A stretch of DNA of 64,000 bases from Magnetococcales bacterium (lineage in GTDB: Bacteria; Pseudomonadota; Magnetococcia; Magnetococcales; JADFXB01). Position 1 is the first letter of the stretch, and each line of letters starts with the position of its first letter. The position numbers and the translations under genes are program-made. Below the pieces are notes generated by a model that did not search any database, had not been told where the DNA came from, and saw only the letters and a list, made by a program, of their open reading frames with translations. Shown here piece by piece: positions 1 through 64,000 of the stretch. Location: contig JADFXB010000005.1 in the NCBI GenBank assembly GCA_015233935.1, forward strand, positions 4,070 through 68,069, written 5' to 3'.

Positions 1-100
1 CCATGCGCCACAGAAGAAGGGCAGCAAAAACCGGCACCCCTTGCAGAATGGCCAGCAGGGGAATGGGGGAGTGGGTATGCCAGGCGATTTCTGCAATCAT
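1..100 (-). CDS. 5' end of an unnamed hydrophobic protein gene (partial, runs off the left edge); fourth, translationally coupled gene of the DabA operon
   Basis: ATG at 100-98 shares one base with the TGA stop (102-100) of the upstream gene (TGATG). My reverse-complement translation is MIAEIAWHTHSPIPLLAILQGVPVFAALLLWRM..., open to the window edge. It resembles the first helix of NuoM/N-type subunits, but only 33 aa are visible. Confidence 0.4.
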   Translation of the reverse strand, partial: MIAEIAWHTHSPIPLLAILQGVPVFAALLLWRM

Positions 101-1635
101 CAAAGAATCACCGCAAAAGTCAAAAAGACCAGCAAAACCACGTAGCGTGGTTGTGCCAACAGTTTATCCAACCGTTGCAGCACCTCCCCCAAACGGTGAA
201 GGTGATGGACCAGTCCCTGACCACCCATGGGCAGGATTAAGTGGTTTTCCAGCCAATCGCAGGCCGCCGAGGCTTGGGCGATGACTCCCCCGGCAAGGCC
301 CCAACCTTCCACTGGTTGTATTCTGTCGCTGTCAGCGGGGGAGATGGCTTGGTGGGTACGGGGATCGGGTTTGCCGGTCAAGCGGTCGATCACCTGATTG
401 TCAAAACCTACCACATCCCGTGCCAGCCGATAGGTGGGACGTACCAGCAGGGCATTGGCCAAGTGGTCGAGCCAGAAGCGTTGCAAGGCGGCGTTGAACC
501 AGGTCCCGCGCACGGCCAGCAGGGGAATGACCGGGCGGGTGGGGCGGGTAAGCTGGTGCATATAGGAGGGGGCTTGCAAAAACTGGTAGAGCCGCCAGAC
601 CGCATGGGCTGCCATATGCCAGGTAGCCAACTGGAACCAGCCCAGCCCGCACTCCACCACCATGAGACCCACCTGGGTTTGGGTTGCCAACACCAGGGCA
701 CTTTTTACATCGGTTTGCACCAGGGCCACCCACACACTGTAGAGGACCGTCAAGCCGCCCAATAAGACTAACGCACTCATCAAAATAGGAAATTGTTTCA
801 ACAAAGGTTCCAGGCGCAGCAACAAAAAGATGCCCGCATGGACCATGAGGGAGCCATAGAAGATGGCACTGGAGGGGGTGGGACCTTCCAGGGCACGTCC
901 CAGCCAGGAGACAAAGGGAAATTGTCCCGATTTGACCAGAGCGGCCAGGATGAAACAGCCGGTGATCATGCCCAGACGCAAGATATCCAGCCGGTTGTTG
1001 GCAAAGGCCAGGTCATGCCAGTTGACATCTCCCAGCCACCACAGGGCCAGGGTGTTGGCCAGGATGAAACCGGCATCGCCAAAGCGGTTGGTGATAAATA
1101 CCTGGCTGGCGTTGCGACTGGCGGTCTCCCGTTGGCGGTCGAAACCAATAAGCAGATAGGAACTGATACCCATCATCTCCCAACCCACAAAGGCCACCAC
1201 CCCGTTGCCCGCCAGGACAAACCATAACATGCCGCTGGTAAAGAGGGAGAGGATGGCGAAAAACCGATGGTAGCCTTCTTCCCGATGGAGATATTGGATG
1301 GAAAATCGCAGGGTGAGCCAGGCCAATAGGGCAATCATGGTTGCGGCGGTGAGGGCCATGCGATCCAGGGTGAGCATGAGGGGAATATGGGTGGTCCCGC
1401 TGTGCAGCCAGGTGGCAATGTACAGGGGGCCGGTAAAATCTCCCCGCCATGCCGCCAACAGGTCCAACAGAAGGAGCAACAGCAGGGAGCTGCCACATCC
1501 CCATTGGGTCACCCGACTGGTGAAGGCTTCACCCGCTTCACCCACCAGGCGTCCGCTGATCATCTCCAGAAAAAGCCACAGGGCCGCTGCCAGAGGGAGA
1601 ATGGGCACCAACAGGGCAAGGATAGGTTCAAACAT
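100..1635 (-). CDS. NuoL/MnhA/NdhF-family proton-conducting membrane subunit (PF00361-type), DabB-like partner of DabA
   Basis: ORF 100..1683 is polytopic with an antiporter-like core (GWEMMGISSYLLIGF, SSAIFYGSLMVHAGIFLLLR, TQTQVGLMVVECG). I place the start at ATG 1635 (GGGAGG 6 nt upstream, MFEPILALLVPILPL), which overlaps the dabA stop by 8 nt. The track start 1683 would overlap by 56 nt. Confidence 0.85.
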   Translation of the reverse strand: MFEPILALLVPILPLAAALWLFLEMISGRLVGEAGEAFTSRVTQWGCGSSLLLLLLLDLLAAWRGDFTGPLYIATWLHSGTTHIPLMLTLDRMALTAATMIALLAWLTLRFSIQYLHREEGYHRFFAILSLFTSGMLWFVLAGNGVVAFVGWEMMGISSYLLIGFDRQRETASRNASQVFITNRFGDAGFILANTLALWWLGDVNWHDLAFANNRLDILRLGMITGCFILAALVKSGQFPFVSWLGRALEGPTPSSAIFYGSLMVHAGIFLLLRLEPLLKQFPILMSALVLLGGLTVLYSVWVALVQTDVKSALVLATQTQVGLMVVECGLGWFQLATWHMAAHAVWRLYQFLQAPSYMHQLTRPTRPVIPLLAVRGTWFNAALQRFWLDHLANALLVRPTYRLARDVVGFDNQVIDRLTGKPDPRTHQAISPADSDRIQPVEGWGLAGGVIAQASAACDWLENHLILPMGGQGLVHHLHRLGEVLQRLDKLLAQPRYVVLLVFLTFAVIL

Positions 1636-4600
1636 GGGAGGCCTCCCCGATGAGTGCAGGGGGCAGGGGATCCTGGTGTCCATGATACCAGCTCATGGAG
1701 TTGGCCACCCGAGGTGGTGGGGGTAGATCTTCCTGCCAGGGTTGCCATCCCTTGCCTGGCTGATAAAATTCAATCTGCCGGTTGTCCGGGTGGAGGGAGG
1801 CCAGGAGAAGCCAGCCGTGCTCCACCAATTCCCGGATGGCCGCCTGTCTTTCACAGATGGCGGTCAGCACTTGCGGGGTGTGTTCCACCACCACCAAAAG
1901 ACGCATGGCTTCGTGAATTTCGATCATTTGTTTGGGCAGACCGGTGCGTAAATCGGAGGCGGTGCCCTCCATCACCCCGAAGAGTCCCACCACATTGTGG
2001 GTAATCTTGCTGCCACAGCCAAAGCGTTGGTTGTCTACGGTGGAAAAATAATATTCCAGGTTGATGCCAGCTCCCACCGGTCCCACCGCCAGCAGGATGG
2101 ATTCCAGAATGGTTCCTTGCCGATCCTGTTGGGGGTCGTAGGAAATCAAGTACATGCGCCGGTCAAAAAAGGTGCCACGGGTGGTGGAGCGTCTGCCTAC
2201 CAGGGCGACGGCATTGGTGGCATGTCCCAACTCCGGGCGGGCCTGGCTGAAATCCAGGGCGCGTCCCTGCATATGGAGGAGGGCCTGGGACAGGGAGGGG
2301 TGACGGGGCGCGGAGGCCAGGCGGCGGCAGCGTTCATGGGCCGAGGCTTCCCTGGCCTGGTTGAAGATGGCCAGCAGGGGTTGCAACCCTTCTTGTTGTT
2401 GGGGAGAGAGTTGCTCCAGATCATACCATTGGATGGTTTCATCCCCCGTATTGTGTTCGGCTCCCAGAAAGCGGCAATCGGCGGGAATATTAATGCCCTT
2501 CTCGGCCAACAGGGAACGAACCTCTGGGCGATTGGCCATGGCGGCGAAAACCCTGGCATTGGGGCCACCGTGGCGACCGCTGCATGCCCCGCAATCATAG
2601 GCTGCCAGGTGGGGATTGTTGCGACTCATGGAGCCGTGTCCCAAGAGAATCACCCAGGGGGCAAAGGTGTGGGTCATTCCCATGATGCGGAGGAGGGTTT
2701 CCACCCGTTGGGCTTGTTCTTCATCACTGAATCCCAGCATCACTGCCTTGTCGGATGGGGGGGTGGAGCGGTTCAAGGTAAGGGTAGTGGATAGAGAAAG
2801 ATCGATTTTTTGGACCATCCTTTCCAGCCAGGAACCGGTTTGCCGGGGCGAGAGGATGCGGGCGATGGTCAGGAAAAAGGCCAGGGGGGCGGCCAGCAGG
2901 GTGAGCAGGGTCGCGGTCACCACGCCACGACGGCTGCCCTGGTTTAAAAATTCCAGGGCGTTTAATCGGGTACGACGCCGTTTGCGGTGCTGTTGATAGC
3001 GATCCTGTTGATCTTCTTTGGGTATTTCATGGATGGCATGGCGGGGGGTGACCACGATGGGGCACAAGGCCACTTCCTTTTCATCATCCAGACCCCGCCA
3101 ATAGATGGGTACGCCAAAAAATCCTGCCGCGCCAAAGGTTTCCACTGAAGGGGCGATTTCTTCCAAATGACGGCGAAATCCCTCCTCCCGATCATCCATG
3201 CAAAAAACCGCCTGCAAGCTGGGACGCTTGCTCGTCTGTTCCTTTTGTCCACCGTGACGGATGGCATTGAAAATGGACTGCCGATAGGTGCGTTCGTAGG
3301 CTTGCAGCCAGATCATTCCCATGGTTTCGTCATCAAGACGATCCAGACAGGCGAGAATTTTTTGCAGGGGTTCTTCTCGCAGACGGTGGAGTTCTCTGGC
3401 GGAAAGGCCCAAATGTTGGGCCAAGCGAAACAGGGGCCAAATGCGATGGCAGACCCAATCATTGGAAAGTCCCTCCGCCCGCATCCCTTGCCGATATCGC
3501 CAGATGCCGTAGGCCAATTGGGTCCACAGCAGTTCGTCCACTGTGGTCTCTTCTGCCCTGGCCACCATGGCTTGGCAGGGGGTGGCGAGTGATTCGGGCA
3601 GGGATTCGTTGAAGAGGGTATGGCGCACCATAAATTCCGCTTCCCGGTGGCGGAAATGGTTGTAGAGAATATCCAGTCGTGGCTCTTCCTGCCAAAGATG
3701 GTGGCAGATCCGATGGAGATGAAGGCGTTCCAGCAGCAAGCGGACGGCCAAATAATCGGCAAAGTGGACCCTGGGCAGTCCTGCATATCCTTCATGGTGG
3801 TGTCGCCACAAGACCATGCCGGACCAGCCGGGCAATTCCAGGGCAAGGGCTTCCAGGTAGGAGATCCAAAGCTCTTCGGCCACCCCTGAACGACGGAGGG
3901 CCTCTTGCAGGGTTGCCACCGCATCTTCTGGAAAGCTGGTGATCTCTTCCCGCCAGGTGGGCATCTCTTCGGGTAAAAAGGCCAGGTCATGGAGAGCGGC
4001 TTGTCGCCAGGCGGCATAGAAACCCTGTTTGCGGGCAGGGTGGTGCCAGGCGGCCAGTCCGTGGTCGAGAAAGGAGGCCAGATGGCTTTGCAGGTTGGTT
4101 TTGCCCTCTTCCAGGGGGGCATGACCGGTCAACCGTTGCACGAGACCGCCCAGGGTAATTTCCCGTCCCACCTGTTGGAAGAGGCGTTCCATGGTGCGTC
4201 TGGCTTCGTGGCGGGGTTGCCCTTGCCACAGGACATCTTCCAGGGGTTCGTGGCTGATCAGGGGGTGGGGTGGGGGTGGCAGCAGGTGATGGCAGGCACT
4301 CCACAGTTGGGCAATGGCCACCTCTTCCACCGCGTCGGCGGAGTGGAGCAGGCGATGGCGGATGGTTGGGGGGACATCGGCCTGAAAGGTTTCTCCGGCC
4401 CGCAACTCATGGATTTGCCAAGCCAGTTGGTCTGGCTTTAAGGGGGAGAGGTCGTGGATCAAGGCGGTTGCGTAGATATCCGCCTGCTTAAGGGGACCAT
4501 CATCCAGGAAGGCCAAGTGTTCCTCGGCCAGCAACTCGGTGCGAGAGAAAATTTCTTCCCGCAGGGCTTCGGGGATGATACGACCTTTTTGGTAGAGGGC

Positions 4601-4816
4601 GCGGGATTGCTCCAGGGGCAGAAATCCGTAGATTCCCGTCTCTTTACGTACCTGGCGCAGGGCTTCTTCAAAGGGTAAATGCTGATAGCCGTGCAGGGTA
4701 TTGTGGTGGACAAAATCCCGAATGGGAGCCTGGCCGGGTAGCCGATGGGTGAGATGGTGAAACAGGTGTTCCAGCCGGTGGTTAAATGAGGTGGCATGAT
4801 CGGACATGTTCATCAC
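1628..4816 (-). CDS. dabA: DUF2309/PF10070 protein, DabA-type (beta-carbonic-anhydrase-like subunit of DIC-accumulating complexes)
   Basis: 1062-aa soluble protein with the N-terminal PIRDFVHHNTLHGY signature of DUF2309. It has the CxDxR motif FCMDDR (C539/D541/R543, nt 3188-3202) and GHGS...YDCGAC (H727, C742/C745, nt 2582-2638). Start GTG 4816 or ATG 4813 overlaps the stop of the upstream gene. Confidence 0.9.
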   Translation of the reverse strand: MMNMSDHATSFNHRLEHLFHHLTHRLPGQAPIRDFVHHNTLHGYQHLPFEEALRQVRKETGIYGFLPLEQSRALYQKGRIIPEALREEIFSRTELLAEEHLAFLDDGPLKQADIYATALIHDLSPLKPDQLAWQIHELRAGETFQADVPPTIRHRLLHSADAVEEVAIAQLWSACHHLLPPPPHPLISHEPLEDVLWQGQPRHEARRTMERLFQQVGREITLGGLVQRLTGHAPLEEGKTNLQSHLASFLDHGLAAWHHPARKQGFYAAWRQAALHDLAFLPEEMPTWREEITSFPEDAVATLQEALRRSGVAEELWISYLEALALELPGWSGMVLWRHHHEGYAGLPRVHFADYLAVRLLLERLHLHRICHHLWQEEPRLDILYNHFRHREAEFMVRHTLFNESLPESLATPCQAMVARAEETTVDELLWTQLAYGIWRYRQGMRAEGLSNDWVCHRIWPLFRLAQHLGLSARELHRLREEPLQKILACLDRLDDETMGMIWLQAYERTYRQSIFNAIRHGGQKEQTSKRPSLQAVFCMDDREEGFRRHLEEIAPSVETFGAAGFFGVPIYWRGLDDEKEVALCPIVVTPRHAIHEIPKEDQQDRYQQHRKRRRTRLNALEFLNQGSRRGVVTATLLTLLAAPLAFFLTIARILSPRQTGSWLERMVQKIDLSLSTTLTLNRSTPPSDKAVMLGFSDEEQAQRVETLLRIMGMTHTFAPWVILLGHGSMSRNNPHLAAYDCGACSGRHGGPNARVFAAMANRPEVRSLLAEKGINIPADCRFLGAEHNTGDETIQWYDLEQLSPQQQEGLQPLLAIFNQAREASAHERCRRLASAPRHPSLSQALLHMQGRALDFSQARPELGHATNAVALVGRRSTTRGTFFDRRMYLISYDPQQDRQGTILESILLAVGPVGAGINLEYYFSTVDNQRFGCGSKITHNVVGLFGVMEGTASDLRTGLPKQMIEIHEAMRLLVVVEHTPQVLTAICERQAAIRELVEHGWLLLASLHPDNRQIEFYQPGKGWQPWQEDLPPPPRVANSMSWYHGHQDPLPPALIGEASHV

Positions 4817-6279
4817 CCCAATGTATCAAATATTTTAATAAAATCACGGACGGATGATTCCATGATTTTGAGGAGGGGGGAGGGAAATAACCCCAAAAGA
4901 AAGGTGAGCAGGACCGGAATGGCCAGGGTAGCCAGCTCAAAGCCGGACATATCCTTGACGATCACCGGATTGGGTTGGGGGGAGGGGGTGAGCATGCGAG
5001 CCGTGGTGCGGAAGGCATAGGAGGCGGTGATCAACATGGCGATGGCGGTGAGAATGACCGGCCAGCCCCAGCGTTGATAGGTGCCGATGATGGTATGTAA
5101 TTCAGCGATAAAACCCGCCGTGGTGGGCAGCCCGATGGTGGTGAGAAAGGCCAGGATGATGAAAAAGGCAAAACGGGGGGAAAGGCGGGCCAAATCTCCA
5201 TAATAGGCGATTTCCCGACTGTGGGTACGGTGGTAGAGCATGCCTGCCAACATGAAGAGGGCGGCGGCGGCCAGGCCGTGGGCCACCATTTGGCTCACTG
5301 CGCCGGTGATGCCAGCCGGGGTGAGGGTGGCCAGTCCCAGGAGGACGATGCCCATGTGGCTGACCGAGGAGTAGGCCACCATTTTTTTCAAATCGGTTTG
5401 TCGCCAGGCCAGCAATCCCCCGTAGAGCAGACTGACCAAGGCCAGGATGCCCAGAATATGGGCGAGGGTGGCCATGCCATGGGGGGCCAGGATGGCAGCG
5501 CGCATGAGACCGTAGGAACCCATTTTCAGCAACACCCCCGATAACAGCATACTCACTGGGCTGGGGGCTTGGACGTGGGCCAGGGGCAACCAACCGTGCA
5601 TGGGAAAAATGGGCATTTTGACGCCAAATCCCATAAGCAACCCCAAAAAGATCCATACTTGGGTGGCGTGGGGCGTTTGCCGCAAACTGATGGCCATTTC
5701 ATCCATGGCGAAGGTGAAACCGTGGGAGGCGTCGAAGGCCAGCAGCAGGCTGAGCAACATGAAGACCGAACCGCCCAGGGTGTAGAGGACAAAGTTGAGG
5801 GCAGCATGTTGCCGTTTTTCGCCGCCCCAGCGGTCCACCAGCAGGAACAGGGGGATAAGGGTAAGCTCCCAGAAAATATAAAAAAGCAACCAGTTTTGGG
5901 CGATAAAGACTCCCAGCATGGCCATTTCCAGAAGCAACATGGCCACGTAGTAGCCTTTTTGTCGCTCTTCGATGGTGTGGGAGGCCAGCATGGCGACAAA
6001 GGAGAGGGTGGCTGCCAGGAGGACCAGGGGCAAGGAAAGTCCGTCCACCCCTACCAGATAGGTTCCGCCCGCCTGGAGATTCCAAAAACCATTCTCCAGT
6101 AACTGTACGCCCGATAGGGTGGGGTCGAACTGACCAACCAGCAGGCAGGCAAACAACAGGGTGATTGCGGAAAAAATCAGGGCCAGGGGACGACTATGGC
6201 TTCCCCAATGTTGTGGCAGAAAGGCGATGAGCAGGCTGCCACAAAGAGGCGTGAGCAAGAGTAGGGTGAGCAGTTTCAT
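4813..6279 (-). CDS. NuoM/NdhD/MnhD-family proton-conducting membrane subunit (second PF00361-type protein of the operon)
   Basis: 488-aa polytopic protein with motifs PMHGWLPLAHVQAPSPVSMLLSGVLLKMGSYGLMR and DLKKMVAYSSVSHMG, typical of subunit M/4. Stop TGA 4813-4815 overlaps the dabA start. Confidence 0.9.
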   Translation of the reverse strand: MKLLTLLLLTPLCGSLLIAFLPQHWGSHSRPLALIFSAITLLFACLLVGQFDPTLSGVQLLENGFWNLQAGGTYLVGVDGLSLPLVLLAATLSFVAMLASHTIEERQKGYYVAMLLLEMAMLGVFIAQNWLLFYIFWELTLIPLFLLVDRWGGEKRQHAALNFVLYTLGGSVFMLLSLLLAFDASHGFTFAMDEMAISLRQTPHATQVWIFLGLLMGFGVKMPIFPMHGWLPLAHVQAPSPVSMLLSGVLLKMGSYGLMRAAILAPHGMATLAHILGILALVSLLYGGLLAWRQTDLKKMVAYSSVSHMGIVLLGLATLTPAGITGAVSQMVAHGLAAAALFMLAGMLYHRTHSREIAYYGDLARLSPRFAFFIILAFLTTIGLPTTAGFIAELHTIIGTYQRWGWPVILTAIAMLITASYAFRTTARMLTPSPQPNPVIVKDMSGFELATLAIPVLLTFLLGLFPSPLLKIMESSVRDFIKIFDTLG

Positions 6280-6462
6280 GGGGTGATGACAGGACTTCCT
6301 GCAAGGGAAGAAGGGGAAAGAAAAATCCTCTTGATTTTATCCAAACCAAGTCCGGGTTTCCACCCATTTTGATGTAAATTTTTTTATAAGGATGGTTGCC
6401 AGTTGGTTTTGAGAGGAGTAGAGTGCAGGACTCCGAGAGAGACATATAAAAAAGGGTGATCC

Positions 6463-7485
6463 ATGCCGTGGTTTGTACCGCTGGTTTTCGGGTCAAGTAT
6501 GCCTGCCAACGAGAAGGAAGAAGACAACATGCGCTGGGGAAAATGGCTCTGGGGAGTGGGGCTTCTGGCCCTGCTGGTTTGGTGGATGGAACCCACCTTG
6601 GCAGCAGAGGCTGCCGCGCCCGCTGGAGGTGGGCAGGACAACATGCCCTGGTGGGGCTGGGCGTTGGCTTTGTTTGTGGTGACCTTCTTTTTGGGTATTG
6701 TGGCAGTTTTAGGTGGTGTGGGTGGTGGTGTGTTGTTCGTCCCCATAGTCGGTGGTTTCTTTTTCCCCTTTCATCTAGACTTCGTCCGTGGCGCGGGTTT
6801 GCTGGTGGCGTTAGCTGGAGCACTGGCAGCCGGGCCTGGTCTACTCAAAAGCGGCATGGCCAATCTACGGCTCGCCCTTCCCCTTGCCCTCATCGCCTCC
6901 TCCTCCGCCATCGTGGGTGCCATGATGGGTCTGGCTCTCAAACCGCAAGTGGTGCAAATCTGCCTGGGGGTGACCATTCTTGGTATTGTTGCCTTGATGT
7001 GGAGTGCCAAAAAATCGGAGCGTCCAGACGTGCCGATGGCGGATCCCATTTCCTCTGCTTTGGCCATCAATGGTGTTTTTTATGATGCGGCCAGCAAGCA
7101 GGAGATTGACTGGAAGGTTCATCGCACCCCTATTGGTATGGGGCTGTTTGTGATCATAGGTATCATGGCGGGTATGTTTGGTCTGGGTGCGGGCTGGGCC
7201 AATGTGCCGGTGCTCAACCTGGTGATGGGTGCCCCCCTCAAGGTTTCGGTGGCCACCAGTAAATTCATGCTCTCCATTGTGGACACTTCGGCGGCTTGGG
7301 TTTATCTTAATCAGGGTGCGGTCATTGCCATGATTGCCATCCCGTCCATTCTGGGCATCATGCTGGGTTCCTTGATCGGGGTGCGGTTGCTGTCTCGGGT
7401 GAATGCTTCGGTGGTGCGCAAGGTGGTGATTATCATGCTGCTCTTGGCTGGTGGACGCGCCCTCATGAAGGGATTGGGATTCTGA
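6463..7485 (+). CDS. TauE/SafE-family (DUF81) anion exporter-like membrane protein
   Basis: About 8 TM segments with two Gly-rich half-repeats (GGVGGGVLFVPIVGG and MFGLGAGWANVPVLNLVMG). An alternative start ATG 6529 (MRWGKWLW...) is equally plausible. Confidence 0.8.
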   Translation: MPWFVPLVFGSSMPANEKEEDNMRWGKWLWGVGLLALLVWWMEPTLAAEAAAPAGGGQDNMPWWGWALALFVVTFFLGIVAVLGGVGGGVLFVPIVGGFFFPFHLDFVRGAGLLVALAGALAAGPGLLKSGMANLRLALPLALIASSSAIVGAMMGLALKPQVVQICLGVTILGIVALMWSAKKSERPDVPMADPISSALAINGVFYDAASKQEIDWKVHRTPIGMGLFVIIGIMAGMFGLGAGWANVPVLNLVMGAPLKVSVATSKFMLSIVDTSAAWVYLNQGAVIAMIAIPSILGIMLGSLIGVRLLSRVNASVVRKVVIIMLLLAGGRALMKGLGF

Positions 7486-7507
7486 TTGACTGACAAGGAG
7501 ACTTTCC

Positions 7508-7933
7508 ATGGCTTATGATGCGGGTCCTAATCCCCATGTTTCGGAAGAGCAACTCACCTATGCCCGTTGGTTGGAAGTGGGCTGGAAGGTGGGCTTTTTG
7601 ATGATGGTGCTGTTTTTCTTTCTCTATGCCTCCGGCATTGTGCCTCCCCATATTCCTCTTAACGAGTTGACCAACTATTGGGGCAAACCGGCTTCCGAAT
7701 ATTTGGTTGCCGCCAATTTGCATACTGGCTGGTCGTGGGTTTATCTCACGGGCAAGGGAGATTTTCTCAACTTTGTGGGCATCGCCTTTTTGGCGTTGGT
7801 CACCTCGTTGTGTTTTTTGCGCCTGATTCCTGTTTTTATCGCCAAGCAGGATAAGGTTTATACCATCCTGGTCCTTATCGAGACGGTGGTCCTCGCCCTG
7901 GCAGCTTCGGGAATTCTTGCTGCCGGCCATTAA
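7508..7933 (+). CDS. DUF1634-like small membrane protein (usual partner of TauE/SafE genes)
   Basis: 141 aa with 3-4 TM segments. The C-terminal pattern GIAFLALVTSLCFLRLIPVFIAKQDKVYTILVLIETVVL resembles DUF1634. It lies 22 nt downstream of the TauE-like gene. Confidence 0.55.
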   Translation: MAYDAGPNPHVSEEQLTYARWLEVGWKVGFLMMVLFFFLYASGIVPPHIPLNELTNYWGKPASEYLVAANLHTGWSWVYLTGKGDFLNFVGIAFLALVTSLCFLRLIPVFIAKQDKVYTILVLIETVVLALAASGILAAGH

Positions 7934-7952
7934 TCAACAGGAGGAAGAGATA

Positions 7953-8798
7953 ATGACCGCACAGTTGTCTCCCACTGGACGTTTTGAAAAGCTGCTTTTG
8001 GCCTCTGATGGGACCGAATATACGGAGAGTGCCCAAAAAATCGCCCTGGCCATGGCCAAATTGACCGGGGCCAAACTGGTGGCCATGCGCATGGTTCTCT
8101 CCAATCCTGAGTATGACTCCCTGGTTCCGGATATGGCGGTCAGGATGGAGATGGCCGCTTATGATTCCCTGTTGGGTATTACGGCGGAAGGGGAAAAACT
8201 GGGTGTCACGTGTACCCCCATGGTGATGCATGGTTCCAATCCCCATGAGGATATCATTGAGGCGGCGGAAAAGGTTGGGGCGGATGTCATCGTTATGGGA
8301 CGGCGGGGCAGTCGTGGTCTTGCCCGTCTTATGTTGGGGGATGCCACGGCGCGGGTGGTGGCCCAGGCCCATTGCCAGGTTTTGGTGGTCCCGCGCATGA
8401 CCCAGTTGTGGAGCCATCGCATTTTGTTGGCCACCGATGGTTCCCGTTACAGTGACAGTGCAGCGGTGAGTGCCATTCAACTGGCCAAGCTTTCCAATCT
8501 GCCCTTATTGATCATGACCGCCTGCCCCAATCCGGGCAATGATTCGGTTTGTCGTGAATCGGAACAGGTGATCTCCCGCCTCATGGAACATGCTTCTCAG
8601 CGGGGGGTGATGGCTGAATCCATGTTGGTGGAGGGGGATCCGGTGCAGGCCATTCTGGACACGGCGGCCAAGCGGGGTGTGGATTTAATCGTGGGTGGCA
8701 GCCATGGCCGTACCGGTATGGAAAAGGTTTTTCTGGGCAGTGTGATGGAGCGGGTAATGGGTAAGGCCACTTGCCCGGTGTTAACCGTTAAGGGTTGA
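7953..8798 (+). CDS. Tandem-domain universal stress protein (UspA family)
   Basis: Two Usp domains each end in the G-x2-G-x9-G(S/T)-type motif (VIVMGRRGSRGLARLMLGDATARVV; LIVGGSHGRTGMEKVFLGSVMERVM). ATG 7953 is preceded by AGGAGGAAG. Confidence 0.9.
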   Translation: MTAQLSPTGRFEKLLLASDGTEYTESAQKIALAMAKLTGAKLVAMRMVLSNPEYDSLVPDMAVRMEMAAYDSLLGITAEGEKLGVTCTPMVMHGSNPHEDIIEAAEKVGADVIVMGRRGSRGLARLMLGDATARVVAQAHCQVLVVPRMTQLWSHRILLATDGSRYSDSAAVSAIQLAKLSNLPLLIMTACPNPGNDSVCRESEQVISRLMEHASQRGVMAESMLVEGDPVQAILDTAAKRGVDLIVGGSHGRTGMEKVFLGSVMERVMGKATCPVLTVKG

Positions 8799-8822
8799 TC
8801 CTTGCTTATTAAATGTCTCTGC

Positions 8823-8860
8823 AACCCCCTGGCAATTTTCGTTGTCAGGGGGTTTTGTTT
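8823..8860 (+). terminator. Rho-independent terminator after the usp gene
   Basis: 9-bp stem AACCCCCTG (8823-8831) / CAGGGGGTT (8846-8854) followed by TTTTGTTT. Confidence 0.6.
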
Positions 8861-8895
8861 ATCTGTTTCGTCTGAATGTTGTGAAAGGGAAGGTC

Positions 8896-9522
8896 ATGAT
8901 GCTGCCTTTGGTGGTGCGTCCTTATGCCCAACCCCAAATGATCAAAGAGATTCCCTTTCCGCCACAGGTGCGCTTTGGGCAAATTTTGGTGTTGGGACCG
9001 CCTGGCGTGGGAAAAAGCACCTTGATCCAACGCCTCGGGGGTTGGATGGAAGAAGGCCATCTGGATTTGGCCGATCCTTTTTGGTGGCGCAGCCGAGCCT
9101 TGACCTATACCCCACGAGAGGTCCATCTTTATCTGCCGTTTATGGGGAGAACCGCATCCCTGGCCGTCTACTCCCCGGATTGGTTGTCCGCTCCCACCCC
9201 CATCGATTTTGCCCGCATCCGCATTCCCCCACCACGGGATGGCCTGTTTGCCGTGGATTGGCGCAATAAATTTGTCTTTGACTTTATTCTGCCACCGGTG
9301 GAACAGGTGTTGGCCTGGCGGGAAGAGCGGGCCAGACAGGGAACCCACCTGGTGGATGAGGAACTTTCAAGAGAACAGGTGCAGGTGCAATTATTAATTT
9401 TCTGGAATATTGCCAAACATTTGCATCGGTGTGGTCTCCTGGTCTATTTGCGCACTGCTTGGGATCAAATACCCCTGGAGATACTGGATACCATGGACTA
9501 TCCCTTCTCCCCTATGGAGTGA
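8896..9522 (+). CDS. Hypothetical P-loop NTPase
   Basis: Walker A GPPGVGKST (nt 8995-9021). I recognise no other family signature. The start is set at ATG 8896 because the track start 8842 lies inside the upstream terminator hairpin. Confidence 0.7.
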   Translation: MMLPLVVRPYAQPQMIKEIPFPPQVRFGQILVLGPPGVGKSTLIQRLGGWMEEGHLDLADPFWWRSRALTYTPREVHLYLPFMGRTASLAVYSPDWLSAPTPIDFARIRIPPPRDGLFAVDWRNKFVFDFILPPVEQVLAWREERARQGTHLVDEELSREQVQVQLLIFWNIAKHLHRCGLLVYLRTAWDQIPLEILDTMDYPFSPME

Positions 9523-9528
9523 CCTGCC

Positions 9529-10641
9529 TTGGCATGGCTAAACAAGTTTAAACAATGGTTAAAAAAACAACGCAAGCAGCCGGAGCAGGCCAACGAGCAG
9601 ACCATGGTTTGTTCATTGCAGGCGGTGACCCCCAAACGGCTGATTCCCTTGGCCAAAATCAGGACGCTCTTTGGTGGCCCTTTTGTTCCTCTCCCCCCTG
9701 AAGAGGCGTTGAGCCGCCTGCTCAGGGCACATGCCTTGCAAAAACGGCAGTTTCATCCGCCAAAATGGCTGGAACAGGGGCATGACAAAAACAGCCCCGC
9801 CATCATCCATCTGCCCGACACCACCACCCCTATTCTGGTGGGGGATCTGCACGCCAATCTGGATCACTTGCTCACCCTGCTTACCAGCGATGATATCCTG
9901 GATGGTCTTGCCAAGGAGCAGGTCACCTTGATTTTGCTGGGAGATGCTGTCCACCCGGATCGGGTTGAGGCCTTGGGGGAGATGACAGGGTCCATGTTGA
10001 TGATGGACCTGATTTTTTCCCTGATCATCCAATTTCCGGGTCGCATAGTCTATTTGCGGGGCAATCACGATGGATTTGCCGAAGATATTTATAAGGGAGG
10101 CATCTGCCAGGGAATCCTCTGGCAGGAATGCCTGTTGCAGGCAAGGGGAGCAGAGTATGTGACGGCCTTGCAAGCCTGGTATGACGATCTTCCCTATATT
10201 GTCACCCATGCCAAGGTGGTTGCCTGTCATGCCGCACCCTTTTTGGCAAAGGTGGACCGGACGATTCTATCCAAATTGCGTCACTATCCCGACTTGTTAC
10301 AACAGCTCACCTGGACGCGACTTTGTAATGCCCAGCATCCCGATGGCTATACCGGTAAAGATGTGAAACGTTTTCGTCAGGCCTTGCGCCTATCCAGATA
10401 CCTGCCCATGGTGGTGGGGCATACCCCCTTGGATGAAGAACGTACCTGCTGGTTGCATGCGGGGGATGTGGATAATCATCATGTGCTTTATGGTGGCCAC
10501 CCCCAACGCATGGGTTGGCTGACCTGGTACAAGGATAAGCTATTTTTGCGGGAAAGCCGGGTGGAGCCTTTATCCAAAGAGGCCCTTGACCACGAAAAAG
10601 AGGGCCGCAGCTCCGAGAGCACCAGCGGGGACGGTGATTAA
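9529..10641 (+). CDS. Calcineurin-like / PPP-family metallophosphoesterase
   Basis: Motifs GDLHAN, GDAVHPD, GNHD and VVGHTP occur in canonical order. The TTG start at 9529 is 7 nt after the P-loop gene stop; the alternative is ATG 9604. The last 72 nt overlap the convergent PiT gene. Confidence 0.8.
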   Translation: MAWLNKFKQWLKKQRKQPEQANEQTMVCSLQAVTPKRLIPLAKIRTLFGGPFVPLPPEEALSRLLRAHALQKRQFHPPKWLEQGHDKNSPAIIHLPDTTTPILVGDLHANLDHLLTLLTSDDILDGLAKEQVTLILLGDAVHPDRVEALGEMTGSMLMMDLIFSLIIQFPGRIVYLRGNHDGFAEDIYKGGICQGILWQECLLQARGAEYVTALQAWYDDLPYIVTHAKVVACHAAPFLAKVDRTILSKLRHYPDLLQQLTWTRLCNAQHPDGYTGKDVKRFRQALRLSRYLPMVVGHTPLDEERTCWLHAGDVDNHHVLYGGHPQRMGWLTWYKDKLFLRESRVEPLSKEALDHEKEGRSSESTSGDGD

Positions 10642-11835
10642 CCAGGAGATCACTATATTAAAGATGACCCGCAAATCCAGGGCACCGATGCCCCTGGCCA
10701 GTCCCACCCCCATGACTGCGCCCACGGCAATGTGGGTAGTGGAAACCGGCATGCCGGTTTTGGAGGCCAGCACCACCACGGTGGCGGCGGATAGGGTGGC
10801 GGAGAAGGCGCGGCTGGGGGTGAGTTCGGTAATTTTGGTGCCGATGGTGGCAATCACCTTGGTGCCGTAGGTGGCCAGGCCAACGACAATGGCTATACCA
10901 CCCACAAAGAGCACCCACAAGGGCAAGGGGGCCGATTTATTGACCTTGCCACCACTTTCCACCACATCCAGCACCGCTGCCAAAGGGCCGATACCGTTGG
11001 CCACATCGTTGGAGCCGTGGGCAAAACACATGGCGGCTGCGGTAAAGATCATCATGGGAATGAAAACCTTTTCTGCACTGGCAGAGCGGTGGTGGTGATC
11101 TGCTTTTTCATCCACCTGAATTTTGTTGATCATGCTCTTGCCCACCACAGCGCAGGCTACTCCCACCACGGCAGCCAGCAGCAAGGTTTCCAGGTCAGAA
11201 AGGTTGATCTTTAAGTGGGTGAGGCCCTGGAAGAAGGTGACCAGGGCGACGATAAAGCCCACCAGAAAAATATAATAGGGTCCCCGCTCCTTGGCACTTT
11301 GGAAGGGATTATTGGTCTCCAGGATCCATTTGCGAATGCTCCAGGTGAGGAGGTAGGCCACCACCCCTCCCAAGACCGGGGAGATAAACCAGGAGGCGAC
11401 GATGGCCCCCATTTTTTCCCAGTAAACCACATCCATGCCCACCCCTACCATGGCGAACCCGGCGACAGCTCCCACAATGGTATGGGTGGTGGAGACCGGC
11501 CAGCCACGGGAGGTAGCCAGGTGCAACCATAAAGCGGTGGCCAAAAGGGCGGAAGTCATGCCATACATGAGCAGGTGGGGATGGTCCACCATGGCGTTGG
11601 GGTCCACAATTCCCTTGCGAATGGTGGCTGTGACCTCACCACCGGCGATAAAGGCACCGGCAAACTCAAAGATGGCGGCGATGATCACCGCATTGCGAAT
11701 GGAAAGGGAGCCGGAACCCACCGGTGGTCCCATGGCGTTGGCTACATCGTTGGCACCGATGGCCCAGCAGGCATAAAAGGCAAAGACCAACGCCAATCCG
11801 GTAAACAGGGTTCCATAGTGGGCAATAATTTCCAT
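10570..11835 (-). CDS. Inorganic phosphate transporter, PiT family (PF01384)
   Basis: Duplicated signature GANDVANAMGPPVGSG (N half) and GSNDVANGIGPLAAV (C half); 421-aa polytopic protein. Confidence 0.9.
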   Translation of the reverse strand: MEIIAHYGTLFTGLALVFAFYACWAIGANDVANAMGPPVGSGSLSIRNAVIIAAIFEFAGAFIAGGEVTATIRKGIVDPNAMVDHPHLLMYGMTSALLATALWLHLATSRGWPVSTTHTIVGAVAGFAMVGVGMDVVYWEKMGAIVASWFISPVLGGVVAYLLTWSIRKWILETNNPFQSAKERGPYYIFLVGFIVALVTFFQGLTHLKINLSDLETLLLAAVVGVACAVVGKSMINKIQVDEKADHHHRSASAEKVFIPMMIFTAAAMCFAHGSNDVANGIGPLAAVLDVVESGGKVNKSAPLPLWVLFVGGIAIVVGLATYGTKVIATIGTKITELTPSRAFSATLSAATVVVLASKTGMPVSTTHIAVGAVMGVGLARGIGALDLRVIFNIVISWLITVPAGALGAAALFFVVKGLFG

Positions 11836-11982
11836 TCATTCCTCTCCTGACTCCGTCCTATCACTTTCCCTTATTTTGGCAACAGATCTCTCTGCAATCA
11901 ACACTTCAGCCATTTTATTCAAGGGGCGAAGAAAAATAGCTTAATGGTATCTGAACGTCTTTGTCTGTGGATAAACTGGTTA

Positions 11983-12010
11983 TGGACTGGTTGCTGGGGT
12001 TTGCTATAAT
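11983..12010 (+). promoter_or_regulatory. Candidate sigma70 promoter for the lipoprotein gene
   Basis: TGGACT (11983-11988), 16-nt spacer, perfect TATAAT (12005-12010). Its position argues against the track start ATG 12017 and for ATG 12056. Confidence 0.35.
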
Positions 12011-12055
12011 GGCACTATGAACAGGTATCTCCCCAACCGGGAAGGAGTTGTAACC

Positions 12056-13330
12056 ATGGCCGCTCGGCATGCAGGTTTGCTTTTGGTTGCTTCGTTATTA
12101 TCAGGGTGTGTGGTGGCCCATGAGTCTTATCGCACCTCACCAGGGTATAGCAGTTATTCGGGATTTTCCACCTACAGCCCTGGTTACAGCTCTGGCTACT
12201 CTCGCTATGATCCCTGGCCGGATTATGATGATTGTTGCGGTTATGACTTTGGCTTTGGTTCCGGCTTTAACATGACCTCTGATAGTTGGCTTGGGTTTAG
12301 TTTTAGTTATCATATGGGGGGGTATAATCCCTATCCCTGGTACAGTTATCACCCCAGTTATCCTTGGAGTTGGGTTTACGTTCCCCCTTATTATGTGCAC
12401 CAGCACAACACGTATATTGACAATCGAACCATTGTCCAGGATCACCACCATCCCAACCATGAATATTTTCGCCGTTGGGCCGATGCGCGTCAGGATCGGC
12501 ATGAACAGCGGCAGGCGTATCGTGAAACCTATCGTGGGCGTCCAGAAAACAAGGTGGTGCAGGAGGAGCGGCAGGAGGCGGAGCGTCCTAAAAATCGCTG
12601 GTCACGGCGGCATGAGTCAGAGCGTCCTGAGCCGACGGGCCGGGAAGAGAATCCGACCCCTTTCATGGGATTTCGTGAAAAGCGGGAGGAGCGGCAGCGG
12701 CAGTTGGAGGAGCGTCGCCAGAGGCGTTTGAATGATAACCGGCAGGAGGGGGAGTCGCCGGTGCAGGAGCAGCAGGTGGAAAAAATTACTCCCCGTCCCT
12801 GGTTGGGGCGGCGGCATGGGGAGGAGTCCCGGAACCCGGTGGAAAAGGAGAGTCCGCCGGTGGTCAACACCTTCCAGCCAGAGCGTCAGCAGCATGATTT
12901 CAACAGTCGGCGCATGGAAGAGGTGGAGAAGCAGCGGCGACAGGAGGCGGTGGAGCGGCAGGAAAACCAGACGCGGCAGATGGAATGGGCGAATCGGCAG
13001 AGGGAGAATGAGCGGTTGCGGGAGATGCGGTCACGGGAAGAAAACCAGCGGCGGATGGAACCCAGGATAGAACCCAGAACGGAACCCAGGGTGCAGCATG
13101 AGCAGCCCAAACCGGTCATCATGGAAAACCATCGACCGCAACGGGAGGCACCCCGTATGGCCATGCCTGAACCGGTGCGTGAGCCACCTCGCATGTCCAG
13201 GCCTGAACCGGTGCGTGAGCCACCCCGCATGTCCATGCCTGAACCGGTGCGTGAGCGTCCTGCACAGCGGGAAAGAGAAAAGGACAAGGACAAAGATAGA
13301 GACCGGGAGCGGAGCAAGTTTGGACACTAA
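12056..13330 (+). CDS. Low-complexity putative lipoprotein (Tyr/Ser/Gly/Pro-rich N-terminal part, Arg/Glu/Gln-rich C-terminal part)
   Basis: Lipobox LLSGC follows a hydrophobic leader (MAARHAGLLLVASLLSGC). GGAAGGAG lies 8 nt upstream of ATG 12056. Composition is extremely biased and the protein carries a PEPVREPPRMS repeat. Confidence 0.7.
   Translation: MAARHAGLLLVASLLSGCVVAHESYRTSPGYSSYSGFSTYSPGYSSGYSRYDPWPDYDDCCGYDFGFGSGFNMTSDSWLGFSFSYHMGGYNPYPWYSYHPSYPWSWVYVPPYYVHQHNTYIDNRTIVQDHHHPNHEYFRRWADARQDRHEQRQAYRETYRGRPENKVVQEERQEAERPKNRWSRRHESERPEPTGREENPTPFMGFREKREERQRQLEERRQRRLNDNRQEGESPVQEQQVEKITPRPWLGRRHGEESRNPVEKESPPVVNTFQPERQQHDFNSRRMEEVEKQRRQEAVERQENQTRQMEWANRQRENERLREMRSREENQRRMEPRIEPRTEPRVQHEQPKPVIMENHRPQREAPRMAMPEPVREPPRMSRPEPVREPPRMSMPEPVRERPAQREREKDKDKDRDRERSKFGH
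13163..13257 (+). repeat. In-frame 36-bp tandem repeat, about 2.6 copies
   Basis: ATGCCTGAACCGGTGCGTGAGCCACCTCGCATGTCC (13163-13198) repeats at 13199-13234 with 3 substitutions. A partial third copy runs from 13235. The repeat encodes MPEPVREPPRMS / RPEPVREPPRMS / MPEPVRER. Confidence 0.9.
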
Positions 13331-13439
13331 ACTTGTTCACTAAAAATGGGATAACCTGGAAAAAATTCTTGACGAAGTAGAAAAGATTAACCACCCTGTT
13401 GCCTTTGGTAGTCAATTAGATCATCCAGGAGGAATCAAT

Positions 13440-14339
13440 ATGGTTAAAGCGGTACAACGGGCACTTGGGGTGGGGTTGGCCCTTTATCTGGCGGGGGTGG
13501 CCATGGTGCATGCCGCCGACAGGAATCAAACCCTGATTTTGGGGGAGATTACGGATAATCCCAAAAAGCAGGCGGGTGTCTTGAAACCCATGGTGGAATA
13601 TGCGGTCAGCAAGATGGGGGATGTGGGGATTACAGCCGGTGACATCATCATGTTTAAAAACCGTGAGGAGATGATCAAGGGATTCCAGGAGGGAAAGATT
13701 GACTGGGCTACCGATACTCCTTTCCCAGCCCTGGCGGTGGTAGAGAAAACGGGTGCAGAGTTGTTGGTTCGGCGGTGGAAGAAGGGGGTTGGGGAGTACA
13801 AATCGGTGTTTTTCACCCACAAAGACAACCCGATTGCCAAGTTGGAAGATTTAAAGGGCAAAAAGGTGGCTTTTCAGGATTCCTCTTCCACCACGGCCTT
13901 TTTTGTGCCCATGGCCATGATCAAGCAGGCCGGTTTAGGGGTGGCTGAATTGGCCGGTCCTCGTGATCCTGCACCTGCCGACAAGGTGGGTTATGTCTTT
14001 GGTAAGGACGAGGTCAATCAGGTGGCCTGGGTGCAGCGTAAGATTGCGGATGTGGGTGTCTTCAGCAACTATGACTGGGAAGAAATTCCCGATGCAGCCA
14101 AGGCGGAGATGAAGGTTTTCCACGAATCCAAAATGTTTCCTCGTGGTGTTGAATTTGTCCGCAAGGATTTGGACCCCAAAGTGAAGGCCAAATTGAAAGA
14201 GGTATTGTTGAAGGCCGATTCGGACCCGGCAGCGGCAGATGCCTTGAAAGCCTATGGTAAGACCAAAAAGTTTGATGATATCGCTGGGGTGCAGGAGGGA
14301 ATCAACTATTCCAAGGAGTTGTTGAAGGCTGCACAATAA
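13440..14339 (+). CDS. PhnD-like phosphate/phosphonate-type ABC substrate-binding protein (orphan, no permease or ATPase nearby)
   Basis: Signal peptide present. The pattern DLKGKKVAFQDSSSTTAFFVPMAMI and overall layout are typical of the PhnD/PF12974 family. RBS CAGGAGGAA precedes the ATG. Confidence 0.65.
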   Translation: MVKAVQRALGVGLALYLAGVAMVHAADRNQTLILGEITDNPKKQAGVLKPMVEYAVSKMGDVGITAGDIIMFKNREEMIKGFQEGKIDWATDTPFPALAVVEKTGAELLVRRWKKGVGEYKSVFFTHKDNPIAKLEDLKGKKVAFQDSSSTTAFFVPMAMIKQAGLGVAELAGPRDPAPADKVGYVFGKDEVNQVAWVQRKIADVGVFSNYDWEEIPDAAKAEMKVFHESKMFPRGVEFVRKDLDPKVKAKLKEVLLKADSDPAAADALKAYGKTKKFDDIAGVQEGINYSKELLKAAQ

Positions 14340-14359
14340 GTTTGCTTGCAGATAAAAAC

Positions 14360-14403
14360 AAAACGGGACGAAGGGGGCAACCTCCTTCGTCCCGTTTTGT
14401 TTG
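14360..14403. terminator. Bidirectional rho-independent terminator between the phnD-like gene and rplI
   Basis: 15-bp perfect stem AAAACGGGACGAAGG (14360-14374) / CCTTCGTCCCGTTTT (14384-14398). It is flanked by an A-run upstream and a T-run downstream. Confidence 0.8.
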
Positions 14404-14409
14404 GTGGGC

Positions 14410-14859
14410 TTATTTGACGCTGCGGTCAATGCGCACTTTAATTTCCGGGGAAACATCCGGGTGCAGGCGCAGTTGTACGGCGTGGGTGCCCAGGGTACGC
14501 AGGGGTTGGGCGATGACAATGGCTTTGCGGGGGACATCCACCCCTTTGGCCTTGAAGTAATCGGCGATATCTGCGTTGGTGACGGAGCCGAACAGTTTTT
14601 CGTTGGAGCCGGCGGGGCGGTCCAGGACGACGGAAATTTCGGCAATTTTGGCGGCCAGTTCTTCGGCTTGGGCGCGAATGGCTTGTTGTTTGGCCTCCAG
14701 GGCGGCGCGTTCGGCGTCGAAGCGGGCGCGATTGGCGGCGGTAGCGGGCAGGGCTTTGCCCGATGGGATCAAATAGTTGCGTCCGAAGCCGGGACGGACG
14801 GTAACAACCGCGCCCAATTCGCCCAATTTGGCAATTTTTTCCAGCAAGATGACATCCAT
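14410..14859 (-). CDS. rplI: 50S ribosomal protein L9
   Basis: MDVILLEKIAKLGELGAVVTVRPGFGRNYLIPSGKA... is the canonical L9 N-terminus; 149 aa. Confidence 0.97.
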   Translation of the reverse strand: MDVILLEKIAKLGELGAVVTVRPGFGRNYLIPSGKALPATAANRARFDAERAALEAKQQAIRAQAEELAAKIAEISVVLDRPAGSNEKLFGSVTNADIADYFKAKGVDVPRKAIVIAQPLRTLGTHAVQLRLHPDVSPEIKVRIDRSVK

Positions 14860-14863
14860 GGGT

Positions 14864-15814
14864 TTACCTCGTAGACGGGCTGCTCCCCTGTGGCAGGGAG
14901 AGGTGACGGCGAAAATTAAACCAAGTGTCCAAAATGCCGAGAACGATGATGGTCAGCATCAGGCTTTTGAACATGACCAAAGCGGCCCAGAAGGCCAGGC
15001 GTAGTGGGGTTGGAACGCCCATGCGCCGAAAAAAGGCACTGCAAATAGCCATCCCTTGCAGGGCATAGGGAATGGTCAAAAACATGAGCAGGTTGGAACC
15101 CAAGTAGGCCAGGTTACCGCTGCTCATGGTCATACCGACGGCTGCGATGAACAGCCAAATCAGGCCGAAGGGAAGACGGAGTTCGGCCAGAATCTGGGTA
15201 TCCGCCAGGGGTTGTTGCAAACGGGCCAACAGGTTTTTGACCAGGGCCAGGTTGACGACCTGGATGATGAACCAGATAGAGAGCATGATGGCGGGTAGAA
15301 ACCGTCCCATCACTTCGGCATAAAAGTGGACGGCCTCTTGGAAGGAGACCAGTCCGGCGGGGTTGCCAGCCAACAGGGAAGCCCCTTCCGCCACCACCTG
15401 ATCACGGTAATGGTGGATGCGGGAAGCCACATCCACGGCCAGGTCCACGCCGGTGAGGGAGAGGAACCCGGTTGCCACCACCATCAGGAGGACCACCAGC
15501 GACAGAGCCAACAGAGTACAGTGTCGGATGGTCCAGCCTCCCCGCAGGAGCCAGGCGGCCAGCATGGGGAAGGCGTAAAAATAACCGCCCACCATCGCCG
15601 CATGGGAAAGTTCTTCGGTGAAGAAGAAGGCGGCGATCACAGGTGCCAGGGCGGCTTGCAATCCGGCATCCAGACCCACCAGCAGGGCGATGGCCAGGAT
15701 GGGCAGGGGGGCCAGGAGTTGCAGCAGGGCCAGCACCGGGAACAACAGGGGTACGGCTAACAACAGGGTTGCCAGGAAACCCGCAGCCAGAGGATTGGCG
15801 AGGAGTTTCAGCAT
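14864..15814 (-). CDS. Polytopic membrane protein, DUF2232-like, embedded in the rpsF operon
   Basis: 316 aa with about 8 hydrophobic segments. It sits between rpsR and rplI (19-nt and 4-nt gaps). The family name is inferred from this conserved position, not from a motif. Confidence 0.75.
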   Translation of the reverse strand: MLKLLANPLAAGFLATLLLAVPLLFPVLALLQLLAPLPILAIALLVGLDAGLQAALAPVIAAFFFTEELSHAAMVGGYFYAFPMLAAWLLRGGWTIRHCTLLALSLVVLLMVVATGFLSLTGVDLAVDVASRIHHYRDQVVAEGASLLAGNPAGLVSFQEAVHFYAEVMGRFLPAIMLSIWFIIQVVNLALVKNLLARLQQPLADTQILAELRLPFGLIWLFIAAVGMTMSSGNLAYLGSNLLMFLTIPYALQGMAICSAFFRRMGVPTPLRLAFWAALVMFKSLMLTIIVLGILDTWFNFRRHLSLPQGSSPSTR

Positions 15815-15833
15815 TCTGGCAACCGGCCTTTCC

Positions 15834-16163
15834 TTAAGAAACCAGGAAGGGCAACAGGGCGATGCTTCTGGCCCGTTTGATGGCGGTGCTCAAGGCACGC
15901 TGATGGGGGCTGCATACGCCGGTGATGCGGCTGGGTACAATTTTGCCCCGCTCGGTGATGAAGCGACGCAGCAATTTGGGATCTTTGTAGTCGATGATGG
16001 CACCTTTGTCGGCGCAGAAGAGGCAGACTTTACGGCGTCTGGCGAAGGGACGACGACCGCCACCACCCATGCCTTCTTCACCGCCACGACCACCACGACC
16101 ACCTTTGCCGCGTCCGCGGCCTTCACCCATCTCTTTTCTGCCGCTTCCTTCGGATTCGGACAT
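15834..16163 (-). CDS. rpsR: 30S ribosomal protein S18 with Gly/Arg-rich N-terminal extension
   Basis: Core sequence [65 protein letters not shown] 16163 is preceded by AAGGAG (6-nt spacer). The track start 16181 is a TTG that contains this RBS. Confidence 0.93.
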
Positions 16164-16181
16164 GGAAAACTCCTTTGACAA

Positions 16182-16568
16182 TTAAGATTTCTGTACAGGC
16201 AAACCGGTTGGGTTCGCCACTGTGTTCGTTTCCGGGGAGGTGATGGCGGTCAGTTCATCGACCAGGAGTTCCATCTTTCCCCAGCGGGTGATCCCCTGCC
16301 TGATCCAGCGACGCTGATTCAGGCGTCCACGCGCTTTGACCACCGAGCCTGGCTGGAGGGATTTTCCCTTGTGTGCCAGGTCATCCAGGGTGATGAGGGT
16401 GAGCCGACAGGCTACCTGTTGACCACTGGATTCGGTGGGGGCGTGGTGTTCCACTTCGAGAGCGACCACCGATCTGCCGTTGGGTGTGGTGCGCAGAATG
16501 GGGGTTTCCACCACCACGCCTTGCAGGATCACCTCATTGGAGGGCAGAGCGGCCATGGGGTCACTCAC
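16182..16568 (-). CDS. priB: PriB-like OB-fold ssDNA-binding protein (primosomal replication protein N)
   Basis: 128 aa between rpsF and rpsR. The pattern NEVILQGVVVETPILRTTPNGRSVVALEVEHHA...CRLTLI...PGSVVKARGRL parallels E. coli PriB ([31 protein letters not shown]...). Confidence 0.7.
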   Translation of the reverse strand: MSDPMAALPSNEVILQGVVVETPILRTTPNGRSVVALEVEHHAPTESSGQQVACRLTLITLDDLAHKGKSLQPGSVVKARGRLNQRRWIRQGITRWGKMELLVDELTAITSPETNTVANPTGLPVQKS

Positions 16569-16933
16569 AAATCTTCTTCGCCCTCTTCTTCGAGGGATTT
16601 GGGATCACGACGCTCTTCCTGGATCATGGCGGAGGGTTCGTTGACGAAGGTATCCACCTTGACGTTCATGTATTTGATCACGTCTTCGTCAATTTTGAGC
16701 CGGTTTTCCAGCTCGGCCACCATGTTGCCATTGCCTTCCAGGACGTTGAAGACGTAGAAACCTTTGGCGTGTTTTTTGACCAGGTAGGCCAGGTCGCGCC
16801 GTCCCCACATTTCGGAACGGAGGATGGTGGCCCCCAGATGGGAGATGATTTCTCCTACGCGGCGGATGACCTGCTCCACCTGTTCGTTGGAGAGGTCAGG
16901 GCGCAGGATGTAGATCGATTCATAATAGGACAC
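16565..16933 (-). CDS. rpsF: 30S ribosomal protein S6
   Basis: MSYYESIYILRPDLSNEQVEQVI... is canonical S6, with an acidic C-terminal tail. GTG start 16933 has AAGGAGG 7 nt upstream. Confidence 0.96.
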   Translation of the reverse strand: MSYYESIYILRPDLSNEQVEQVIRRVGEIISHLGATILRSEMWGRRDLAYLVKKHAKGFYVFNVLEGNGNMVAELENRLKIDEDVIKYMNVKVDTFVNEPSAMIQEERRDPKSLEEEGEEDL

Positions 16934-17034
16934 GGATAAGCCTCCTTGTGGCTGTAAGCCCTGCAGGCCGTGGTTTCCTGTCAGAGCAAGGATGGGTATT
17001 CCCGGTTTCCCGATGAAACCAGAAAAAGTTCCGC

Positions 17035-17063
17035 AGTATACTCAATTCGCTCCCTTCTTTCAA
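17035..17063 (-). promoter_or_regulatory. Candidate sigma70 promoter of the rpsF operon
   Basis: On the minus strand: TTGAAA (17063-17058), 17-nt spacer, TATACT (17040-17035). This leaves a leader of roughly 95 nt before GTG 16933. Confidence 0.5.
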
Positions 17064-17674
17064 GTCCTTCTTAACCTTATTTTTGGCACCAGTTTGGGGG
17101 TGGATTGCCGGATGCGGTCATAGGCTTGGCCGTAGAGGAGCAGGAGTTTTTGTTCTTCCAGGTGGATGCCGATCAACAGATAGAGGGTGGCGCAAACATT
17201 GGTGGCCAGGGTGGCCACATCCCAGGTGCGCGCCCACAAAATCAACAGCAGGGAGGCATAGATGGGATGGCGTACATGCTGATGCAGGGTGGATAATACC
17301 AGGGGTTCTTCGGTGAGGGGTAGGTGTTGGCGGCATTGCCTGAGTTGGAGAACTCCGGCAAAGCGGGGCAGGTCATAGGTGGAGAGGCTCCACAGGAGCA
17401 ACCAGACCCCGATCCCTTGCAAGATCAGCAACAGCCAGGGTGGCGCGGGTTGCAGCAGCAGGGTGGTGGGCAAATAGAGATGGCCGTAGATCATCACCGG
17501 GAGAAAGACCAGGCTGGATACCACATTAAAAATCAACCGCTCCATACAGGCAAAACCAGCCAATTGGGCGGTGATCCAACGTTTAAAGGTCAGGGAGGCC
17601 ATGCCGGAGTGGACCATCCCGAACAGGGTCCACAAGAAGGCATAGATGCCCAGTTCAGTCAGGGGCAGGTTCAT
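17060..17674 (-). CDS. ICMT/PEMT-type membrane methyltransferase family protein
   Basis: 204 aa with 4-5 TM segments. The C-terminal motif HQHVRHPIYASLLLILWA is typical of the isoprenylcysteine carboxyl / phospholipid methyltransferase superfamily. Confidence 0.7.
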   Translation of the reverse strand: MNLPLTELGIYAFLWTLFGMVHSGMASLTFKRWITAQLAGFACMERLIFNVVSSLVFLPVMIYGHLYLPTTLLLQPAPPWLLLILQGIGVWLLLWSLSTYDLPRFAGVLQLRQCRQHLPLTEEPLVLSTLHQHVRHPIYASLLLILWARTWDVATLATNVCATLYLLIGIHLEEQKLLLLYGQAYDRIRQSTPKLVPKIRLRRT

Positions 17675-17766
17675 GGTAATGGATTTCTTGTTGCTGGGGA
17701 GTGAATGTGGTAAACGTGAAATGAGGATACGCCAATTGATTCCGCTGCCAACAGGGGGAGTGTTCC

Positions 17767-19374
17767 ATGAGTCCGTCTTTTCAATATGAAGAACTTTTGC
17801 CTTTGAGCAAGGATGAAACCCCGTTCCGCTTGCTTAGCAACGATTATGTCGCTTCTGATCAGTTCATGGGGCGACCCATGGTGAAAGTGGATACCCAGGG
17901 GTTGACCCTGCTGGCTGCCGAGGCCATGCGGGATGTCTCCCACCTGTTGCGCCCTGGTCATTTGGCCCAGTTGCGGGCCATCCTGGATGATCCAGAAGCC
18001 ACGGAAAATGATCGTTATGTAGCATTTGAGCTACTGAAAAATGCCAATATCGCTGCTGGCATGGTGTTGCCCAGTTGCCAGGATACGGGTACGGCCACCA
18101 TTATCGGTAAAAAGGGTGAGCAGGTTATTACGGGTGGTGGGGATCGTCAGGCCCTCTCCCAGGGGGTTTATCGTGCCTATAGCGAAAACAATTTGCGCTA
18201 TTCCATGGTGGCCCCTTTGACCATGTATGAAGAAAAAAACACCGGCAGCAACCTGCCCGCCCAGATCGATATCGAAGCGGTGGATGGGGCGGCCTATAAA
18301 TTTCTCTTCATGGCCAAGGGGGGCGGTTCTGCCAACAAAACCTTTTTGTTCCAGCAGACCAAGGCGTTACTGAATCCGGCCACCTTGTTGCCCTTTTTGA
18401 AGGAGAAAATTCAGGCCCTGGGTACTTCTGCCTGTCCTCCTTATCATTTGGCCATTGTTATTGGTGGTACTTCGCCGGAAATGGTCCTGAAAACCGCCAA
18501 GCTGGCCTCTGCCCGTTATCTGGATACCTTGCCCAAGGAGGGCAACGCCCTGGGGCACGGTTTCAGGGATTTGCAACTGGAAGCCGAAGTGATGGAACTG
18601 ACCCGGCAGATTGGCCTGGGTGCCCAGTTTGGGGGTAAATATTTTGCCCACGATGTGCGGGTGATCCGCCTGCCCCGCCATGGGGCCTCATGTCCGGTGG
18701 GTATTGCCCTTTCCTGTTCGGCGGATCGCAATGTTTTGGCCCGTATCGATGGCGAGGGCATTTGGCTGGAAGAATTGGAACGGGATCCCGCCCGCTTTTT
18801 GCCGGAGGTGGAGCCGGAATCGTCAGCACCGGTGGTGCGCCTGGACTTGAACCAACCCATGGCCGCCATTCGCCAGGAGTTGAGTCGTTATCCCATTCGT
18901 ACCCGGGTCATGTTGAACGGTCCCATTGTGGTGGCGCGGGATATCGCCCACGCCAAAATCAAGGAACGGCTGGATCGGGGTGAAGGGATGCCCGAATATT
19001 TCCAAAACCATATCGTCTATTATGCCGGTCCGGCTAAGACCCCGGCTGGTTTGGCTTCCGGCTCCTTTGGTCCCACCACCGCCGGACGGATGGACTCATA
19101 TGTGGATCTTTTCCAAAAACATGGGGGATCCTATATCATGTTGGCCAAGGGCAATCGGAGCCTGGAGGTCACCCGTGCCTGCCAGAGCCATGGGGGGTTT
19201 TATCTGGGTTCCATCGGCGGGGCGGCAGCCCGGCTGGCCCAGTGCATCCATAAGTCGGAGGTCATCGACTATCCCGAACTGGGCATGGAAGCGGTCTATC
19301 GCATTGAAGTGGCGGATTTCCCGGCGTTTATCATCGTAGACGACAAGGGTAACGATTTTTTTGCCCAGTTGTAA
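17767..19374 (+). CDS. Class I (Fe-S dependent) fumarate hydratase
   Basis: 535 aa with motifs [15 protein letters not shown] and [11 protein letters not shown] plus a C-terminal beta-subunit-like domain ([14 protein letters not shown]..., MLAKGNRS). Confidence 0.92.
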
Positions 19375-19384
19375 ACCATTTTGT

Positions 19385-19409
19385 GGGGTGACGGCTGCAC
19401 CGTCACCCC
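19385..19409 (+). terminator. GC-rich hairpin after the fumarase gene (possible terminator, no clear U-tract)
   Basis: GGGGTGACGG (19385-19394), loop CTGCA, CCGTCACCCC (19400-19409). Confidence 0.4.
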
Positions 19410-19435
19410 TCCTCAAATTATAAGGATTTTCCAAG

Positions 19436-20332
19436 GTGAAACGATTTTCGTTTTCATTGATTTCCTTGTTGACTCTGGTTTACTTGGCAAGTCCCCTTTG
19501 GGCGGAGACCACGGTTCATATCAATCCGTTACCTTCCCAACCGGTGGTGGATGGTAGCTTGGATGAATGGGGCAGCGATGGTTGGCAAAGTTTAGAGACC
19601 AAATCTTCTTTGATGGATGAGGAGGGGGAGGAAGATGAACGTTCTTCCCAATGGCAGCCAGGTCTGCAACTGAAGACGGGAGCCTATAAGGACCACTTTT
19701 ACATGGCGGTCAAATGGCGGGATGATGCTGCCAACACCATTTATAAACCCTGGAAAAAACAAGGTAATAAATACAGTCGCTCCAATCGCAAAGATGATAT
19801 GTTTGCCGTCCGTTTTGAATTAAGGGGCGATTTTAACAGTTGTATGGTTTCCAATCGGGACTATGAAGTGGATATGTGGCTGTGGAGTGCCGGGCGCAGC
19901 AATTTAGTGGGGACGGCGGATGACATGTACCATCGTTATTCCACCAAACTCCTGGATCCAGCCATTGAAATTCCCACCCGGCAGGGGGTGGTTTATATTC
20001 AGAAAATTTTAGATGAGGGGGAAGGTGGTTGGGGATACAGTCGTGCCCCTGCCCAAATGAGGGAGGAACTGGTGACCAGCGTGGTCAAACAGGGAACGCC
20101 CTCTGGTAGTCGTGCCCATGTTGTTGCGGTTGGGGTGTGGAAGGATGGCTATTGGCATCTGGAACTCTCCCGTGGCTTGCGCAACAAAGATGGCAATGAT
20201 GTCCAGTTTATGGCGGAAAAACCGTTGATTGGTCAATTGGCCGTATTTAATGCGGACTATCATATGGCCAAAAAGGTGACCCATAAGCTGACCTTTGACT
20301 TCTCCCAGATGGAAAAAGGGGTATCCCCATGA
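19436..20332 (+). CDS. Secreted EB_dh / DOMON-like (heme-binding, ethylbenzene-dehydrogenase-gamma-type) domain protein
   Basis: Signal peptide MKRFSFSLISLLTLVYLASPLWA. The pattern VVDGSLDEWG...FYMAVKWRDD...DMFAVRFEL...DMWLWSAGRSNLVGTADDMY matches my memory of PF09459. Confidence 0.6.
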   Translation: MKRFSFSLISLLTLVYLASPLWAETTVHINPLPSQPVVDGSLDEWGSDGWQSLETKSSLMDEEGEEDERSSQWQPGLQLKTGAYKDHFYMAVKWRDDAANTIYKPWKKQGNKYSRSNRKDDMFAVRFELRGDFNSCMVSNRDYEVDMWLWSAGRSNLVGTADDMYHRYSTKLLDPAIEIPTRQGVVYIQKILDEGEGGWGYSRAPAQMREELVTSVVKQGTPSGSRAHVVAVGVWKDGYWHLELSRGLRNKDGNDVQFMAEKPLIGQLAVFNADYHMAKKVTHKLTFDFSQMEKGVSP

Positions 20333-21351
20333 ACAGAAAGTTATTATGGATTTTGCTTGGAATTTGGTCTTTACAGGGACAATGGGGTGGGGCTGCCCCC
20401 ATGAACGACCGGAATGCCGCAGCGGAACGGGCGGTGAATCAATTGGAGACCATGCAATTTCGCCTCAACATGTTTCATTATGAAGCAGAGAGCAGCTTGC
20501 GTTCCTCTTTGGAATTGCCTGTTTTTGCGGAATACTTTTCCTTGGAGGATTCAAAAACCAATCGCTACGATGAAATGGGGGTCCTGCAAACCACCCAAAG
20601 GCAAAATTTGCTGCGCAAGCGCATGGAAGAGTGGGCCTTGATCCTCAACAAGCGTTTTCCCATCAATGAAGCCTGCCTGGTGGATCGCCATGGCCAGGAG
20701 CATATGCGCACCGCCGATGGCAAGGTGGAAACCCACAGCCATTTTTCCAGCGATGAACATGGTTCGCCTTTTTTCAAAGCCACCTTTGAAAGGAACAAGG
20801 GTGAGGTTTATCAATCCACCCCTTACATGTCCCCCGATTCTTATCGGTGGGTGGTGTCTTTTACATCGCCGGTGGTATTGGAGAGTGGAGAAAAGCCCGC
20901 CTTTTTGCATTTTGAGTTGCCCCTGGCCTTTTATCAGGTCTTGTTGACCACCAAGAGCACCAGCTTTTCCACCTCGGAAATGCGGGATCCCGACGACGAT
21001 GAGGAAGGTCGCTATTTTATCCTGACCAAAGAGTTGAAGGTGATTGCGGACAGTAAGCAAACCATTGATTTGGAATTGAAGGCGGAGCGTCACCCGGAAA
21101 AAAATGCCCAGCTTCCCGACTATCTTCCCCCGGAACGGTTGGATGACTATCTGCCGGAGGTGACGGCCATTCACAAGGACAGCCAATTTTTACAAGGGGT
21201 CAAGGATGCGGTGGAGCAGGGGAAGGGAATGGTCTCGCTGACCATCGATGGGGTGGAATATGTGATGGCTTTTCTGCCGGTTCCCAATCGACCCTGGATC
21301 ATGTTTCATCTGGATCCGGTGGTTCATAAAGGGTTTTGGGAAAAACGGTAA
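20329..21351 (+). CDS. Hypothetical secreted protein, translationally coupled to the EB_dh-like gene
   Basis: ATGA overlap at 20329-20332 and a signal-like N-terminus (MNRKLLWILLGIWSLQGQWGGAAP). I recognise no motif; a Cache/PDC-like fold is only a guess. Confidence 0.7.
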   Translation: MNRKLLWILLGIWSLQGQWGGAAPMNDRNAAAERAVNQLETMQFRLNMFHYEAESSLRSSLELPVFAEYFSLEDSKTNRYDEMGVLQTTQRQNLLRKRMEEWALILNKRFPINEACLVDRHGQEHMRTADGKVETHSHFSSDEHGSPFFKATFERNKGEVYQSTPYMSPDSYRWVVSFTSPVVLESGEKPAFLHFELPLAFYQVLLTTKSTSFSTSEMRDPDDDEEGRYFILTKELKVIADSKQTIDLELKAERHPEKNAQLPDYLPPERLDDYLPEVTAIHKDSQFLQGVKDAVEQGKGMVSLTIDGVEYVMAFLPVPNRPWIMFHLDPVVHKGFWEKR

Positions 21352-21432
21352 TATCAATTTTTCTTATGGAAATGAATACCCACATGCTGATATACTCGTA
21401 GGAATACCATTCAACAGGAAAGGAAAGCGAAG

Positions 21433-21714
21433 ATGAAAAATTTGGATGTAGCCCACCTGGTTACTGGCGTCACCACGGAAGATGATTTTGACATGGCGGT
21501 TGCCGCTTATGAAAACGGAGATTTTCCCTCGGCTGCCAAACTGTTTCAAAAGTTGGCCGAAGGCGGTGACCAGGAAGCCCAGATCAATCTGGCCCGCATG
21601 ATTCTGGATGGCAAAGCCCCTGGTATGGATCGGCAGGTTGCTGTGGATTTGCTGAAGAAGGCTGAAGCCAATGGTAGCGATGATGCAAAAGATATGTTGG
21701 CAGGCTTGAATTAA
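21433..21714 (+). CDS. Sel1-repeat (TPR-like) protein
   Basis: AAKLFQKLAEGGDQEAQINLARMILDGKAPG... fits the Sel1 repeat consensus; 93 aa. Confidence 0.65.
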   Translation: MKNLDVAHLVTGVTTEDDFDMAVAAYENGDFPSAAKLFQKLAEGGDQEAQINLARMILDGKAPGMDRQVAVDLLKKAEANGSDDAKDMLAGLN

Positions 21715-21735
21715 GTTTCGCCCCAATACCCCGTT

Positions 21736-22530
21736 GTGCCGCCTATTGCGGCGCAACGGCGGCCCGGTATATTCAAAGTGATCACCGATTTTTTTCAACG
21801 TTTATTCCACAAACTGCAATCCCTGCTTCCCATGGTTTTGGCAGCGGCGGTGTTGACCCTGTTGTTGTCCGGTCTGGTTTGGTTGTTGCAGATGTGGGGA
21901 CCGGCCTGGATTTCCCATTGGTTGGACACCCTGTCCGCTGGGGATTGGACCTCCCGTCAGCAGCAGATACGGGGCCTGTTTCAGGAGATGGGCAGTTGGG
22001 CACCGGTGGGATTTTTCCTGGTTCAGTTGGCCCAGGTCTTGTTCGCCCCCATTCCCGGACAGTTGACCGGCATTTTGGGGGGATTTTTGTTTGGCTTTTG
22101 GCCGGGGTTGGGGTTGACCATGCTGGGGTTGACCCTGGGTTCCTGGTTGGCCATTGTTCTTGCCAGGTGGTTGGGTGACCATGTGGTGCACCGTTTTGTG
22201 CCGCCGGAAGTCATGGCCCGTTTTGACCGCTTGTTGCTCGCCGGTACCGTCACCGATTTTTTTATGATTTTTCTACTACCCGCCCTGCCAGACGATGCCA
22301 TTTGCTTCATGGCCGGTCTGACCCGCCTGCCCGTGTGGAAGCTCATCCTGGCCTGCCTCCTGGGCCGCCTGCCCGGCATGGCGGTCTTGACCTTTGTTGG
22401 CAGTAGCGGCTCCCAAAACCAGGATTTGGCCCAATGGATCCTGACCGGTGCCATGGTGGCCGCCTTGCTGGTCTGGCTTTATGAAGATGTTTTTTATCAT
22501 TTGGTGAACCGCCAACAAAACCAGACATGA
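21736..22530 (+). CDS. TVP38/TMEM64 (DedA-related, SNARE-associated) family membrane protein
   Basis: FFLVQLAQVLFAPIPGQLTGILGGFLFGFWPG and LLPALPDDAICFMAGLT are typical of the family. The start is uncertain (GTG 21736 or ATG 21832). Confidence 0.8.
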   Translation: MPPIAAQRRPGIFKVITDFFQRLFHKLQSLLPMVLAAAVLTLLLSGLVWLLQMWGPAWISHWLDTLSAGDWTSRQQQIRGLFQEMGSWAPVGFFLVQLAQVLFAPIPGQLTGILGGFLFGFWPGLGLTMLGLTLGSWLAIVLARWLGDHVVHRFVPPEVMARFDRLLLAGTVTDFFMIFLLPALPDDAICFMAGLTRLPVWKLILACLLGRLPGMAVLTFVGSSGSQNQDLAQWILTGAMVAALLVWLYEDVFYHLVNRQQNQT

Positions 22531-22687
22531 ATGACTATGGAAAACGTGATTGCGCTGCGATCCATGGCAATAATCCAATTCTGGATAAAACGAAAGACAC
22601 CGTTTAACCACCCCTCTGTACGGTTGCATCTTGTCGCCACACGGTATACCCTGATTTGAAATCATTTGGCTGGGCGACAAGGGATAA

Positions 22688-24682
22688 TTGATGGTTCAAT
22701 ATATAACAAGAATTATTGTCATGATGAAAGGTTGGCAGCGGGCCGGGTTGCTGCTGGTGCTCCTCCTGCTGGGGGCTGTGGCCACGGCTGGTTGGGGACA
22801 GGAAGCCCTGCTTGGTCTGTTGCTGGTGGCCATCCTGCTGGGCTGGTGGCAAGGCTGGCAGTTGACCAAAGAGGCCGCCCAACAAGAACGCAGCAATCGG
22901 GCCATCATCCATCGCTTGCTGGAAACCGCTTTACAAACCATGCCGGTTCATCAGCAATTAGATACTCTACTGGATATTTTGTTTACAACCAGCCAGTTTG
23001 ATTTTATCCGCAAGGGGGGGTTCTATCTGCTGGCCGAAGAAAACGATACCCTGCTGCTGGCCGCCCAGCGGGGGTTTGAAACAGAAATGGTCCACCGTTG
23101 CAGTGCCATCAAAAGCGGCCACTGCCTGTGCGGTCGCGCCTGGCAGAATAAAGAGGGACTCTATCTGGCGCGGGTGGAAGATTTGCAATCTGCTGGCGGG
23201 GATCTCTCCCGCCAATATGGCATCTATTGCCAACCCCTGCTGAAAGAGGGGCATGTTTTTGGCCTGCTCACCCTCTACGTGACGGCAGGCCACCGCTTCA
23301 CCAGCCAGCAACAGGAATTTTTGCACACCCTGACCATGACCGCCGTCTCCCTGATGGAAAAGGCGCGGCTGGAAGAAAAAATTCGTCAACAAGCCCAGTA
23401 TGATCCCCTCACCGGCTTGCCCAATCGCGCCCTCTTCCTGGATCGTCTCTCCCAATCCCTGGCCCACGCCCAACGCAACAATGGGGAGGTGGTGGTGATG
23501 ATTCTGGACGTGGATCATTTTAAACAGATCAACGACTCCATGGGCCATACAGTAGGGGACGCCCTGTTGAAGGAGGTGGCCACACGACTGCTCACCGTGG
23601 TACGCAATACCGATACGGTGGCCCGCCTGGGCGGGGATGAGTTCACCATTATTTTACCCAAATTGACCCACCTGTTTTATGTGGAATATGTGGCCCGCCG
23701 CCTGCTGGATGGTTTGCGCCAGCCCATGGAGTTGGCGGGAGCCAGTTTTACCATCACCGCCAGCATGGGCGTCACCGTCTTTCCCCACGATGGTCGGGAT
23801 GTGGAAGCCTTGTTGAAAAATGCGGACAACGCCATGTATACCGCCAAAGATCAAGGGCGGGACGGTTTTCGCTTTTTCTCCGAAGAGATGGGCAGCAAGG
23901 CGTTGGAAAGGCTGGCCCTGGAACAGGCGGTGAAACGGGGATTGGAGCAGGGAGAGTTTATCGCCTATTACCAACCCAAGGTGCATTCAGATGGCCATGT
24001 GGTAGGGATGGAAGCCCTGGTGCGCTGGCAACGACCGGAGGTGGGATTGTGTTATCCGGGAGATTTCATCCCCTTTGCCGAACAAAGCGGTTTGATCGTT
24101 GCCCTGGGAGAACGCATGTTGGAACTGGCGTGTCAACAAGCCAGGGAGTGGCAGTTGGCGGGATTGGGAGATTTGGCGGTTTCTGTCAATCTGTCCGCCC
24201 GTCAGTTGCGACTGGGGGATAAGTTGATTGGACAAGTGGAACGCATTCTTCAACAAAGCGGCCTGCCTCCCCAATTGTTGGAACTGGAGGTGACGGAAAG
24301 CATGATGATGGAAAATTTGTCGGAGGTGCGCCAATTGTTGGAAAGGATTCGAGATTTGGGGGTCAAACTCTCCATTGACGATTTTGGCACCGGCTACTCC
24401 TCCCTGAGCGTCTTGCGCCATCTGCCTATTCAAACCATCAAGATTGACCGCAGCTTTGTGCGGGGGGTGGATTTGGATGGAGACTCCCGCATTCTGGTCT
24501 CCGCCATCATTGCCATGGCCCGTCAATTGGGATTGGCCGTGGTGGCGGAAGGGGTGGAAAGCCTGGAAGAAAAAGAAATCATCGTTGCCGAAGGCTGCCA
24601 GGTGATTCAAGGCTACTACTACAGCAAACCCGTCGCACCGGAACGCTTCGCCGACTACGTGCGCCAGCAAAATTTTGCCTGA
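22688..24682 (+). CDS. Membrane-anchored GAF-GGDEF-EAL protein (both catalytic domains look intact)
   Basis: GAF-like segment (CLCGRAW...GLLTLYV), then GGDEF (ARLGGDEFTIIL). The EAL domain has EALVRW, DDFGTGYSS, KIDRSFV, EGVE and QGYYYSKP. The start may be 22688, 22691 or 22721. Confidence 0.9.
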   Translation: MMVQYITRIIVMMKGWQRAGLLLVLLLLGAVATAGWGQEALLGLLLVAILLGWWQGWQLTKEAAQQERSNRAIIHRLLETALQTMPVHQQLDTLLDILFTTSQFDFIRKGGFYLLAEENDTLLLAAQRGFETEMVHRCSAIKSGHCLCGRAWQNKEGLYLARVEDLQSAGGDLSRQYGIYCQPLLKEGHVFGLLTLYVTAGHRFTSQQQEFLHTLTMTAVSLMEKARLEEKIRQQAQYDPLTGLPNRALFLDRLSQSLAHAQRNNGEVVVMILDVDHFKQINDSMGHTVGDALLKEVATRLLTVVRNTDTVARLGGDEFTIILPKLTHLFYVEYVARRLLDGLRQPMELAGASFTITASMGVTVFPHDGRDVEALLKNADNAMYTAKDQGRDGFRFFSEEMGSKALERLALEQAVKRGLEQGEFIAYYQPKVHSDGHVVGMEALVRWQRPEVGLCYPGDFIPFAEQSGLIVALGERMLELACQQAREWQLAGLGDLAVSVNLSARQLRLGDKLIGQVERILQQSGLPPQLLELEVTESMMMENLSEVRQLLERIRDLGVKLSIDDFGTGYSSLSVLRHLPIQTIKIDRSFVRGVDLDGDSRILVSAIIAMARQLGLAVVAEGVESLEEKEIIVAEGCQVIQGYYYSKPVAPERFADYVRQQNFA

Positions 24683-24698
24683 TAGCCTTGATTCCCTC

Positions 24699-25169
24699 TC
24701 ATGCAGGCTGAATGACCACAAATTCCCCATTCTCGTCCATGCGAATCATTTCCATCCCGGCGTAATGGGCAATTTGCTGGGAGCGGGGATCGGGATAATC
24801 ACCCCCGAAGACCACCCGCAACACCCCCACATTGGCCAGGGCACCCATGCAACCGGCACAGGGTTGACAGGTGACATAGACGGTGGCCCTTTCCAACGAC
24901 ATGCCATAACGGGCGGCGTTGGTGATGGCGTTGGCCTCCGCATGGGCGCAAAGACATAGATCCAACTGCTGGCCACTGGGAATGTTCATCTCCCGCCGCA
25001 AACAGGTCACCGGATGGGGATATCCGCTGGGAACCCCATTAAAACCGGTGGCCAGCAATCGCTTGTCCCGCACAAAGACCGCTCCCACCTTGCGCCCGGA
25101 AGCACAGGTGCTCATTTGTGAGGTTAAACGGGCCATGTCCATCCAATGTTGATCCCACGAAGGACGCAT
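24699..25169 (-). CDS. dCMP (deoxycytidylate) deaminase
   Basis: Zinc motifs CAHAEANA and PCAGC; 156 aa; [15 protein letters not shown] is typical of the ComEB/dCMP deaminase family. Confidence 0.88.
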
Positions 25170-25290
25170 TTTCCCTCCTGTTGCGCTTATAAGTCCAGCC
25201 AGCTATACAAACAGTATAGACCCTCACCCACCCACCTTGCCAGTTGGGGTAAAAAATTTTAGGTTTGTAAAAAGGATGCTAAGGAATGGG

Positions 25291-25320
25291 TTGACTTATG
25301 GTAGCGAAATCTTGAATAAT
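25291..25320 (+). promoter_or_regulatory. Candidate sigma70 promoter of the rpsP operon
   Basis: TTGACT (25291-25296), 18-nt spacer, AATAAT (25315-25320), about 50 nt upstream of ATG 25372. Confidence 0.4.
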
Positions 25321-25371
25321 GGATGGTTCCAGTTTAGCTGTCCCCGGTGTCTTACTAAGAGAGAGTGTTCC

Positions 25372-25632
25372 ATGCCTGTCAAGATTCGTTTGCAACGCAG
25401 AGGTTCCAAGAAACGTCCGTGTTATGCCGTGGTCGCGGCGGATGCTACCATGCCCCGTGACGGTCGTTCCCTCGAAAAACTTGGTACTTACGATCCCCGC
25501 GCCGCCACCGAACAGGTGCGTCTCAACGTGGAGCGTGTCGCCCATTGGTTGGGCGTGGGTGCCATCCCCACCGACCGCGTCGCCAAGTTTATCAAAGAAC
25601 AGAACATTCAGCCAGCTCGCGCCGCCGGTTGA
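25372..25632 (+). CDS. rpsP: 30S ribosomal protein S16
   Basis: [24 protein letters not shown]... is canonical S16. The track ORF (25237) is trimmed to this ATG. Confidence 0.96.
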
Positions 25633-25646
25633 AGTCAGCAAATGCC

Positions 25647-26165
25647 GTGACCAAACCCAACTGGTTTCAAATCGGGCAGATCATTGGTGTCTTCGGGGTG
25701 CGGGGAGAAGTGAAGGTGAAACCCTTCATGGACGACCCCACCGCCGCACTGCAAGCCAAAGTCTGGGGTTTGGGCGAATCTGCCCAGGGTTTGCGAGAAG
25801 TCACCCTGGTCCACGGACGACGCCACGGGCCTGGACTTGTGGTCAAGCTGGCAGGCTGGGATAGCCCGGAAGCCGCCAGCACCCTGCAAGGCCAAACCCT
25901 TTGGCTGCCCCGTGAATATTTTCCCGAACCGGAAGAAGACGCCTTCTATTGGCAGGATCTCACCGGCTGTCGGGTGGTGGACGAGGCAGATGGCAGCGAT
26001 CTGGGCGTGGTGCGCGGTCTGTTTTCCACCGGCTCCAACGATGTGCTGGTGGTGGGGCGTGAAGGAGAACGGCAGGAACGACTGCTGCCGTTTATCCGTG
26101 ATGTGGTCATCCAGGTGGACATGGAGAACCGGCGGTTGACCGTCCGGCTCTTGCCAGGATTGTAA
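25647..26165 (+). CDS. rimM: 16S rRNA processing protein RimM
   Basis: WFQIGQIIGVFGVRGEVKVKPFMDDP... followed by a PRC-barrel C-terminus. I chose GTG 25647 as the first in-frame start after the rpsP stop. Confidence 0.9.
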   Translation: MTKPNWFQIGQIIGVFGVRGEVKVKPFMDDPTAALQAKVWGLGESAQGLREVTLVHGRRHGPGLVVKLAGWDSPEAASTLQGQTLWLPREYFPEPEEDAFYWQDLTGCRVVDEADGSDLGVVRGLFSTGSNDVLVVGREGERQERLLPFIRDVVIQVDMENRRLTVRLLPGL

Positions 26166-26203
26166 GGGCATGCCCCCAGGGGGACAGGAATCAGGAGGTT
26201 GCC

Positions 26204-26956
26204 ATGCGCTTTACCATCCTCACCCTGTTTCCCGCCATGTTCGACGGCCCCTTTCAACACTCCATGCTGGCGCGGGCGCAGGAAAAAGGGCTTTTGGATA
26301 TCCAACTGCTGGCCATTCGGGATTTTGCCCATAATCGCCATCAGCAAGTGGATGACAGCCCCTACGGCGGCGGTCCCGGTATGGTGATGAAGGCGGATGT
26401 GTTGGAAACCGCCCTGCAACACGCCACCCGGCAAGCCCCTGCCCATGTGGTGATGATGACCCCCCAGGGTGCCCCCTTCCGGCAGGCCGATGCCTTCCGG
26501 CTGGCAGCCCTTGACCATGTGGTGGTCATCTGTGGCCATTACGAAGGGGTGGACGAACGTTTCGTCCAAAAATATGCCGACGAACAACTCTCCATGGGAG
26601 ATTTTGTTCTCACCGGTGGTGAAATCGCCGCCATGGCCCTGGTGGATGCGGTGGCCCGCCTGATACCTGGAGTGCTGGGAGATCCCCAAAGCTGTCATGA
26701 GGACTCCTTCGGTCAGGGTATTCTGGACCACCCCCACTACACCCGTCCTGCCCAATGGCAAGGCATGGGGTGTCCGCCGGTTCTTACCTCCGGCGATCAC
26801 GGGGCAGTGGCTGCCTGGCGACGACGACAGGCCCTGCTCACCACCTTGATCCGGCGACCGGATCTGCTGGCCGAGGCCAGACTGGATAAAGCGGAACGAC
26901 GTTTGCTCAACGCCTTCCGCCAAATGTTGATGATGGATGAGGATGGCACCTGCTAG
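26204..26956 (+). CDS. trmD: tRNA (guanine37-N1)-methyltransferase
   Basis: [17 protein letters not shown]...[13 protein letters not shown]...[24 protein letters not shown] is the canonical TrmD sequence. Confidence 0.97.
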
Positions 26957-27020
26957 GTCATCCTCCGGTCAGACCGGCGACCACCAGGTATACCGGCGTT
27001 TTATGGAAGGAGTCTTTCTC

Positions 27021-27422
27021 ATGAATCTGTTGGAACAATTTGTGCAAAAACAAATGGTGGCGCGGCAGGAGATCGTCAAGGATCAAAAAACCCCGCCCGT
27101 CTTCTCTGCCGGTGATACCTTGCGGGTCCATGTGCGGGTCATCGAAGGCAATAACGAGCGTATCCAGGTTTACGAAGGGGTGTGCATCGGGCGTCACAAT
27201 GCCGGTCTCTCCTCCTCCTTTACCGTGCGCAAGGTCTCCTTCGGCGAAGGGGTGGAAAGAATTTTCCCCCTCTACTCCACCCGGGTTTCCAAGATTGAAG
27301 TGATGCGTCGCGGTGATGTGCGCCGGGCCAAGCTCTACTATCTGCGTGGACGTAGCGGCAAGGCTACCCGTATCCGGGAAAAACGCAATTGGCAGACCAA
27401 GAGTGGTTCCGCCGAAGCCTGA
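27021..27422 (+). CDS. rplS: 50S ribosomal protein L19
   Basis: [62 protein letters not shown] 27021 has GGAAGGAG upstream. Confidence 0.96.
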
Positions 27423-28044
27423 TTTTTTCCACGAACAACCCCTCTGGGACCAAGGTTTCCGCTTCGTCTGTGGTGTGGACGAAGTGGGACGTGGTCCGTT
27501 GGCTGGACCGGTGGTGGCGGCTGCGGTGGTTTTTCGCCAACCGCAGCCCATTACCGGGCTGGACGACTCCAAACGCTTGACCCTCCCCCAACGTCGCGCC
27601 CTGCTTCCCCTCATTCAGCACCAGTGCTGGCATGCCATCGCCTTGGCTTCCGTTTCCGAAATTGATCGTCTCAATATTCGTCAGGCTGCCTTGCTGGCCA
27701 TGTCCCGTGCGGTAGCCCAACTTGCTTGCCAGGTGGATTTTGTCCTGGTGGATGGTCGGGATCTCCCAGTCGGTCTGCCTTGTCCTGGTAAGGCGGTGGT
27801 GGGAGGGGATGGCAGCAGCCAGTCCATTGCTGCCGCCTCCGTGTTGGCCAAACTCTACCGGGATGATCTTATGATTCAACTGGATCGGGAATATCCTGGT
27901 TATGGCTGGCAAGGCAATGCAGGCTATCCCACCGCCCAGCATCGACAGGCCCTCCAGCAATTGGGAATCACCCCCCACCATCGCCGCTCCTTTGGACCGG
28001 TGCGTCAACTGTTGAATACCCTGCCCCTTCAGGATGAAGACTGA
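27403..28044 (+). CDS. rnhB: Ribonuclease HII
   Basis: [20 protein letters not shown] and DDSKRLT motifs. There is no in-frame ATG after the rplS stop, so GTG 27403 (20-nt overlap with rplS) is proposed. Confidence 0.88.
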
Positions 28045-29186
28045 CGGTTTTCCCACTGGCCGCCGTAGGTCTGGCGTATATAGTCCAAGGTGGGTTGAAA
28101 GCCCATGTTATAGAGAATGTGATCCCGTTCTGCCAAAGAGCGCAGGTCGGGTTCGTCGGTCACCCGTCGCCAGACGTTGGGGGGGATGGCTTTGGGAAAG
28201 TTCCAGGCGCATAACCAGCGTACCACGGATCGATTAAAGCTGTCGCAGATCAGGTCAGCGTCGGCCTTGACCACTTCGTTGCGCACTTGTTTGTGCACAT
28301 CCGCCTTGTATTGACCGCCGGAGGCATCGGTGGTCATGGATTGGGAGAGGACCACTTTGGCGATGGCCGAGTTCATGCGGTCCAGCAGAAGATCATAGGT
28401 CACCTGACCGCCACGGGAGGCTTCCAGCAGTTCCACCTGCATCCCTTCCGGCAGGATGATGCCGGAATCGGTTTGGATGGCCCGCATGGCTTGCAGGAGT
28501 TTGCGCTTTTCCTCTTCGGTGGCGTGGGCCGGGTAGGTGCCTTTGGCGGTGGGCATGCCAAACTTGTCCAGGTAGATCAACCATAATTTCAGGGAATTTC
28601 GTTTGAATTGAACGGGCCAGTAGAGCCAGTGGGCGAGGCCCATGCCGTAGGGGTCGTCGTCGTGATCCACCCCGTTACGAAAGTGCCAAAATTTTTGCGC
28701 GGGCATTTCCTGGCCGCTTTGGCCGCTGGTATCCAGGAGGATCAGGGTCCCCAGTTTATTGAAGCCGAAGCGGCGTTGGCGGCGAACTTTGATATCGTGG
28801 AGGATCACTTGGTTGTTTTGCCGGGACCACAGGCATTCGGCGATGGCGTAGCCGTAGAAGAGGCCGTAGAGCATGCGGTCGGTGATGCTGTCCCAGGATA
28901 GGCGGTTGAGGGTTTCGGTGAGAAAATCGGCGGCTTTGCGGCTTTCTTTGTCGTCGGCACCGGGGGTGACGCCCCATTCGGAGGAGGTGACGGCGAGACG
29001 GCGTTGTTGGAAGGTGGAGGCGACCTGGTCGTCCCGGAGAATTTCTTCGTAGCTGGCGTAATCGCCGCCTTTGCCGGAGAGAATGGGGTCTTGGGGGAGG
29101 AGGAGGTTGTTACGGGTGAAGGTGGATTGTCCCGTGGCGGGGGAGAGTTCTTGTTGCAGGATGGACCAGTCTTCCCGGATGGTCAT
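28029..29186 (-). CDS. DUF935 / phage Mu gp29-like portal protein homologue (orphan)
   Basis: [31 protein letters not shown]...ADFLTETL...[16 protein letters not shown] matches the DUF935 portal family as I remember it. It is 385 aa, and no other phage gene is adjacent. Confidence 0.65.
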
Positions 29187-29343
29187 GGGGAGTGCTCCTT
29201 GAAGGGTTTTGGAAATTTTGGTCCTTTCATGTAGGGTAGGAAGGTGTTGGAAAACAAGTTGAAGGAGTTCTTGGGTCCCGTCACGGTGATGTTGTCAACA
29301 GGATTTGTAGTGTGGTAGACTCTTTACAAAGGAGAGAACTGAG

Positions 29344-29649
29344 ATGGCACACGTAATTCCGTTTGATACCCTGGCATTCGTCAAGAGACTCAAAGACGCT
29401 GGTGTTCCAGAGGTGCAGGCGGAGGCACATGCTGAAACCATGAAAATGGTTCAGGCATCCCAATTGGAAGAACTCGTCACCAGACGGGATCTCAAAGACA
29501 TGGAGGCCGCCACCAAAGCGGACATCCTGGACTTAAAACGTGACATCAAAGAGCTTGAGTACCGGATGACCATCAAGCTTGGAACGTTGATCGTTGCTGC
29601 CGTTGGATTGCTTTTTGCCGCACTGAGATATTTCCCGCCCACCCATTGA
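29344..29649 (+). CDS. DUF1640 (CCDC90-like) coiled-coil protein with C-terminal TM helix
   Basis: FDTLAFVKRLKDAGVPEVQAEAHAETM...ATKADILDLKRDIKELEYRM...LIVAAVGLLFAALRYF. Confidence 0.6.
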   Translation: MAHVIPFDTLAFVKRLKDAGVPEVQAEAHAETMKMVQASQLEELVTRRDLKDMEAATKADILDLKRDIKELEYRMTIKLGTLIVAAVGLLFAALRYFPPTH

Positions 29650-29686
29650 AGTCGCTCCCTGCTGGCCAGGATCATAAAGGACACGT

Positions 29687-30679
29687 ATGAAGGGACGCGG
29701 CTCCAATCAAGCTTTTCATCAACTAGGCCCCGATGAAATTCTCAACGCCATCGATAGCGTGGGATTTCTTTGTGACGGACGGTTACTGGCCCTCAACAGT
29801 TTTGAAAACCGTGTCTACCAGGTAGGAATGGAAGAGGGTGGTTTTCTGGTGGCCAAGTTTTACCGGGCTGGTCGTTGGAGTGATGAGGCCATCCTGGAAG
29901 AGCACCGCTTTACCCATGAACTGGCAGAAGCAGAGTTGCCCGCCATCGCCCCCATAGAGCGGGATGGCACCACACTGTTTCATGCCGGTCCCCATCGATT
30001 TGCCCTTTATCCCCGCCGGGGCGGGCGATGCCTGGACTTGGAAAGTCACGATCAATTGTTGCGCATGGGTCATTTTCTCGGACGCATGCATGGGGTGGCC
30101 GCCACCCGCACCTTTTTGCATCGTCCCACCCTGGATCCGGTGACCTTTGGTCGTGAGCCGGTGGATTATCTCCTGGAAAACCATGTGTTGCCTGGCCATT
30201 TGGAGGGGCAATATCAAAGCCTTGCCAACCAGTTGTTGCAGGCCATCACCGCCTGTTATCAGCGGGCGGGTTCATTTCCCCTGGTGCGGATCCATGGGGA
30301 TTGTCATCACGGCAATTTGTTGTGGAACGATGATGGCCCCCAGGTGTTGGACTTTGATGATGCCCGCATGGGGCCGGCGATTCAGGATTTATGGATGTGT
30401 CTGCCGGGCAATCGTCAGGAGCAGGCCAGCCGTCTGGATGACCTGTTGGAGGGGTATGAGGTATTTTATACCTTCAATGAGGGGGAAATGTATTTGATCG
30501 AAGCCCTGCGCACCTTGCGGGTGATGCATTATGCCGCCTGGATTGCCCAACGCTGGGAGGATCCCGCCTTTCCCCGTGCCTTTCCCTGGTTCCAGGGGGA
30601 TCGCTACTGGGAGGGCCATCTGCACACCTTGAAAGAGCAGTTGCGGGCCATGGAACATGCCTTGACCATCATTCATTGA
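29687..30679 (+). CDS. srkA: Stress-response Ser/Thr kinase SrkA (YihE/RdoA family)
   Basis: LALNSFENRVYQVGMEEGGFLVAKFYRAGRWS, catalytic loop HGDCHHGNLLW and metal-binding DFDD. Confidence 0.85.
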   Translation: MKGRGSNQAFHQLGPDEILNAIDSVGFLCDGRLLALNSFENRVYQVGMEEGGFLVAKFYRAGRWSDEAILEEHRFTHELAEAELPAIAPIERDGTTLFHAGPHRFALYPRRGGRCLDLESHDQLLRMGHFLGRMHGVAATRTFLHRPTLDPVTFGREPVDYLLENHVLPGHLEGQYQSLANQLLQAITACYQRAGSFPLVRIHGDCHHGNLLWNDDGPQVLDFDDARMGPAIQDLWMCLPGNRQEQASRLDDLLEGYEVFYTFNEGEMYLIEALRTLRVMHYAAWIAQRWEDPAFPRAFPWFQGDRYWEGHLHTLKEQLRAMEHALTIIH

Positions 30680-30691
30680 GGAGGGCTTCCC

Positions 30692-31243
30692 GTGTTGATT
30701 GGAAACAAAGTTTTGTTGCGGGCCATGGACCGGGTAGATGCCCCCTTGTTGATGCAGTACCTCAACGATCCCCTGTTGCGGGAGATGCAATGCAATCCCA
30801 TGCTCCCCACCACCTTTGGCATGGTGGAACGCACCATTGCCCAGAGTGGCACCCTGGTCAATCAGATTGATTTCACCATTGTGGACCGGGTGGATAACCA
30901 GGTGGTGGGTTTTGTCCACTTAACCGATCTGGACTGGATCTCCCGTAACGGTCAACTGGGCATCTTGATTGGCGACCCCGCCCGCCAGGGAAAGGGTTTG
31001 GGCAGTGAGGCCATGACCTTGCTGGTGGACTATGCCTTTTCCTCCCTGGCCCTGCACCGGGTGTGGTTGCGGGTGTTGGATCTCAACCAGCGTGCCTTGT
31101 CTTTGTATGATCGACTGGGTTTTCAGCGGGAGGGGGTTCTAAAGGGGCATGTGTTCCGACAAGGGGGGTTTCGTGATGTGATTCTTTTGGCCATTCTTCG
31201 TGGCCAACCTGTGCGGACCCTGCCAGTTGCAGACAAATTATAA
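30692..31243 (+). CDS. GNAT-family N-acetyltransferase (RimJ/RimL-like)
   Basis: Motif A QGKGLGSEAMTLLVDYAF. The start is GTG, 13 nt after srkA. Confidence 0.8.
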   Translation: MLIGNKVLLRAMDRVDAPLLMQYLNDPLLREMQCNPMLPTTFGMVERTIAQSGTLVNQIDFTIVDRVDNQVVGFVHLTDLDWISRNGQLGILIGDPARQGKGLGSEAMTLLVDYAFSSLALHRVWLRVLDLNQRALSLYDRLGFQREGVLKGHVFRQGGFRDVILLAILRGQPVRTLPVADKL

Positions 31244-31287
31244 TTTATTACATTGTTGCGCCAGACAAAAGGCTGTGGAAGAACAAG

Positions 31288-32430
31288 ATGGAAGAAGGCA
31301 ATCAACAATTTTGGATTCAGAAAATCGGTATTGGTGTGGGAGGTCCAGGGTGTTTGATGTCAGAAGATCCTGTGACATTTAACCCATTTATATTCTGGAA
31401 ATCAATCACAGGCTGGTTTGTAAAATTATTGATCCGGTTTGCAACCATCCTGTCGATTGGGCTTGCTGGGGTTGTTTTTGCGGTGGAGCCGGAGACAGTC
31501 AAGGTGGGATTGTTTCTGACAGATATCTATTCCATTAATTATTCTGATAATCATTATACGGCGCAATTTTGGATATGGTTTAATCACTCTCAGCCATCCT
31601 TTTCGTCCAAGTCAAGTATTGAAATTCCCAATGCCAGGCGGTTTCAAACCCTGAACACCATTCGAGAAGAGCGCAATGGGGTATTTTGGGATCAGGCAAA
31701 AATGGAAGCCACCATTGGGAATACCTGGAATTCTACCTACTATCCTTTTGATCGACAAATCATCAAATTGTCCATTGAGATGGCAGATGCCACTTCGGAT
31801 AAAATACGCTTGGAGCCAGACGTGACGGGGAGCAAAATCAGGCAAAATTTGACTATTCCCGGATGGCGTATTGAAAATGTTCGGATTTATTCGGACAACC
31901 AAGTCTATAATACTTCCTATGGTGATCCGGGCATGAATTCAGAAGGGCCATCATCCTATAGTCGAATTACTTTTGAGTTGGAAATAAAGCGGGAAGGTTG
32001 GAGGTTGCTGTTTAACGATTTTGTTGGTTTCTTCTTTGCTACCTCGGTGGCGTTTTTTTCACTTATGGTCAACTCAAGCCGGATCACCTTTGTCAAGGTG
32101 GTGCCAACCGTCAAGATGAGCATGTCAAACGGGTCTTTGTTTGCGGCAGTTGGCGCGGCGTATGTATTACAGTCGCGGCTGCCCTTGACAACAAATTTTA
32201 TCCTTGCCGATATTATTCAGCTTACGGCGTTTGTATCAACATTCTTGTCCATTGCTGAAACATTATTGGTTGAAGCAATACTGAATGTGGACGGCATACC
32301 CAACGCAGACGCAACGTTAAAATTGCGGCGAAGCAACCTTGCTTTAAAATTTAGTCGTCTGGTTCTCATTCTGGTGGGACTAATGTTGGCAGTAGATATC
32401 TTCGTGTTGCTTCAGGCCGTCCAATCTTGA
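31288..32430 (+). CDS. Prokaryotic pentameric ligand-gated ion channel (Cys-loop receptor superfamily, GLIC/ELIC-like)
   Basis: The hallmark loop YYPFDRQIIKL lies at nt 31741-31758. The N-terminal half is beta-rich and is followed by four hydrophobic helices. The post-M2 motif QSRLPLTTNFILADI fits the pattern (LP-x-t-x-y-x-x-x-D). Confidence 0.75.
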   Translation: MEEGNQQFWIQKIGIGVGGPGCLMSEDPVTFNPFIFWKSITGWFVKLLIRFATILSIGLAGVVFAVEPETVKVGLFLTDIYSINYSDNHYTAQFWIWFNHSQPSFSSKSSIEIPNARRFQTLNTIREERNGVFWDQAKMEATIGNTWNSTYYPFDRQIIKLSIEMADATSDKIRLEPDVTGSKIRQNLTIPGWRIENVRIYSDNQVYNTSYGDPGMNSEGPSSYSRITFELEIKREGWRLLFNDFVGFFFATSVAFFSLMVNSSRITFVKVVPTVKMSMSNGSLFAAVGAAYVLQSRLPLTTNFILADIIQLTAFVSTFLSIAETLLVEAILNVDGIPNADATLKLRRSNLALKFSRLVLILVGLMLAVDIFVLLQAVQS

Positions 32431-32600
32431 TCGATGATAAGGGGTTCAATAAATGGACAGTTTGATGGGTTTTGAAGACTTCCAGTTTGATGCCAATGAA
32501 CATGGTGCAGGGTAAAATATCGGGCCAAATGCGTCAACAAACACCGGGGAAGTACATTTCCCCGGTGTTTGAAACGAATATGCTTAGTATGCCACCAGAA

Positions 32601-32930
32601 TTATTGCACGGTGATGGTGTGCAGGGAACAAAGATCAAAACCCTCCCAGGAGGCTGCCGCGCCATTGGTATACACCACCCGCAGATCCCATACGCAGGTG
32701 GAGGCGTCACGTCCGAAATGAATTTTGACCGACTCCCCGCTGTCCAAGGTATCTTGTCCCAAAATATCATCCTCCCAATCGTCGCTATGATTAGGAGTAA
32801 TATAAACTTCATCGATCTCGTGCCCGGTACGGTTGATCAGGGTGAAATCCTGTGCTCCACCATAAGCGACGGATGAACCAACTAAGACAGATGAAAATAG
32901 TAAGGCACTAACAAATTGTTTCATGTTCAT
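32601..32930 (-). CDS. Small secreted protein of unknown function
   Basis: Signal peptide MNMKQFVSALLFSSVLVGSSVAYG; two Cys (C78, C101 of the precursor); 109 aa. Confidence 0.65.
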   Translation of the reverse strand: MNMKQFVSALLFSSVLVGSSVAYGGAQDFTLINRTGHEIDEVYITPNHSDDWEDDILGQDTLDSGESVKIHFGRDASTCVWDLRVVYTNGAAASWEGFDLCSLHTITVQ

Positions 32931-33001
32931 TAAACTTTCCTTTTCAGAGTAAATGGTTGCTTTTGAAGGAGGAACTATAAATTAATTCTTTAAAAAAATC
33001 A

Positions 33002-33024
33002 ATTCAAAAATTCAGCTTTTGAAT
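33002..33024 (-). terminator. Weak AT-only hairpin downstream of the CapD-like gene (possible terminator)
   Basis: ATTCAAAA (33002-33009) / TTTTGAAT (33017-33024). On the minus strand it is followed by a T-rich run. Confidence 0.3.
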
Positions 33025-33147
33025 CAATGTAAATACCTGATGATGGGAGAAGACCTGTTCAATAAGGATAACACTTCTGGCAAAGTCGTGTTCCTCTCTC
33101 CTATGATCATCTTTGCCGGTTAAGTGGGGAGCAGATTGATTTCCATG

Positions 33148-35097
33148 TTAAAAAAGTGTCTTGCCGGAAGTCTCAACCTCGGAGGCCACATGAGTGGTAA
33201 CCGCAGTGATGGGATTATTGGTTTTGGCGGTTGAAAATTCTGGAACCAATATTTTTAGTTGATCCAATAATTGAGCAGTATTCCGGCCCTGTATAAATTT
33301 ATTCAGGAGGATGAGTTGTTCTTCTAACCATGTTTGATCCACCACCCGACTTTTGGCAAGCATTACTTTTGCGTGATTGGTATTTTGCAAGTCTTCATCT
33401 TCGTGAAACAGTTCTTCATAAAGCTTTTCACCGGGTCTTAGTCCAATATAGGTAATGGGAATATCAACATGGGGTTCCATGCCGGAAAGGCGGATCATTT
33501 GTTCTGCCAACTCTTTGATTTTGACTGGTTCACCCATATCCAGGACAAAGATTTCTCCCCCTTCGCCCATAGCACCGGCTTGCAGCACCAGGCCAACGGC
33601 TTCAGGGATGGTCATGAAATAGCGGGTGATATCGGGATGAGTAAGGGTTACTGGACCACCCTTGGCGATTTGTTGCCGAAACAGGGGAACCACCGAGCCT
33701 GCTGACGCCAATACATTGCCGAAACGTACCGTAATAAAACGGGTTTGGCTATGGGCATTCAGGTTTTGGCAATAAATTTCGGCAATGCGTTTGGAAGCTC
33801 CCATCACATTAGTGGGGCGCACGGCCTTGTCGGTGGAGATCATGACAAAACGTGAAGAGCCAAACTGGTGTGCCAAACGGGCCACGGTGATGGTTCCAAA
33901 CACATTATTACGCACCCCCTCAATGGGATTTTCTTCCACCATGGGAACGTGTTTATAGGCTGCGGCATGGATGACTACCTGTGGGTTGTGGGTAGCGAAG
34001 AGGTGAGAAACCAGTTCGGAATTTTTGACATCCCCTAGAACGGCATGAATGTTCAGTGAGCCAAACTCACGCCGCAACTCCATTTCGACTTGATATAAAT
34101 TATATTCGCTATGGTCGAGGATGATCAGCTTGCTGGGATGCTGGTGGGCGACTTGTCGGCAGGCTTCGGAGCCAATGGATCCACCCCCGCCAGTGACCAT
34201 GACAACTTGGCCAAAAAAGCAGTTGGTGATCATGGCTACATCCAGTTGAACAGAATGCCGACCCAGCAAGTCTTCCACGGTTACCTGGCGCAGACGGGAA
34301 ATGTTTACTTTGCCATCCACCAGTTCGCGCAAGGAGGGCAGGATGCGACATTCCACATGAAGTTTGGTGCAGACGCTCAGGACGTTTTGTACCAAGTGGC
34401 GACTGGGAGAGGCGATAGCCAAAAAAACGGTATCCACATGGTGGCTGGCCAGGGTTTTTTCCAAATCTTGGACGGTACCTAATACTCGAATACCATGTAT
34501 TTCTGTGCCCAGTTTACTGAAATTATCGTCCAGTAATCCAACAATGTGGTGGTCGGGGTTGCGGAGGGCATCGCGGATAATAATGTCGCCTCCGATTCCG
34601 GCACCAATCACCAAAACATTGTTTTTCTTTAGTTCTTGATCTGTTGGTTTAAAGTGATAATCTTTCAACCATCGATAGGTAAGCCGACTGCCACCCAATC
34701 CCATGATCAGCAGCAAGGGATATAGTAGAAGAGTGGATGAGGGAAAGGTATCAATACGCAGAATATAGACGTACACGCCTAATAGTAGCGTTCCCATCAA
34801 ACTGGCTTTAATAATGCGTATTAAATCTGGGATAGAGGCAAAACGCCAAAGACCACGGTAGAGTCTTTCCCTTATAAATAGAATAAATTGACTCGGCAAA
34901 AAAAACAATAATAGCAAGGGGGTAATGCCCTGCTCTGTGAAAGAGTCAAATAACCCTCCCCAGTCCGACTGGGGCAAAGAGGAATGCAAATTGCCATGGA
35001 GTTGACCCGCCCCCCACAGGGAGAGAAGCACCCAAACCATGTCGCTCATAAAAACGGCGGATCGTAACGCAACCCGTTTGATAGTTTTCTGTGGCAC
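33148..35097 (-). CDS. CapD/PglF/WbpM-type membrane-anchored UDP-sugar 4,6-dehydratase (polysaccharide biosynthesis protein)
   Basis: Four N-terminal TM segments and two Rossmann motifs (VLVIGAGIGG; VMVTGGGGSIGSE); 649 aa. Confidence 0.88.
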   Translation of the reverse strand: MPQKTIKRVALRSAVFMSDMVWVLLSLWGAGQLHGNLHSSLPQSDWGGLFDSFTEQGITPLLLLFFLPSQFILFIRERLYRGLWRFASIPDLIRIIKASLMGTLLLGVYVYILRIDTFPSSTLLLYPLLLIMGLGGSRLTYRWLKDYHFKPTDQELKKNNVLVIGAGIGGDIIIRDALRNPDHHIVGLLDDNFSKLGTEIHGIRVLGTVQDLEKTLASHHVDTVFLAIASPSRHLVQNVLSVCTKLHVECRILPSLRELVDGKVNISRLRQVTVEDLLGRHSVQLDVAMITNCFFGQVVMVTGGGGSIGSEACRQVAHQHPSKLIILDHSEYNLYQVEMELRREFGSLNIHAVLGDVKNSELVSHLFATHNPQVVIHAAAYKHVPMVEENPIEGVRNNVFGTITVARLAHQFGSSRFVMISTDKAVRPTNVMGASKRIAEIYCQNLNAHSQTRFITVRFGNVLASAGSVVPLFRQQIAKGGPVTLTHPDITRYFMTIPEAVGLVLQAGAMGEGGEIFVLDMGEPVKIKELAEQMIRLSGMEPHVDIPITYIGLRPGEKLYEELFHEDEDLQNTNHAKVMLAKSRVVDQTWLEEQLILLNKFIQGRNTAQLLDQLKILVPEFSTAKTNNPITAVTTHVASEVETSGKTLF

Positions 35098-35423
35098 TTG
35101 TTACACCTTTCTACTCCGAAATGGGATGGCCTATGGACCAAAGCCCCCTGGATCACAGCAGCAACTGTAAAACCCACCGACAATAGCACGAAAAGAAACG
35201 CGCTTCAACAAAGCAGGCTAAAATAAAACCAGCAATTTTTCTTCCGGAAGTCAGAAATAGAAGCAATTTTTATTTAAAAAAGCTGGATCGACGGTGTTGC
35301 AAGGGACGAGGAGCAAAAGAGAGGGTGAGCCTGCTAGGTTCCACGGGTTGATTTTTTAGCATCTTTTTGTTAGCTTGCAAGGTGGACTAGATGCAGGTCT
35401 TCACCTTTGAGCGAGGAGAAAAT

Positions 35424-36614
35424 ATGCTCTCTTTACACGAATACGAATCCAGGATCGACCGCCCCGTCATGATGAAAATTCCCGAATTTAACCGGGAAAA
35501 CAGACTCAAGCATATCCTTTTTTCTTCGCAAATGGACAAAATGATGATCGACATGCTGTGCAGAACGGCACTGAAGATCAAACATATTTCGTCTACCAAG
35601 CCAGGCTCGGATTATCTATTATCCCTGCTCTCCCACAAACGGGCCATGCTTTATTTTACCCAGGTTTCCACCCGTACTTTCATGTCCTTCATGGCGGCCA
35701 GCCAGATTTTGGGCATCAAGTGCAACGAAATTCGGGATCAAAACCTCTCATCCGAGTTTAAAGGGGAGTCTCCTCTGGACTCCATTCGCATGTTCAGCAG
35801 TTATTTTGATGTCATCATCATGCGCAGCAAAACCCCCAACTTTGCTGAAGCCTGCGCCTACCTGATGAACGATCTGGACCAGTTCAACCAACGTAGCGTC
35901 CCCATCATCAATGCCGGAGCGGGGGCTGATGAACATCCTACCCAGGCCTTGCTGGATATCTTCACCCTGCAACGCACCTTTGGTTTTACCTCCAAAAAAG
36001 ACTCTTCCAAATGGAATTATTATCGGGAGCTGAAGAAAAACCATCCCGATCTGACCAAAGGGTTGAACGACAAGGTTTATGGTTTTTGTGGCGATTTGCG
36101 GCGGGGGCGTACCGTTCGTTCCCTGGTCAACCTGCTCTCCCTCTACGAAAACATATCCGTTGCTTTCATCTCCCCGGATTCGGAAGATTTCCGCTTCCCG
36201 GAAGAGGAGATCAAACGGTTGGAACATCGGGGCGTGACCGTCTACGAATATTTCAGCCTGGATGAAGCCATCGACAAGGTGGACATGCTCTACATGACCC
36301 GCATCCAGAAAGAGTATGACAAGCCGGATCAATCCAAAAATTATGATGAACTCATCGGTGAGTTTATCCTTACTCCGGAACGGGCAGAACGCTTGAAGAC
36401 TTACTGTCCCATTCTCCACCCCTTTCCCCGTAACGAGGAGATCCCCTTCGAGATCGACTCCAATCCCCGTGCCATGTATTTTCGTCAGGCACGCAACGGT
36501 ATGTGGGTGCGGGCAGCTCTTATCGCCCACTTGTTCGATGTGGAAAGCCAGATTGCCAATTATTATCAGGACAAGTTCAGCGAATACCACAATTACAACA
36601 TGGAAGCGATTTAA
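35424..36614 (+). CDS. Long, divergent aspartate carbamoyltransferase-like protein
   Basis: ATCase-type motifs are VSTRTF (normally STRTR), IIMRS, EHPTQALLD, GDLRRGRTVRS, MTRIQKE and LHPFPR. At 396 aa it is much longer than a typical ATCase (about 310 aa). ATG 35424 has GAGGAG upstream. Confidence 0.75.
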   Translation: MLSLHEYESRIDRPVMMKIPEFNRENRLKHILFSSQMDKMMIDMLCRTALKIKHISSTKPGSDYLLSLLSHKRAMLYFTQVSTRTFMSFMAASQILGIKCNEIRDQNLSSEFKGESPLDSIRMFSSYFDVIIMRSKTPNFAEACAYLMNDLDQFNQRSVPIINAGAGADEHPTQALLDIFTLQRTFGFTSKKDSSKWNYYRELKKNHPDLTKGLNDKVYGFCGDLRRGRTVRSLVNLLSLYENISVAFISPDSEDFRFPEEEIKRLEHRGVTVYEYFSLDEAIDKVDMLYMTRIQKEYDKPDQSKNYDELIGEFILTPERAERLKTYCPILHPFPRNEEIPFEIDSNPRAMYFRQARNGMWVRAALIAHLFDVESQIANYYQDKFSEYHNYNMEAI

Positions 36615-36643
36615 CCTTCCAGACTTGGGCGGGATAAAAACAG

Positions 36644-36683
36644 AACGGCCCCAGGGAGTAATTCTCTGGGGCCGTTGTTTTTT
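36644..36683. terminator. Bidirectional rho-independent terminator between the ATCase-like gene and rpmE
   Basis: AACGGCCCCAG (36644-36654) / CTGGGGCCGTT (36666-36676), with an A-run before and a TGTTTTTT run after. Confidence 0.75.
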
Positions 36684-36688
36684 GCGGC

Positions 36689-36934
36689 TTAGCGGGCGGC
36701 TTTGGCCTTGGGAGCGGTTTTGGTCTGCTCGAAGGCGGCGTACTTTTTACGGAAACGATCCACACGACCCGCCGTGTCCACCAGTTTGTGTTTGCCGGTG
36801 AAGAAGGGATGGCAGGAGGAGCACACCCCCAAGGTGGAAGTACCACCAATGGTGGATTTGGTCTGGATCACATTACCGCAACCCACGCAGGTGAAGGTGG
36901 TGTCGGTGTAGTTGGGATGAATATCCTTTTTCAT
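36689..36934 (-). CDS. rpmE: 50S ribosomal protein L31 (Zn-ribbon type)
   Basis: [21 protein letters not shown]...[14 protein letters not shown] 36934 has GGAG upstream. Confidence 0.95.
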
Positions 36935-36956
36935 GGTTAACAACTCCTCATGGCCA

Positions 36957-38216
36957 TCAGGTGTTCATGCTGGAGAAAAACTCCATATTATTCTTGGTGG
37001 ATTTCAACTTATCCTGCAAAAAGCTCATGGCGTCCAGGGTGCCCATGGGAAGCAGAACCCGACGCAAGACCCACAACTTGCTCAACTCTTCCCGGCTGGT
37101 GAGCAGCTCTTCCTTGCGGGTACCCGACTTGGCAATATCGATGGCCGGGAAGATGCGTTTTTCCACCAGACGGCGATCCAGGTGGATTTCCATGTTGCCG
37201 GTGCCCTTGAACTCCTCAAAAATCACCTCATCCATGCGGGAGCCGGTGTCCACCAGGGCGGTGGCAATGATGGTGAGGGAGCCACCCTCCTCGATATTAC
37301 GTGCCGCACCGAAAAACCGCTTGGGACGATGCAGGGCGTTGGCATCGATACCACCGGACAAGACACGTCCCGAAGATGGGGCGATGGTGTTATAGGCACG
37401 GGCCAGGCGGGTGATGGAGTCCAGAAGGATGACCACATCCCGCTTGTGTTCCACCAGCCGTTTGGCCTTCTCAATGACCATTTCCGCCACTTGCACATGC
37501 CGGGTGGCGGGTTCGTCGAAGGTGGAGGAGATGACCTCTCCTTTCACCGACCGCTGCATGTCGGTGACCTCTTCCGGTCGCTCGTCGATGAGAAGGACGA
37601 TAAGATAAACTTCTGGATGGTTTTTGGCAATGGCATGCCCGATGCTTTGCATCAACATGGTCTTACCGGTACGGGGCTGGGCGACAATGAGTCCCCGCTG
37701 ACCCTTACCAATGGGACAAACCAGATCGATCACCCGCAGGCCGAGGTCTACCGAATCCGCATCTTCGATTTCCATAGCCAGCCGTTGATGAGGATAAAGC
37801 GGGGTGAGGTTATCGAAGAGAATTTTATTCTTGGCCTTGAGAGGATGCTCAAAGTTGATGCTCTCAACCCGCAGGAGGGCGAAATAGCGTTCGTTCTCCT
37901 TGGGGGCGCGGATTTGCCCCTCGATGATATCCCCGGTACGCAGACCAAACCGACGAATTTGGGAGGGAGAGACGTAGATGTCGTCCGGGCCGGGCAGATA
38001 GTTCATATCCGGGGCGCGGAGAAAACCGAAGCCATCTTGCAGGATTTCCAGAACGCCATCACCGTAGATTTGACCGTTGGCATCCGATTCGGAGCGCAAC
38101 AAGGCATAGATCAAATCCTGGCGGCGCATCATGCCACCGGCTCCCTCGATCTTGCGATCGTTTGCCATGGCGGCAAGTTCAGGGACGGTCTTGGCTTTCA
38201 GGTCTTTCAGATTCAT
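36957..38216 (-). CDS. rho: Transcription termination factor Rho
   Basis: [18 protein letters not shown]..., then the RNA-binding domain, the Walker A motif PRTGKT and [15 protein letters not shown]. From ATG 38216 the product is 419 aa, the same length as E. coli Rho. Confidence 0.97.
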
Positions 38217-38412
38217 TGTGGAAGGAGGCGTGTCCAAAGGATGATTCTCTCGAAGGATTGACGGGGCAAGAGGATATGGGCTGGTGACCCCATGTCACCC
38301 AACCACAATACTGTATGAAACCAACCAATCCGCCATGCTTGATCCAAAAAGGAGCAGGCGGACATTCGACTCTTATAAGGATGCTGTTCCGGTGAAAAGG
38401 TGCGCCAAATTT

Positions 38413-38434
38413 CTGTTGTTGCCCTGTTGTTGCC
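38413..38434. repeat. Perfect 11-nt tandem duplication in the rho upstream region
   Basis: CTGTTGTTGCC occurs at 38413-38423 and again at 38424-38434. Confidence 0.9.
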
Positions 38435-38575
38435 CGATTGATTCTGGATTGGGATAACAGCGACGCGGTTGCTACAGGGGAATCAGCGATGGATGCCTTG
38501 CGGGCGAGTGGGCATAAGCTAAATCAGGCTTTGCCTCAATGTCAAACAGAAAAAAGGAGTAAGGCAGGAATTTTT

Positions 38576-39226
38576 TCATCTTTCCTGAATTGGTGTCTCC
38601 ATAAGGGTCTTCCAGGCTTGGGGCCAGCAGCGGGCGGGCTGGGCCAGGAGCCAGGGCCACAACCCTTCCACGGCTTGCTGAGTTTCTAATAAAGAACTGC
38701 TATTGTCAATAATCCGGTCTGCCAATTGCTTTTTATCATTTTCAGATAACTGACGTGCCAGCATGCGCTCTTTGACCCAGGCGGGTTGACCGTGGGGACG
38801 GTTGGCCAGCCGCTCTTCTTGTTGACAGCCACACACCACGGCTAAAGTGACATCACAACGATGGTGGGCACCGGTTTCAAACAGCAGGGGAATTTCCAGG
38901 ACCACCAGCGAATCCGTCGGCTGGCGGGCCAGAAAGGTGGCTTGCAACCTTTGCACCTGGGGGTGGATGATGGCTTCCAGATCGGTTAAGGCGGATTCGT
39001 GGGCGAAGGCCAGTTTGGCCAGGGTGGGACGGTGAATGTGTCCATGTTCATCCACCACTTGTTGACCAAAGCGTTCCACCACCTGTTGAAAGCCGGGGGT
39101 GGCCGGGGCGATGGCCTGGCGTGCCAGTTGGTCGGCATCGCAGAGGATGGCTCCTTGTTGGGCCAAAAGGCGACTGACGGTACTTTTGCCGCACCCCATA
39201 ACCCCGGTGATACCCACAATCAACAT
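38576..39226 (-). CDS. coaE: Dephospho-CoA kinase
   Basis: MLIVGITGVMGCGKSTVSRLLAQQGAILCDADQLARQ. The start at 39226 is 7 nt after the pilD stop. Confidence 0.9.
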   Translation of the reverse strand: MLIVGITGVMGCGKSTVSRLLAQQGAILCDADQLARQAIAPATPGFQQVVERFGQQVVDEHGHIHRPTLAKLAFAHESALTDLEAIIHPQVQRLQATFLARQPTDSLVVLEIPLLFETGAHHRCDVTLAVVCGCQQEERLANRPHGQPAWVKERMLARQLSENDKKQLADRIIDNSSSLLETQQAVEGLWPWLLAQPARCWPQAWKTLMETPIQER

Positions 39227-39233
39227 GACACCC

Positions 39234-40043
39234 TCACGCCAGGGGACGGAACAGGTTGAAATACCAGTGGTAGACTTGGGGTCCCACAAAGATATAGACC
39301 CAACTGCTGATGGTCAGATAGGGACCGAAGGGAATGGGCAGATGGCGATCCCGTCCCCAGATTAAAATCCAGGTGACACCTACAATGGACCCCAACAGAG
39401 AGGCGGCGAACAGGGTGAAGGGCAGGGCCTGCCAACCCATCCAGGCTCCGATGAGGGCCAGGAGTTTCACATCTCCCATACCCATGCCCTCCCGCCCGGT
39501 GAAACGTTCAAACAGCCAGGCAAACGACCACAAGCCACCGCCACCGATCAGGGCACCCAACCAGGCATCGGTGGGGGCGGGAAAGGGTTTGCCCAGCAGG
39601 GGCAGGCCAAAGTAGGCAGGGGTGGCAAACAGTAGCCCAATGGCGATACCGGGCTTGGTGATCACATCGGGCAGGATATAGTGGAAGAGATCGATGACGG
39701 TGAGAACGATAAAGGCAAATCCCAAAACGACCAAGGCCAGGGCTTCCCAGGTGAGGCCGAAGCGCAGATAAAGATGCAGGGCCAGGAGGGCAGCGGACAA
39801 TTCCACCAGGGGATATTGCAGGGAGATGCCTTGTTTGCAATGACGACAGCGACCCCGCAGGGCAAGCCAGCTTAAGAGGGGAATATTATCCCACCAGTGG
39901 ATGGCCTGGTTGCAGTGGGGGCAGTGGGAGGGGGTGAACACCACCTCCTCTTCCAGGGGCAGTCGGTGGATGCACACATTGAGAAAACTGCCCACCATGG
40001 CCCCGACGATAAAGACGATGATTTCATTGTAAAGGTGCAGCAT
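39234..40043 (-). CDS. pilD: Type IV prepilin peptidase / N-methyltransferase (A24 family)
   Basis: GSFLNVCIHRLP, Cys cluster CPHCNQ...CRHC and catalytic GMGDVKLLA. I prefer the ATG 40043 start over 40085. Confidence 0.9.
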   Translation of the reverse strand: MLHLYNEIIVFIVGAMVGSFLNVCIHRLPLEEEVVFTPSHCPHCNQAIHWWDNIPLLSWLALRGRCRHCKQGISLQYPLVELSAALLALHLYLRFGLTWEALALVVLGFAFIVLTVIDLFHYILPDVITKPGIAIGLLFATPAYFGLPLLGKPFPAPTDAWLGALIGGGGLWSFAWLFERFTGREGMGMGDVKLLALIGAWMGWQALPFTLFAASLLGSIVGVTWILIWGRDRHLPIPFGPYLTISSWVYIFVGPQVYHWYFNLFRPLA

Positions 40044-40845
40044 GGGCTTTTTCCTCATCTGGCCAGGGCCACAGGGCCAGGGCATCCTTGGCCAGGGATT
40101 TTCGTAAGGGGGCGTCCTCTGCCTGTCTCATGAGAAGTTGCACGGCAAAGGCCACCTGTTTTCCGGCACGTTCGGCCCACCCCACATACCAGCCCACCAT
40201 GGGTTTGGCATCCATGGCCCAGCCGGTTTTGGCAAAGATGACACCGTTTTTTATCTCTTCCTGGGGCATGAGGCGGTGCACCTGTTCCAGGGTGGTGGGG
40301 GTGAAAGGCAGTTGTTTGCTGGCCAATTGGGCCATCAGGTGGGCCTGTTCCAAGGGAGAAATGGCCACAGGTCCATCCAGCCAAAACCGATCCACCACTG
40401 TACCCATGGCACCGTTCCCGTAGGAAATTTTGGTCAGTCCGTCGGCCATGCGAGCTGGTCCCAGGCGGCGGGCGATTTGTTGGAAGACGGGCACGGCGGA
40501 GACGGCCATGGCTTCTTTTAGAGTTAACTCTTTTTCCCAGGTTTTGAAGGGATAATTTTTTCCATCCCAGGGGAAAGATTCATCCTTCCGCACCACACCG
40601 GCTTCCAGGGCGAAGAGGGCGTTGACCACCTTGAAGGTGGAGGCTGGCAGGTGGCGTTGCTGGCACAGTTGCGGGTCGGAAACCCGTACTGTATCCCCAT
40701 TCACTTCCTGTAGCACCAGACACCCGGTCAGCCCGGACTGTTGGAGCAGGTGGTTTAAGGCGGTATCCTGTTGGGTAGCGGCCTGGCACAGGGAAAGGGT
40801 GCCAAAGGCAAGGCCCATCATCCAGCCCAGAAAGGGGAAGTTCAT
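40024..40845 (-). CDS. Class D (OXA-type) beta-lactamase homologue
   Basis: A signal peptide is followed by the motifs STFK, SAV, YGN and KTGW in canonical order; 273 aa. The 3' end overlaps the pilD start by about 20 nt. Confidence 0.8.
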   Translation of the reverse strand: MNFPFLGWMMGLAFGTLSLCQAATQQDTALNHLLQQSGLTGCLVLQEVNGDTVRVSDPQLCQQRHLPASTFKVVNALFALEAGVVRKDESFPWDGKNYPFKTWEKELTLKEAMAVSAVPVFQQIARRLGPARMADGLTKISYGNGAMGTVVDRFWLDGPVAISPLEQAHLMAQLASKQLPFTPTTLEQVHRLMPQEEIKNGVIFAKTGWAMDAKPMVGWYVGWAERAGKQVAFAVQLLMRQAEDAPLRKSLAKDALALWPWPDEEKAHAAPLQ

Positions 40846-41211
40846 ACCATAAACCTTTGGGATCGGGTTTTGCCGGGAACCACATTGCAGAAGATCCTAG
40901 GTCAATTTCCCCCATCTTGACAAGGGTGGGATAGAAGCGTTGTGAATACTCTTTTTTCACTCATCTTACAGGCAGAAATGGCCGATGAATAAACCAACCA
41001 CCCAGTAAGGTGCACTATTTACCGGGTGGTTGCCGGGTAAGGCGGCAAGAATTGCCTTACCAGATTTGCAAAGTGTGGCGCAGGGCTGGTCTAGCAATAA
41101 AACAAAGTTGGCATGGAAGCTGCTTAACTCATCAGCAGGTAGGCAAGTCCAACCAAGGTGAATCTCTTCCATGTGTTGTGTTGGGGGTGGATTTTCCCCA
41201 GGAGAAATACC

Positions 41212-42234
41212 ATGGGCATCATGATTAACCAAGAAAATCGTTTAAAATGCCAAGAATTTAATTCGCTGTTGGCAGTAACGCCAACCAACCTTATCCAAGA
41301 ACTTATTCGTTATCGTCAAAATAACGAGAGACTGGGCAGGCTGCACGATCTGCATCGGCGGTTGAGTGAAAAACTGGATTTGGCGTCCATGGTGGATGCT
41401 ATTTCGGTTTGGTTGTCTGACCAGTGTGCCCATGAGGTGGTGGCTTATCGTCATGGTGGTCGGTGCCGCAGCACCATTTCTTGTTCCTGTCATGGTCCGG
41501 AGCGTCGATTTTTCCTGGAGGAGAGCCAGCGTCTTTTGCAGGAGGCCAAGGGGTTGAGTCATCATGGCCCGTTGGGGGAAGAATTTGTTTATCATCATTT
41601 TGATTTAGGTGGGGGCGAGGAGTCGTTATTGATTCTTTGTCGTCAGCAGGAGTCGCAGCAAAAGGTTTGTCATGCCTTGCAAGAGGTATTGGGTGAGTTG
41701 CGGGGACCGTTGGATCGGGCGTTGGCTTATGAGGATCTTTATGATCAGGCGCGTCGTGATTCTTTGACGGGATTGGCCAATCGGCGGGTTTTTGAAGAGA
41801 CTGCCAGTCGGGAGATGGCCAACGCCTTTCGCTATCATTTTCCGTTGACCTTGGCGGTGTTGGATTTGGATCATTTCAAGGCGGTCAACGATTATTTGGG
41901 TCATGCCACGGGGGACAGTGTGTTGCAGCAGGTGGCCCAGGTGATGCGGGAGGCGGTACGGGATTCGGATCATCTGGCCCGGGTGGGAGGGGATGAATTT
42001 GTTCTGCTGATGCCCAACACCCGTGAGGAGGATGCTGTTTTGTTATGTCAGAGATTGTGCAGTCTGGTCGCCAATCTGCACATTCAGGCCCCTGGCGCGC
42101 CGCCGTTGGGGGTGAGCATTGGACTCTCCCGCTGGCATGAGGGAGATGGGATGGTGGACTGGCTGGAAAGGGCGGACGCCGCCCTCTATCGGGCCAAATC
42201 CCAAGGTCGTCGCCAAGCGGTGATTGGTTCTTGA
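41212..42234 (+). CDS. GGDEF-domain diguanylate cyclase with uncharacterised N-terminal domain
   Basis: RDSLTGLANRR...LDLDHFKAVND...RVGGDEFVLLM. ATG 41212 has AGGAGA upstream. Confidence 0.88.
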   Translation: MGIMINQENRLKCQEFNSLLAVTPTNLIQELIRYRQNNERLGRLHDLHRRLSEKLDLASMVDAISVWLSDQCAHEVVAYRHGGRCRSTISCSCHGPERRFFLEESQRLLQEAKGLSHHGPLGEEFVYHHFDLGGGEESLLILCRQQESQQKVCHALQEVLGELRGPLDRALAYEDLYDQARRDSLTGLANRRVFEETASREMANAFRYHFPLTLAVLDLDHFKAVNDYLGHATGDSVLQQVAQVMREAVRDSDHLARVGGDEFVLLMPNTREEDAVLLCQRLCSLVANLHIQAPGAPPLGVSIGLSRWHEGDGMVDWLERADAALYRAKSQGRRQAVIGS

Positions 42235-42270
42235 TGAGTTCTTGATGGGACGCTGAGCGCACGTCCCCAT

Positions 42271-42296
42271 ACCGGCCCTCGTGGCCGGTTTTTTTT
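42271..42296 (+). terminator. Rho-independent terminator of the GGDEF gene
   Basis: ACCGGCC (42271-42277) / GGCCGGT (42283-42289) followed by a T8 run. A second hairpin, GGGACG/CGTCCC, lies at 42247-42267. Confidence 0.8.
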
Positions 42297-42378
42297 GGCG
42301 ATTTTTCTGACGGAATTTATGGCAGCCAAAACCCGATATTTTTTTATTGGAGTAGCTGCGGGGGCGATGAAATTCTAG

Positions 42379-42643
42379 TCATGCCTTACGCAAATTTTGG
42401 AAAAACTCCCCTACAGAAACCACCTCTCCCCGTTCAATTTCCTGGTTGCCCAAGGCCAGGATTTTTAAGAGTGCCAAGGTTTCTTGGGTTTGTTCATAGG
42501 TGTCAATATCCTGCAACACCGCTTTGGCCTCACCGTGGAGAGTTAGGATGACGGGCTCATTCCCTTCAGCCAAACCTCGAATAATCTCAGGGGCATGTGC
42601 TTTTTAAATAGCTGACGGGTTTGACCCTTGTGGACAGTTTCAA
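42379..42643 (-). pseudogene. Phd/YefM-family antitoxin gene interrupted by a +1 frameshift in an A5 run; no toxin partner
   Basis: TTG 42643 (AGGAG 8 nt upstream) opens MKLSTRVKPVSYLKSTCP*. The downstream frame reads ...APEIIRGLAEGNEPVILTLHGEAKAVLQDIDTYEQTQETLALLKILALGNQEI.... Removing one A from the run at 42601-42605 fuses the two frames into SYLKAHAPEIIRG.... Confidence 0.7.
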
Positions 42644-42924
42644 GGTCGGTTCTCCTTTGCAGGCCAGGATAAAGCCTTTTATTGGTCCAGGCAAGACGGA
42701 TGCAATTGGGAGAGACACCTGGGGTTGCATGCACCTTCACCCATCTTTGACAATCGAATAAAAAAACGTATTTGAAACCAATAATAGGGTAACGTGATGG
42801 TCTGGTCCTTTTACCAGCCCATGGGTATCTTGGTGAAGGGGGAGAATTTTGAAACCGATGGTAGCCAGTAATCCCTGCTTGCGCCCAAGTTATGGCAATA
42901 CGGGATGATGACCTAAATCCTCGC

Positions 42925-45822
42925 TTACTTTGCGCTTTCACTGTGGCGGGGGGTGCGGGCGTTTTGGCTTACGATTCGGAGAAAATCCGCTTTCCGTATG
43001 GGCTTGGTGAGGCTTAAATCACACCCGGCCTTTTCCATGAGTTCCTGGGTTTCCCGCATGGCGTGGGCAGAGAGGGCGATGATGGGCGTTCTGAATCGGT
43101 TTCGCTCCCTTTCCAGAGCACGCATCCGCCGGGTGGCCTCGTAGCCGTCCATCATCGGCATTTGAATGTCCATGAATACCAGGTCGAAGGGGTGTTCCGT
43201 GAACAGTTCCAACCCCTGGAGACCATCCACCGCCGAGGTAAGGCGATGGGGGGTGGATTTCAGAAAATGATGCAGCATGATGCGGTTGTCCTCTGAATCA
43301 TCCACCAACAAGACATGCAAAGGCCGCTCTTCCCCCTGTTGCCCCTCCAAAGCAACATTTTTCACCAACGTTTTCTCATTGGAACGGGGAAGACGGGCAG
43401 TAAAGGTAAAACAACTTCCATGTCCAGGAGAGCTTTCCACCTGGATTTTACCACCCATGCGAGTAATAAGCTTCTGACAAATGGTAAGCCCCAACCCGGT
43501 GCCCCCATAGCGGCGGGTCACAGAGGCATCGGCTTGGTGAAACGGAAGAAATATGGCTCCCAACTTGTCTTGCGGAATGCCAATGCCCGTATCAATAACC
43601 TGAAACCGCAAAAAATCCTCTTCCCCATTTTCCACCGTTACCAGGACATGGCCCTGTTCCGTAAACTTGATGGCGTTACTTGTCAGATTGAGAAGAACCT
43701 GGCGTAAACGCGCTCTGTCTCCCACCACCAGGTTCGGGAGGTCTGGAGAGAGTTGCTGGAGCAGTTGCAGTCCCTTTTCCTGGGCCTGAAGTTTGAGAAT
43801 ATCCAGGGTCTCCTCCACCAGTTCATGCAGGGTGAAGGTGTGTGATTCCAGGTTCATCTGCCCTGCTTCAATCTTGGAAAGGTCCAGGATATCGTTGATG
43901 ATGGCAAGCAAGGCTTGGCCTGACCGATAGGTGGTATTCAGGAAGGAACTCTGTTCCAGATTCAGATGGGTCTCCCGCAGCAATTCGCTCATCCCCAGAA
44001 TGGTGTTAAGGGGGGTGCGAATTTCGTGGCTCATGGTGGCAAGGAAGGCACTTTTGGCCTCCGCATTGGCGTCCGAAGCCTTTTTGGCCAAGCGCAGCTC
44101 ATTCTCCATAATCTTGCGGTGGGTGATGTCCCGATAGAACCAAATGCGTCCCCAATAGGTTCCCTCTTCGTCTTGCACACCCCGACTGTGACGGACAAAA
44201 ACCCTGCCATCCCGCAAAGCCACTTCAGCGTTTTCCTCGCTCTCCTCCAGGTTGGCATAAAGTTCCAGGATGCGCTGGGTAAAGCCATCTCCGTCTACAA
44301 CAAGTGACAGGGCTACCTGAATGGCATGATCCGGGTTGCCAGTTTCCATCACTTCATTGGGAACGCACCACATTTTAATGAACTGATTGTTCCAGGAGAT
44401 CATGTGGCCTTGTTTATCGGCCAGGTAGATGCCATCCGGGGAGGTGGCCTGTTGGGTGGAGAGGACCGCATTGGTGGCCATGAGCTGCCGATTGGCCAAG
44501 CTGAGTGCTGCTGTGCGTTCTTGAACCTTGTCTTCCAATTTTTGGTGGGCTTGCAGAAGGGAGATTTCCGCTTGCTTGCGGTCGGTGATATCCACGCCCA
44601 TTTCCAGGACCAGTAAGTCACCATTGCTGTCATGGAAGGGATGATCATGGATCAGAAATGTGCGGCCATCCATGTCGGTCCATTCCCATTCCTGATGTTT
44701 TTGGGTGGAAAAAACCTGGAAGGTTTGGCAGTTGGTACAGGGAGATTGACGTCCCCAGATTACTTCGTAACAGGGACGCCCTTTGTGTTCTCCGAACAGG
44801 GCGGTGAATCGACGATTTGCAAAGCGTATTGTGTAGTCCGGTGCTTGCAGATGAACAAAGGCTGGAATCAGTTCCAAAAGATTAAACAGTCGGTTACGCT
44901 CCTTCTGTGTGGTATGCAGATGCATTCCCAAAAGACCTGTAATGGTCAGGCCGCTTAGGAGCACCAGCCAGGGAATGAACAGCATGCCGGATGGGTGGGG
45001 GAAGATTGGGGTCAACACGGCCTCCAATCGCCACCGTTTATCCAGCAGTTGAATTTCCCGCTGCTGGTTGGGAACTCCTTCGGTTATGGCCCTTTCGTGG
45101 GCTTGCCGCCGCTCTTTGGGGGTGCCGCCCATGCGGCTGGGGTGAAAGTAAATTTCTTTGGGCGAACCAGGATGGGATACGTCGTGGATCAGAAAATCGA
45201 TACCGCCAGGTTGCAGGGAGGAGATCATGGTTTCAGCAAAACGGGCCATGTTCAGTCCTGCCACCACTGTGCCGACTACTTTTTTCTCCTTTTCATCCTG
45301 CCGGACCACTGGGTGGAGTGCCCAGACCATGGGGATGGGATTGGATTGGTTCTCATGCATTACCAGGTCGCTCAATGTGGCCTGTTTTTTGACAGTGGAT
45401 TGGGCAAGGCTTTCGGATAGTTCCTTGAGTTCCACAGGGGTATGGGTATCAAACAACCTGCCAAGGAGTTTGGCATCTGGATGCGGGGGAATCCAGTCCA
45501 GGGCGTGCAGGGAGGGCTGATTCTTTTTCAACGAAAGGATGATGGCACGCAGGTCGTCTTGTGACGGCAACACCGGCATGGTTTGCAGCATGGCGGCCAG
45601 GTTTTGTTCCGGCAGCAGCAGTTTTTCAAAACCATGTTCCAAAACCTCAAAGCGGTCTTCCGAGTACCTTTTAAACTGGCTGAAAAGTTGTTCCTGGAAG
45701 AGATCCTTGACCATAAGAAAAAGATAGAAAGAGAGCACAATGCCAATTAGTACGACGCTCAAAGGGGATTCCAGGCGGGATCGAGGCTTTCCAATGTCTT
45801 GTCTTAGTGGTTGACCGGACAT
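42925..45822 (-). CDS. Hybrid sensor histidine kinase (periplasmic sensor, 2 PAS, HisKA, HATPase, REC)
   Basis: H-box SHEIRTPLN, N-box LNLTSNAIKFT, G1 DTGIGI, G2 GGTGLGLTI and REC DLVFMDIQMPMMDG; two TM segments flank a region of about 250 aa. Confidence 0.92.
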   Translation of the reverse strand: MSGQPLRQDIGKPRSRLESPLSVVLIGIVLSFYLFLMVKDLFQEQLFSQFKRYSEDRFEVLEHGFEKLLLPEQNLAAMLQTMPVLPSQDDLRAIILSLKKNQPSLHALDWIPPHPDAKLLGRLFDTHTPVELKELSESLAQSTVKKQATLSDLVMHENQSNPIPMVWALHPVVRQDEKEKKVVGTVVAGLNMARFAETMISSLQPGGIDFLIHDVSHPGSPKEIYFHPSRMGGTPKERRQAHERAITEGVPNQQREIQLLDKRWRLEAVLTPIFPHPSGMLFIPWLVLLSGLTITGLLGMHLHTTQKERNRLFNLLELIPAFVHLQAPDYTIRFANRRFTALFGEHKGRPCYEVIWGRQSPCTNCQTFQVFSTQKHQEWEWTDMDGRTFLIHDHPFHDSNGDLLVLEMGVDITDRKQAEISLLQAHQKLEDKVQERTAALSLANRQLMATNAVLSTQQATSPDGIYLADKQGHMISWNNQFIKMWCVPNEVMETGNPDHAIQVALSLVVDGDGFTQRILELYANLEESEENAEVALRDGRVFVRHSRGVQDEEGTYWGRIWFYRDITHRKIMENELRLAKKASDANAEAKSAFLATMSHEIRTPLNTILGMSELLRETHLNLEQSSFLNTTYRSGQALLAIINDILDLSKIEAGQMNLESHTFTLHELVEETLDILKLQAQEKGLQLLQQLSPDLPNLVVGDRARLRQVLLNLTSNAIKFTEQGHVLVTVENGEEDFLRFQVIDTGIGIPQDKLGAIFLPFHQADASVTRRYGGTGLGLTICQKLITRMGGKIQVESSPGHGSCFTFTARLPRSNEKTLVKNVALEGQQGEERPLHVLLVDDSEDNRIMLHHFLKSTPHRLTSAVDGLQGLELFTEHPFDLVFMDIQMPMMDGYEATRRMRALERERNRFRTPIIALSAHAMRETQELMEKAGCDLSLTKPIRKADFLRIVSQNARTPRHSESAK

Positions 45823-46176
45823 GAGGCAATCCTTTTACAATAAGTCTGTAACTCAATAAATTACCAGCTAAAGTCAGTAGGTTACCAATGCCACATATAG
45901 GAACAGATAAGTCACAAGCCATATGAACCAAAACAAGTCACAAAATTCAATTAATCGATAAAACCAGTATGCCTTGTCTAACTTAAGTGACCACACCCGT
46001 TTGGTTGGTGGGAGGAGAAAGGCATAGAAATGGTGTCTTCACTCTACCATGGCTATCACTCATCTTGCGAGAGAATAAAGCAATGGCGTTTGGTTCTTAC
46101 CTGGGAATTCCCCCGTTGGAACTCCTGGTTGCGCGAGCCAGACTTGTTATGAGAGTCACGGTTTTCTTGGGTTTGC

Positions 46177-48012
46177 TCACGGATGTTGCAGTACATAGAG
46201 ACCACCGGTGATGGTCTGGTCTTTTTCCAGGCGCAAAGGAATTTTAACAAAAGAGAGCAGGTTGAAGCCGTTGGTTGCTGCCAGATTTTGAATATAGGAC
46301 AAGGCATGGGCGTAGCGACCCGATGGGCGCAGGGCGAAGGTGCCTGCATCCAAATGTTCGGTGGAAAAGGCCAGCAGTGCACCGGGAGAGGCGTGGTCGG
46401 CCACAGCCTTGAAGAGGGAATCCAGCGCACCCACATAGATGAACACGTCGCCAGCCAGAAAAAGATCCCATGGGGCTTCCATAGAGTTCAGAAGGGTTTC
46501 AATCTCACCCAGCAAAAGTTCATCATAGACCTGTTTGGACTTGGCCAGGGCGATCATTTTTTCCGCCAGGTCGATGCCCAGCAAGTGATCCACATGGGGA
46601 CGGAAAGCCATACCCACCAGTCCGGTGCCACAGCCCATGTCCAGTGTGCGGGCAAAGCGGCGTTGTGGGGCGGCCTCCTGCACGGCCTGCAACAGGCGTT
46701 GCGGGGTGTCGTATTTAAGCTCCTGCACCAGATGATGTTCAAATTTATCTGCATACTGGTTGAACAGGTTGGAAATATACTGGGCCGGGGCATGTTCCGG
46801 GTTTTCGCCCTGGATGGCGGCCAGCATGTGGTGCACGGCCACCAAGGAGGGATCCAGAGTCAGTGCTTGCTGATAGCAGTTGACCGCCTCCGCCATTCGC
46901 CCCTGGCTTTTAAGCAGGTTGCCCAGATTGTTGAAAGCCCAGGCATGGCCGGGTTGCAAACGGATGGTTTGCCGAAAAGCCTCTTCCGCCTCCTGCAAGC
47001 GTTTTTCATCCCGGAGAAAGTTGCCCAAATTATAGTAACCATCCACATAGTCGGGGGCCATGGCAAGGGCCTTACGGAAGGCCGCTTCTGCCTCACCGGG
47101 ACGTTGGCAGGCAGCCAGCAGGTTGCCCAGATTGTTCCAGCTACCGTGGTGGTCCGGCTTGTGCTGCAAGACATGGCGCAGGGCTTGTTCGGCCTCCTCC
47201 AGACGCCCTTGCTCCTTGCAGAGTTGGGCCAAATCCACACTCACCTGCCACAGATCGGGCTGCCATTCCAGTGCTTGCTGGTAGGCAGAGATGGCCTCCT
47301 GATAGCGTTTTTGTTGGCGAAGAAAGTTGCCCAGGTTGGCGTGGCTGGCCGCTCGCTGGGGAGATTGGGTCACCTCATGGCGCAACAGGGCTTCCGCCTC
47401 GGGCAAACGATGGCTTTCCTGTAAGAGCAGAACCAGATTAAGGCGGGCGGTGGGGTGGTCGGGTTGGCAAGCCAACAAACGGCGCAGCACCGGTTCGGCC
47501 TCTGCCAGCCGTTGTTCCTCCAAAAGAAGCTGGGCCAGACGGGAGAGTGCTTCAGGCAGGTCTGGATAAAGGGCCAGGGCCTGACGAAAAGAGGCTTCCG
47601 CCTGCTTCAATTGGTTTTGGTCAGCCAGCACCACACCACGGGCAAGGGCCAGATTCACCAAGGCTTCCGCTGCCTGCGGGGCCAAGGCGACGGCTTGCTG
47701 GAAGGCGGTCATGGCCTCCTGGAACCGCCCCATTTGATAGCAGGTAGCCCCCAGATTGACATGAATTTCATGATCCTCCGGTGCCAGTTGGGCCGCCTTC
47801 CGGTAGCAAGACAGGGCACCCTCCAAATTTCCCTGCGCTCGAAGAAGATTTCCCAAATTATAGTGGGCCGGCATGAAGTTGGCATCCAGGAACAGGGCCT
47901 GCTGGTAGAAAGCCTTGGCCAATACCAAATTACCTTGTGCCATGGCTTGGTTGCCCTTGTTTTTCAAGGAAACCGGGTTGTCTTGCGGGGGAATGTTCAC
48001 GCCAGGCTCCAT
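46177..48012 (-). CDS. TPR-repeat protein fused to a class I SAM-dependent methyltransferase
   Basis: About 10 TPR units (AxxxYxxAL patterns throughout) and C-terminal motif I LDMGCGTGLVG. Confidence 0.85.
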   Translation of the reverse strand: MEPGVNIPPQDNPVSLKNKGNQAMAQGNLVLAKAFYQQALFLDANFMPAHYNLGNLLRAQGNLEGALSCYRKAAQLAPEDHEIHVNLGATCYQMGRFQEAMTAFQQAVALAPQAAEALVNLALARGVVLADQNQLKQAEASFRQALALYPDLPEALSRLAQLLLEEQRLAEAEPVLRRLLACQPDHPTARLNLVLLLQESHRLPEAEALLRHEVTQSPQRAASHANLGNFLRQQKRYQEAISAYQQALEWQPDLWQVSVDLAQLCKEQGRLEEAEQALRHVLQHKPDHHGSWNNLGNLLAACQRPGEAEAAFRKALAMAPDYVDGYYNLGNFLRDEKRLQEAEEAFRQTIRLQPGHAWAFNNLGNLLKSQGRMAEAVNCYQQALTLDPSLVAVHHMLAAIQGENPEHAPAQYISNLFNQYADKFEHHLVQELKYDTPQRLLQAVQEAAPQRRFARTLDMGCGTGLVGMAFRPHVDHLLGIDLAEKMIALAKSKQVYDELLLGEIETLLNSMEAPWDLFLAGDVFIYVGALDSLFKAVADHASPGALLAFSTEHLDAGTFALRPSGRYAHALSYIQNLAATNGFNLLSFVKIPLRLEKDQTITGGLYVLQHP

Positions 48013-48285
48013 CGTGTTGGGAAGGGATCGAATTTCCAGAACGTTGATGTTATCCCCCCAGTTTGATCCATGGGGAAAAAATTTGTCAACATAGGGAGTT
48101 TAACCAAGATACCAGGTTCCTGTTTCTCTACCCAGGCCTATAAAATGATCTTTCCCTCAAATAACGGTTGCTAATGGCAGCAGTAAGATTATGATAGAAT
48201 CTGAAGATCACAAGTATTTTGGAAGGGTAACCTGCATAGGTTGGCCCCCTTGGCAGGCCCTCAAAAAAGTGAGTAGGTCACCTTC

Positions 48286-50625
48286 ATGCCTTATGTCTAC
48301 ATGCAAAAAATTTTAGCAATAATTTTATTATGGAGCATTCTGGTTATTGCCTCCCTCTCCTGGAATATTCTAAATCAATACCACAACACTGAAACCCTGT
48401 TAATTGACACTGCCAGGGCCAATTTTTTTAAGGATCAGGCCTTTCGCTTGTGGGCTTCCATGCATGGTGGGGTGTATGTCCCTGCCAACAAGGTTACTCC
48501 ACCCAATTCCAATCTGGGCCATCTACCGGAACGAGATATCACCACCCCCTCTGGACGTGTACTGACTCTGATGAATCCCGCCTATATGGTGCGGCAAATG
48601 TTTTCCTTGTTCCCTGGCTATTATGGAGTTACAGGGCGCATTACCAGCCTGCGTCCGATCAACCCGGATAACGCCCCCGATGCCTGGGAGGCGGATGCAC
48701 TGCATCAATTTGAACGGGGGGTGGAAGAGGTTGTCGCTTTTACCGAATTGGGCGGTGAACCGGTACTTCGTTTGATGAGACCCATGATCACCCGGAGCGA
48801 TTGTCTTAAATGCCATACCAAACAAGGGTATCAGGAGGGGGATGTAAGGGGAGGGGTGGGTGTGGTGGTACCTGCCAAGGAATTTATAAGCAACAGGAAC
48901 CAGACCATCCTTCGTTTGGTGATCTCTTACGCCCTGGTCTGGTTGGTGGGATTGGGCGGTATTCTCTGGTTCAGTAGTCGGCTACAAAAATTTTTTCAGG
49001 CTTTGAAAAAAAATCAGGAGCTGCTGGAGCACAAGGTCATGAAACGCACCTCCGATCTGGAGGAGACCACCCGCATGTTTCGCACCATGGTGGAGTTCAC
49101 CAACGATTGGGAATATTGGGTCGCTCCCAATCAAAAAATTCTCTATATGTCACCCTCTTGTCAGTTGGTGAGTGGATACTCACATCAAGAATTTGAGGCC
49201 GATCCCACCCTTATAGTGCAGGTGATCCATCCACAGGATCGCCCCATGTATGTGCAGCATTTACAAGAAAATCATCCGGATGGGAAGGATCCGGATCGCA
49301 TTCATCAGACGACGTTTCGTATTGTCCACCGCAGTGGACAAATACGCAAAATCGAGCATGTTTGCCGGGCAGTGCGGGGTGAACACGGGGAATATTTGGG
49401 CAGGCGGGTATCCAACCGGGATATTACGGACCGGGTGCGTTTGCAGGAGCGTTTATCCCATTTGATGGAGGCTTTGCCCACTTTATTGGTTGAGGTGGAC
49501 CATCTGGATCGGGTCATTCTTTGGAATCAGGCGGCGGAACAGATCCTTGGTTTGCCACGGGAGCAGGTATTGGGCAACCATTTTCTGGATCTGACCCTGC
49601 AATGGGAGTGGCCAATTCTCTTTGATGCCCTGGACCGTGCCATCACCAAAGGGGAGGTGGTGATCCTTCCTCGATTGCGATATGTGCATCCCCATGGTCA
49701 TGCCATCCATCTGGAACTTACCCTGTTTGGTTACGATGAGCAGGCGGATCGTAAAATTATGCTATTGGGGAGCGACATTACCGAAAAACTCACCATGGAA
49801 ACCCGTGCCTTCCAGGCCAGCAAGCTGGAAGCGGTGGGAACCCTGGCTGCGGGCATTGCCCATGAGATCAACACCCCGGTGCAGTTTATTGGGGGTGGCA
49901 TTTATTTCCTCAAGGAAGCTTTTGTGCTTTTGTCTGAATTGAGTGAAAAATCGGTTGAAAAAGCCAATTTGACCCAAGAGGAGAAGGAATCTCTGGAGTT
50001 TTATCGACAGGAAATACCGGCCTCCCTGGAGCAGATCAAAGAGGGTGTCAACCGGATTACCACCATTGTGGGGGCCATGAAGGCCTTTTCCTACTCCTCT
50101 GGTACCGATTTTTCTCCCGCCGACTTAAACCAGGCCCTCAACAACACTCTCGTGATCGCGCGCAATGAAATCAAATATGTGGCGGATGTTGCGCTGGATT
50201 TGGACCCGGATATTCCGGCGGTTCCTTGTCTGCTGCATGAGATCAACCAGGTGATTCTAAATTTGGTGATCAACGCCGCCCACGCCATTCGGGACAATCT
50301 GGAAAACCTGGACAATCAGCGGGGAACCATTCGTCTGGTCAGTCGTTGTGTGGGAAACAATGCGGTAATTCAGGTGTGCGACAATGGAGCTGGTATTCCA
50401 AAAGAAATTCAAGACCGGGTTTTTGAACCCTTTTTTACCACCAAACCGGTAGGGCAAGGGACTGGACAAGGTTTGGCCATTTGTCATGCCGTGGTGTGTC
50501 GGCATCATGGGGGAACCATCACCTTTGAAAGTCAGTTGGGAGTAGGAACCTGTTTTACCGTGACCTTGCCCTTGCAAAGAAAACCTTCATCCAAGGAACC
50601 GGTGGCATGGAAAAATGGCGATTAA
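48286..50625 (+). CDS. Sensor histidine kinase with DUF3365 (Tll0287-like, c-type heme CxxCH) sensor domain and PAS domains
   Basis: N-terminal TM segment, then CLKCH at nt 48802-48816 within ...MRPMITRSDCLKCHTKQGYQEGDVRGGVGV. H-box AHEINTPVQF, N-box LNLVINAAHAI, G1 DNGAGIP, G2 GQGTGQGLAI. Confidence 0.88.
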   Translation: MPYVYMQKILAIILLWSILVIASLSWNILNQYHNTETLLIDTARANFFKDQAFRLWASMHGGVYVPANKVTPPNSNLGHLPERDITTPSGRVLTLMNPAYMVRQMFSLFPGYYGVTGRITSLRPINPDNAPDAWEADALHQFERGVEEVVAFTELGGEPVLRLMRPMITRSDCLKCHTKQGYQEGDVRGGVGVVVPAKEFISNRNQTILRLVISYALVWLVGLGGILWFSSRLQKFFQALKKNQELLEHKVMKRTSDLEETTRMFRTMVEFTNDWEYWVAPNQKILYMSPSCQLVSGYSHQEFEADPTLIVQVIHPQDRPMYVQHLQENHPDGKDPDRIHQTTFRIVHRSGQIRKIEHVCRAVRGEHGEYLGRRVSNRDITDRVRLQERLSHLMEALPTLLVEVDHLDRVILWNQAAEQILGLPREQVLGNHFLDLTLQWEWPILFDALDRAITKGEVVILPRLRYVHPHGHAIHLELTLFGYDEQADRKIMLLGSDITEKLTMETRAFQASKLEAVGTLAAGIAHEINTPVQFIGGGIYFLKEAFVLLSELSEKSVEKANLTQEEKESLEFYRQEIPASLEQIKEGVNRITTIVGAMKAFSYSSGTDFSPADLNQALNNTLVIARNEIKYVADVALDLDPDIPAVPCLLHEINQVILNLVINAAHAIRDNLENLDNQRGTIRLVSRCVGNNAVIQVCDNGAGIPKEIQDRVFEPFFTTKPVGQGTGQGLAICHAVVCRHHGGTITFESQLGVGTCFTVTLPLQRKPSSKEPVAWKNGD

Positions 50626-51767
50626 TCTTTGTGGATGATGAAAGTGGTATCCTTTCCACCATGCGCCGGATTATGTGGAGAAAACGGGAGCAATGGCAGG
50701 TGGATTTTGCCTCTTCCGGGCTGGATGGGCTGGAACTTTTGCGCCAATTTTCCCCCCATGTGGTGATTTCCGACATGCGCATGCCAGGCATGGAAGGGGC
50801 GGAATTTCTAGCTCAGGTGGCCCAAAGTCATCCGGCCACGGTGCGCATCATCATGACGGGCAACTCCAGTGTGGAGACATTCATCAAGGTGGTGGGACCG
50901 GTTCATATGGTGTTGTATAAACCGGTGGAGCCGGACCATTTTATCGAGTTGATCGACCGTCTCGCCTATTTGTTTTCCATGCCCATATCTTTGCAGGCAA
51001 GACATTTTCTTGGCTCGGTCACCTCCCTGCCTTTGGTGCCAACCTTGCACCATCAATTGATGAAAGCCTTGAACGATCCGGGATGTACCTTTGATAAAAT
51101 CAGTGAAATCATTGCTATGGACCCTGCCTTGACAGCCAAAATTCTCCATTTAATCAATTCGGCCTTGTTTGGTCTCACCCGCAAGGTGGTGAGACTGGAG
51201 GATGCCATTCGTTTACTGGGCATGGATATTATTCGCTCCCTGGCCTTGGGCACCACCTTTTTTTCCCGCTTTGATGGGATGGTTGCTGGCAAAACCGTGG
51301 AGTCCATGGCTTATCAAAGCTTGCAGGTTGCCCGTTGCGCCAAATGGATTGCTGGACGCCTGACCAACGATCCCCAGGTAAGGGATGAAGCCTTTCTGGC
51401 TGGTTTGCTGCATCGGCTGGGTTATTTGGTGGTTCTTGCCCAACAAGCGGAGGAACGCACCGATGAATCCGATGCAATTCCTTTGGAGAAAGATGAGCAA
51501 ATACAGGGCTGGATGGGGGCATTTTTGTTGGGATTATGGGGACTTTCATCCAGCATCATGGGTGTGATGGCCTTTTATTTACGCCCCCAATCTGCCCCAA
51601 GACCCGATTGCCCGGTATTGTTGGCGGTGCATCTGGCCCATGCCCATTGCCGGCGAACCCTACCTGAGGAGCAGGTTTTGAGCAAAATAGGGGGTTCGGA
51701 AACTTGGGTGGGATGGCAAAAGGAGTTGCAAAAATTTTTACTGTATGGAGAAAAAAACCATGGATAG
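50607..51767 (+). CDS. Response regulator, REC + HDOD domains
   Basis: REC (LIFVDDE...VVISDMRMPGMEG...IIMTG). HDOD (LNDPGCTFDKISEIIAMDPALTAKILHLINSALFGL). It overlaps the kinase gene by 19 nt. Confidence 0.88.
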   Translation: MEKWRLIFVDDESGILSTMRRIMWRKREQWQVDFASSGLDGLELLRQFSPHVVISDMRMPGMEGAEFLAQVAQSHPATVRIIMTGNSSVETFIKVVGPVHMVLYKPVEPDHFIELIDRLAYLFSMPISLQARHFLGSVTSLPLVPTLHHQLMKALNDPGCTFDKISEIIAMDPALTAKILHLINSALFGLTRKVVRLEDAIRLLGMDIIRSLALGTTFFSRFDGMVAGKTVESMAYQSLQVARCAKWIAGRLTNDPQVRDEAFLAGLLHRLGYLVVLAQQAEERTDESDAIPLEKDEQIQGWMGAFLLGLWGLSSSIMGVMAFYLRPQSAPRPDCPVLLAVHLAHAHCRRTLPEEQVLSKIGGSETWVGWQKELQKFLLYGEKNHG

Positions 51768-52911
51768 GGATGAAAAAGTATTATTCGTAGATGACGACGC
51801 CTTGGTACTCAAGGATTTTATTCGTTTGTTTGGCCGCCGTTATCGGGTAAGTACGGCTCCCAATGTGGTGGAGGCCATGAAATGGATACACCAGGAGGGT
51901 CCATTTGCGGTGGTGATTTCCGACCTGAAAATGCCCCTGGTGGATGGTGTGACTTTTTTCAAGCGATTGCATGATACTATACCCGATACGGTGCGGATTT
52001 TATTGACCGGTCATGGCAGCCTGGATGCGGCCATGGATGCCATCAATCAGGGCCATATTTTTCGTTTTCTTACCAAACCTTGTGCACCGGAGATATTGGA
52101 TCAGGCCATACAAGGGGGAATCCGCCAATATCATTTGGTGGTGGCGGAGCGTGAACTGTTGGAAAATACTTTAAAGGGGGCCATCCATATGCTGGTTGGG
52201 GTATTGGGACTGACCAATCCCATAGCCTTTAACCGGGCGGCCCGCATACAGCCTTTGGTGCAACAAATGATGGCCATTTTTAATCCGGCTTCCCCTTGGG
52301 AGTGGGAGACGGCCACCATTCTTTCCCAGATAGGTTGTACCACGCTGTTTCCTGAAATCATTGAAACCCTCTATCTCAAGGGCATCCTGCCACCGGAGGA
52401 GCGTGCTCTTTACGATGAGCATCCCCTGGTGGGGGCGCGTCTGGTGCGACCGATTCCCCGTTTGGAAATGGTGGCGGATATTATCGCCCATCAGGAAAGG
52501 CTTTTTGATGGGCGTGGACCGGGCAGCCAGACTGGTGAAAAAATTCCCCTGGCCGCCAGGGTATTGAAGGTGGCTTTGGATTTTGATTTGCTCAAGGCGC
52601 GTCACAACGATGCCCCGAACGATCAATTATTAAAAATATTGCAAAGTCGAAGTGGTTGGTATGACCCCAAGGTGTTGGAGGTTTTTGCAGGGGTCATGGA
52701 TACCCCACGTCTGGGTCAAATGCGGGAGGTGACGGCGGGTACTTTGCTTAAGGGTATGATTTTGGGCCGTGATTTGGTCACCAAAGATGGCCGGGTACTC
52801 TTAAAATCTGGTAGTTTGGTCACCCAGGCGGTGGTGGAGCGGATTAATTTATTTCGGCAGGGTAGTGGGATAGAGGAGCCTATTTTGGTTTGTGATTTGA
52901 TTGTCAAATAG
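51745..52911 (+). CDS. Response regulator, REC + degenerate HD-GYP-like domain
   Basis: REC (VLFVDDD...VVISDLKMPLVDG...LLTGH). In the output domain SQIGC replaces HDIGK (nt 52324-52329) and AHQERLFDGRGPG replaces HHExxDGxGYP (nt 52486-52524). It overlaps the previous gene by 23 nt (8 nt if the start is ATG 51760). Confidence 0.85.
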   Translation: MEKKTMDRDEKVLFVDDDALVLKDFIRLFGRRYRVSTAPNVVEAMKWIHQEGPFAVVISDLKMPLVDGVTFFKRLHDTIPDTVRILLTGHGSLDAAMDAINQGHIFRFLTKPCAPEILDQAIQGGIRQYHLVVAERELLENTLKGAIHMLVGVLGLTNPIAFNRAARIQPLVQQMMAIFNPASPWEWETATILSQIGCTTLFPEIIETLYLKGILPPEERALYDEHPLVGARLVRPIPRLEMVADIIAHQERLFDGRGPGSQTGEKIPLAARVLKVALDFDLLKARHNDAPNDQLLKILQSRSGWYDPKVLEVFAGVMDTPRLGQMREVTAGTLLKGMILGRDLVTKDGRVLLKSGSLVTQAVVERINLFRQGSGIEEPILVCDLIVK

Positions 52912-53007
52912 GTGTGGTGGTTGTTTGTGTTTCCATGGCTTTTTTGTTGCTACCTTGTTATTCTTGCGAGCTTAGCTTCAACGATTGCAACCTGCGAGAG
53001 AGAGCAT

Positions 53008-53601
53008 ATGAATCGCCGTACCATTATCAAAACCCTGCTGGGATGGGGGGCTGTGGTGGTGCTGACCACTACCCTTTCCCTGGGACATGCGGACAACAAG
53101 AAAGGAACTTCTGCCATGGTCGTTATTTCCACCTCAATGGGGGATATCAAGGTCGAATTGTTTGCGGACAAGGCACCCTTGTCGGTCAATAATTTTCTGG
53201 CCTATGTGGAATCGGGATTTTACAAGGACACCATTTTTCATCGGGTGATTCCTGGTTTCATGGTGCAAGGGGGTGGCATGGATGAAAACATGAGCCAGAA
53301 GACCACCCGTGCACCCATCAAGAATGAGGCGGACAATGGCCTCAAAAACAAGCGGGGCACCCTTGCCATGGCGCGTACCCAGATTGTGGACAGTGCCACC
53401 GCCCAGTTTTTCATCAATGTGGCCGACAATACCTTCCTGGATCATGGCGGGCGTGATTTTGGTTATGCGGTTTTTGGCCAGGTGGTGGAGGGAATGGACA
53501 TTGTGGACAAAATTGTCAACGTTCCACGTGGAAACAAGGGATTTCATCAGGATGTTCCCAAGTCTCCGGTTTTCATCAAGGATGTTCAGTTGGTCAAATA
53601 G
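53008..53601 (+). CDS. Periplasmic cyclophilin-type peptidyl-prolyl isomerase
   Basis: Signal peptide, then [14 protein letters not shown] and [11 protein letters not shown] 53008 is chosen within the track ORF 52912. Confidence 0.92.
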
Positions 53602-53604
53602 GGT

Positions 53605-54339
53605 TTAATCAGCGGGGGCCGTTTGGCCCCCGTTGTTTTTCAGGGTAAATTGGCGCAATTGGTTTCGCAGACGGGCATAGTCGGGCAGATAGCCTGCCAC
53701 CGCTGCCCAAAAAGCTGGTGAATGGTTCAGGTGCAACAAATGGCACAGCTCATGGACCAGTACATAATCGATCAACGGCCAGGGCAGTTTGATTAATTGC
53801 CAGTTTAGATTGATCCCACCTCGTCCTGAACAGCTTCCCCAACGACTGCTTTGTCCGCGAATGGTCAATCGTTGCCAGGTGACTCCCATCTGGGCTGCCC
53901 AATGGCGTAATCTTTGGGGCAATAAACCACGTGCCTGCTGACGATACCAGTGGGTGAGGGCCAGTTGAATATCTTCGCTATTTTGGGAAGGAGCCGAAAG
54001 CAGGAGCTGCCCTTCTTCCACCACCCCTTGACCGGTTTTGCCTGCCAGCGGTTTCAGGATCAACACCTCTCCCAGATAAAGAATCGGTGTGTTTTCTCCC
54101 AGGGGGGCGACAACTGGTTTGGCCTGCTGCCGGTGCAGCCGTTCCAGCAACCAGGATTGATGGTGGTGGAGTAGGGCGAGAGCTTGGCTTTTGCTGGCTC
54201 TCGCCGGTGCCCGCAGAATTACTTGTCCGGTGGAGCGCACCTCCACCGCCCAGCGTTTGCGGGAGGCCATGGGTAGCAAATGGCACTCCACTTGGTAGGG
54301 ACCGATTTGCAGGGTTGTGAGAAAAAGGCTTTTCTCCAC
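53605..54339 (-). CDS. YgjP/DUF45-family (M48-like, SprT-like) zinc metallohydrolase
   Basis: WGSCSGRGGINLNWQLIKLPWPLIDYVLVHELCHLLHLNHSPAFW (HExxH). Confidence 0.88.
   Translation of the reverse strand: MEKSLFLTTLQIGPYQVECHLLPMASRKRWAVEVRSTGQVILRAPARASKSQALALLHHHQSWLLERLHRQQAKPVVAPLGENTPILYLGEVLILKPLAGKTGQGVVEEGQLLLSAPSQNSEDIQLALTHWYRQQARGLLPQRLRHWAAQMGVTWQRLTIRGQSSRWGSCSGRGGINLNWQLIKLPWPLIDYVLVHELCHLLHLNHSPAFWAAVAGYLPDYARLRNQLRQFTLKNNGGQTAPAD
53613..53640 (+). terminator. Rho-independent terminator of the PPIase gene, located inside the 3' end of the convergent DUF45 gene
   Basis: CGGGGGCC (53613-53620), loop GTTT, GGCCCCCG (53625-53632), then TTGTTTTT. Confidence 0.6.
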
Positions 54340-54393
54340 CTTTATAGACTCCGTCGCCTGTTGGATGGGGTCCGCCAGGCGACGAAACCGTCA

Positions 54394-54825
54394 TCAGGAG
54401 TAGATTTTCCGCTTATATTCTGCTGCATTTTCCGTCATGGTCAAATGTTTCCGTTCATCTTGCAGCATATATTCCAGCATTTGTCGAATCACGAAATGGT
54501 TGGTTTGTTCCAGGGCGGAGTTGGCCAGGATGATGGATTCGGCTTCGATTTGTTTGTGTTCTTCCAGCAGGCGGTCGATTTCTCCCACTTCTTCTGGGGT
54601 GATGGTGACCAGGCCGTTGGTGATTTGCAGGAGGGTGGTGAGCAATTCTTTGTGTTTTTCTGAATCCCGCAGGATCAGGCGCATGACTTGTTTGACCAGG
54701 TCGCTTTTGGCTTCCGAGATTAAGTGGTTGGCACTTTCAATGGTTTGTTGTTCAACCACCACCCAGCGTTCCAGTGTTTGGGTCAAAATATCGCGACGGA
54801 TAGCGATTTCCTGCTGTGTGCTCAT
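54394..54825 (-). CDS. Hypothetical helical protein (possible ferritin-like four-helix bundle)
   Basis: 143 aa, predicted all-helical by composition. Two E-x-x-H-like segments (DSEKHKELL, QDERKHL) are spaced about 60 aa apart. The family is not recognised. Confidence 0.55.
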   Translation of the reverse strand: MSTQQEIAIRRDILTQTLERWVVVEQQTIESANHLISEAKSDLVKQVMRLILRDSEKHKELLTTLLQITNGLVTITPEEVGEIDRLLEEHKQIEAESIILANSALEQTNHFVIRQMLEYMLQDERKHLTMTENAAEYKRKIYS

Positions 54826-54931
54826 GGATTGTTGCTTTCTAAAAAGGTTAATGAAGGTGTGGGGGATTCATCTGTCCTATAGATTGTCGGGAGGGGGAAA
54901 ATGTTCCCGGTGTAGGGCAAATTAACACAAG

Positions 54932-54948
54932 GTTAATGTTCGTGACAG
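54932..54948 (+). repeat. Copy 1 of repeated motif GTTAATGTTC-N-TGACAG at the left edge of the AT-rich intergenic region
   Basis: GTTAATGTTCGTGACAG at 54932-54948; compare with 55215-55232. Confidence 0.85.
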
Positions 54949-55214
54949 GGTTTATACTTGGTTTTGTGTATGAAATTAACATTGTGTTTACACGTCCAAA
55001 AATAGCTTCTTAATATACGTATTAACAATAATTAATTAAAAATTATGAAAAAATTTGGAATATAACGGTCTAAATATTGGTAAATGCATGCTAAAATTAA
55101 GTTGTCGTCGCCATTGTCTGTATAAATAAATAATTTAAGGCATATAATAATAAGTTTATTATAATTTTCTGCGCCCAACGTCAATTCTTTTATTGCAATA
55201 AATGCAAATTCCAT

Positions 55215-55232
55215 GTTAATGTTCTTTGACAG
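55215..55232 (+). repeat. Copy 2 of the repeated motif at the right edge of the AT-rich intergenic region
   Basis: GTTAATGTTCTTTGACAG at 55215-55232. It has the same orientation as copy 1 and lies 283 nt away. Confidence 0.85.
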
Positions 55233-55255
55233 AAAAGTGAGCCGTAATGTAACAT
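55226..55255 (+). promoter_or_regulatory. Candidate sigma70 promoter of the OmpR-family regulator gene
   Basis: Perfect TTGACA (55226-55231), 18-nt spacer, TAACAT (55250-55255), about 55 nt upstream of ATG 55309. Confidence 0.4.
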
Positions 55256-55308
55256 ATGTGAAGAAGCAATATCGCACTCTCAACCCACCAACACCGCAGG
55301 AGCGAACA

Positions 55309-56049
55309 ATGAAAGGTGGCTTCAACATATTGATCGTGGAAGACGATCCCGTTACACAATCCAGCCTGAAATCGTGCTTTGAAAAAGACGGTTTCCGGGT
55401 GAAAACCGCCTCCGATGGCGTCGAAATGCGCAATGTCCTGAAAAAAGGTGCCTTCGACGTGGTTATCATGGATGTGGGACTGCCAGGTGAAGATGGCTTC
55501 TCCCTCACCCAACAATTACGGGTCCTCTCCCGTATCGGCATCATCATCCTAAGCGGTATGTCGGAAAATTCCGACCGGGTGGTCGGCCTGGAACTGGGTG
55601 CCGATGACTACATCGTCAAACCCTACAACGAACGGGAACTTCTCCTGCGGGTACGCAACCTGCTGGCCCGGCTCAACATGACCAGCCGTGATAAATCCGA
55701 AGAAATGCGCTTCGGCCCCTGGGTCCTCCATCCAGAAAACAAACGGGCCGTACACGATAAAGGCCATCAGGTGGAACTCACCCACGGCGAAACCAACTTG
55801 CTCCACGCCCTGGCCCGCCGCCCCGGTCGTGTCCTGAGTCGCCAACAATTGCTGGATGCCATCAGCGGTCGCGATTGGCAGCCCAGCGACCGCACCGTGG
55901 ATGTTCTGGTCCGCCGCCTGCGTGGCAAACTGGAAGAAGATTCCAGCAAACCCCGCCTCCTGTTGACTGTCCATGGCGTCGGCTACCAGCTCTCCCTGCG
56001 GGGCGGGCGTCCTGGCGATTGGCTGCCCGACCTGCGCAATAATTATTGA
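55309..56049 (+). CDS. OmpR/PhoB-family response regulator (TorR/ArcA-like)
   Basis: REC (ILIVEDDPV...VVIMDVGLPGEDG...IILSG) plus a winged-helix domain (VELTHGETNLLHALARRPGRVLSRQQLLD...DRTVDVLVRRLRGKLE). AGGAG lies upstream of ATG 55309. Confidence 0.92.
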   Translation: MKGGFNILIVEDDPVTQSSLKSCFEKDGFRVKTASDGVEMRNVLKKGAFDVVIMDVGLPGEDGFSLTQQLRVLSRIGIIILSGMSENSDRVVGLELGADDYIVKPYNERELLLRVRNLLARLNMTSRDKSEEMRFGPWVLHPENKRAVHDKGHQVELTHGETNLLHALARRPGRVLSRQQLLDAISGRDWQPSDRTVDVLVRRLRGKLEEDSSKPRLLLTVHGVGYQLSLRGGRPGDWLPDLRNNY

Positions 56050-58580
56050 TCTTCTACCACCCGTACCAATTGGTCCACTGCCCGCCCTACCTCTTCCACC
56101 AGAAGAGGTAGGCGGGCGAACCATTGGTCGTCGGTTAATTCGGGTAACTCAGTTTCCAGCCTCCTGGCCAAATAGGCCACCCGATCCAACCCCAAATTTC
56201 CTGTCACTCCCGCCAAACGATGGGCCGCAGCGATCGCTTCCTGCCGGTCACCCTCATGAGCCGCTTTCTGTAAACGACTCACCAACTCCTCGCCATTGTT
56301 TACCATCATTCTGGCCACATGCATCAACTTTTCCTGCCCCATGGAATGACGCAAACGACCCACCACCGCGCCATTGACCACCGGCAACTCGTTGCTGCCA
56401 TCGGTCTTCCCCTGGGAGGGGGCCGGAGCAAGAATATCCCGTGCCACCAACACCTGGGCCATCACCTGGGTCAATCGTTCCATCTCAACCGGCTTGGCCA
56501 CAATGCCATCCATCCCCACCTGAATGCACTGACGCAAGGTCACTTCCGAAAGATCCGCCGTCAAGGCCACCACAGGCAAAGAGGCCATTTCAGGTGTTAA
56601 ACCATGGCGAATCTGCCAGGTCGCTTGCAGTCCATTCATTTCAGGCATCACCACATCCATCAACGCCAGATCATAACTTCCCGCCGCCAAGGCCTCCAGT
56701 GCCTCCCGTCCATTGCCAGCGATGGATACCTGATGGCCTTCCTTCTCCAACATTTCAGAAAGCATGTCCTGCAATACCGGATCATCCTCCACCAACAATA
56801 AATGAAGTTCCGGTATCCTGTTGGGTGGGTTCAATACCTGATGGCCATGGGCAAAACCCACTGGTTGCAAAGGAAACAATAAGGAAATGCCCCCGTCTCC
56901 CTCATCCAGGTGCATCTTACCAGCCAGAGCTTCCATGGCACCCTGTAAATTGGCCAGCTGCCAATCCGGGAAAGAGCTGCCACCCATCGGTGTCTCTCGC
57001 CAACGAAAGTGTAACGATAGCCAAATCTGTTGCTCCTCCATGGAAATCAACCTGCCCTGAACCAACAACTCCCCATCGGTTTGTTGATTCACAAGCGTGG
57101 CCAAACCTTGCCTGAAGGCACTGCGTAACAAGGTTGCTTGTCCCTCATACCAGCCATACCAGGCAATCTCTAACCGATACTCCTTGGTAACATAACTTTC
57201 AATTGGCGACTCTGTAGGTTCATCCAATATTTGTCGTACCAACATGGCTGGTTGCAAGATAGACAGGAATGGAGTTTCGCCTTCCGAGGTATGATAGACC
57301 GCTTCCAGCATTTCTTGAGCCGTCTGCTCCAATTGACGACTCGTCGAGGTAACCTGGGACAAAAATGGTTGACCTCCTCTTTCCATCAACAGGCCAGCAG
57401 ATAAAGAAAAACGACCTTGCAACAGGGTAATTTGACTCCTGATCTTATGACTTACCAGAGCAGCTATCTCCTGATATCGTTCAATCTCCCCATGCAATTG
57501 ATCCTTTCCACGCTCGGCTAACGTATGCTGGACCATCACCGGGGTGATATCTACCCAACACCCTGCCAATAACGGGTCGCCCGCATCATCTTCTCCTAAT
57601 GCCTGCACATAATCCATCACCCACCGCTCCCTGCCCTGGGCAGTGGTTAAACGATAGGTCAAGGTGGCGGGTTGCCGACTGCTGATCACCAACGCCAAAC
57701 CCTCCTTTACCTTGTCCACATCCCTGGTATCAATCATCTGTTGAAAGGACAAAGCGTGGGGACCTAAGAATCGCTCCTCCGAATAGCCGGTGAATTCCTG
57801 CCATTTTCCTACCAAGGCATCCATCTGCACCCCTTCGGGTCCATAATGTCCCCGATAGGTCACTACCCAAGAAAATTCCCATACATCCAATAGGGAGCGA
57901 CTCTCTTTTCTCTCCTTCTTGATCTTGGCCCATGCATACACCAGCAAGATCAATATGAATCCCGCAAAGATCAACGTGGCCCCGATACCATAGTGAATCT
58001 GCTCATACCACTCCTTCTTCCGATCCCGCCACTCCAAAATTTTCCCCTTGCTGCTGGCTTCGTATCGACGATGGAGTTGATGTAATACCGTAACAATTTG
58101 GTTTATAACAATCTTTGCTTGTTGATATTCCTCTTCCTCCAGCGGACCCTGCGAAGCAAACAAAGCAATCAGTTCATCCAGTAATGGAACAATAAGCTGC
58201 TGCTCCTGAGAGTCCAGCATCATGGCTTGTCGCCGGGTCTCTCCCACCCATATTCCACACTGCTGCTTGGATTGGCGTCGCTCATAGCGTTCCTGCATGG
58301 AATGGCTGATGCGACTCATGGCCTCCTCAAGATTGAGCCATAAATTGTCGTTGGAGGTGGTAAATGTTTGAATGTTTTTGTCAATACGCTGATAATATTT
58401 AATATGGCTGTAACCAACCAAAAAAGATAGTAAAATAATGACAATAATTAATAATAGAAGCCATAGAAAGGGATCAAAGAATAATTTAGAAGCTAGTTTG
58501 TTCCTTGAGTCTTTTATTTGAGAAATATCCAGCTTGTCACCGTGATGATTCCCAACCATCCGTTTCCCGCCTTTCCTCAA
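56043..58580 (-). CDS. Hybrid sensor protein: 2 TM, PAS, DHp-like H-box, degenerate catalytic domain, REC, Hpt
   Basis: The H-box-like segment is ALVSHKIRSQITLL. I can find no N, G1 or G2 ATP-binding boxes. REC (LLLVEDDPV...LALMDVVMPEMNG...ALTAD) and Hpt (AAHRLAGVTGNLG) are present. The start is TTG 58580 or ATG 58559. The 3' end overlaps the regulator gene by 7 nt (convergent). Confidence 0.85.
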   Translation of the reverse strand: MRKGGKRMVGNHHGDKLDISQIKDSRNKLASKLFFDPFLWLLLLIIVIILLSFLVGYSHIKYYQRIDKNIQTFTTSNDNLWLNLEEAMSRISHSMQERYERRQSKQQCGIWVGETRRQAMMLDSQEQQLIVPLLDELIALFASQGPLEEEEYQQAKIVINQIVTVLHQLHRRYEASSKGKILEWRDRKKEWYEQIHYGIGATLIFAGFILILLVYAWAKIKKERKESRSLLDVWEFSWVVTYRGHYGPEGVQMDALVGKWQEFTGYSEERFLGPHALSFQQMIDTRDVDKVKEGLALVISSRQPATLTYRLTTAQGRERWVMDYVQALGEDDAGDPLLAGCWVDITPVMVQHTLAERGKDQLHGEIERYQEIAALVSHKIRSQITLLQGRFSLSAGLLMERGGQPFLSQVTSTSRQLEQTAQEMLEAVYHTSEGETPFLSILQPAMLVRQILDEPTESPIESYVTKEYRLEIAWYGWYEGQATLLRSAFRQGLATLVNQQTDGELLVQGRLISMEEQQIWLSLHFRWRETPMGGSSFPDWQLANLQGAMEALAGKMHLDEGDGGISLLFPLQPVGFAHGHQVLNPPNRIPELHLLLVEDDPVLQDMLSEMLEKEGHQVSIAGNGREALEALAAGSYDLALMDVVMPEMNGLQATWQIRHGLTPEMASLPVVALTADLSEVTLRQCIQVGMDGIVAKPVEMERLTQVMAQVLVARDILAPAPSQGKTDGSNELPVVNGAVVGRLRHSMGQEKLMHVARMMVNNGEELVSRLQKAAHEGDRQEAIAAAHRLAGVTGNLGLDRVAYLARRLETELPELTDDQWFARLPLLVEEVGRAVDQLVRVVEDQ

Positions 58581-58703
58581 GTGAATTGATGGTTTGCATA
58601 CACAAATTTCATTAACCCATTAACTCGTTTCAGTGGACTATTTTTCCATTGCAATGATTGGAAAAATGCCACAGACTAGACTCAGTATAAGGATCCTGCA
58701 CTC

Positions 58704-58731
58704 CAGGGTGTTTCGGTACTCAGGGTGTTTC
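58704..58731 (+). repeat. Direct repeat CAGGGTGTTTC x2 in a divergent promoter region
   Basis: Copies at 58704-58714 and 58721-58731, with a 17-nt period. Confidence 0.85.
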
Positions 58732-58875
58732 AGAATTTTGCCCACGAATCCATCGGATAAATCATGGAATACGCTCGTCACTGGCCAACTGTCCATCCCT
58801 ATTCTCAATATGCCCATTTGGTTTCCTGGAACAGGCTGACAGTAATCTCAGCTTATCTATTTTGGAGCCTGCATC

Positions 58876-60090
58876 ATGGATAATGTCTTTGTCGGCAGAC
58901 AACCCATATATGACAGCCGTATGCAAGTCTTCGCCTACGAAATTCTCTACCGCAGTGGAGCAACCGGCGGAGCTAATTTTGTGGACGGTAACTTGGCCAC
59001 CAGCCAGGTGCTCATCAATACCTTCCTGGAAATCGGCCTGGAACGCCTAACCGATAACCATCCCGCTTTTTTCAATCTTACCCGCGAATTTCTGTTAAAC
59101 AAAGAGCTGTCACTTCCCAAAGAACTGGTTTTTCTGGAGGTGCTGGAAAATATCGATGTAGACCAGGAATTGGTGGATGCGGTGCGCGCCCTGTCCAAAA
59201 TGGGCTATCGCATCGCCCTGGATGACTTCGCCTTTGAAGACCGCTGGCTTCCCCTCCTGGAAATCGCCGATGTGATCAAAGTGGAAGTCCCTGCCATGAA
59301 ACCCGAAGACATTCGGGAAAAAATTCGCAAGCTGCGCCCCTACAAAGCCAAACTTCTGGCCGAAAAAGTGGAAACCCACGAAGAGTACGACCAGTTGAAG
59401 AAAATGGGCTTCCACTACTTCCAAGGCTACTTTTTCTGCAAACCCCGTATCATTGAAGCCAAGCGGGTTTCCACCAGCCAGTTGGCCGTCCTCTCTTTAT
59501 TGGCACAATTGCAAAAACCCGATGTCAATGTCAATGAATTGGAAAAAATCATCTCTTCCGATCCAACATTGAGTTTTAAACTGTTAAAATATCTAAACTC
59601 TCCCCACCTGGCTTTGCGTAATCGTATTCAGTCCATCCGCCAGGCCATCACCTATCTGGGCATTCGCCCATTGCGGAGTTGGGTCTCCTTGTTGGCCATG
59701 ACCGGTGTTAAAGACAAGCCCAGTGAACTCTCCCGCACCGCCATGCAACGGGCACGCAAATGTGAGCAGGTTTGTAAAATTTACTTGAGCAATCCAGAAA
59801 GCGACTCCTATTTCATGGCCGGTCTGCTGTCGGTGCTGGATGCCCTCATGGATATGCCCATGGAGGAAATCCTCAAACAAATGCCCCTGTCGGAAGAGGT
59901 GCAGGCAGGACTGCTCAACCGGCAAGGCAAAGTGGGACAAGTCCTGGATGCGGTGATCCAGGCAGAAATGGGCAATCCCACCCTGGCAGAATCCCTGCCG
60001 CGTCCCAAAGATGTCCCTTCCGCCACCAGCCTGTTCCTGGAAGCCATGTTCTGGGCCGATGAGCAAATGAAGGCCATTGGCGTTAGTTAA
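58876..60090 (+). CDS. EAL-like + HDOD two-domain protein
   Basis: The N-terminus FVGRQPIYDSRMQVFAYEILYRSG is an EAL start reading EIL. It is followed by EVLE, LDDFAFED, LAEKVET and FQGYFFCKP. HDOD follows (DVNVNELEKIISSDPTLSFKLLKYLNSP). Confidence 0.85.
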   Translation: MDNVFVGRQPIYDSRMQVFAYEILYRSGATGGANFVDGNLATSQVLINTFLEIGLERLTDNHPAFFNLTREFLLNKELSLPKELVFLEVLENIDVDQELVDAVRALSKMGYRIALDDFAFEDRWLPLLEIADVIKVEVPAMKPEDIREKIRKLRPYKAKLLAEKVETHEEYDQLKKMGFHYFQGYFFCKPRIIEAKRVSTSQLAVLSLLAQLQKPDVNVNELEKIISSDPTLSFKLLKYLNSPHLALRNRIQSIRQAITYLGIRPLRSWVSLLAMTGVKDKPSELSRTAMQRARKCEQVCKIYLSNPESDSYFMAGLLSVLDALMDMPMEEILKQMPLSEEVQAGLLNRQGKVGQVLDAVIQAEMGNPTLAESLPRPKDVPSATSLFLEAMFWADEQMKAIGVS

Positions 60091-60110
60091 TTCCCTTCGC
60101 GAGGGTTGGC

Positions 60111-60770
60111 ATGACACACGAAATTCCACCAGATCAGCCCCCGCCACGGACCCAGGAGAATAGCCAGTCTATCGCCGTTACCTTGCAAGAGATGTCCAAC
60201 CAGCAGGTGGAAGCACCCTTGCCGCAATGGCTGTCCACCTTTTTAGATAAAATGACCGGAACCACCACAGCCCCCCCGCTTGCCACCCTCAAAGAGATGG
60301 CCTGGTCCTGGCTGGGTTCCTTTCTTGGCATCTCCCTGGTGGCTATCCTCCACCAATTCTGGCTTTCCCCCCAGGATCTTTCCCTGCTCATCGGATCTTT
60401 TGGAGCGTCCGCCGTCTTGATTTACAGTGCCATCACCAGCCCCCTGGCCCAACCCCGCAATCTGGTGGGTGGTCACCTGGTTTCCGGTCTGGTGGGCGTG
60501 GCCGTTTTTCAAATGTTTGGCTCCACCCTGTGGCTGGCCGCCGCCCTGGCCGTCTCTTTGGCCATCGTCGCCATGATGGCCACCCGTACCCTCCATCCCC
60601 CTGGTGGGGCCACCGCCCTTATCGCCGTCATCGGATCGCCCGAACTGCACAATCTGGGCTACCTCTACGCCCTGCTACCTGCAACTCTGGGAGCCATCCT
60701 CATGTTGCTGGTCGCCTTGATCATCAACAATATTCCCCTTAACCGCAGATACCCCCTTTATTGGTGGTAG
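60111..60770 (+). CDS. HPP-family membrane protein
   Basis: TLHPPGGATALIAV signature; 4 TM segments. Confidence 0.85.
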   Translation: MTHEIPPDQPPPRTQENSQSIAVTLQEMSNQQVEAPLPQWLSTFLDKMTGTTTAPPLATLKEMAWSWLGSFLGISLVAILHQFWLSPQDLSLLIGSFGASAVLIYSAITSPLAQPRNLVGGHLVSGLVGVAVFQMFGSTLWLAAALAVSLAIVAMMATRTLHPPGGATALIAVIGSPELHNLGYLYALLPATLGAILMLLVALIINNIPLNRRYPLYWW

Positions 60771-60772
60771 CC

Positions 60773-60973
60773 ATGGCACAGGATAGGCCCAATTGCCTGC
60801 AATGCCAGCACTTTTTTGTCACCTGGGATGCCAGCTTTCCCCGTGGTTGTCGTGCCTATGGCTTTCGCTGTAAAACCATCCCTGCCCTGGAAGTCTTCCA
60901 AGCCTCCGGACGGGAATGTATGATGTTTGCTTCCAAGTCTTCCCCAAACAGCGAAAAAAAAAGACCTGGTTGA
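60773..60973 (+). CDS. Small Cys-rich protein of unknown function, coupled to the HPP gene
   Basis: The ATG lies 2 nt after the HPP stop. The sequence is MAQDRPNCLQCQHFFVTWDASFPRGCRAYGFRCKTIPALEVFQASGRECMMF, with 5 Cys including a CxxC. Confidence 0.6.
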   Translation: MAQDRPNCLQCQHFFVTWDASFPRGCRAYGFRCKTIPALEVFQASGRECMMFASKSSPNSEKKRPG

Positions 60974-60985
60974 TCCAGGTCTTTT
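60959..60985. terminator. Bidirectional rho-independent terminator
   Basis: AAAAGACCTGG (60959-60969), loop TTGAT, CCAGGTCTTTT (60975-60985). The stem includes the TGA of the small gene. Confidence 0.75.
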
Positions 60986-61088
60986 CAAGGTCAAGATGGC
61001 GCGGATATTCCTTACAGAGTACCCACCTGCCCACTTTGCGCAGGCAGGGACAGATACTCCGATCTGGGGCTGTTCCAAATCATCTCAA

Positions 61089-61508
61089 TCAGGCAACCAC
61101 ATCCACCGACATATGTTGGTTCCCACCCTGCTCGGTAGCGGAACTCGACGGGTTGTCCCCCAACATAGCCGCACTGGTAGCAGCCGAAAGGAAAAATTGG
61201 GTCACGGCCTGCTGAGTCTTGTTGACCCGCTCCGTGTTTTCCTTCACCTGCAACTGGAAGCGGCTGGGCGGTGGCGGGATAATAGCCTTATCCTTATCGT
61301 CCTGGCCTTTTTCTTCTTCTTCCTTCTTCTTGGTGTTGGCCTCAGCCTCTTTGGTGTTGCCGGCATTTTTCGCCTGCTCCACGTTCCTCACGGCCAACTG
61401 TTCGGCATTGTTGGTACGGATGTCCTCCGGAACACGCGCCTGTACAGCTTGCTGCTGAAGAAAATTTTGCGTGCCCAAGTTACTGGTATTTTGTAAATAG
61501 TTGATCAT
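61089..61508 (-). CDS. Hypothetical low-complexity protein (Gln/Asn-rich N-terminus, Lys/Glu-rich centre)
   Basis: GGAGG lies 8 nt upstream of ATG 61508, giving MINYLQNTSNLGTQNFLQQQAVQ...KKKEEEEKGQDDKDK.... The family is not recognised. Confidence 0.55.
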   Translation of the reverse strand: MINYLQNTSNLGTQNFLQQQAVQARVPEDIRTNNAEQLAVRNVEQAKNAGNTKEAEANTKKKEEEEKGQDDKDKAIIPPPPSRFQLQVKENTERVNKTQQAVTQFFLSAATSAAMLGDNPSSSATEQGGNQHMSVDVVA

Positions 61509-61715
61509 TGTCGTAGCCTCCACGTTCGACTCTTCCGCTTGTCTCACTTATCGGAAGAGCATGAGGTGGGCTTAAGCCTTTTTTTCAGGTCGGACCATTT
61601 TTTTTGAGCCTCCCACCATCACCCCAAAAAATACTAGGATTGGCTTAAAAAAAGACTATACTTAGCGTGCTTCCATAAACCCAATACACTTATCCACAAG
61701 GACGCCCTGATTCCC

Positions 61716-62117
61716 ATGAGCCGAGTACCGACCCCAGATCCCCCCCACAATGAAAAAAGACGCTTCACTCGCCACAGCTATGAAAGAAAACTCTACCTGG
61801 AATTTCCCGGTCACGATCCCATGCCAGGCGAAACCAGGGATGTGAGCCTGGCGGGTGTCTTTCTCCGTACCTTTGAACCACCAGCAGAGATTACCACCGG
61901 GCAGGAGGGCTATCTGTGTTTGGAAACCCGCCACAATTCCTTCCGGCTTCCCTGTCGGGTGGTCTACGTCAACATGGAAGGTTTGGCTCTCAACCTGCTG
62001 GGCCAGGAGGCTGCCTTTGGCCTTGCCCTTACCATGGATGCCTTTGAACAAATCAATCTGCCAGACAAACCCGTATCACCGCGTCTACCCAAAAAACTGT
62101 TCCCTGCCAAAAAATAA
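61716..62117 (+). CDS. PilZ-domain c-di-GMP receptor
   Basis: RRFTR (RxxxR) followed by DVSLAG (D/NxSxxG) at canonical spacing. Confidence 0.8.
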   Translation: MSRVPTPDPPHNEKRRFTRHSYERKLYLEFPGHDPMPGETRDVSLAGVFLRTFEPPAEITTGQEGYLCLETRHNSFRLPCRVVYVNMEGLALNLLGQEAAFGLALTMDAFEQINLPDKPVSPRLPKKLFPAKK

Positions 62118-62135
62118 GGATTACCCCCTAAAAAA

Positions 62136-63977
62136 TTAATGGGGGGTAAGGGTGGGGTGTCCCTTGGCCAAAGATTCTGCCGCACTCAATTTGAAAAAGG
62201 TCATGGGGCCTACCGCACCATCCATTTGCAACATATTGGCCCCCTGAAACCTTTTCAGCCGATTGGTCAAGGTGGCATCAAACTCTTCCGAATTTTCCCC
62301 CTTTTCTTCCCTGATGCCCAAGGCCAGATTAACCCGCTCTCGCACCCAGGCCACCTCCTTGCGCTTGACGCCCTCTTTAAGCAAAGGAGCTGCCGGAAAA
62401 GGATGGTGCCACAACAAGGTAATGGTGCCAAACCACCATTTTTCCAACTCGGTGAGAGGTAGAGTAACCTCATTACCACTCACCACAACCACTACCCGAT
62501 CCTGATACAAACGGGTGATCAAGACGTATAATTTATCATGGTTGGGTGTGGCCAGGGTCAAAACCGCTGGTCGGTCATAATGGCGCAAGGTGTTCCAGTT
62601 GCCGGTCAAATTCAGACAATTCAACCCCGCCTTTTCTGCCCGTTGACAGAAAGGTTCATCCCGACTTCCAACCGCTGGCTTGCCCCAGCGTGCCAACAGC
62701 TTGGTGAAAACAGTGTCTACCTGAAAAGCAGAGGGATGCTCCCGTACCAGGGAGGCCAAAGTAATCGTCTCCGGTTCTGGCTCTTGTTTGACCGCCGCAA
62801 CCGGGGCCTCCTGCACGACGGGAGGGGGTGATGGCGGTGGTGCCATAGGTGCAGGCTCGGGAGGCGGTGGTGCCACAGGTGCAGGCTCGGGAGGCGGTGG
62901 TGGTGTGGGAAGCGGTGCGGGTTCCGGTGGCGGCGGTGATGGTGGCGGCAGTGGTGATGGTCCCGGCTGCTTCTCCACCACGGGTTGGGCAACAGTTTCC
63001 ACAGGTGGTGCGGGCACAGCTTCTGCCACGGGGGCAACCGCAACGGTCACCGGTGCAGGTGGCCTCACCTGCATGTACAACACACCGGCCAATACAAAGA
63101 CAGCCAACGCCAAGGCGGCTACCCCAATGGGCAACCAATGAATCTTTCTCTCCTCTGGAATCATCTCCGGGCTTTCCAATACTTCTGCCGCCGCCTCACG
63201 GATGATTTCAAGAGTAACCATGCCACTGCCCAACCCGTAGGCCCCCAACAAGGCACGATCACACACCTTATTGATCAAACGGGGAATACCCTGGGTCAGG
63301 CTGTAAATTTCTTTCAAGGCTTCCGGGGTAAACAAAGGACGAATACACCCGGCCACTTTTAAACGATGGGCTACATACTCCCCCAGCTCTTGACGTGACA
63401 AGGGAGTGATGTGATAACGAGCAGTGATGCGTTGGGAGAGTTGCCGCAAATCCTCCCGCGCCAATAATTTTTTCAGCTCCGGCTGGCCGATGAGAAAAAT
63501 TTGCAACAGCTTGACCGTGGTGGTCTCCAGGTTGGTCAACAGACGAATCTGCTCCAACACCTCCGGCATCAGGCTTTGTGCCTCATCGATGATGACAATG
63601 GTCTGGCGACCATCTTCATGGGCCTTGAGAAGATGGTTGTTGAGGGCATCCACCAATACTTTCATACTGGAGGTCCCAGTCGGATAGGAGATGGCCAGTT
63701 CATCACAAATGGTGGCCACCAGCTCTACGGCGGTCAGACGGGGGTTGAGGATCAAAGCCAGATCCACCTGCTCCGGCAGCTGATCCAACAAGGTACGACA
63801 TAGGGTGGTCTTGCCGGTTCCCACTTCGCCCGTTAATAAAACAAAGCCCGATCTGTTGCTCACGCTATAGATCAAATGAGCAAGGGCTTCCTTGTGCCGC
63901 TGACTGAAATAAAGAAAGCGGGGATCGGGGGTGATGGAAAAGGGCAGTTCCTGAAGATTGAAATAGTCCAGATACAT
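62136..63977 (-). CDS. ExeA/GspA-like AAA ATPase with Pro-rich linker and C-terminal peptidoglycan-binding domain
   Basis: YLDYFNLQELPFSITPDPRFLYFSQRHKEAL...LLTGEVGTGKTTLCR, a TM helix, then a PPxPEPAP-rich spacer. The C-terminus is LKRFQGANMLQMDGAVGPMT (PG_binding_1-like). The start is ATG 63977. Confidence 0.88.
   Translation of the reverse strand: MYLDYFNLQELPFSITPDPRFLYFSQRHKEALAHLIYSVSNRSGFVLLTGEVGTGKTTLCRTLLDQLPEQVDLALILNPRLTAVELVATICDELAISYPTGTSSMKVLVDALNNHLLKAHEDGRQTIVIIDEAQSLMPEVLEQIRLLTNLETTTVKLLQIFLIGQPELKKLLAREDLRQLSQRITARYHITPLSRQELGEYVAHRLKVAGCIRPLFTPEALKEIYSLTQGIPRLINKVCDRALLGAYGLGSGMVTLEIIREAAAEVLESPEMIPEERKIHWLPIGVAALALAVFVLAGVLYMQVRPPAPVTVAVAPVAEAVPAPPVETVAQPVVEKQPGPSPLPPPSPPPPEPAPLPTPPPPPEPAPVAPPPPEPAPMAPPPSPPPVVQEAPVAAVKQEPEPETITLASLVREHPSAFQVDTVFTKLLARWGKPAVGSRDEPFCQRAEKAGLNCLNLTGNWNTLRHYDRPAVLTLATPNHDKLYVLITRLYQDRVVVVVSGNEVTLPLTELEKWWFGTITLLWHHPFPAAPLLKEGVKRKEVAWVRERVNLALGIREEKGENSEEFDATLTNRLKRFQGANMLQMDGAVGPMTFFKLSAAESLAKGHPTLTPH
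62834..62905. repeat. 30-bp in-frame tandem repeat (about 2.4 copies) encoding the Pro-rich linker of the ExeA-like protein
   Basis: GGCGGTGGTGCCATAGGTGCAGGCTCGGGA (62834-62863) repeats at 62864-62893 with 1 substitution. A partial third copy follows. Confidence 0.9.
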
Positions 63978-64000
63978 GGCGATACGGCAACCCAACGCTA

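What the first reader, a model, noticed from the sequence alone, without database searches (positions are those of the whole stretch)
1..6279. DabA (DUF2309) flanked by two different complex-I antiporter-like subunits in a four-gene, fully overlapping operon
DAB/Mps-type inorganic-carbon pumps are described as two-component: DabA (PF10070) plus one PF00361 membrane subunit. Here the minus-strand order is NuoM/NdhD-like (6279-4813), DabA (4816-1628), NuoL/NdhF-like (1635-100), then a fourth hydrophobic ORF starting at 100. Every junction overlaps: GTGA/TGATG at 4813-4816, 8 nt at 1628-1635 and TGATG at 98-102. That pattern suggests stoichiometric co-translation of one complex. An L-like subunit, an M-like subunit and a soluble carbonic-anhydrase-like subunit form the same parts list as the cyanobacterial NDH-1MS CO2-uptake module (NdhF3/NdhD3/CupA), but built around the unrelated DabA. 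This may be a larger, convergently organised vectorial carbonic anhydrase that has not been characterised. No other nuo or mrp genes are visible on the right side.
Basis: partly seen in the sequence, partly recalled or inferred. Interest (0 to 1): 0.75.

Follow-up and report, generated by a model that had tools for sequence, protein, structure and literature searches.

The report
Five-subunit DabA CO2-pump operon
The window's left end holds most of a widely conserved five-gene operon that joins a carbonic-anhydrase-like DabA protein to four complex-I-type ion-channel subunits. It is a larger, experimentally untested relative of the known two- and three-part bacterial CO2 pumps.

Summary
On the minus strand lie a NuoM-like gene (6279-4813), a 1062-aa DabA (4816-1628), a truncated NuoL-like gene (1635-100) and the first 33 codons of a fourth membrane gene. 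All junctions overlap.

In 41 of 51 testable related loci the order is M1-DabA-L-M2-M3. These loci come from Magnetococcales, methanotrophs, Nitrosomonas, Nitrotoga, Accumulibacter, Dechloromonas, Thiothrix and others. That is one DabB-like L subunit plus three NuoM-like subunits, with no other nuo or mrp genes.

- **M1 and M3** keep every canonical proton-path residue tested except one histidine in M3.
- **M2** is remodelled.
- **L** keeps the TM5 Glu that the three compared characterised-type DabB/MpsA proteins lack.
- **DabA** keeps the zinc site, but belongs to a large "His-type" lineage. It differs from the structurally solved DAB1 and DAB2 at the Leu-to-His active-site position, the finger glutamate and one coupling-motif glutamate.

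Best reading: an ion-gradient-driven vectorial carbonic anhydrase with a complex-I-like multi-channel membrane arm.

The extra NuoM genes beside DabA were noted in passing in 2017 (COGNAT), but I found no functional or structural study. Verdict: a new variant of a known kind, of moderately high interest.

The parts
4813..6279 (-). M1: full-length NuoM-type antiporter-like subunit (488 aa), first gene of the operon
   Evidence: PF00361 at 234 bits and TIGR01972 at 476 bits; it misses every NuoM equivalog cut-off. Best PDB hit is NdhD1 6hum_D at 276 bits. E. coli NuoM E144, K234, K265, H322, H348 and E407 correspond to window E138, K221, K252, H308, H334 and E393. These are conserved in 64-66 of 66 orthologs.
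1628..4816 (-). DabA (1062 aa): cytoplasmic beta-carbonic-anhydrase-like subunit of the His-type lineage
   Evidence: PF10070 at 816 bits. PDB DabA2 9rd0_A scores 269 bits. Zn-site residues C539, D541, R543, H727 and C742 are invariant in 73 of 73 orthologs.
2843..2935 (-). DabA residues 628-658: the only strongly hydrophobic stretch in DabA (RR-GVVTATLLTLLAAPLAFFLTIAR). It is the counterpart of the membrane-inserting finger/elbow hairpin of DabA2 and DabA1.
   Evidence: Hydropathy scan and alignment. AF2 predicts helices 601-627, 633-655 and 657-671. There is no acidic residue where DabA2 has the essential Glu444.
2222..2224 (-). DabA His865 codon, in the motif DFSQARPELGH. It occupies the position of DabA2 Leu658 and T. 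albus DabA Leu825.
   Evidence: His in 73 of 73 orthologs and in 107 of 120 database homologs, the rest being unreadable. The position is Leu in DabA2, a Nitrobacter DAB1-type DabA and a Staphylococcus MpsB. Papers.
100..1635 (-). L: DabB-like subunit (511 aa). NuoL-type TM1-11 followed by a divergent C-terminus of amphipathic helices and one terminal hydrophobic helix.
   Evidence: PF00662 plus PF00361. The AF2 model has pLDDT 83.5. Foldseek to NuoL/ND5 covers ~355-377 columns with TMq 0.61-0.66 and rmsd 1.7-4.0 A. NuoL E144, R175, D178, K229, D303, H334 and H338 correspond to window E153, R184, D187, K235, D309, H340 and H344. H254 is Tyr260 and K342 is Arg348.
1..100 (-). First 33 codons of gene 4, the start of M2 (a remodelled NuoM-type subunit). 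The rest of M2, and by orthology a fifth gene M3, lie beyond the window edge.
   Evidence: The N-terminus MIAEIAWHTHSPIPLLAIL resembles the M2 N-termini of L002 and L003. M2 and M3 both pass TIGR01972. M2 follows L in nearly all related loci.
6334..6362 (-). Promoter-like site upstream of M1 (TGGAAA-17-TAAAAT). Weak consensus match only.
   Evidence: It lies in the 183-nt divergent intergenic region between M1 and the TauE gene (6463-7485, + strand).

Best explanation
The locus encodes one membrane complex of the DAB (DabA/DabB, 'vectorial carbonic anhydrase') family with an enlarged, complex-I-like membrane arm.

Proposed parts and roles:
- DabA is a cytoplasmic Zn beta-CA-like enzyme that hydrates CO2 to bicarbonate. 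It docks on L through a membrane-inserted hairpin.
- L is a DabB-type subunit made of NuoL TM1-11.
- Three NuoM-type subunits sit beside L. M1 and M3 have complete proton-channel residue sets. M2 has a remodelled set.
- The subunits are linked along a central polar axis, as in the complex I membrane arm.
- Inward flow of H+ (possibly Na+) through more than one channel drives the conformational cycle that makes CO2 hydration one-directional. The complex would therefore spend more ions per CO2 than DAB1 or DAB2. In return it would gain a larger driving force: a higher bicarbonate disequilibrium, or function at low CO2 or low membrane potential.

Shown: the gene content, its conservation, the residue states and the family relationships.

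Inferred: that the five products form one complex, the direction of ion flow, the stoichiometry, and the physiological role in inorganic-carbon supply.
For: 1. The five genes are kept in the same order, with tight or overlapping junctions, in 41 of 51 testable loci across Magnetococcales, Gamma- and Betaproteobacteria. No nuo or mrp accessory genes are present.
2. The DabA catalytic residues are invariant, and the homologous DAB2 and DAB1 are proven pmf-dependent CO2-hydrating pumps.
3. M1 keeps the residues matching NuoM E144, K234, K265, H322, H348 and E407. M3 keeps all of these but H348. M2 keeps an invariant Arg (TM7), Lys (TM8) and a conserved D/H/E set in TM12. This is purifying selection on channel residues, not decay.
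4. L keeps the TM5 Glu and both NuoL ion pairs (58-59 of 59; 119 of 120 database homologs). DabB2 has Ile there, a DAB1-type DabB has Phe and MpsA has Gly. In complex I this Glu sits at the interface with the neighbouring M subunit.
5. There is precedent for an M-position partner. DabC of DAB1 aligns structurally with NuoM helices next to NuoL. A Nitrobacter DabC matches the TM11-14 part of my M3 profile at 29.6 bits, against at most 4.1 bits in 300 shuffles.
6. There is a graded series of relatives: DabA-L-M and SulP-DabA-L-M.
7. Carbon-related neighbours recur. SulP occurs in 6 and beta-CA in 2 of about 45 downstream flanks, and a CA-like sixth gene follows M3 in six Nitrosomonas loci.
Against: - There is no experiment on any member, and I could not model the multimer.
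- Three or four ions per CO2 is thermodynamically extravagant. By my own arithmetic, one H+ at 150 mV is 14.5 kJ/mol, already about a 350-fold disequilibrium.
- This lineage lacks the finger Glu444 that is essential in DAB2 and the Glu704 contact seen in DAB1. It also has His where both have Leu. The coupling mechanism therefore cannot simply be copied from the solved structures.
- L appears to lack TM12-14, so its own outer half-channel is not evident.
- Many hosts are not obligate autotrophs (methanotrophs, Accumulibacter).
- No RuBisCO or carboxysome genes lie in this window.
Confidence: 0.55

Rival explanations
1. The complex is the same, but the extra M subunits do not add to ion stoichiometry. 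They would act as scaffold, assembly or allosteric elements, as proposed for DabC in DAB1. Alternatively they would provide a lateral route to remove the proton released by CO2 hydration, as proposed for NdhF3 in NDH-1MS. Only L would carry the driving ion.
For: - DabC is required but non-conducting in DAB1.
- The single M of three-gene relatives has lost the TM5 Glu and TM8 Lys.
- M2 has moved or changed its canonical residues.
- His865 occupies the position of the proposed proton-shuttle His397 of CsoSCA. This would suit a proton-removal path.
Against: M1 and M3 keep complete or nearly complete canonical channel residue sets in 53-66 of 56-66 orthologs across distant taxa. That is hard to explain for mere scaffolds.
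Confidence: 0.2
2. The machine runs differently from DAB1 and DAB2. One option is a Na+-coupled or Mrp-like cation/H+ exchanger linked to bicarbonate handling, as claimed for MpsAB. Another is an ion-exporting, membrane-potential-generating complex powered by the DabA reaction, as Klimchuk et al. suggested before DabA was understood.
For: - MpsAB has been argued to be Na+-linked and to generate membrane potential.
- The TM12 of M2 carries an unusual invariant Asp/His pair.
- This lineage differs from DAB1 and DAB2 at several functionally probed residues.
- Klimchuk's hypothesis is reported.
Against: - CO2 hydration near equilibrium yields far too little free energy to pump several ions. This follows from standard thermodynamics and is my inference.
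- No MrpB, C, E, F or G genes are present.
- The Zn-site and CxDxR motifs of a hydrating beta-CA are invariant.
Confidence: 0.15
3. There is not one complex. A dabA-dabB pair would merely sit beside paralogous nuoM genes, or the locus would be a fragment of an ordinary nuo or mrp operon.
For: All three M proteins pass the general NuoM subfamily model TIGR01972.
Against: - The M genes bracket dabA-L on both sides with overlapping junctions, and the order is fixed across classes.
- No nuoA-K, nuoN or mrpB-G genes occur in the flanks of the window or of relatives.
- None of the M proteins reaches any NuoM equivalog cut-off.
- In Thiothrix the DabA-L module is duplicated inside the M1...M2-M3 frame.
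Confidence: 0.04

Closest known systems
DAB2 (DabA2-DabB2 of Halothiobacillus neapolitanus; PDB 9rd0; Lo et al. 2026, PMC13144422; Desmarais et al. 2018/2019)
   Same: - PF10070 DabA with a Cys/Asp/His/Cys beta-CA-type Zn site.
- A partner built on NuoL TM1-11 with the Lys229/Asp178 pair and the TM11 His-His motif.
- A hydrophobic hairpin of DabA that enters the membrane.
   Different: - Three extra NuoM-type subunits.
- L keeps the TM5 Glu (Ile151 in DabB2), has Tyr for His254/260 and Arg for Lys342/347, and lacks a recognisable TM12-15.
- DabA has His865 for Leu658 and no counterpart of the essential Glu444.
- The part of DabA before the DabA2-alignable C-terminal region is about 190 aa longer.
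DAB1 (DabA-DabB-DabC heterotrimer, Thermocrinis albus / H. neapolitanus; Phillips et al. 2026 bioRxiv 10.64898/2026.05.01.722082)
   Same: - A third membrane subunit occupies the NuoM position next to the L-like subunit.
- DabA is about 1040 aa.
- The motifs D-x4-RPE-xx-x and NNP-x5-DCGAC are present.
   Different: - DabC is about 250 aa, has no Pfam family and has hydrophobic residues at the proton-path positions. Here there are three full-length M subunits, two with canonical channel residues.
- Gene order differs: DabB-DabC-DabA-PII in Nitrobacter, against M1-DabA-L-M2-M3 here.
- Leu825 becomes His and Glu704 becomes Leu.
COGNAT 'clade C' ybcC operons (Klimchuk et al. 2017, Biol Direct 12:26, PMC5700660)
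   Same: This is probably the same class of loci or one that overlaps it: ybcC (COG3002/DUF2309) upstream of a nuoL homolog, with additional COG1008 (NuoM) and COG0659 (SulP) genes. The authors speculated that more subunits move more ions.
   Different: It is a neighbourhood note only, made before DabA was known to be a CA. It gives no subunit count or order, no residue analysis and no link to DAB function. I could not view their supplementary figure to confirm that the five-gene form is included.
Cyanobacterial NDH-1MS / MS' CO2-uptake module (NdhF3/NdhD3/CupA/CupS)
   Same: - The parts list: an L-type subunit, an M-type subunit and a soluble CO2-hydrating subunit.
- The proposed vectorial CA function.
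   Different: - CupA is unrelated to DabA.
- NDH-1MS is driven by a redox module, and none is encoded here.
- L and the M subunits score better with NuoL/NdhF1 and NuoM/NdhD1 than with NdhF3 or NdhD3.
- There are three M subunits, not one.
Membrane arm of respiratory complex I (NuoL-M-N) and Mrp antiporters (MrpA/MrpD)
   Same: A row of homologous antiporter-like subunits with conserved TM5 Glu, TM7 Lys, TM8 Lys, TM11 His and TM12 Glu/Lys.
   Different: - No NuoH, A, J, K or N, no peripheral arm, and no MrpB, C, E, F or G.
- L is cut after TM11.
- All NuoM and NuoL equivalog cut-offs are missed.

Membership tests
DAB / DAC / Mps family (DabA, PF10070) | A PF10070 protein scoring above the Pfam gathering score | tested here: met
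   816.5 bits against a cut-off of 25, covering profile positions 2-747 of 747.
DAB / DAC / Mps family (DabA, PF10070) | Beta-CA-type Zn site: DabA2 C351, D353, H524 and C539 | tested here: met
   Window C539, D541 (plus R543), H727 and C742 are invariant in 73 of 73 orthologs. These are the criteria used by Scott and co-workers.
DAB / DAC / Mps family (DabA, PF10070) | Co-located in an apparent operon with a PF00361 membrane subunit | tested here: met
   L overlaps the DabA stop by 8 nt. The pairing is conserved in relatives.
DAB / DAC / Mps family (DabA, PF10070) | Energy-coupled accumulation of inorganic carbon, or rescue of CA-free E. coli | not testable with these tools
   This needs an experiment. 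I found no paper testing any member of this lineage.
DAB1/DAB2-type (the structurally solved Leu-type lineage) | Leu at the active-site position of the motif DW-x3-RPEWGL (DabA2 L658, T. albus L825) | tested here: not met
   The window has DFSQARPELGH, with His865. Papers.
DAB1/DAB2-type (the structurally solved Leu-type lineage) | Conserved Glu in the DabA finger/elbow hairpin (DabA2 E444, essential) | tested here: not met
   There is no acidic residue in window residues 628-658. Glu is present in DabA2, the Nitrobacter DabA and the Staphylococcus MpsB. The alignment of this short segment is less certain than that of the other motifs.
DAB1/DAB2-type (the structurally solved Leu-type lineage) | DabB with a hydrophobic residue replacing NuoL Glu144 (Ile151 in DabB2) and with His and Lys kept at NuoL 254 and 342 | tested here: not met
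   L has Glu153, Tyr260 and Arg348.
Respiratory complex I (nuo operon) | NuoM and NuoL orthologs reaching the NCBIfam equivalog cut-offs | tested here: not met
   Best scores are M1 at 384 against 585 and L at 248 against 556. Only the broad TIGR01972 subfamily model is passed. The same holds for M2 and M3.
Respiratory complex I (nuo operon) | Presence of nuoA-K, nuoN or peripheral-arm genes in the operon | tested here: not met
   The window right flank is TauE, Usp and others. Related loci have unrelated genes on both sides. The left flank of this genome itself could not be read.
Mrp (CPA3) antiporter | MrpA/D together with the small subunits MrpB, C, E, F and G | tested here: not met
   None of the 84 downstream neighbour ORFs hit Mrp small-subunit families. 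The best MrpD or MrpA model scores are far below cut-off.
NDH-1MS CO2-uptake module | NdhF3/NdhD3-type subunits plus CupA | tested here: not met
   TIGR01960 (the NdhF3 family) scores 133 against a cut-off of 589. PDB 6tjv_F scores 98 bits against 178 for NdhF1. There is no CupA; DabA is PF10070.

The most novel reading that the evidence does not exclude
The five-gene system would be a redox-free, complex-I-style multi-channel ion motor driving (or driven through) a beta-carbonic anhydrase. It would be the fullest surviving form of an ancestral DAB in which a real NuoM sat beside DabB. DabC of DAB1, and the degenerate single M of three-gene relatives, would then be reduced remnants. With His865 as a proton relay, the proton released by CO2 hydration could be handed to the membrane arm. 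This would give a coupling mechanism and an H+/CO2 ratio unlike those of DAB1 and DAB2. It would also offer a natural minimal model for long-range coupling between antiporter-like subunits.
Probability: 0.3. Interest if true: 0.85.

Novelty: new variant of a known kind. Interest (0 to 1): 0.62.

Why it matters
DAB pumps were only recently understood structurally (two 2026 studies), and both solved forms have a single conducting membrane subunit. A conserved form with four antiporter-like subunits raises several points.

- **Energetics.** It would show that vectorial CO2 hydration can be geared to several ion channels. That would change estimates of the energy cost and the achievable bicarbonate accumulation.
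- **Ecology.** The hosts are key players in the nitrogen, methane, sulfur and phosphorus cycles: Nitrosomonas, Nitrotoga, Methylococcales, Thiothrix and Accumulibacter.
- **Complex I research.** It would give a small, redox-free assembly (L plus three M subunits and a soluble enzyme) in which lateral coupling between antiporter-like subunits could be studied.
- **DabA diversity.** It exposes a large His-type DabA lineage, seen in 85 of 89 readable neighbouring sequence clusters. This lineage contradicts the impression that the active-site Leu is general to DabA.
- **Engineering.** It widens the set of candidate CO2-uptake modules for crops or industrial microbes.

Tried and rejected
1. **Extending the contig leftwards.** Exact-protein look-ups found only a 6.7-kb fragment of the same sequence (L001) that ends inside dabA. 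L, from either start, is not on record. M2 and M3 in this genome are therefore inferred by orthology.
2. **An apparent L-M2 gene fusion in Dechloromonas and Azonexus.** This would have been strong evidence for physical contact. It was an artefact of my ORF overlap filter in high-GC DNA, and separate L ORFs exist.
3. **His865 as a signature of the five-gene form.** Rejected. A two-gene DAB beside the cluster in Methylomicrobium lacus, and most neighbouring DabA clusters, also have His. It marks a lineage, not the architecture.
4. **'M2 is a dead subunit'.** My first reading, from the canonical columns only. Inspection showed conserved displaced or alternative polar residues, so I now call it remodelled.
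5. **Foldseek of the DabA model against the PDB.** It gave only noise. The library copy ends on 2026-04-08 and evidently lacks 9rd0. The model also has pLDDT below 50 at the Zn-site loops.
6. **Rfam scan of 1-9000.** It found no regulatory RNA.
7. **The promoter and terminator scan.** It gave only weak consensus matches.
8. **Literature searches.** Searches for a named multi-subunit DAB (DabD, DAB3 and similar) or for work in Nitrosomonas or methanotrophs found nothing relevant.
9. **A proper phylogeny against NdhF3/D3 and DabB1/2.** It could not be built because those sequences were not retrievable. I used PDB and NCBIfam bit scores and diagnostic residues instead.

Full report
**1. The observation**

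| Gene | Coordinates | Length | Junction |
|---|---|---|---|
| M1 | 6279-4813 | 488 aa | TGA at 4815-4813 overlaps the GTG at 4816; ATG 4813 and ATG 4807 are alternative DabA starts |
| DabA | 4816-1628 | 1062 aa | stop at 1630-1628 |
| L | 1635-100 | 511 aa | ATG 1635 follows a GGGAGG box and overlaps the DabA stop by 8 nt |
| gene 4 | starts 100-98 | 33 codons visible | its ATG shares the A of the L stop TGA (102-100) |

Pfam and NCBIfam confirm the families.
- M1: PF00361 at 234 bits and TIGR01972 (NuoM subfamily) at 476 bits.
- DabA: PF10070 at 816 bits.
- L: PF00662 plus PF00361, matching only the first ~360 positions of the NuoL models.

The right flank holds a divergent TauE gene, then Usp, a phosphoesterase, PHO4 and others. 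There are no nuo or mrp genes.

**2. What the unit really is**

The window's DabA has hundreds of ~1100-aa homologs at 46-53% identity.

Neighbourhoods in Methylocaldum gracile and two Magnetococcales genomes show five genes. The order is PF00361, DabA, PF00662+PF00361, PF00361, PF00361, followed by unrelated genes. Genes 4 and 5 both pass the NuoM subfamily model and score best with NuoM-type chains in the PDB.

I call the genes M1-DabA-L-M2-M3. The 33 residues of the window's gene 4 resemble the M2 N-termini.

A scan of one genome per species returned 80 loci.
- 41 of the 51 testable loci (those with enough flanking sequence) are exactly M1-DabA-L-M2-M3.
- Most exceptions are frameshift splits or close variants.
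- Hosts include Nitrosomonas, Nitrosospira, Nitrotoga, Thiobacillus, Sulfurimicrobium, Accumulibacter, Dechloromonas, Methylomicrobium, Methylobacter, Methylomonas, Thiothrix, Chromatiaceae, Thiodiazotropha and Magnetococcales.

Junctions are short or overlapping throughout. Of 84 downstream neighbour ORFs, none hit complex I or Mrp accessory families. SulP appears six times and beta-CA twice.

I could not extend this genome's own contig. M2 and M3 here are therefore inferred by orthology.

**3. The membrane subunits**

I aligned 55-66 orthologs of each subunit to E. coli NuoM or NuoL, after confirming the reference residue numbers.

- **M1** keeps E144, K234, K265, H322, H348 and E407.
- **M3** keeps all of these except H348.
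- **M2** is remodelled rather than dead.
  - The canonical TM5 Glu column is hydrophobic, but a Glu or Gln sits two columns later in 53 of 55.
  - The TM7 Lys is an invariant Arg.
  - The TM8 Lys is invariant.
  - TM12 reads PGF-D-A-x-H-LLL-E, with Asp in 54 of 55 and His in 55 of 55.
- **L** keeps E144, R175, D178, K229, D303, H334 and H338. It has an invariant Tyr for H254 and an invariant Arg for K342.

Similarity of L to NuoL stops after TM11.
- The AF2 model (pLDDT 83.5) superposes on NuoL/ND5 over ~355-377 columns at 1.7-4.0 A rmsd.
- Residues 365-511 are amphipathic helices of low confidence that end in one hydrophobic helix.
- I read this tail as a possible lateral clamp like the long helix of NuoL. 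That is inference.

**4. DabA**

The window protein aligns to the solved DabA2 (9rd0_A, 269 bits). The Zn ligands and the CxDxR motif are conserved. It has a single hydrophobic hairpin at 628-658, which matches the finger/elbow that enters DabB.

I compared it with DabA2, a DAB1-type DabA from the Nitrobacter hamburgensis plasmid and a Staphylococcus MpsB. All three share the following, and the window protein and its relatives differ.

| Feature | DabA2, Nitrobacter DabA, MpsB | Window lineage |
|---|---|---|
| Active-site motif | RPEWGL | RPELGH (His865) |
| Finger hairpin | conserved Glu | no acidic residue |

The partner subunits differ in the same way.

| Position (NuoL numbering) | Nitrobacter DabB, MpsA | DabB2 (per Lo et al.) | Window L |
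|---|---|---|---|
| TM5 Glu144 | non-acidic | non-acidic (Ile151) | Glu |
| TM8 His254 | His | His | Tyr |
| TM11 Lys342 | Lys | Lys | Arg |

The window protein also has Leu where T. albus DabA has Glu704.

According to the 2026 structures:
- Leu658/Leu825 replaces the usual H-bond donor or proton-shuttle residue;
- Glu444 is essential in DAB2;
- Ile151 in DabB2 replaces the NuoL Glu.

The window system is therefore a DabA/DabB relative, but it does not belong to the characterised Leu-type lineage.

His is not specific to the five-gene form.
- A two-gene DAB next to the cluster in Methylomicrobium lacus shares the His, Glu, Tyr and Arg states.
- Its relatives are common in Methylococcales.
- Of the 148 sequence clusters nearest the window DabA, 85 of the 89 with a readable motif have His.
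- Other His-type loci encode DabA-L-M or SulP-DabA-L-M, with a single, more degenerate M.

**5. Link to DabC**

The 253-aa gene between dabB and dabA on the Nitrobacter plasmid fits the description of DabC. It matches the TM11-14 region of my M3 profile, including the PxxxGF motif but without the Glu. The score is 29.6 bits, against a maximum of 4.1 in 300 shuffles.

This agrees with the report that DabC aligns structurally with the NuoM helices next to NuoL and lacks proton-path residues. An M-type neighbour of the L-type subunit therefore seems to be an old feature of the family. The five-gene operon has it in full, three times.

**6. Mechanism**

I commit, at about 0.55, to one complex in which ion influx through L and at least M1 and M3 drives one-way CO2 hydration by DabA. 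M2 would act as an altered connector or channel, and coupling would run along a central polar axis.

By my own arithmetic, one H+ at 150 mV supplies 14.5 kJ/mol, roughly a 350-fold disequilibrium. Several ions per CO2 would therefore buy very high affinity or irreversibility, or function at low membrane potential, at a high energy price.

That cost, the missing Glu444 and the missing TM12-14 in L are the main reasons for caution. They also keep two rivals alive: that the M subunits act as scaffold or proton-removal path, and that the ion or direction differs.

**7. Novelty**

DAB papers describe two- or three-component systems. Klimchuk et al. 2017 noted ybcC operons with extra NuoM and SulP genes and guessed at multiple ions. 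Nobody appears to have counted, analysed or tested the five-gene form. My library excludes most subscription-journal papers, so this is not proof of absence.

I rate it a new variant of a known kind, interest 0.62.

Noticed in passing
L008:17975-19054 (also L026:9866-10933, L032:17038-18120, L041:16593-17666, L047:17981-19057, L049:12645-13724; L052:12207-13472 on the minus strand): In six Nitrosomonas/Nitrosomonadales loci the gene right after M3 encodes a conserved ~358-aa protein. It carries beta-CA-like motifs (ALKCMDGRL, HRGCRGF) and a borderline Pfam CsoSCA_cat match: 22.7 bits in L008 (cut-off 21.5) and 21.2 bits in L032, just below it. It looks like a divergent carbonic anhydrase attached to the operon.
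   Followed up: partly
L013 and L068 (Thiothrix), about 8.5-23 kb: The DabA-L module is tandemly duplicated inside the operon, giving M1-DabA-L-DabA-L-M2-M3. The two DabA copies score differently against the Magnetococcales reference (about 49% and 40% identity).
   Followed up: partly
L017:3253-7772, minus strand (Methylomicrobium lacus chromosome): A divergent two-gene DAB (DabB about 636 aa, DabA 871 aa) lies immediately upstream of the five-gene cluster. It shares the cluster's His, Glu, Tyr and Arg residue states. Homologs are common in Methylococcales.
   Followed up: partly
L086 (Nitrobacter hamburgensis X14 plasmid 1, 265.7-283.4 kb): A complete DabB-DabC-DabA-PII unit, preceded by a second DabA-PII pair cut by the locus edge, sits next to LysR, cbbL/S, csoS2 and csoSCA. 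It is a textbook DAB1-type carboxysome-linked locus, and I used it as a comparator.
   Followed up: yes
L088:6365-14096 and L089:959-6910: These are three-gene His-type relatives, SulP-DabA-L-M and DabA-L-M. Their single M has lost the TM5 Glu and TM8 Lys but keeps a TM12 acidic residue.
   Followed up: partly
L002:18471-20730 and five other loci: A SulP-family transporter lies within 3 kb downstream of M3 in 6 of about 45 loci. In two loci a beta-carbonic anhydrase also lies there, including Methylocaldum (L002), where the two genes are adjacent.
   Followed up: partly
window 28029-29186 (-): A Mu-like phage portal protein (PF06074, 364 bits). It is a likely prophage or remnant and is unrelated to the finding.
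   Followed up: no
window 22688-24682, 42925-45822, 48286-50625, 56043-58580: A dense set of signalling genes: GAF-GGDEF-EAL, hybrid PAS histidine kinases and an Hpt/receiver protein. No RuBisCO, carboxysome or other carbon-fixation genes were seen in the parts of the window I scanned.
   Followed up: no
L006, L074, L084: Loci carrying this proteobacterial-type operon are labelled as Bathyarchaeota, Synechococcaceae and Bdellovibrio bacteriovorus MAGs. Mis-binning seems more likely than genuine transfer.
   Followed up: no
window DabA residues 735-746, 861-867, 912-968: The AF2 model of DabA is confident overall (pLDDT 77.8). It drops below 50 at the Zn-binding loops and a 57-residue stretch near the active site, the regions that change conformation in the DAB1 structures.
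   Followed up: no
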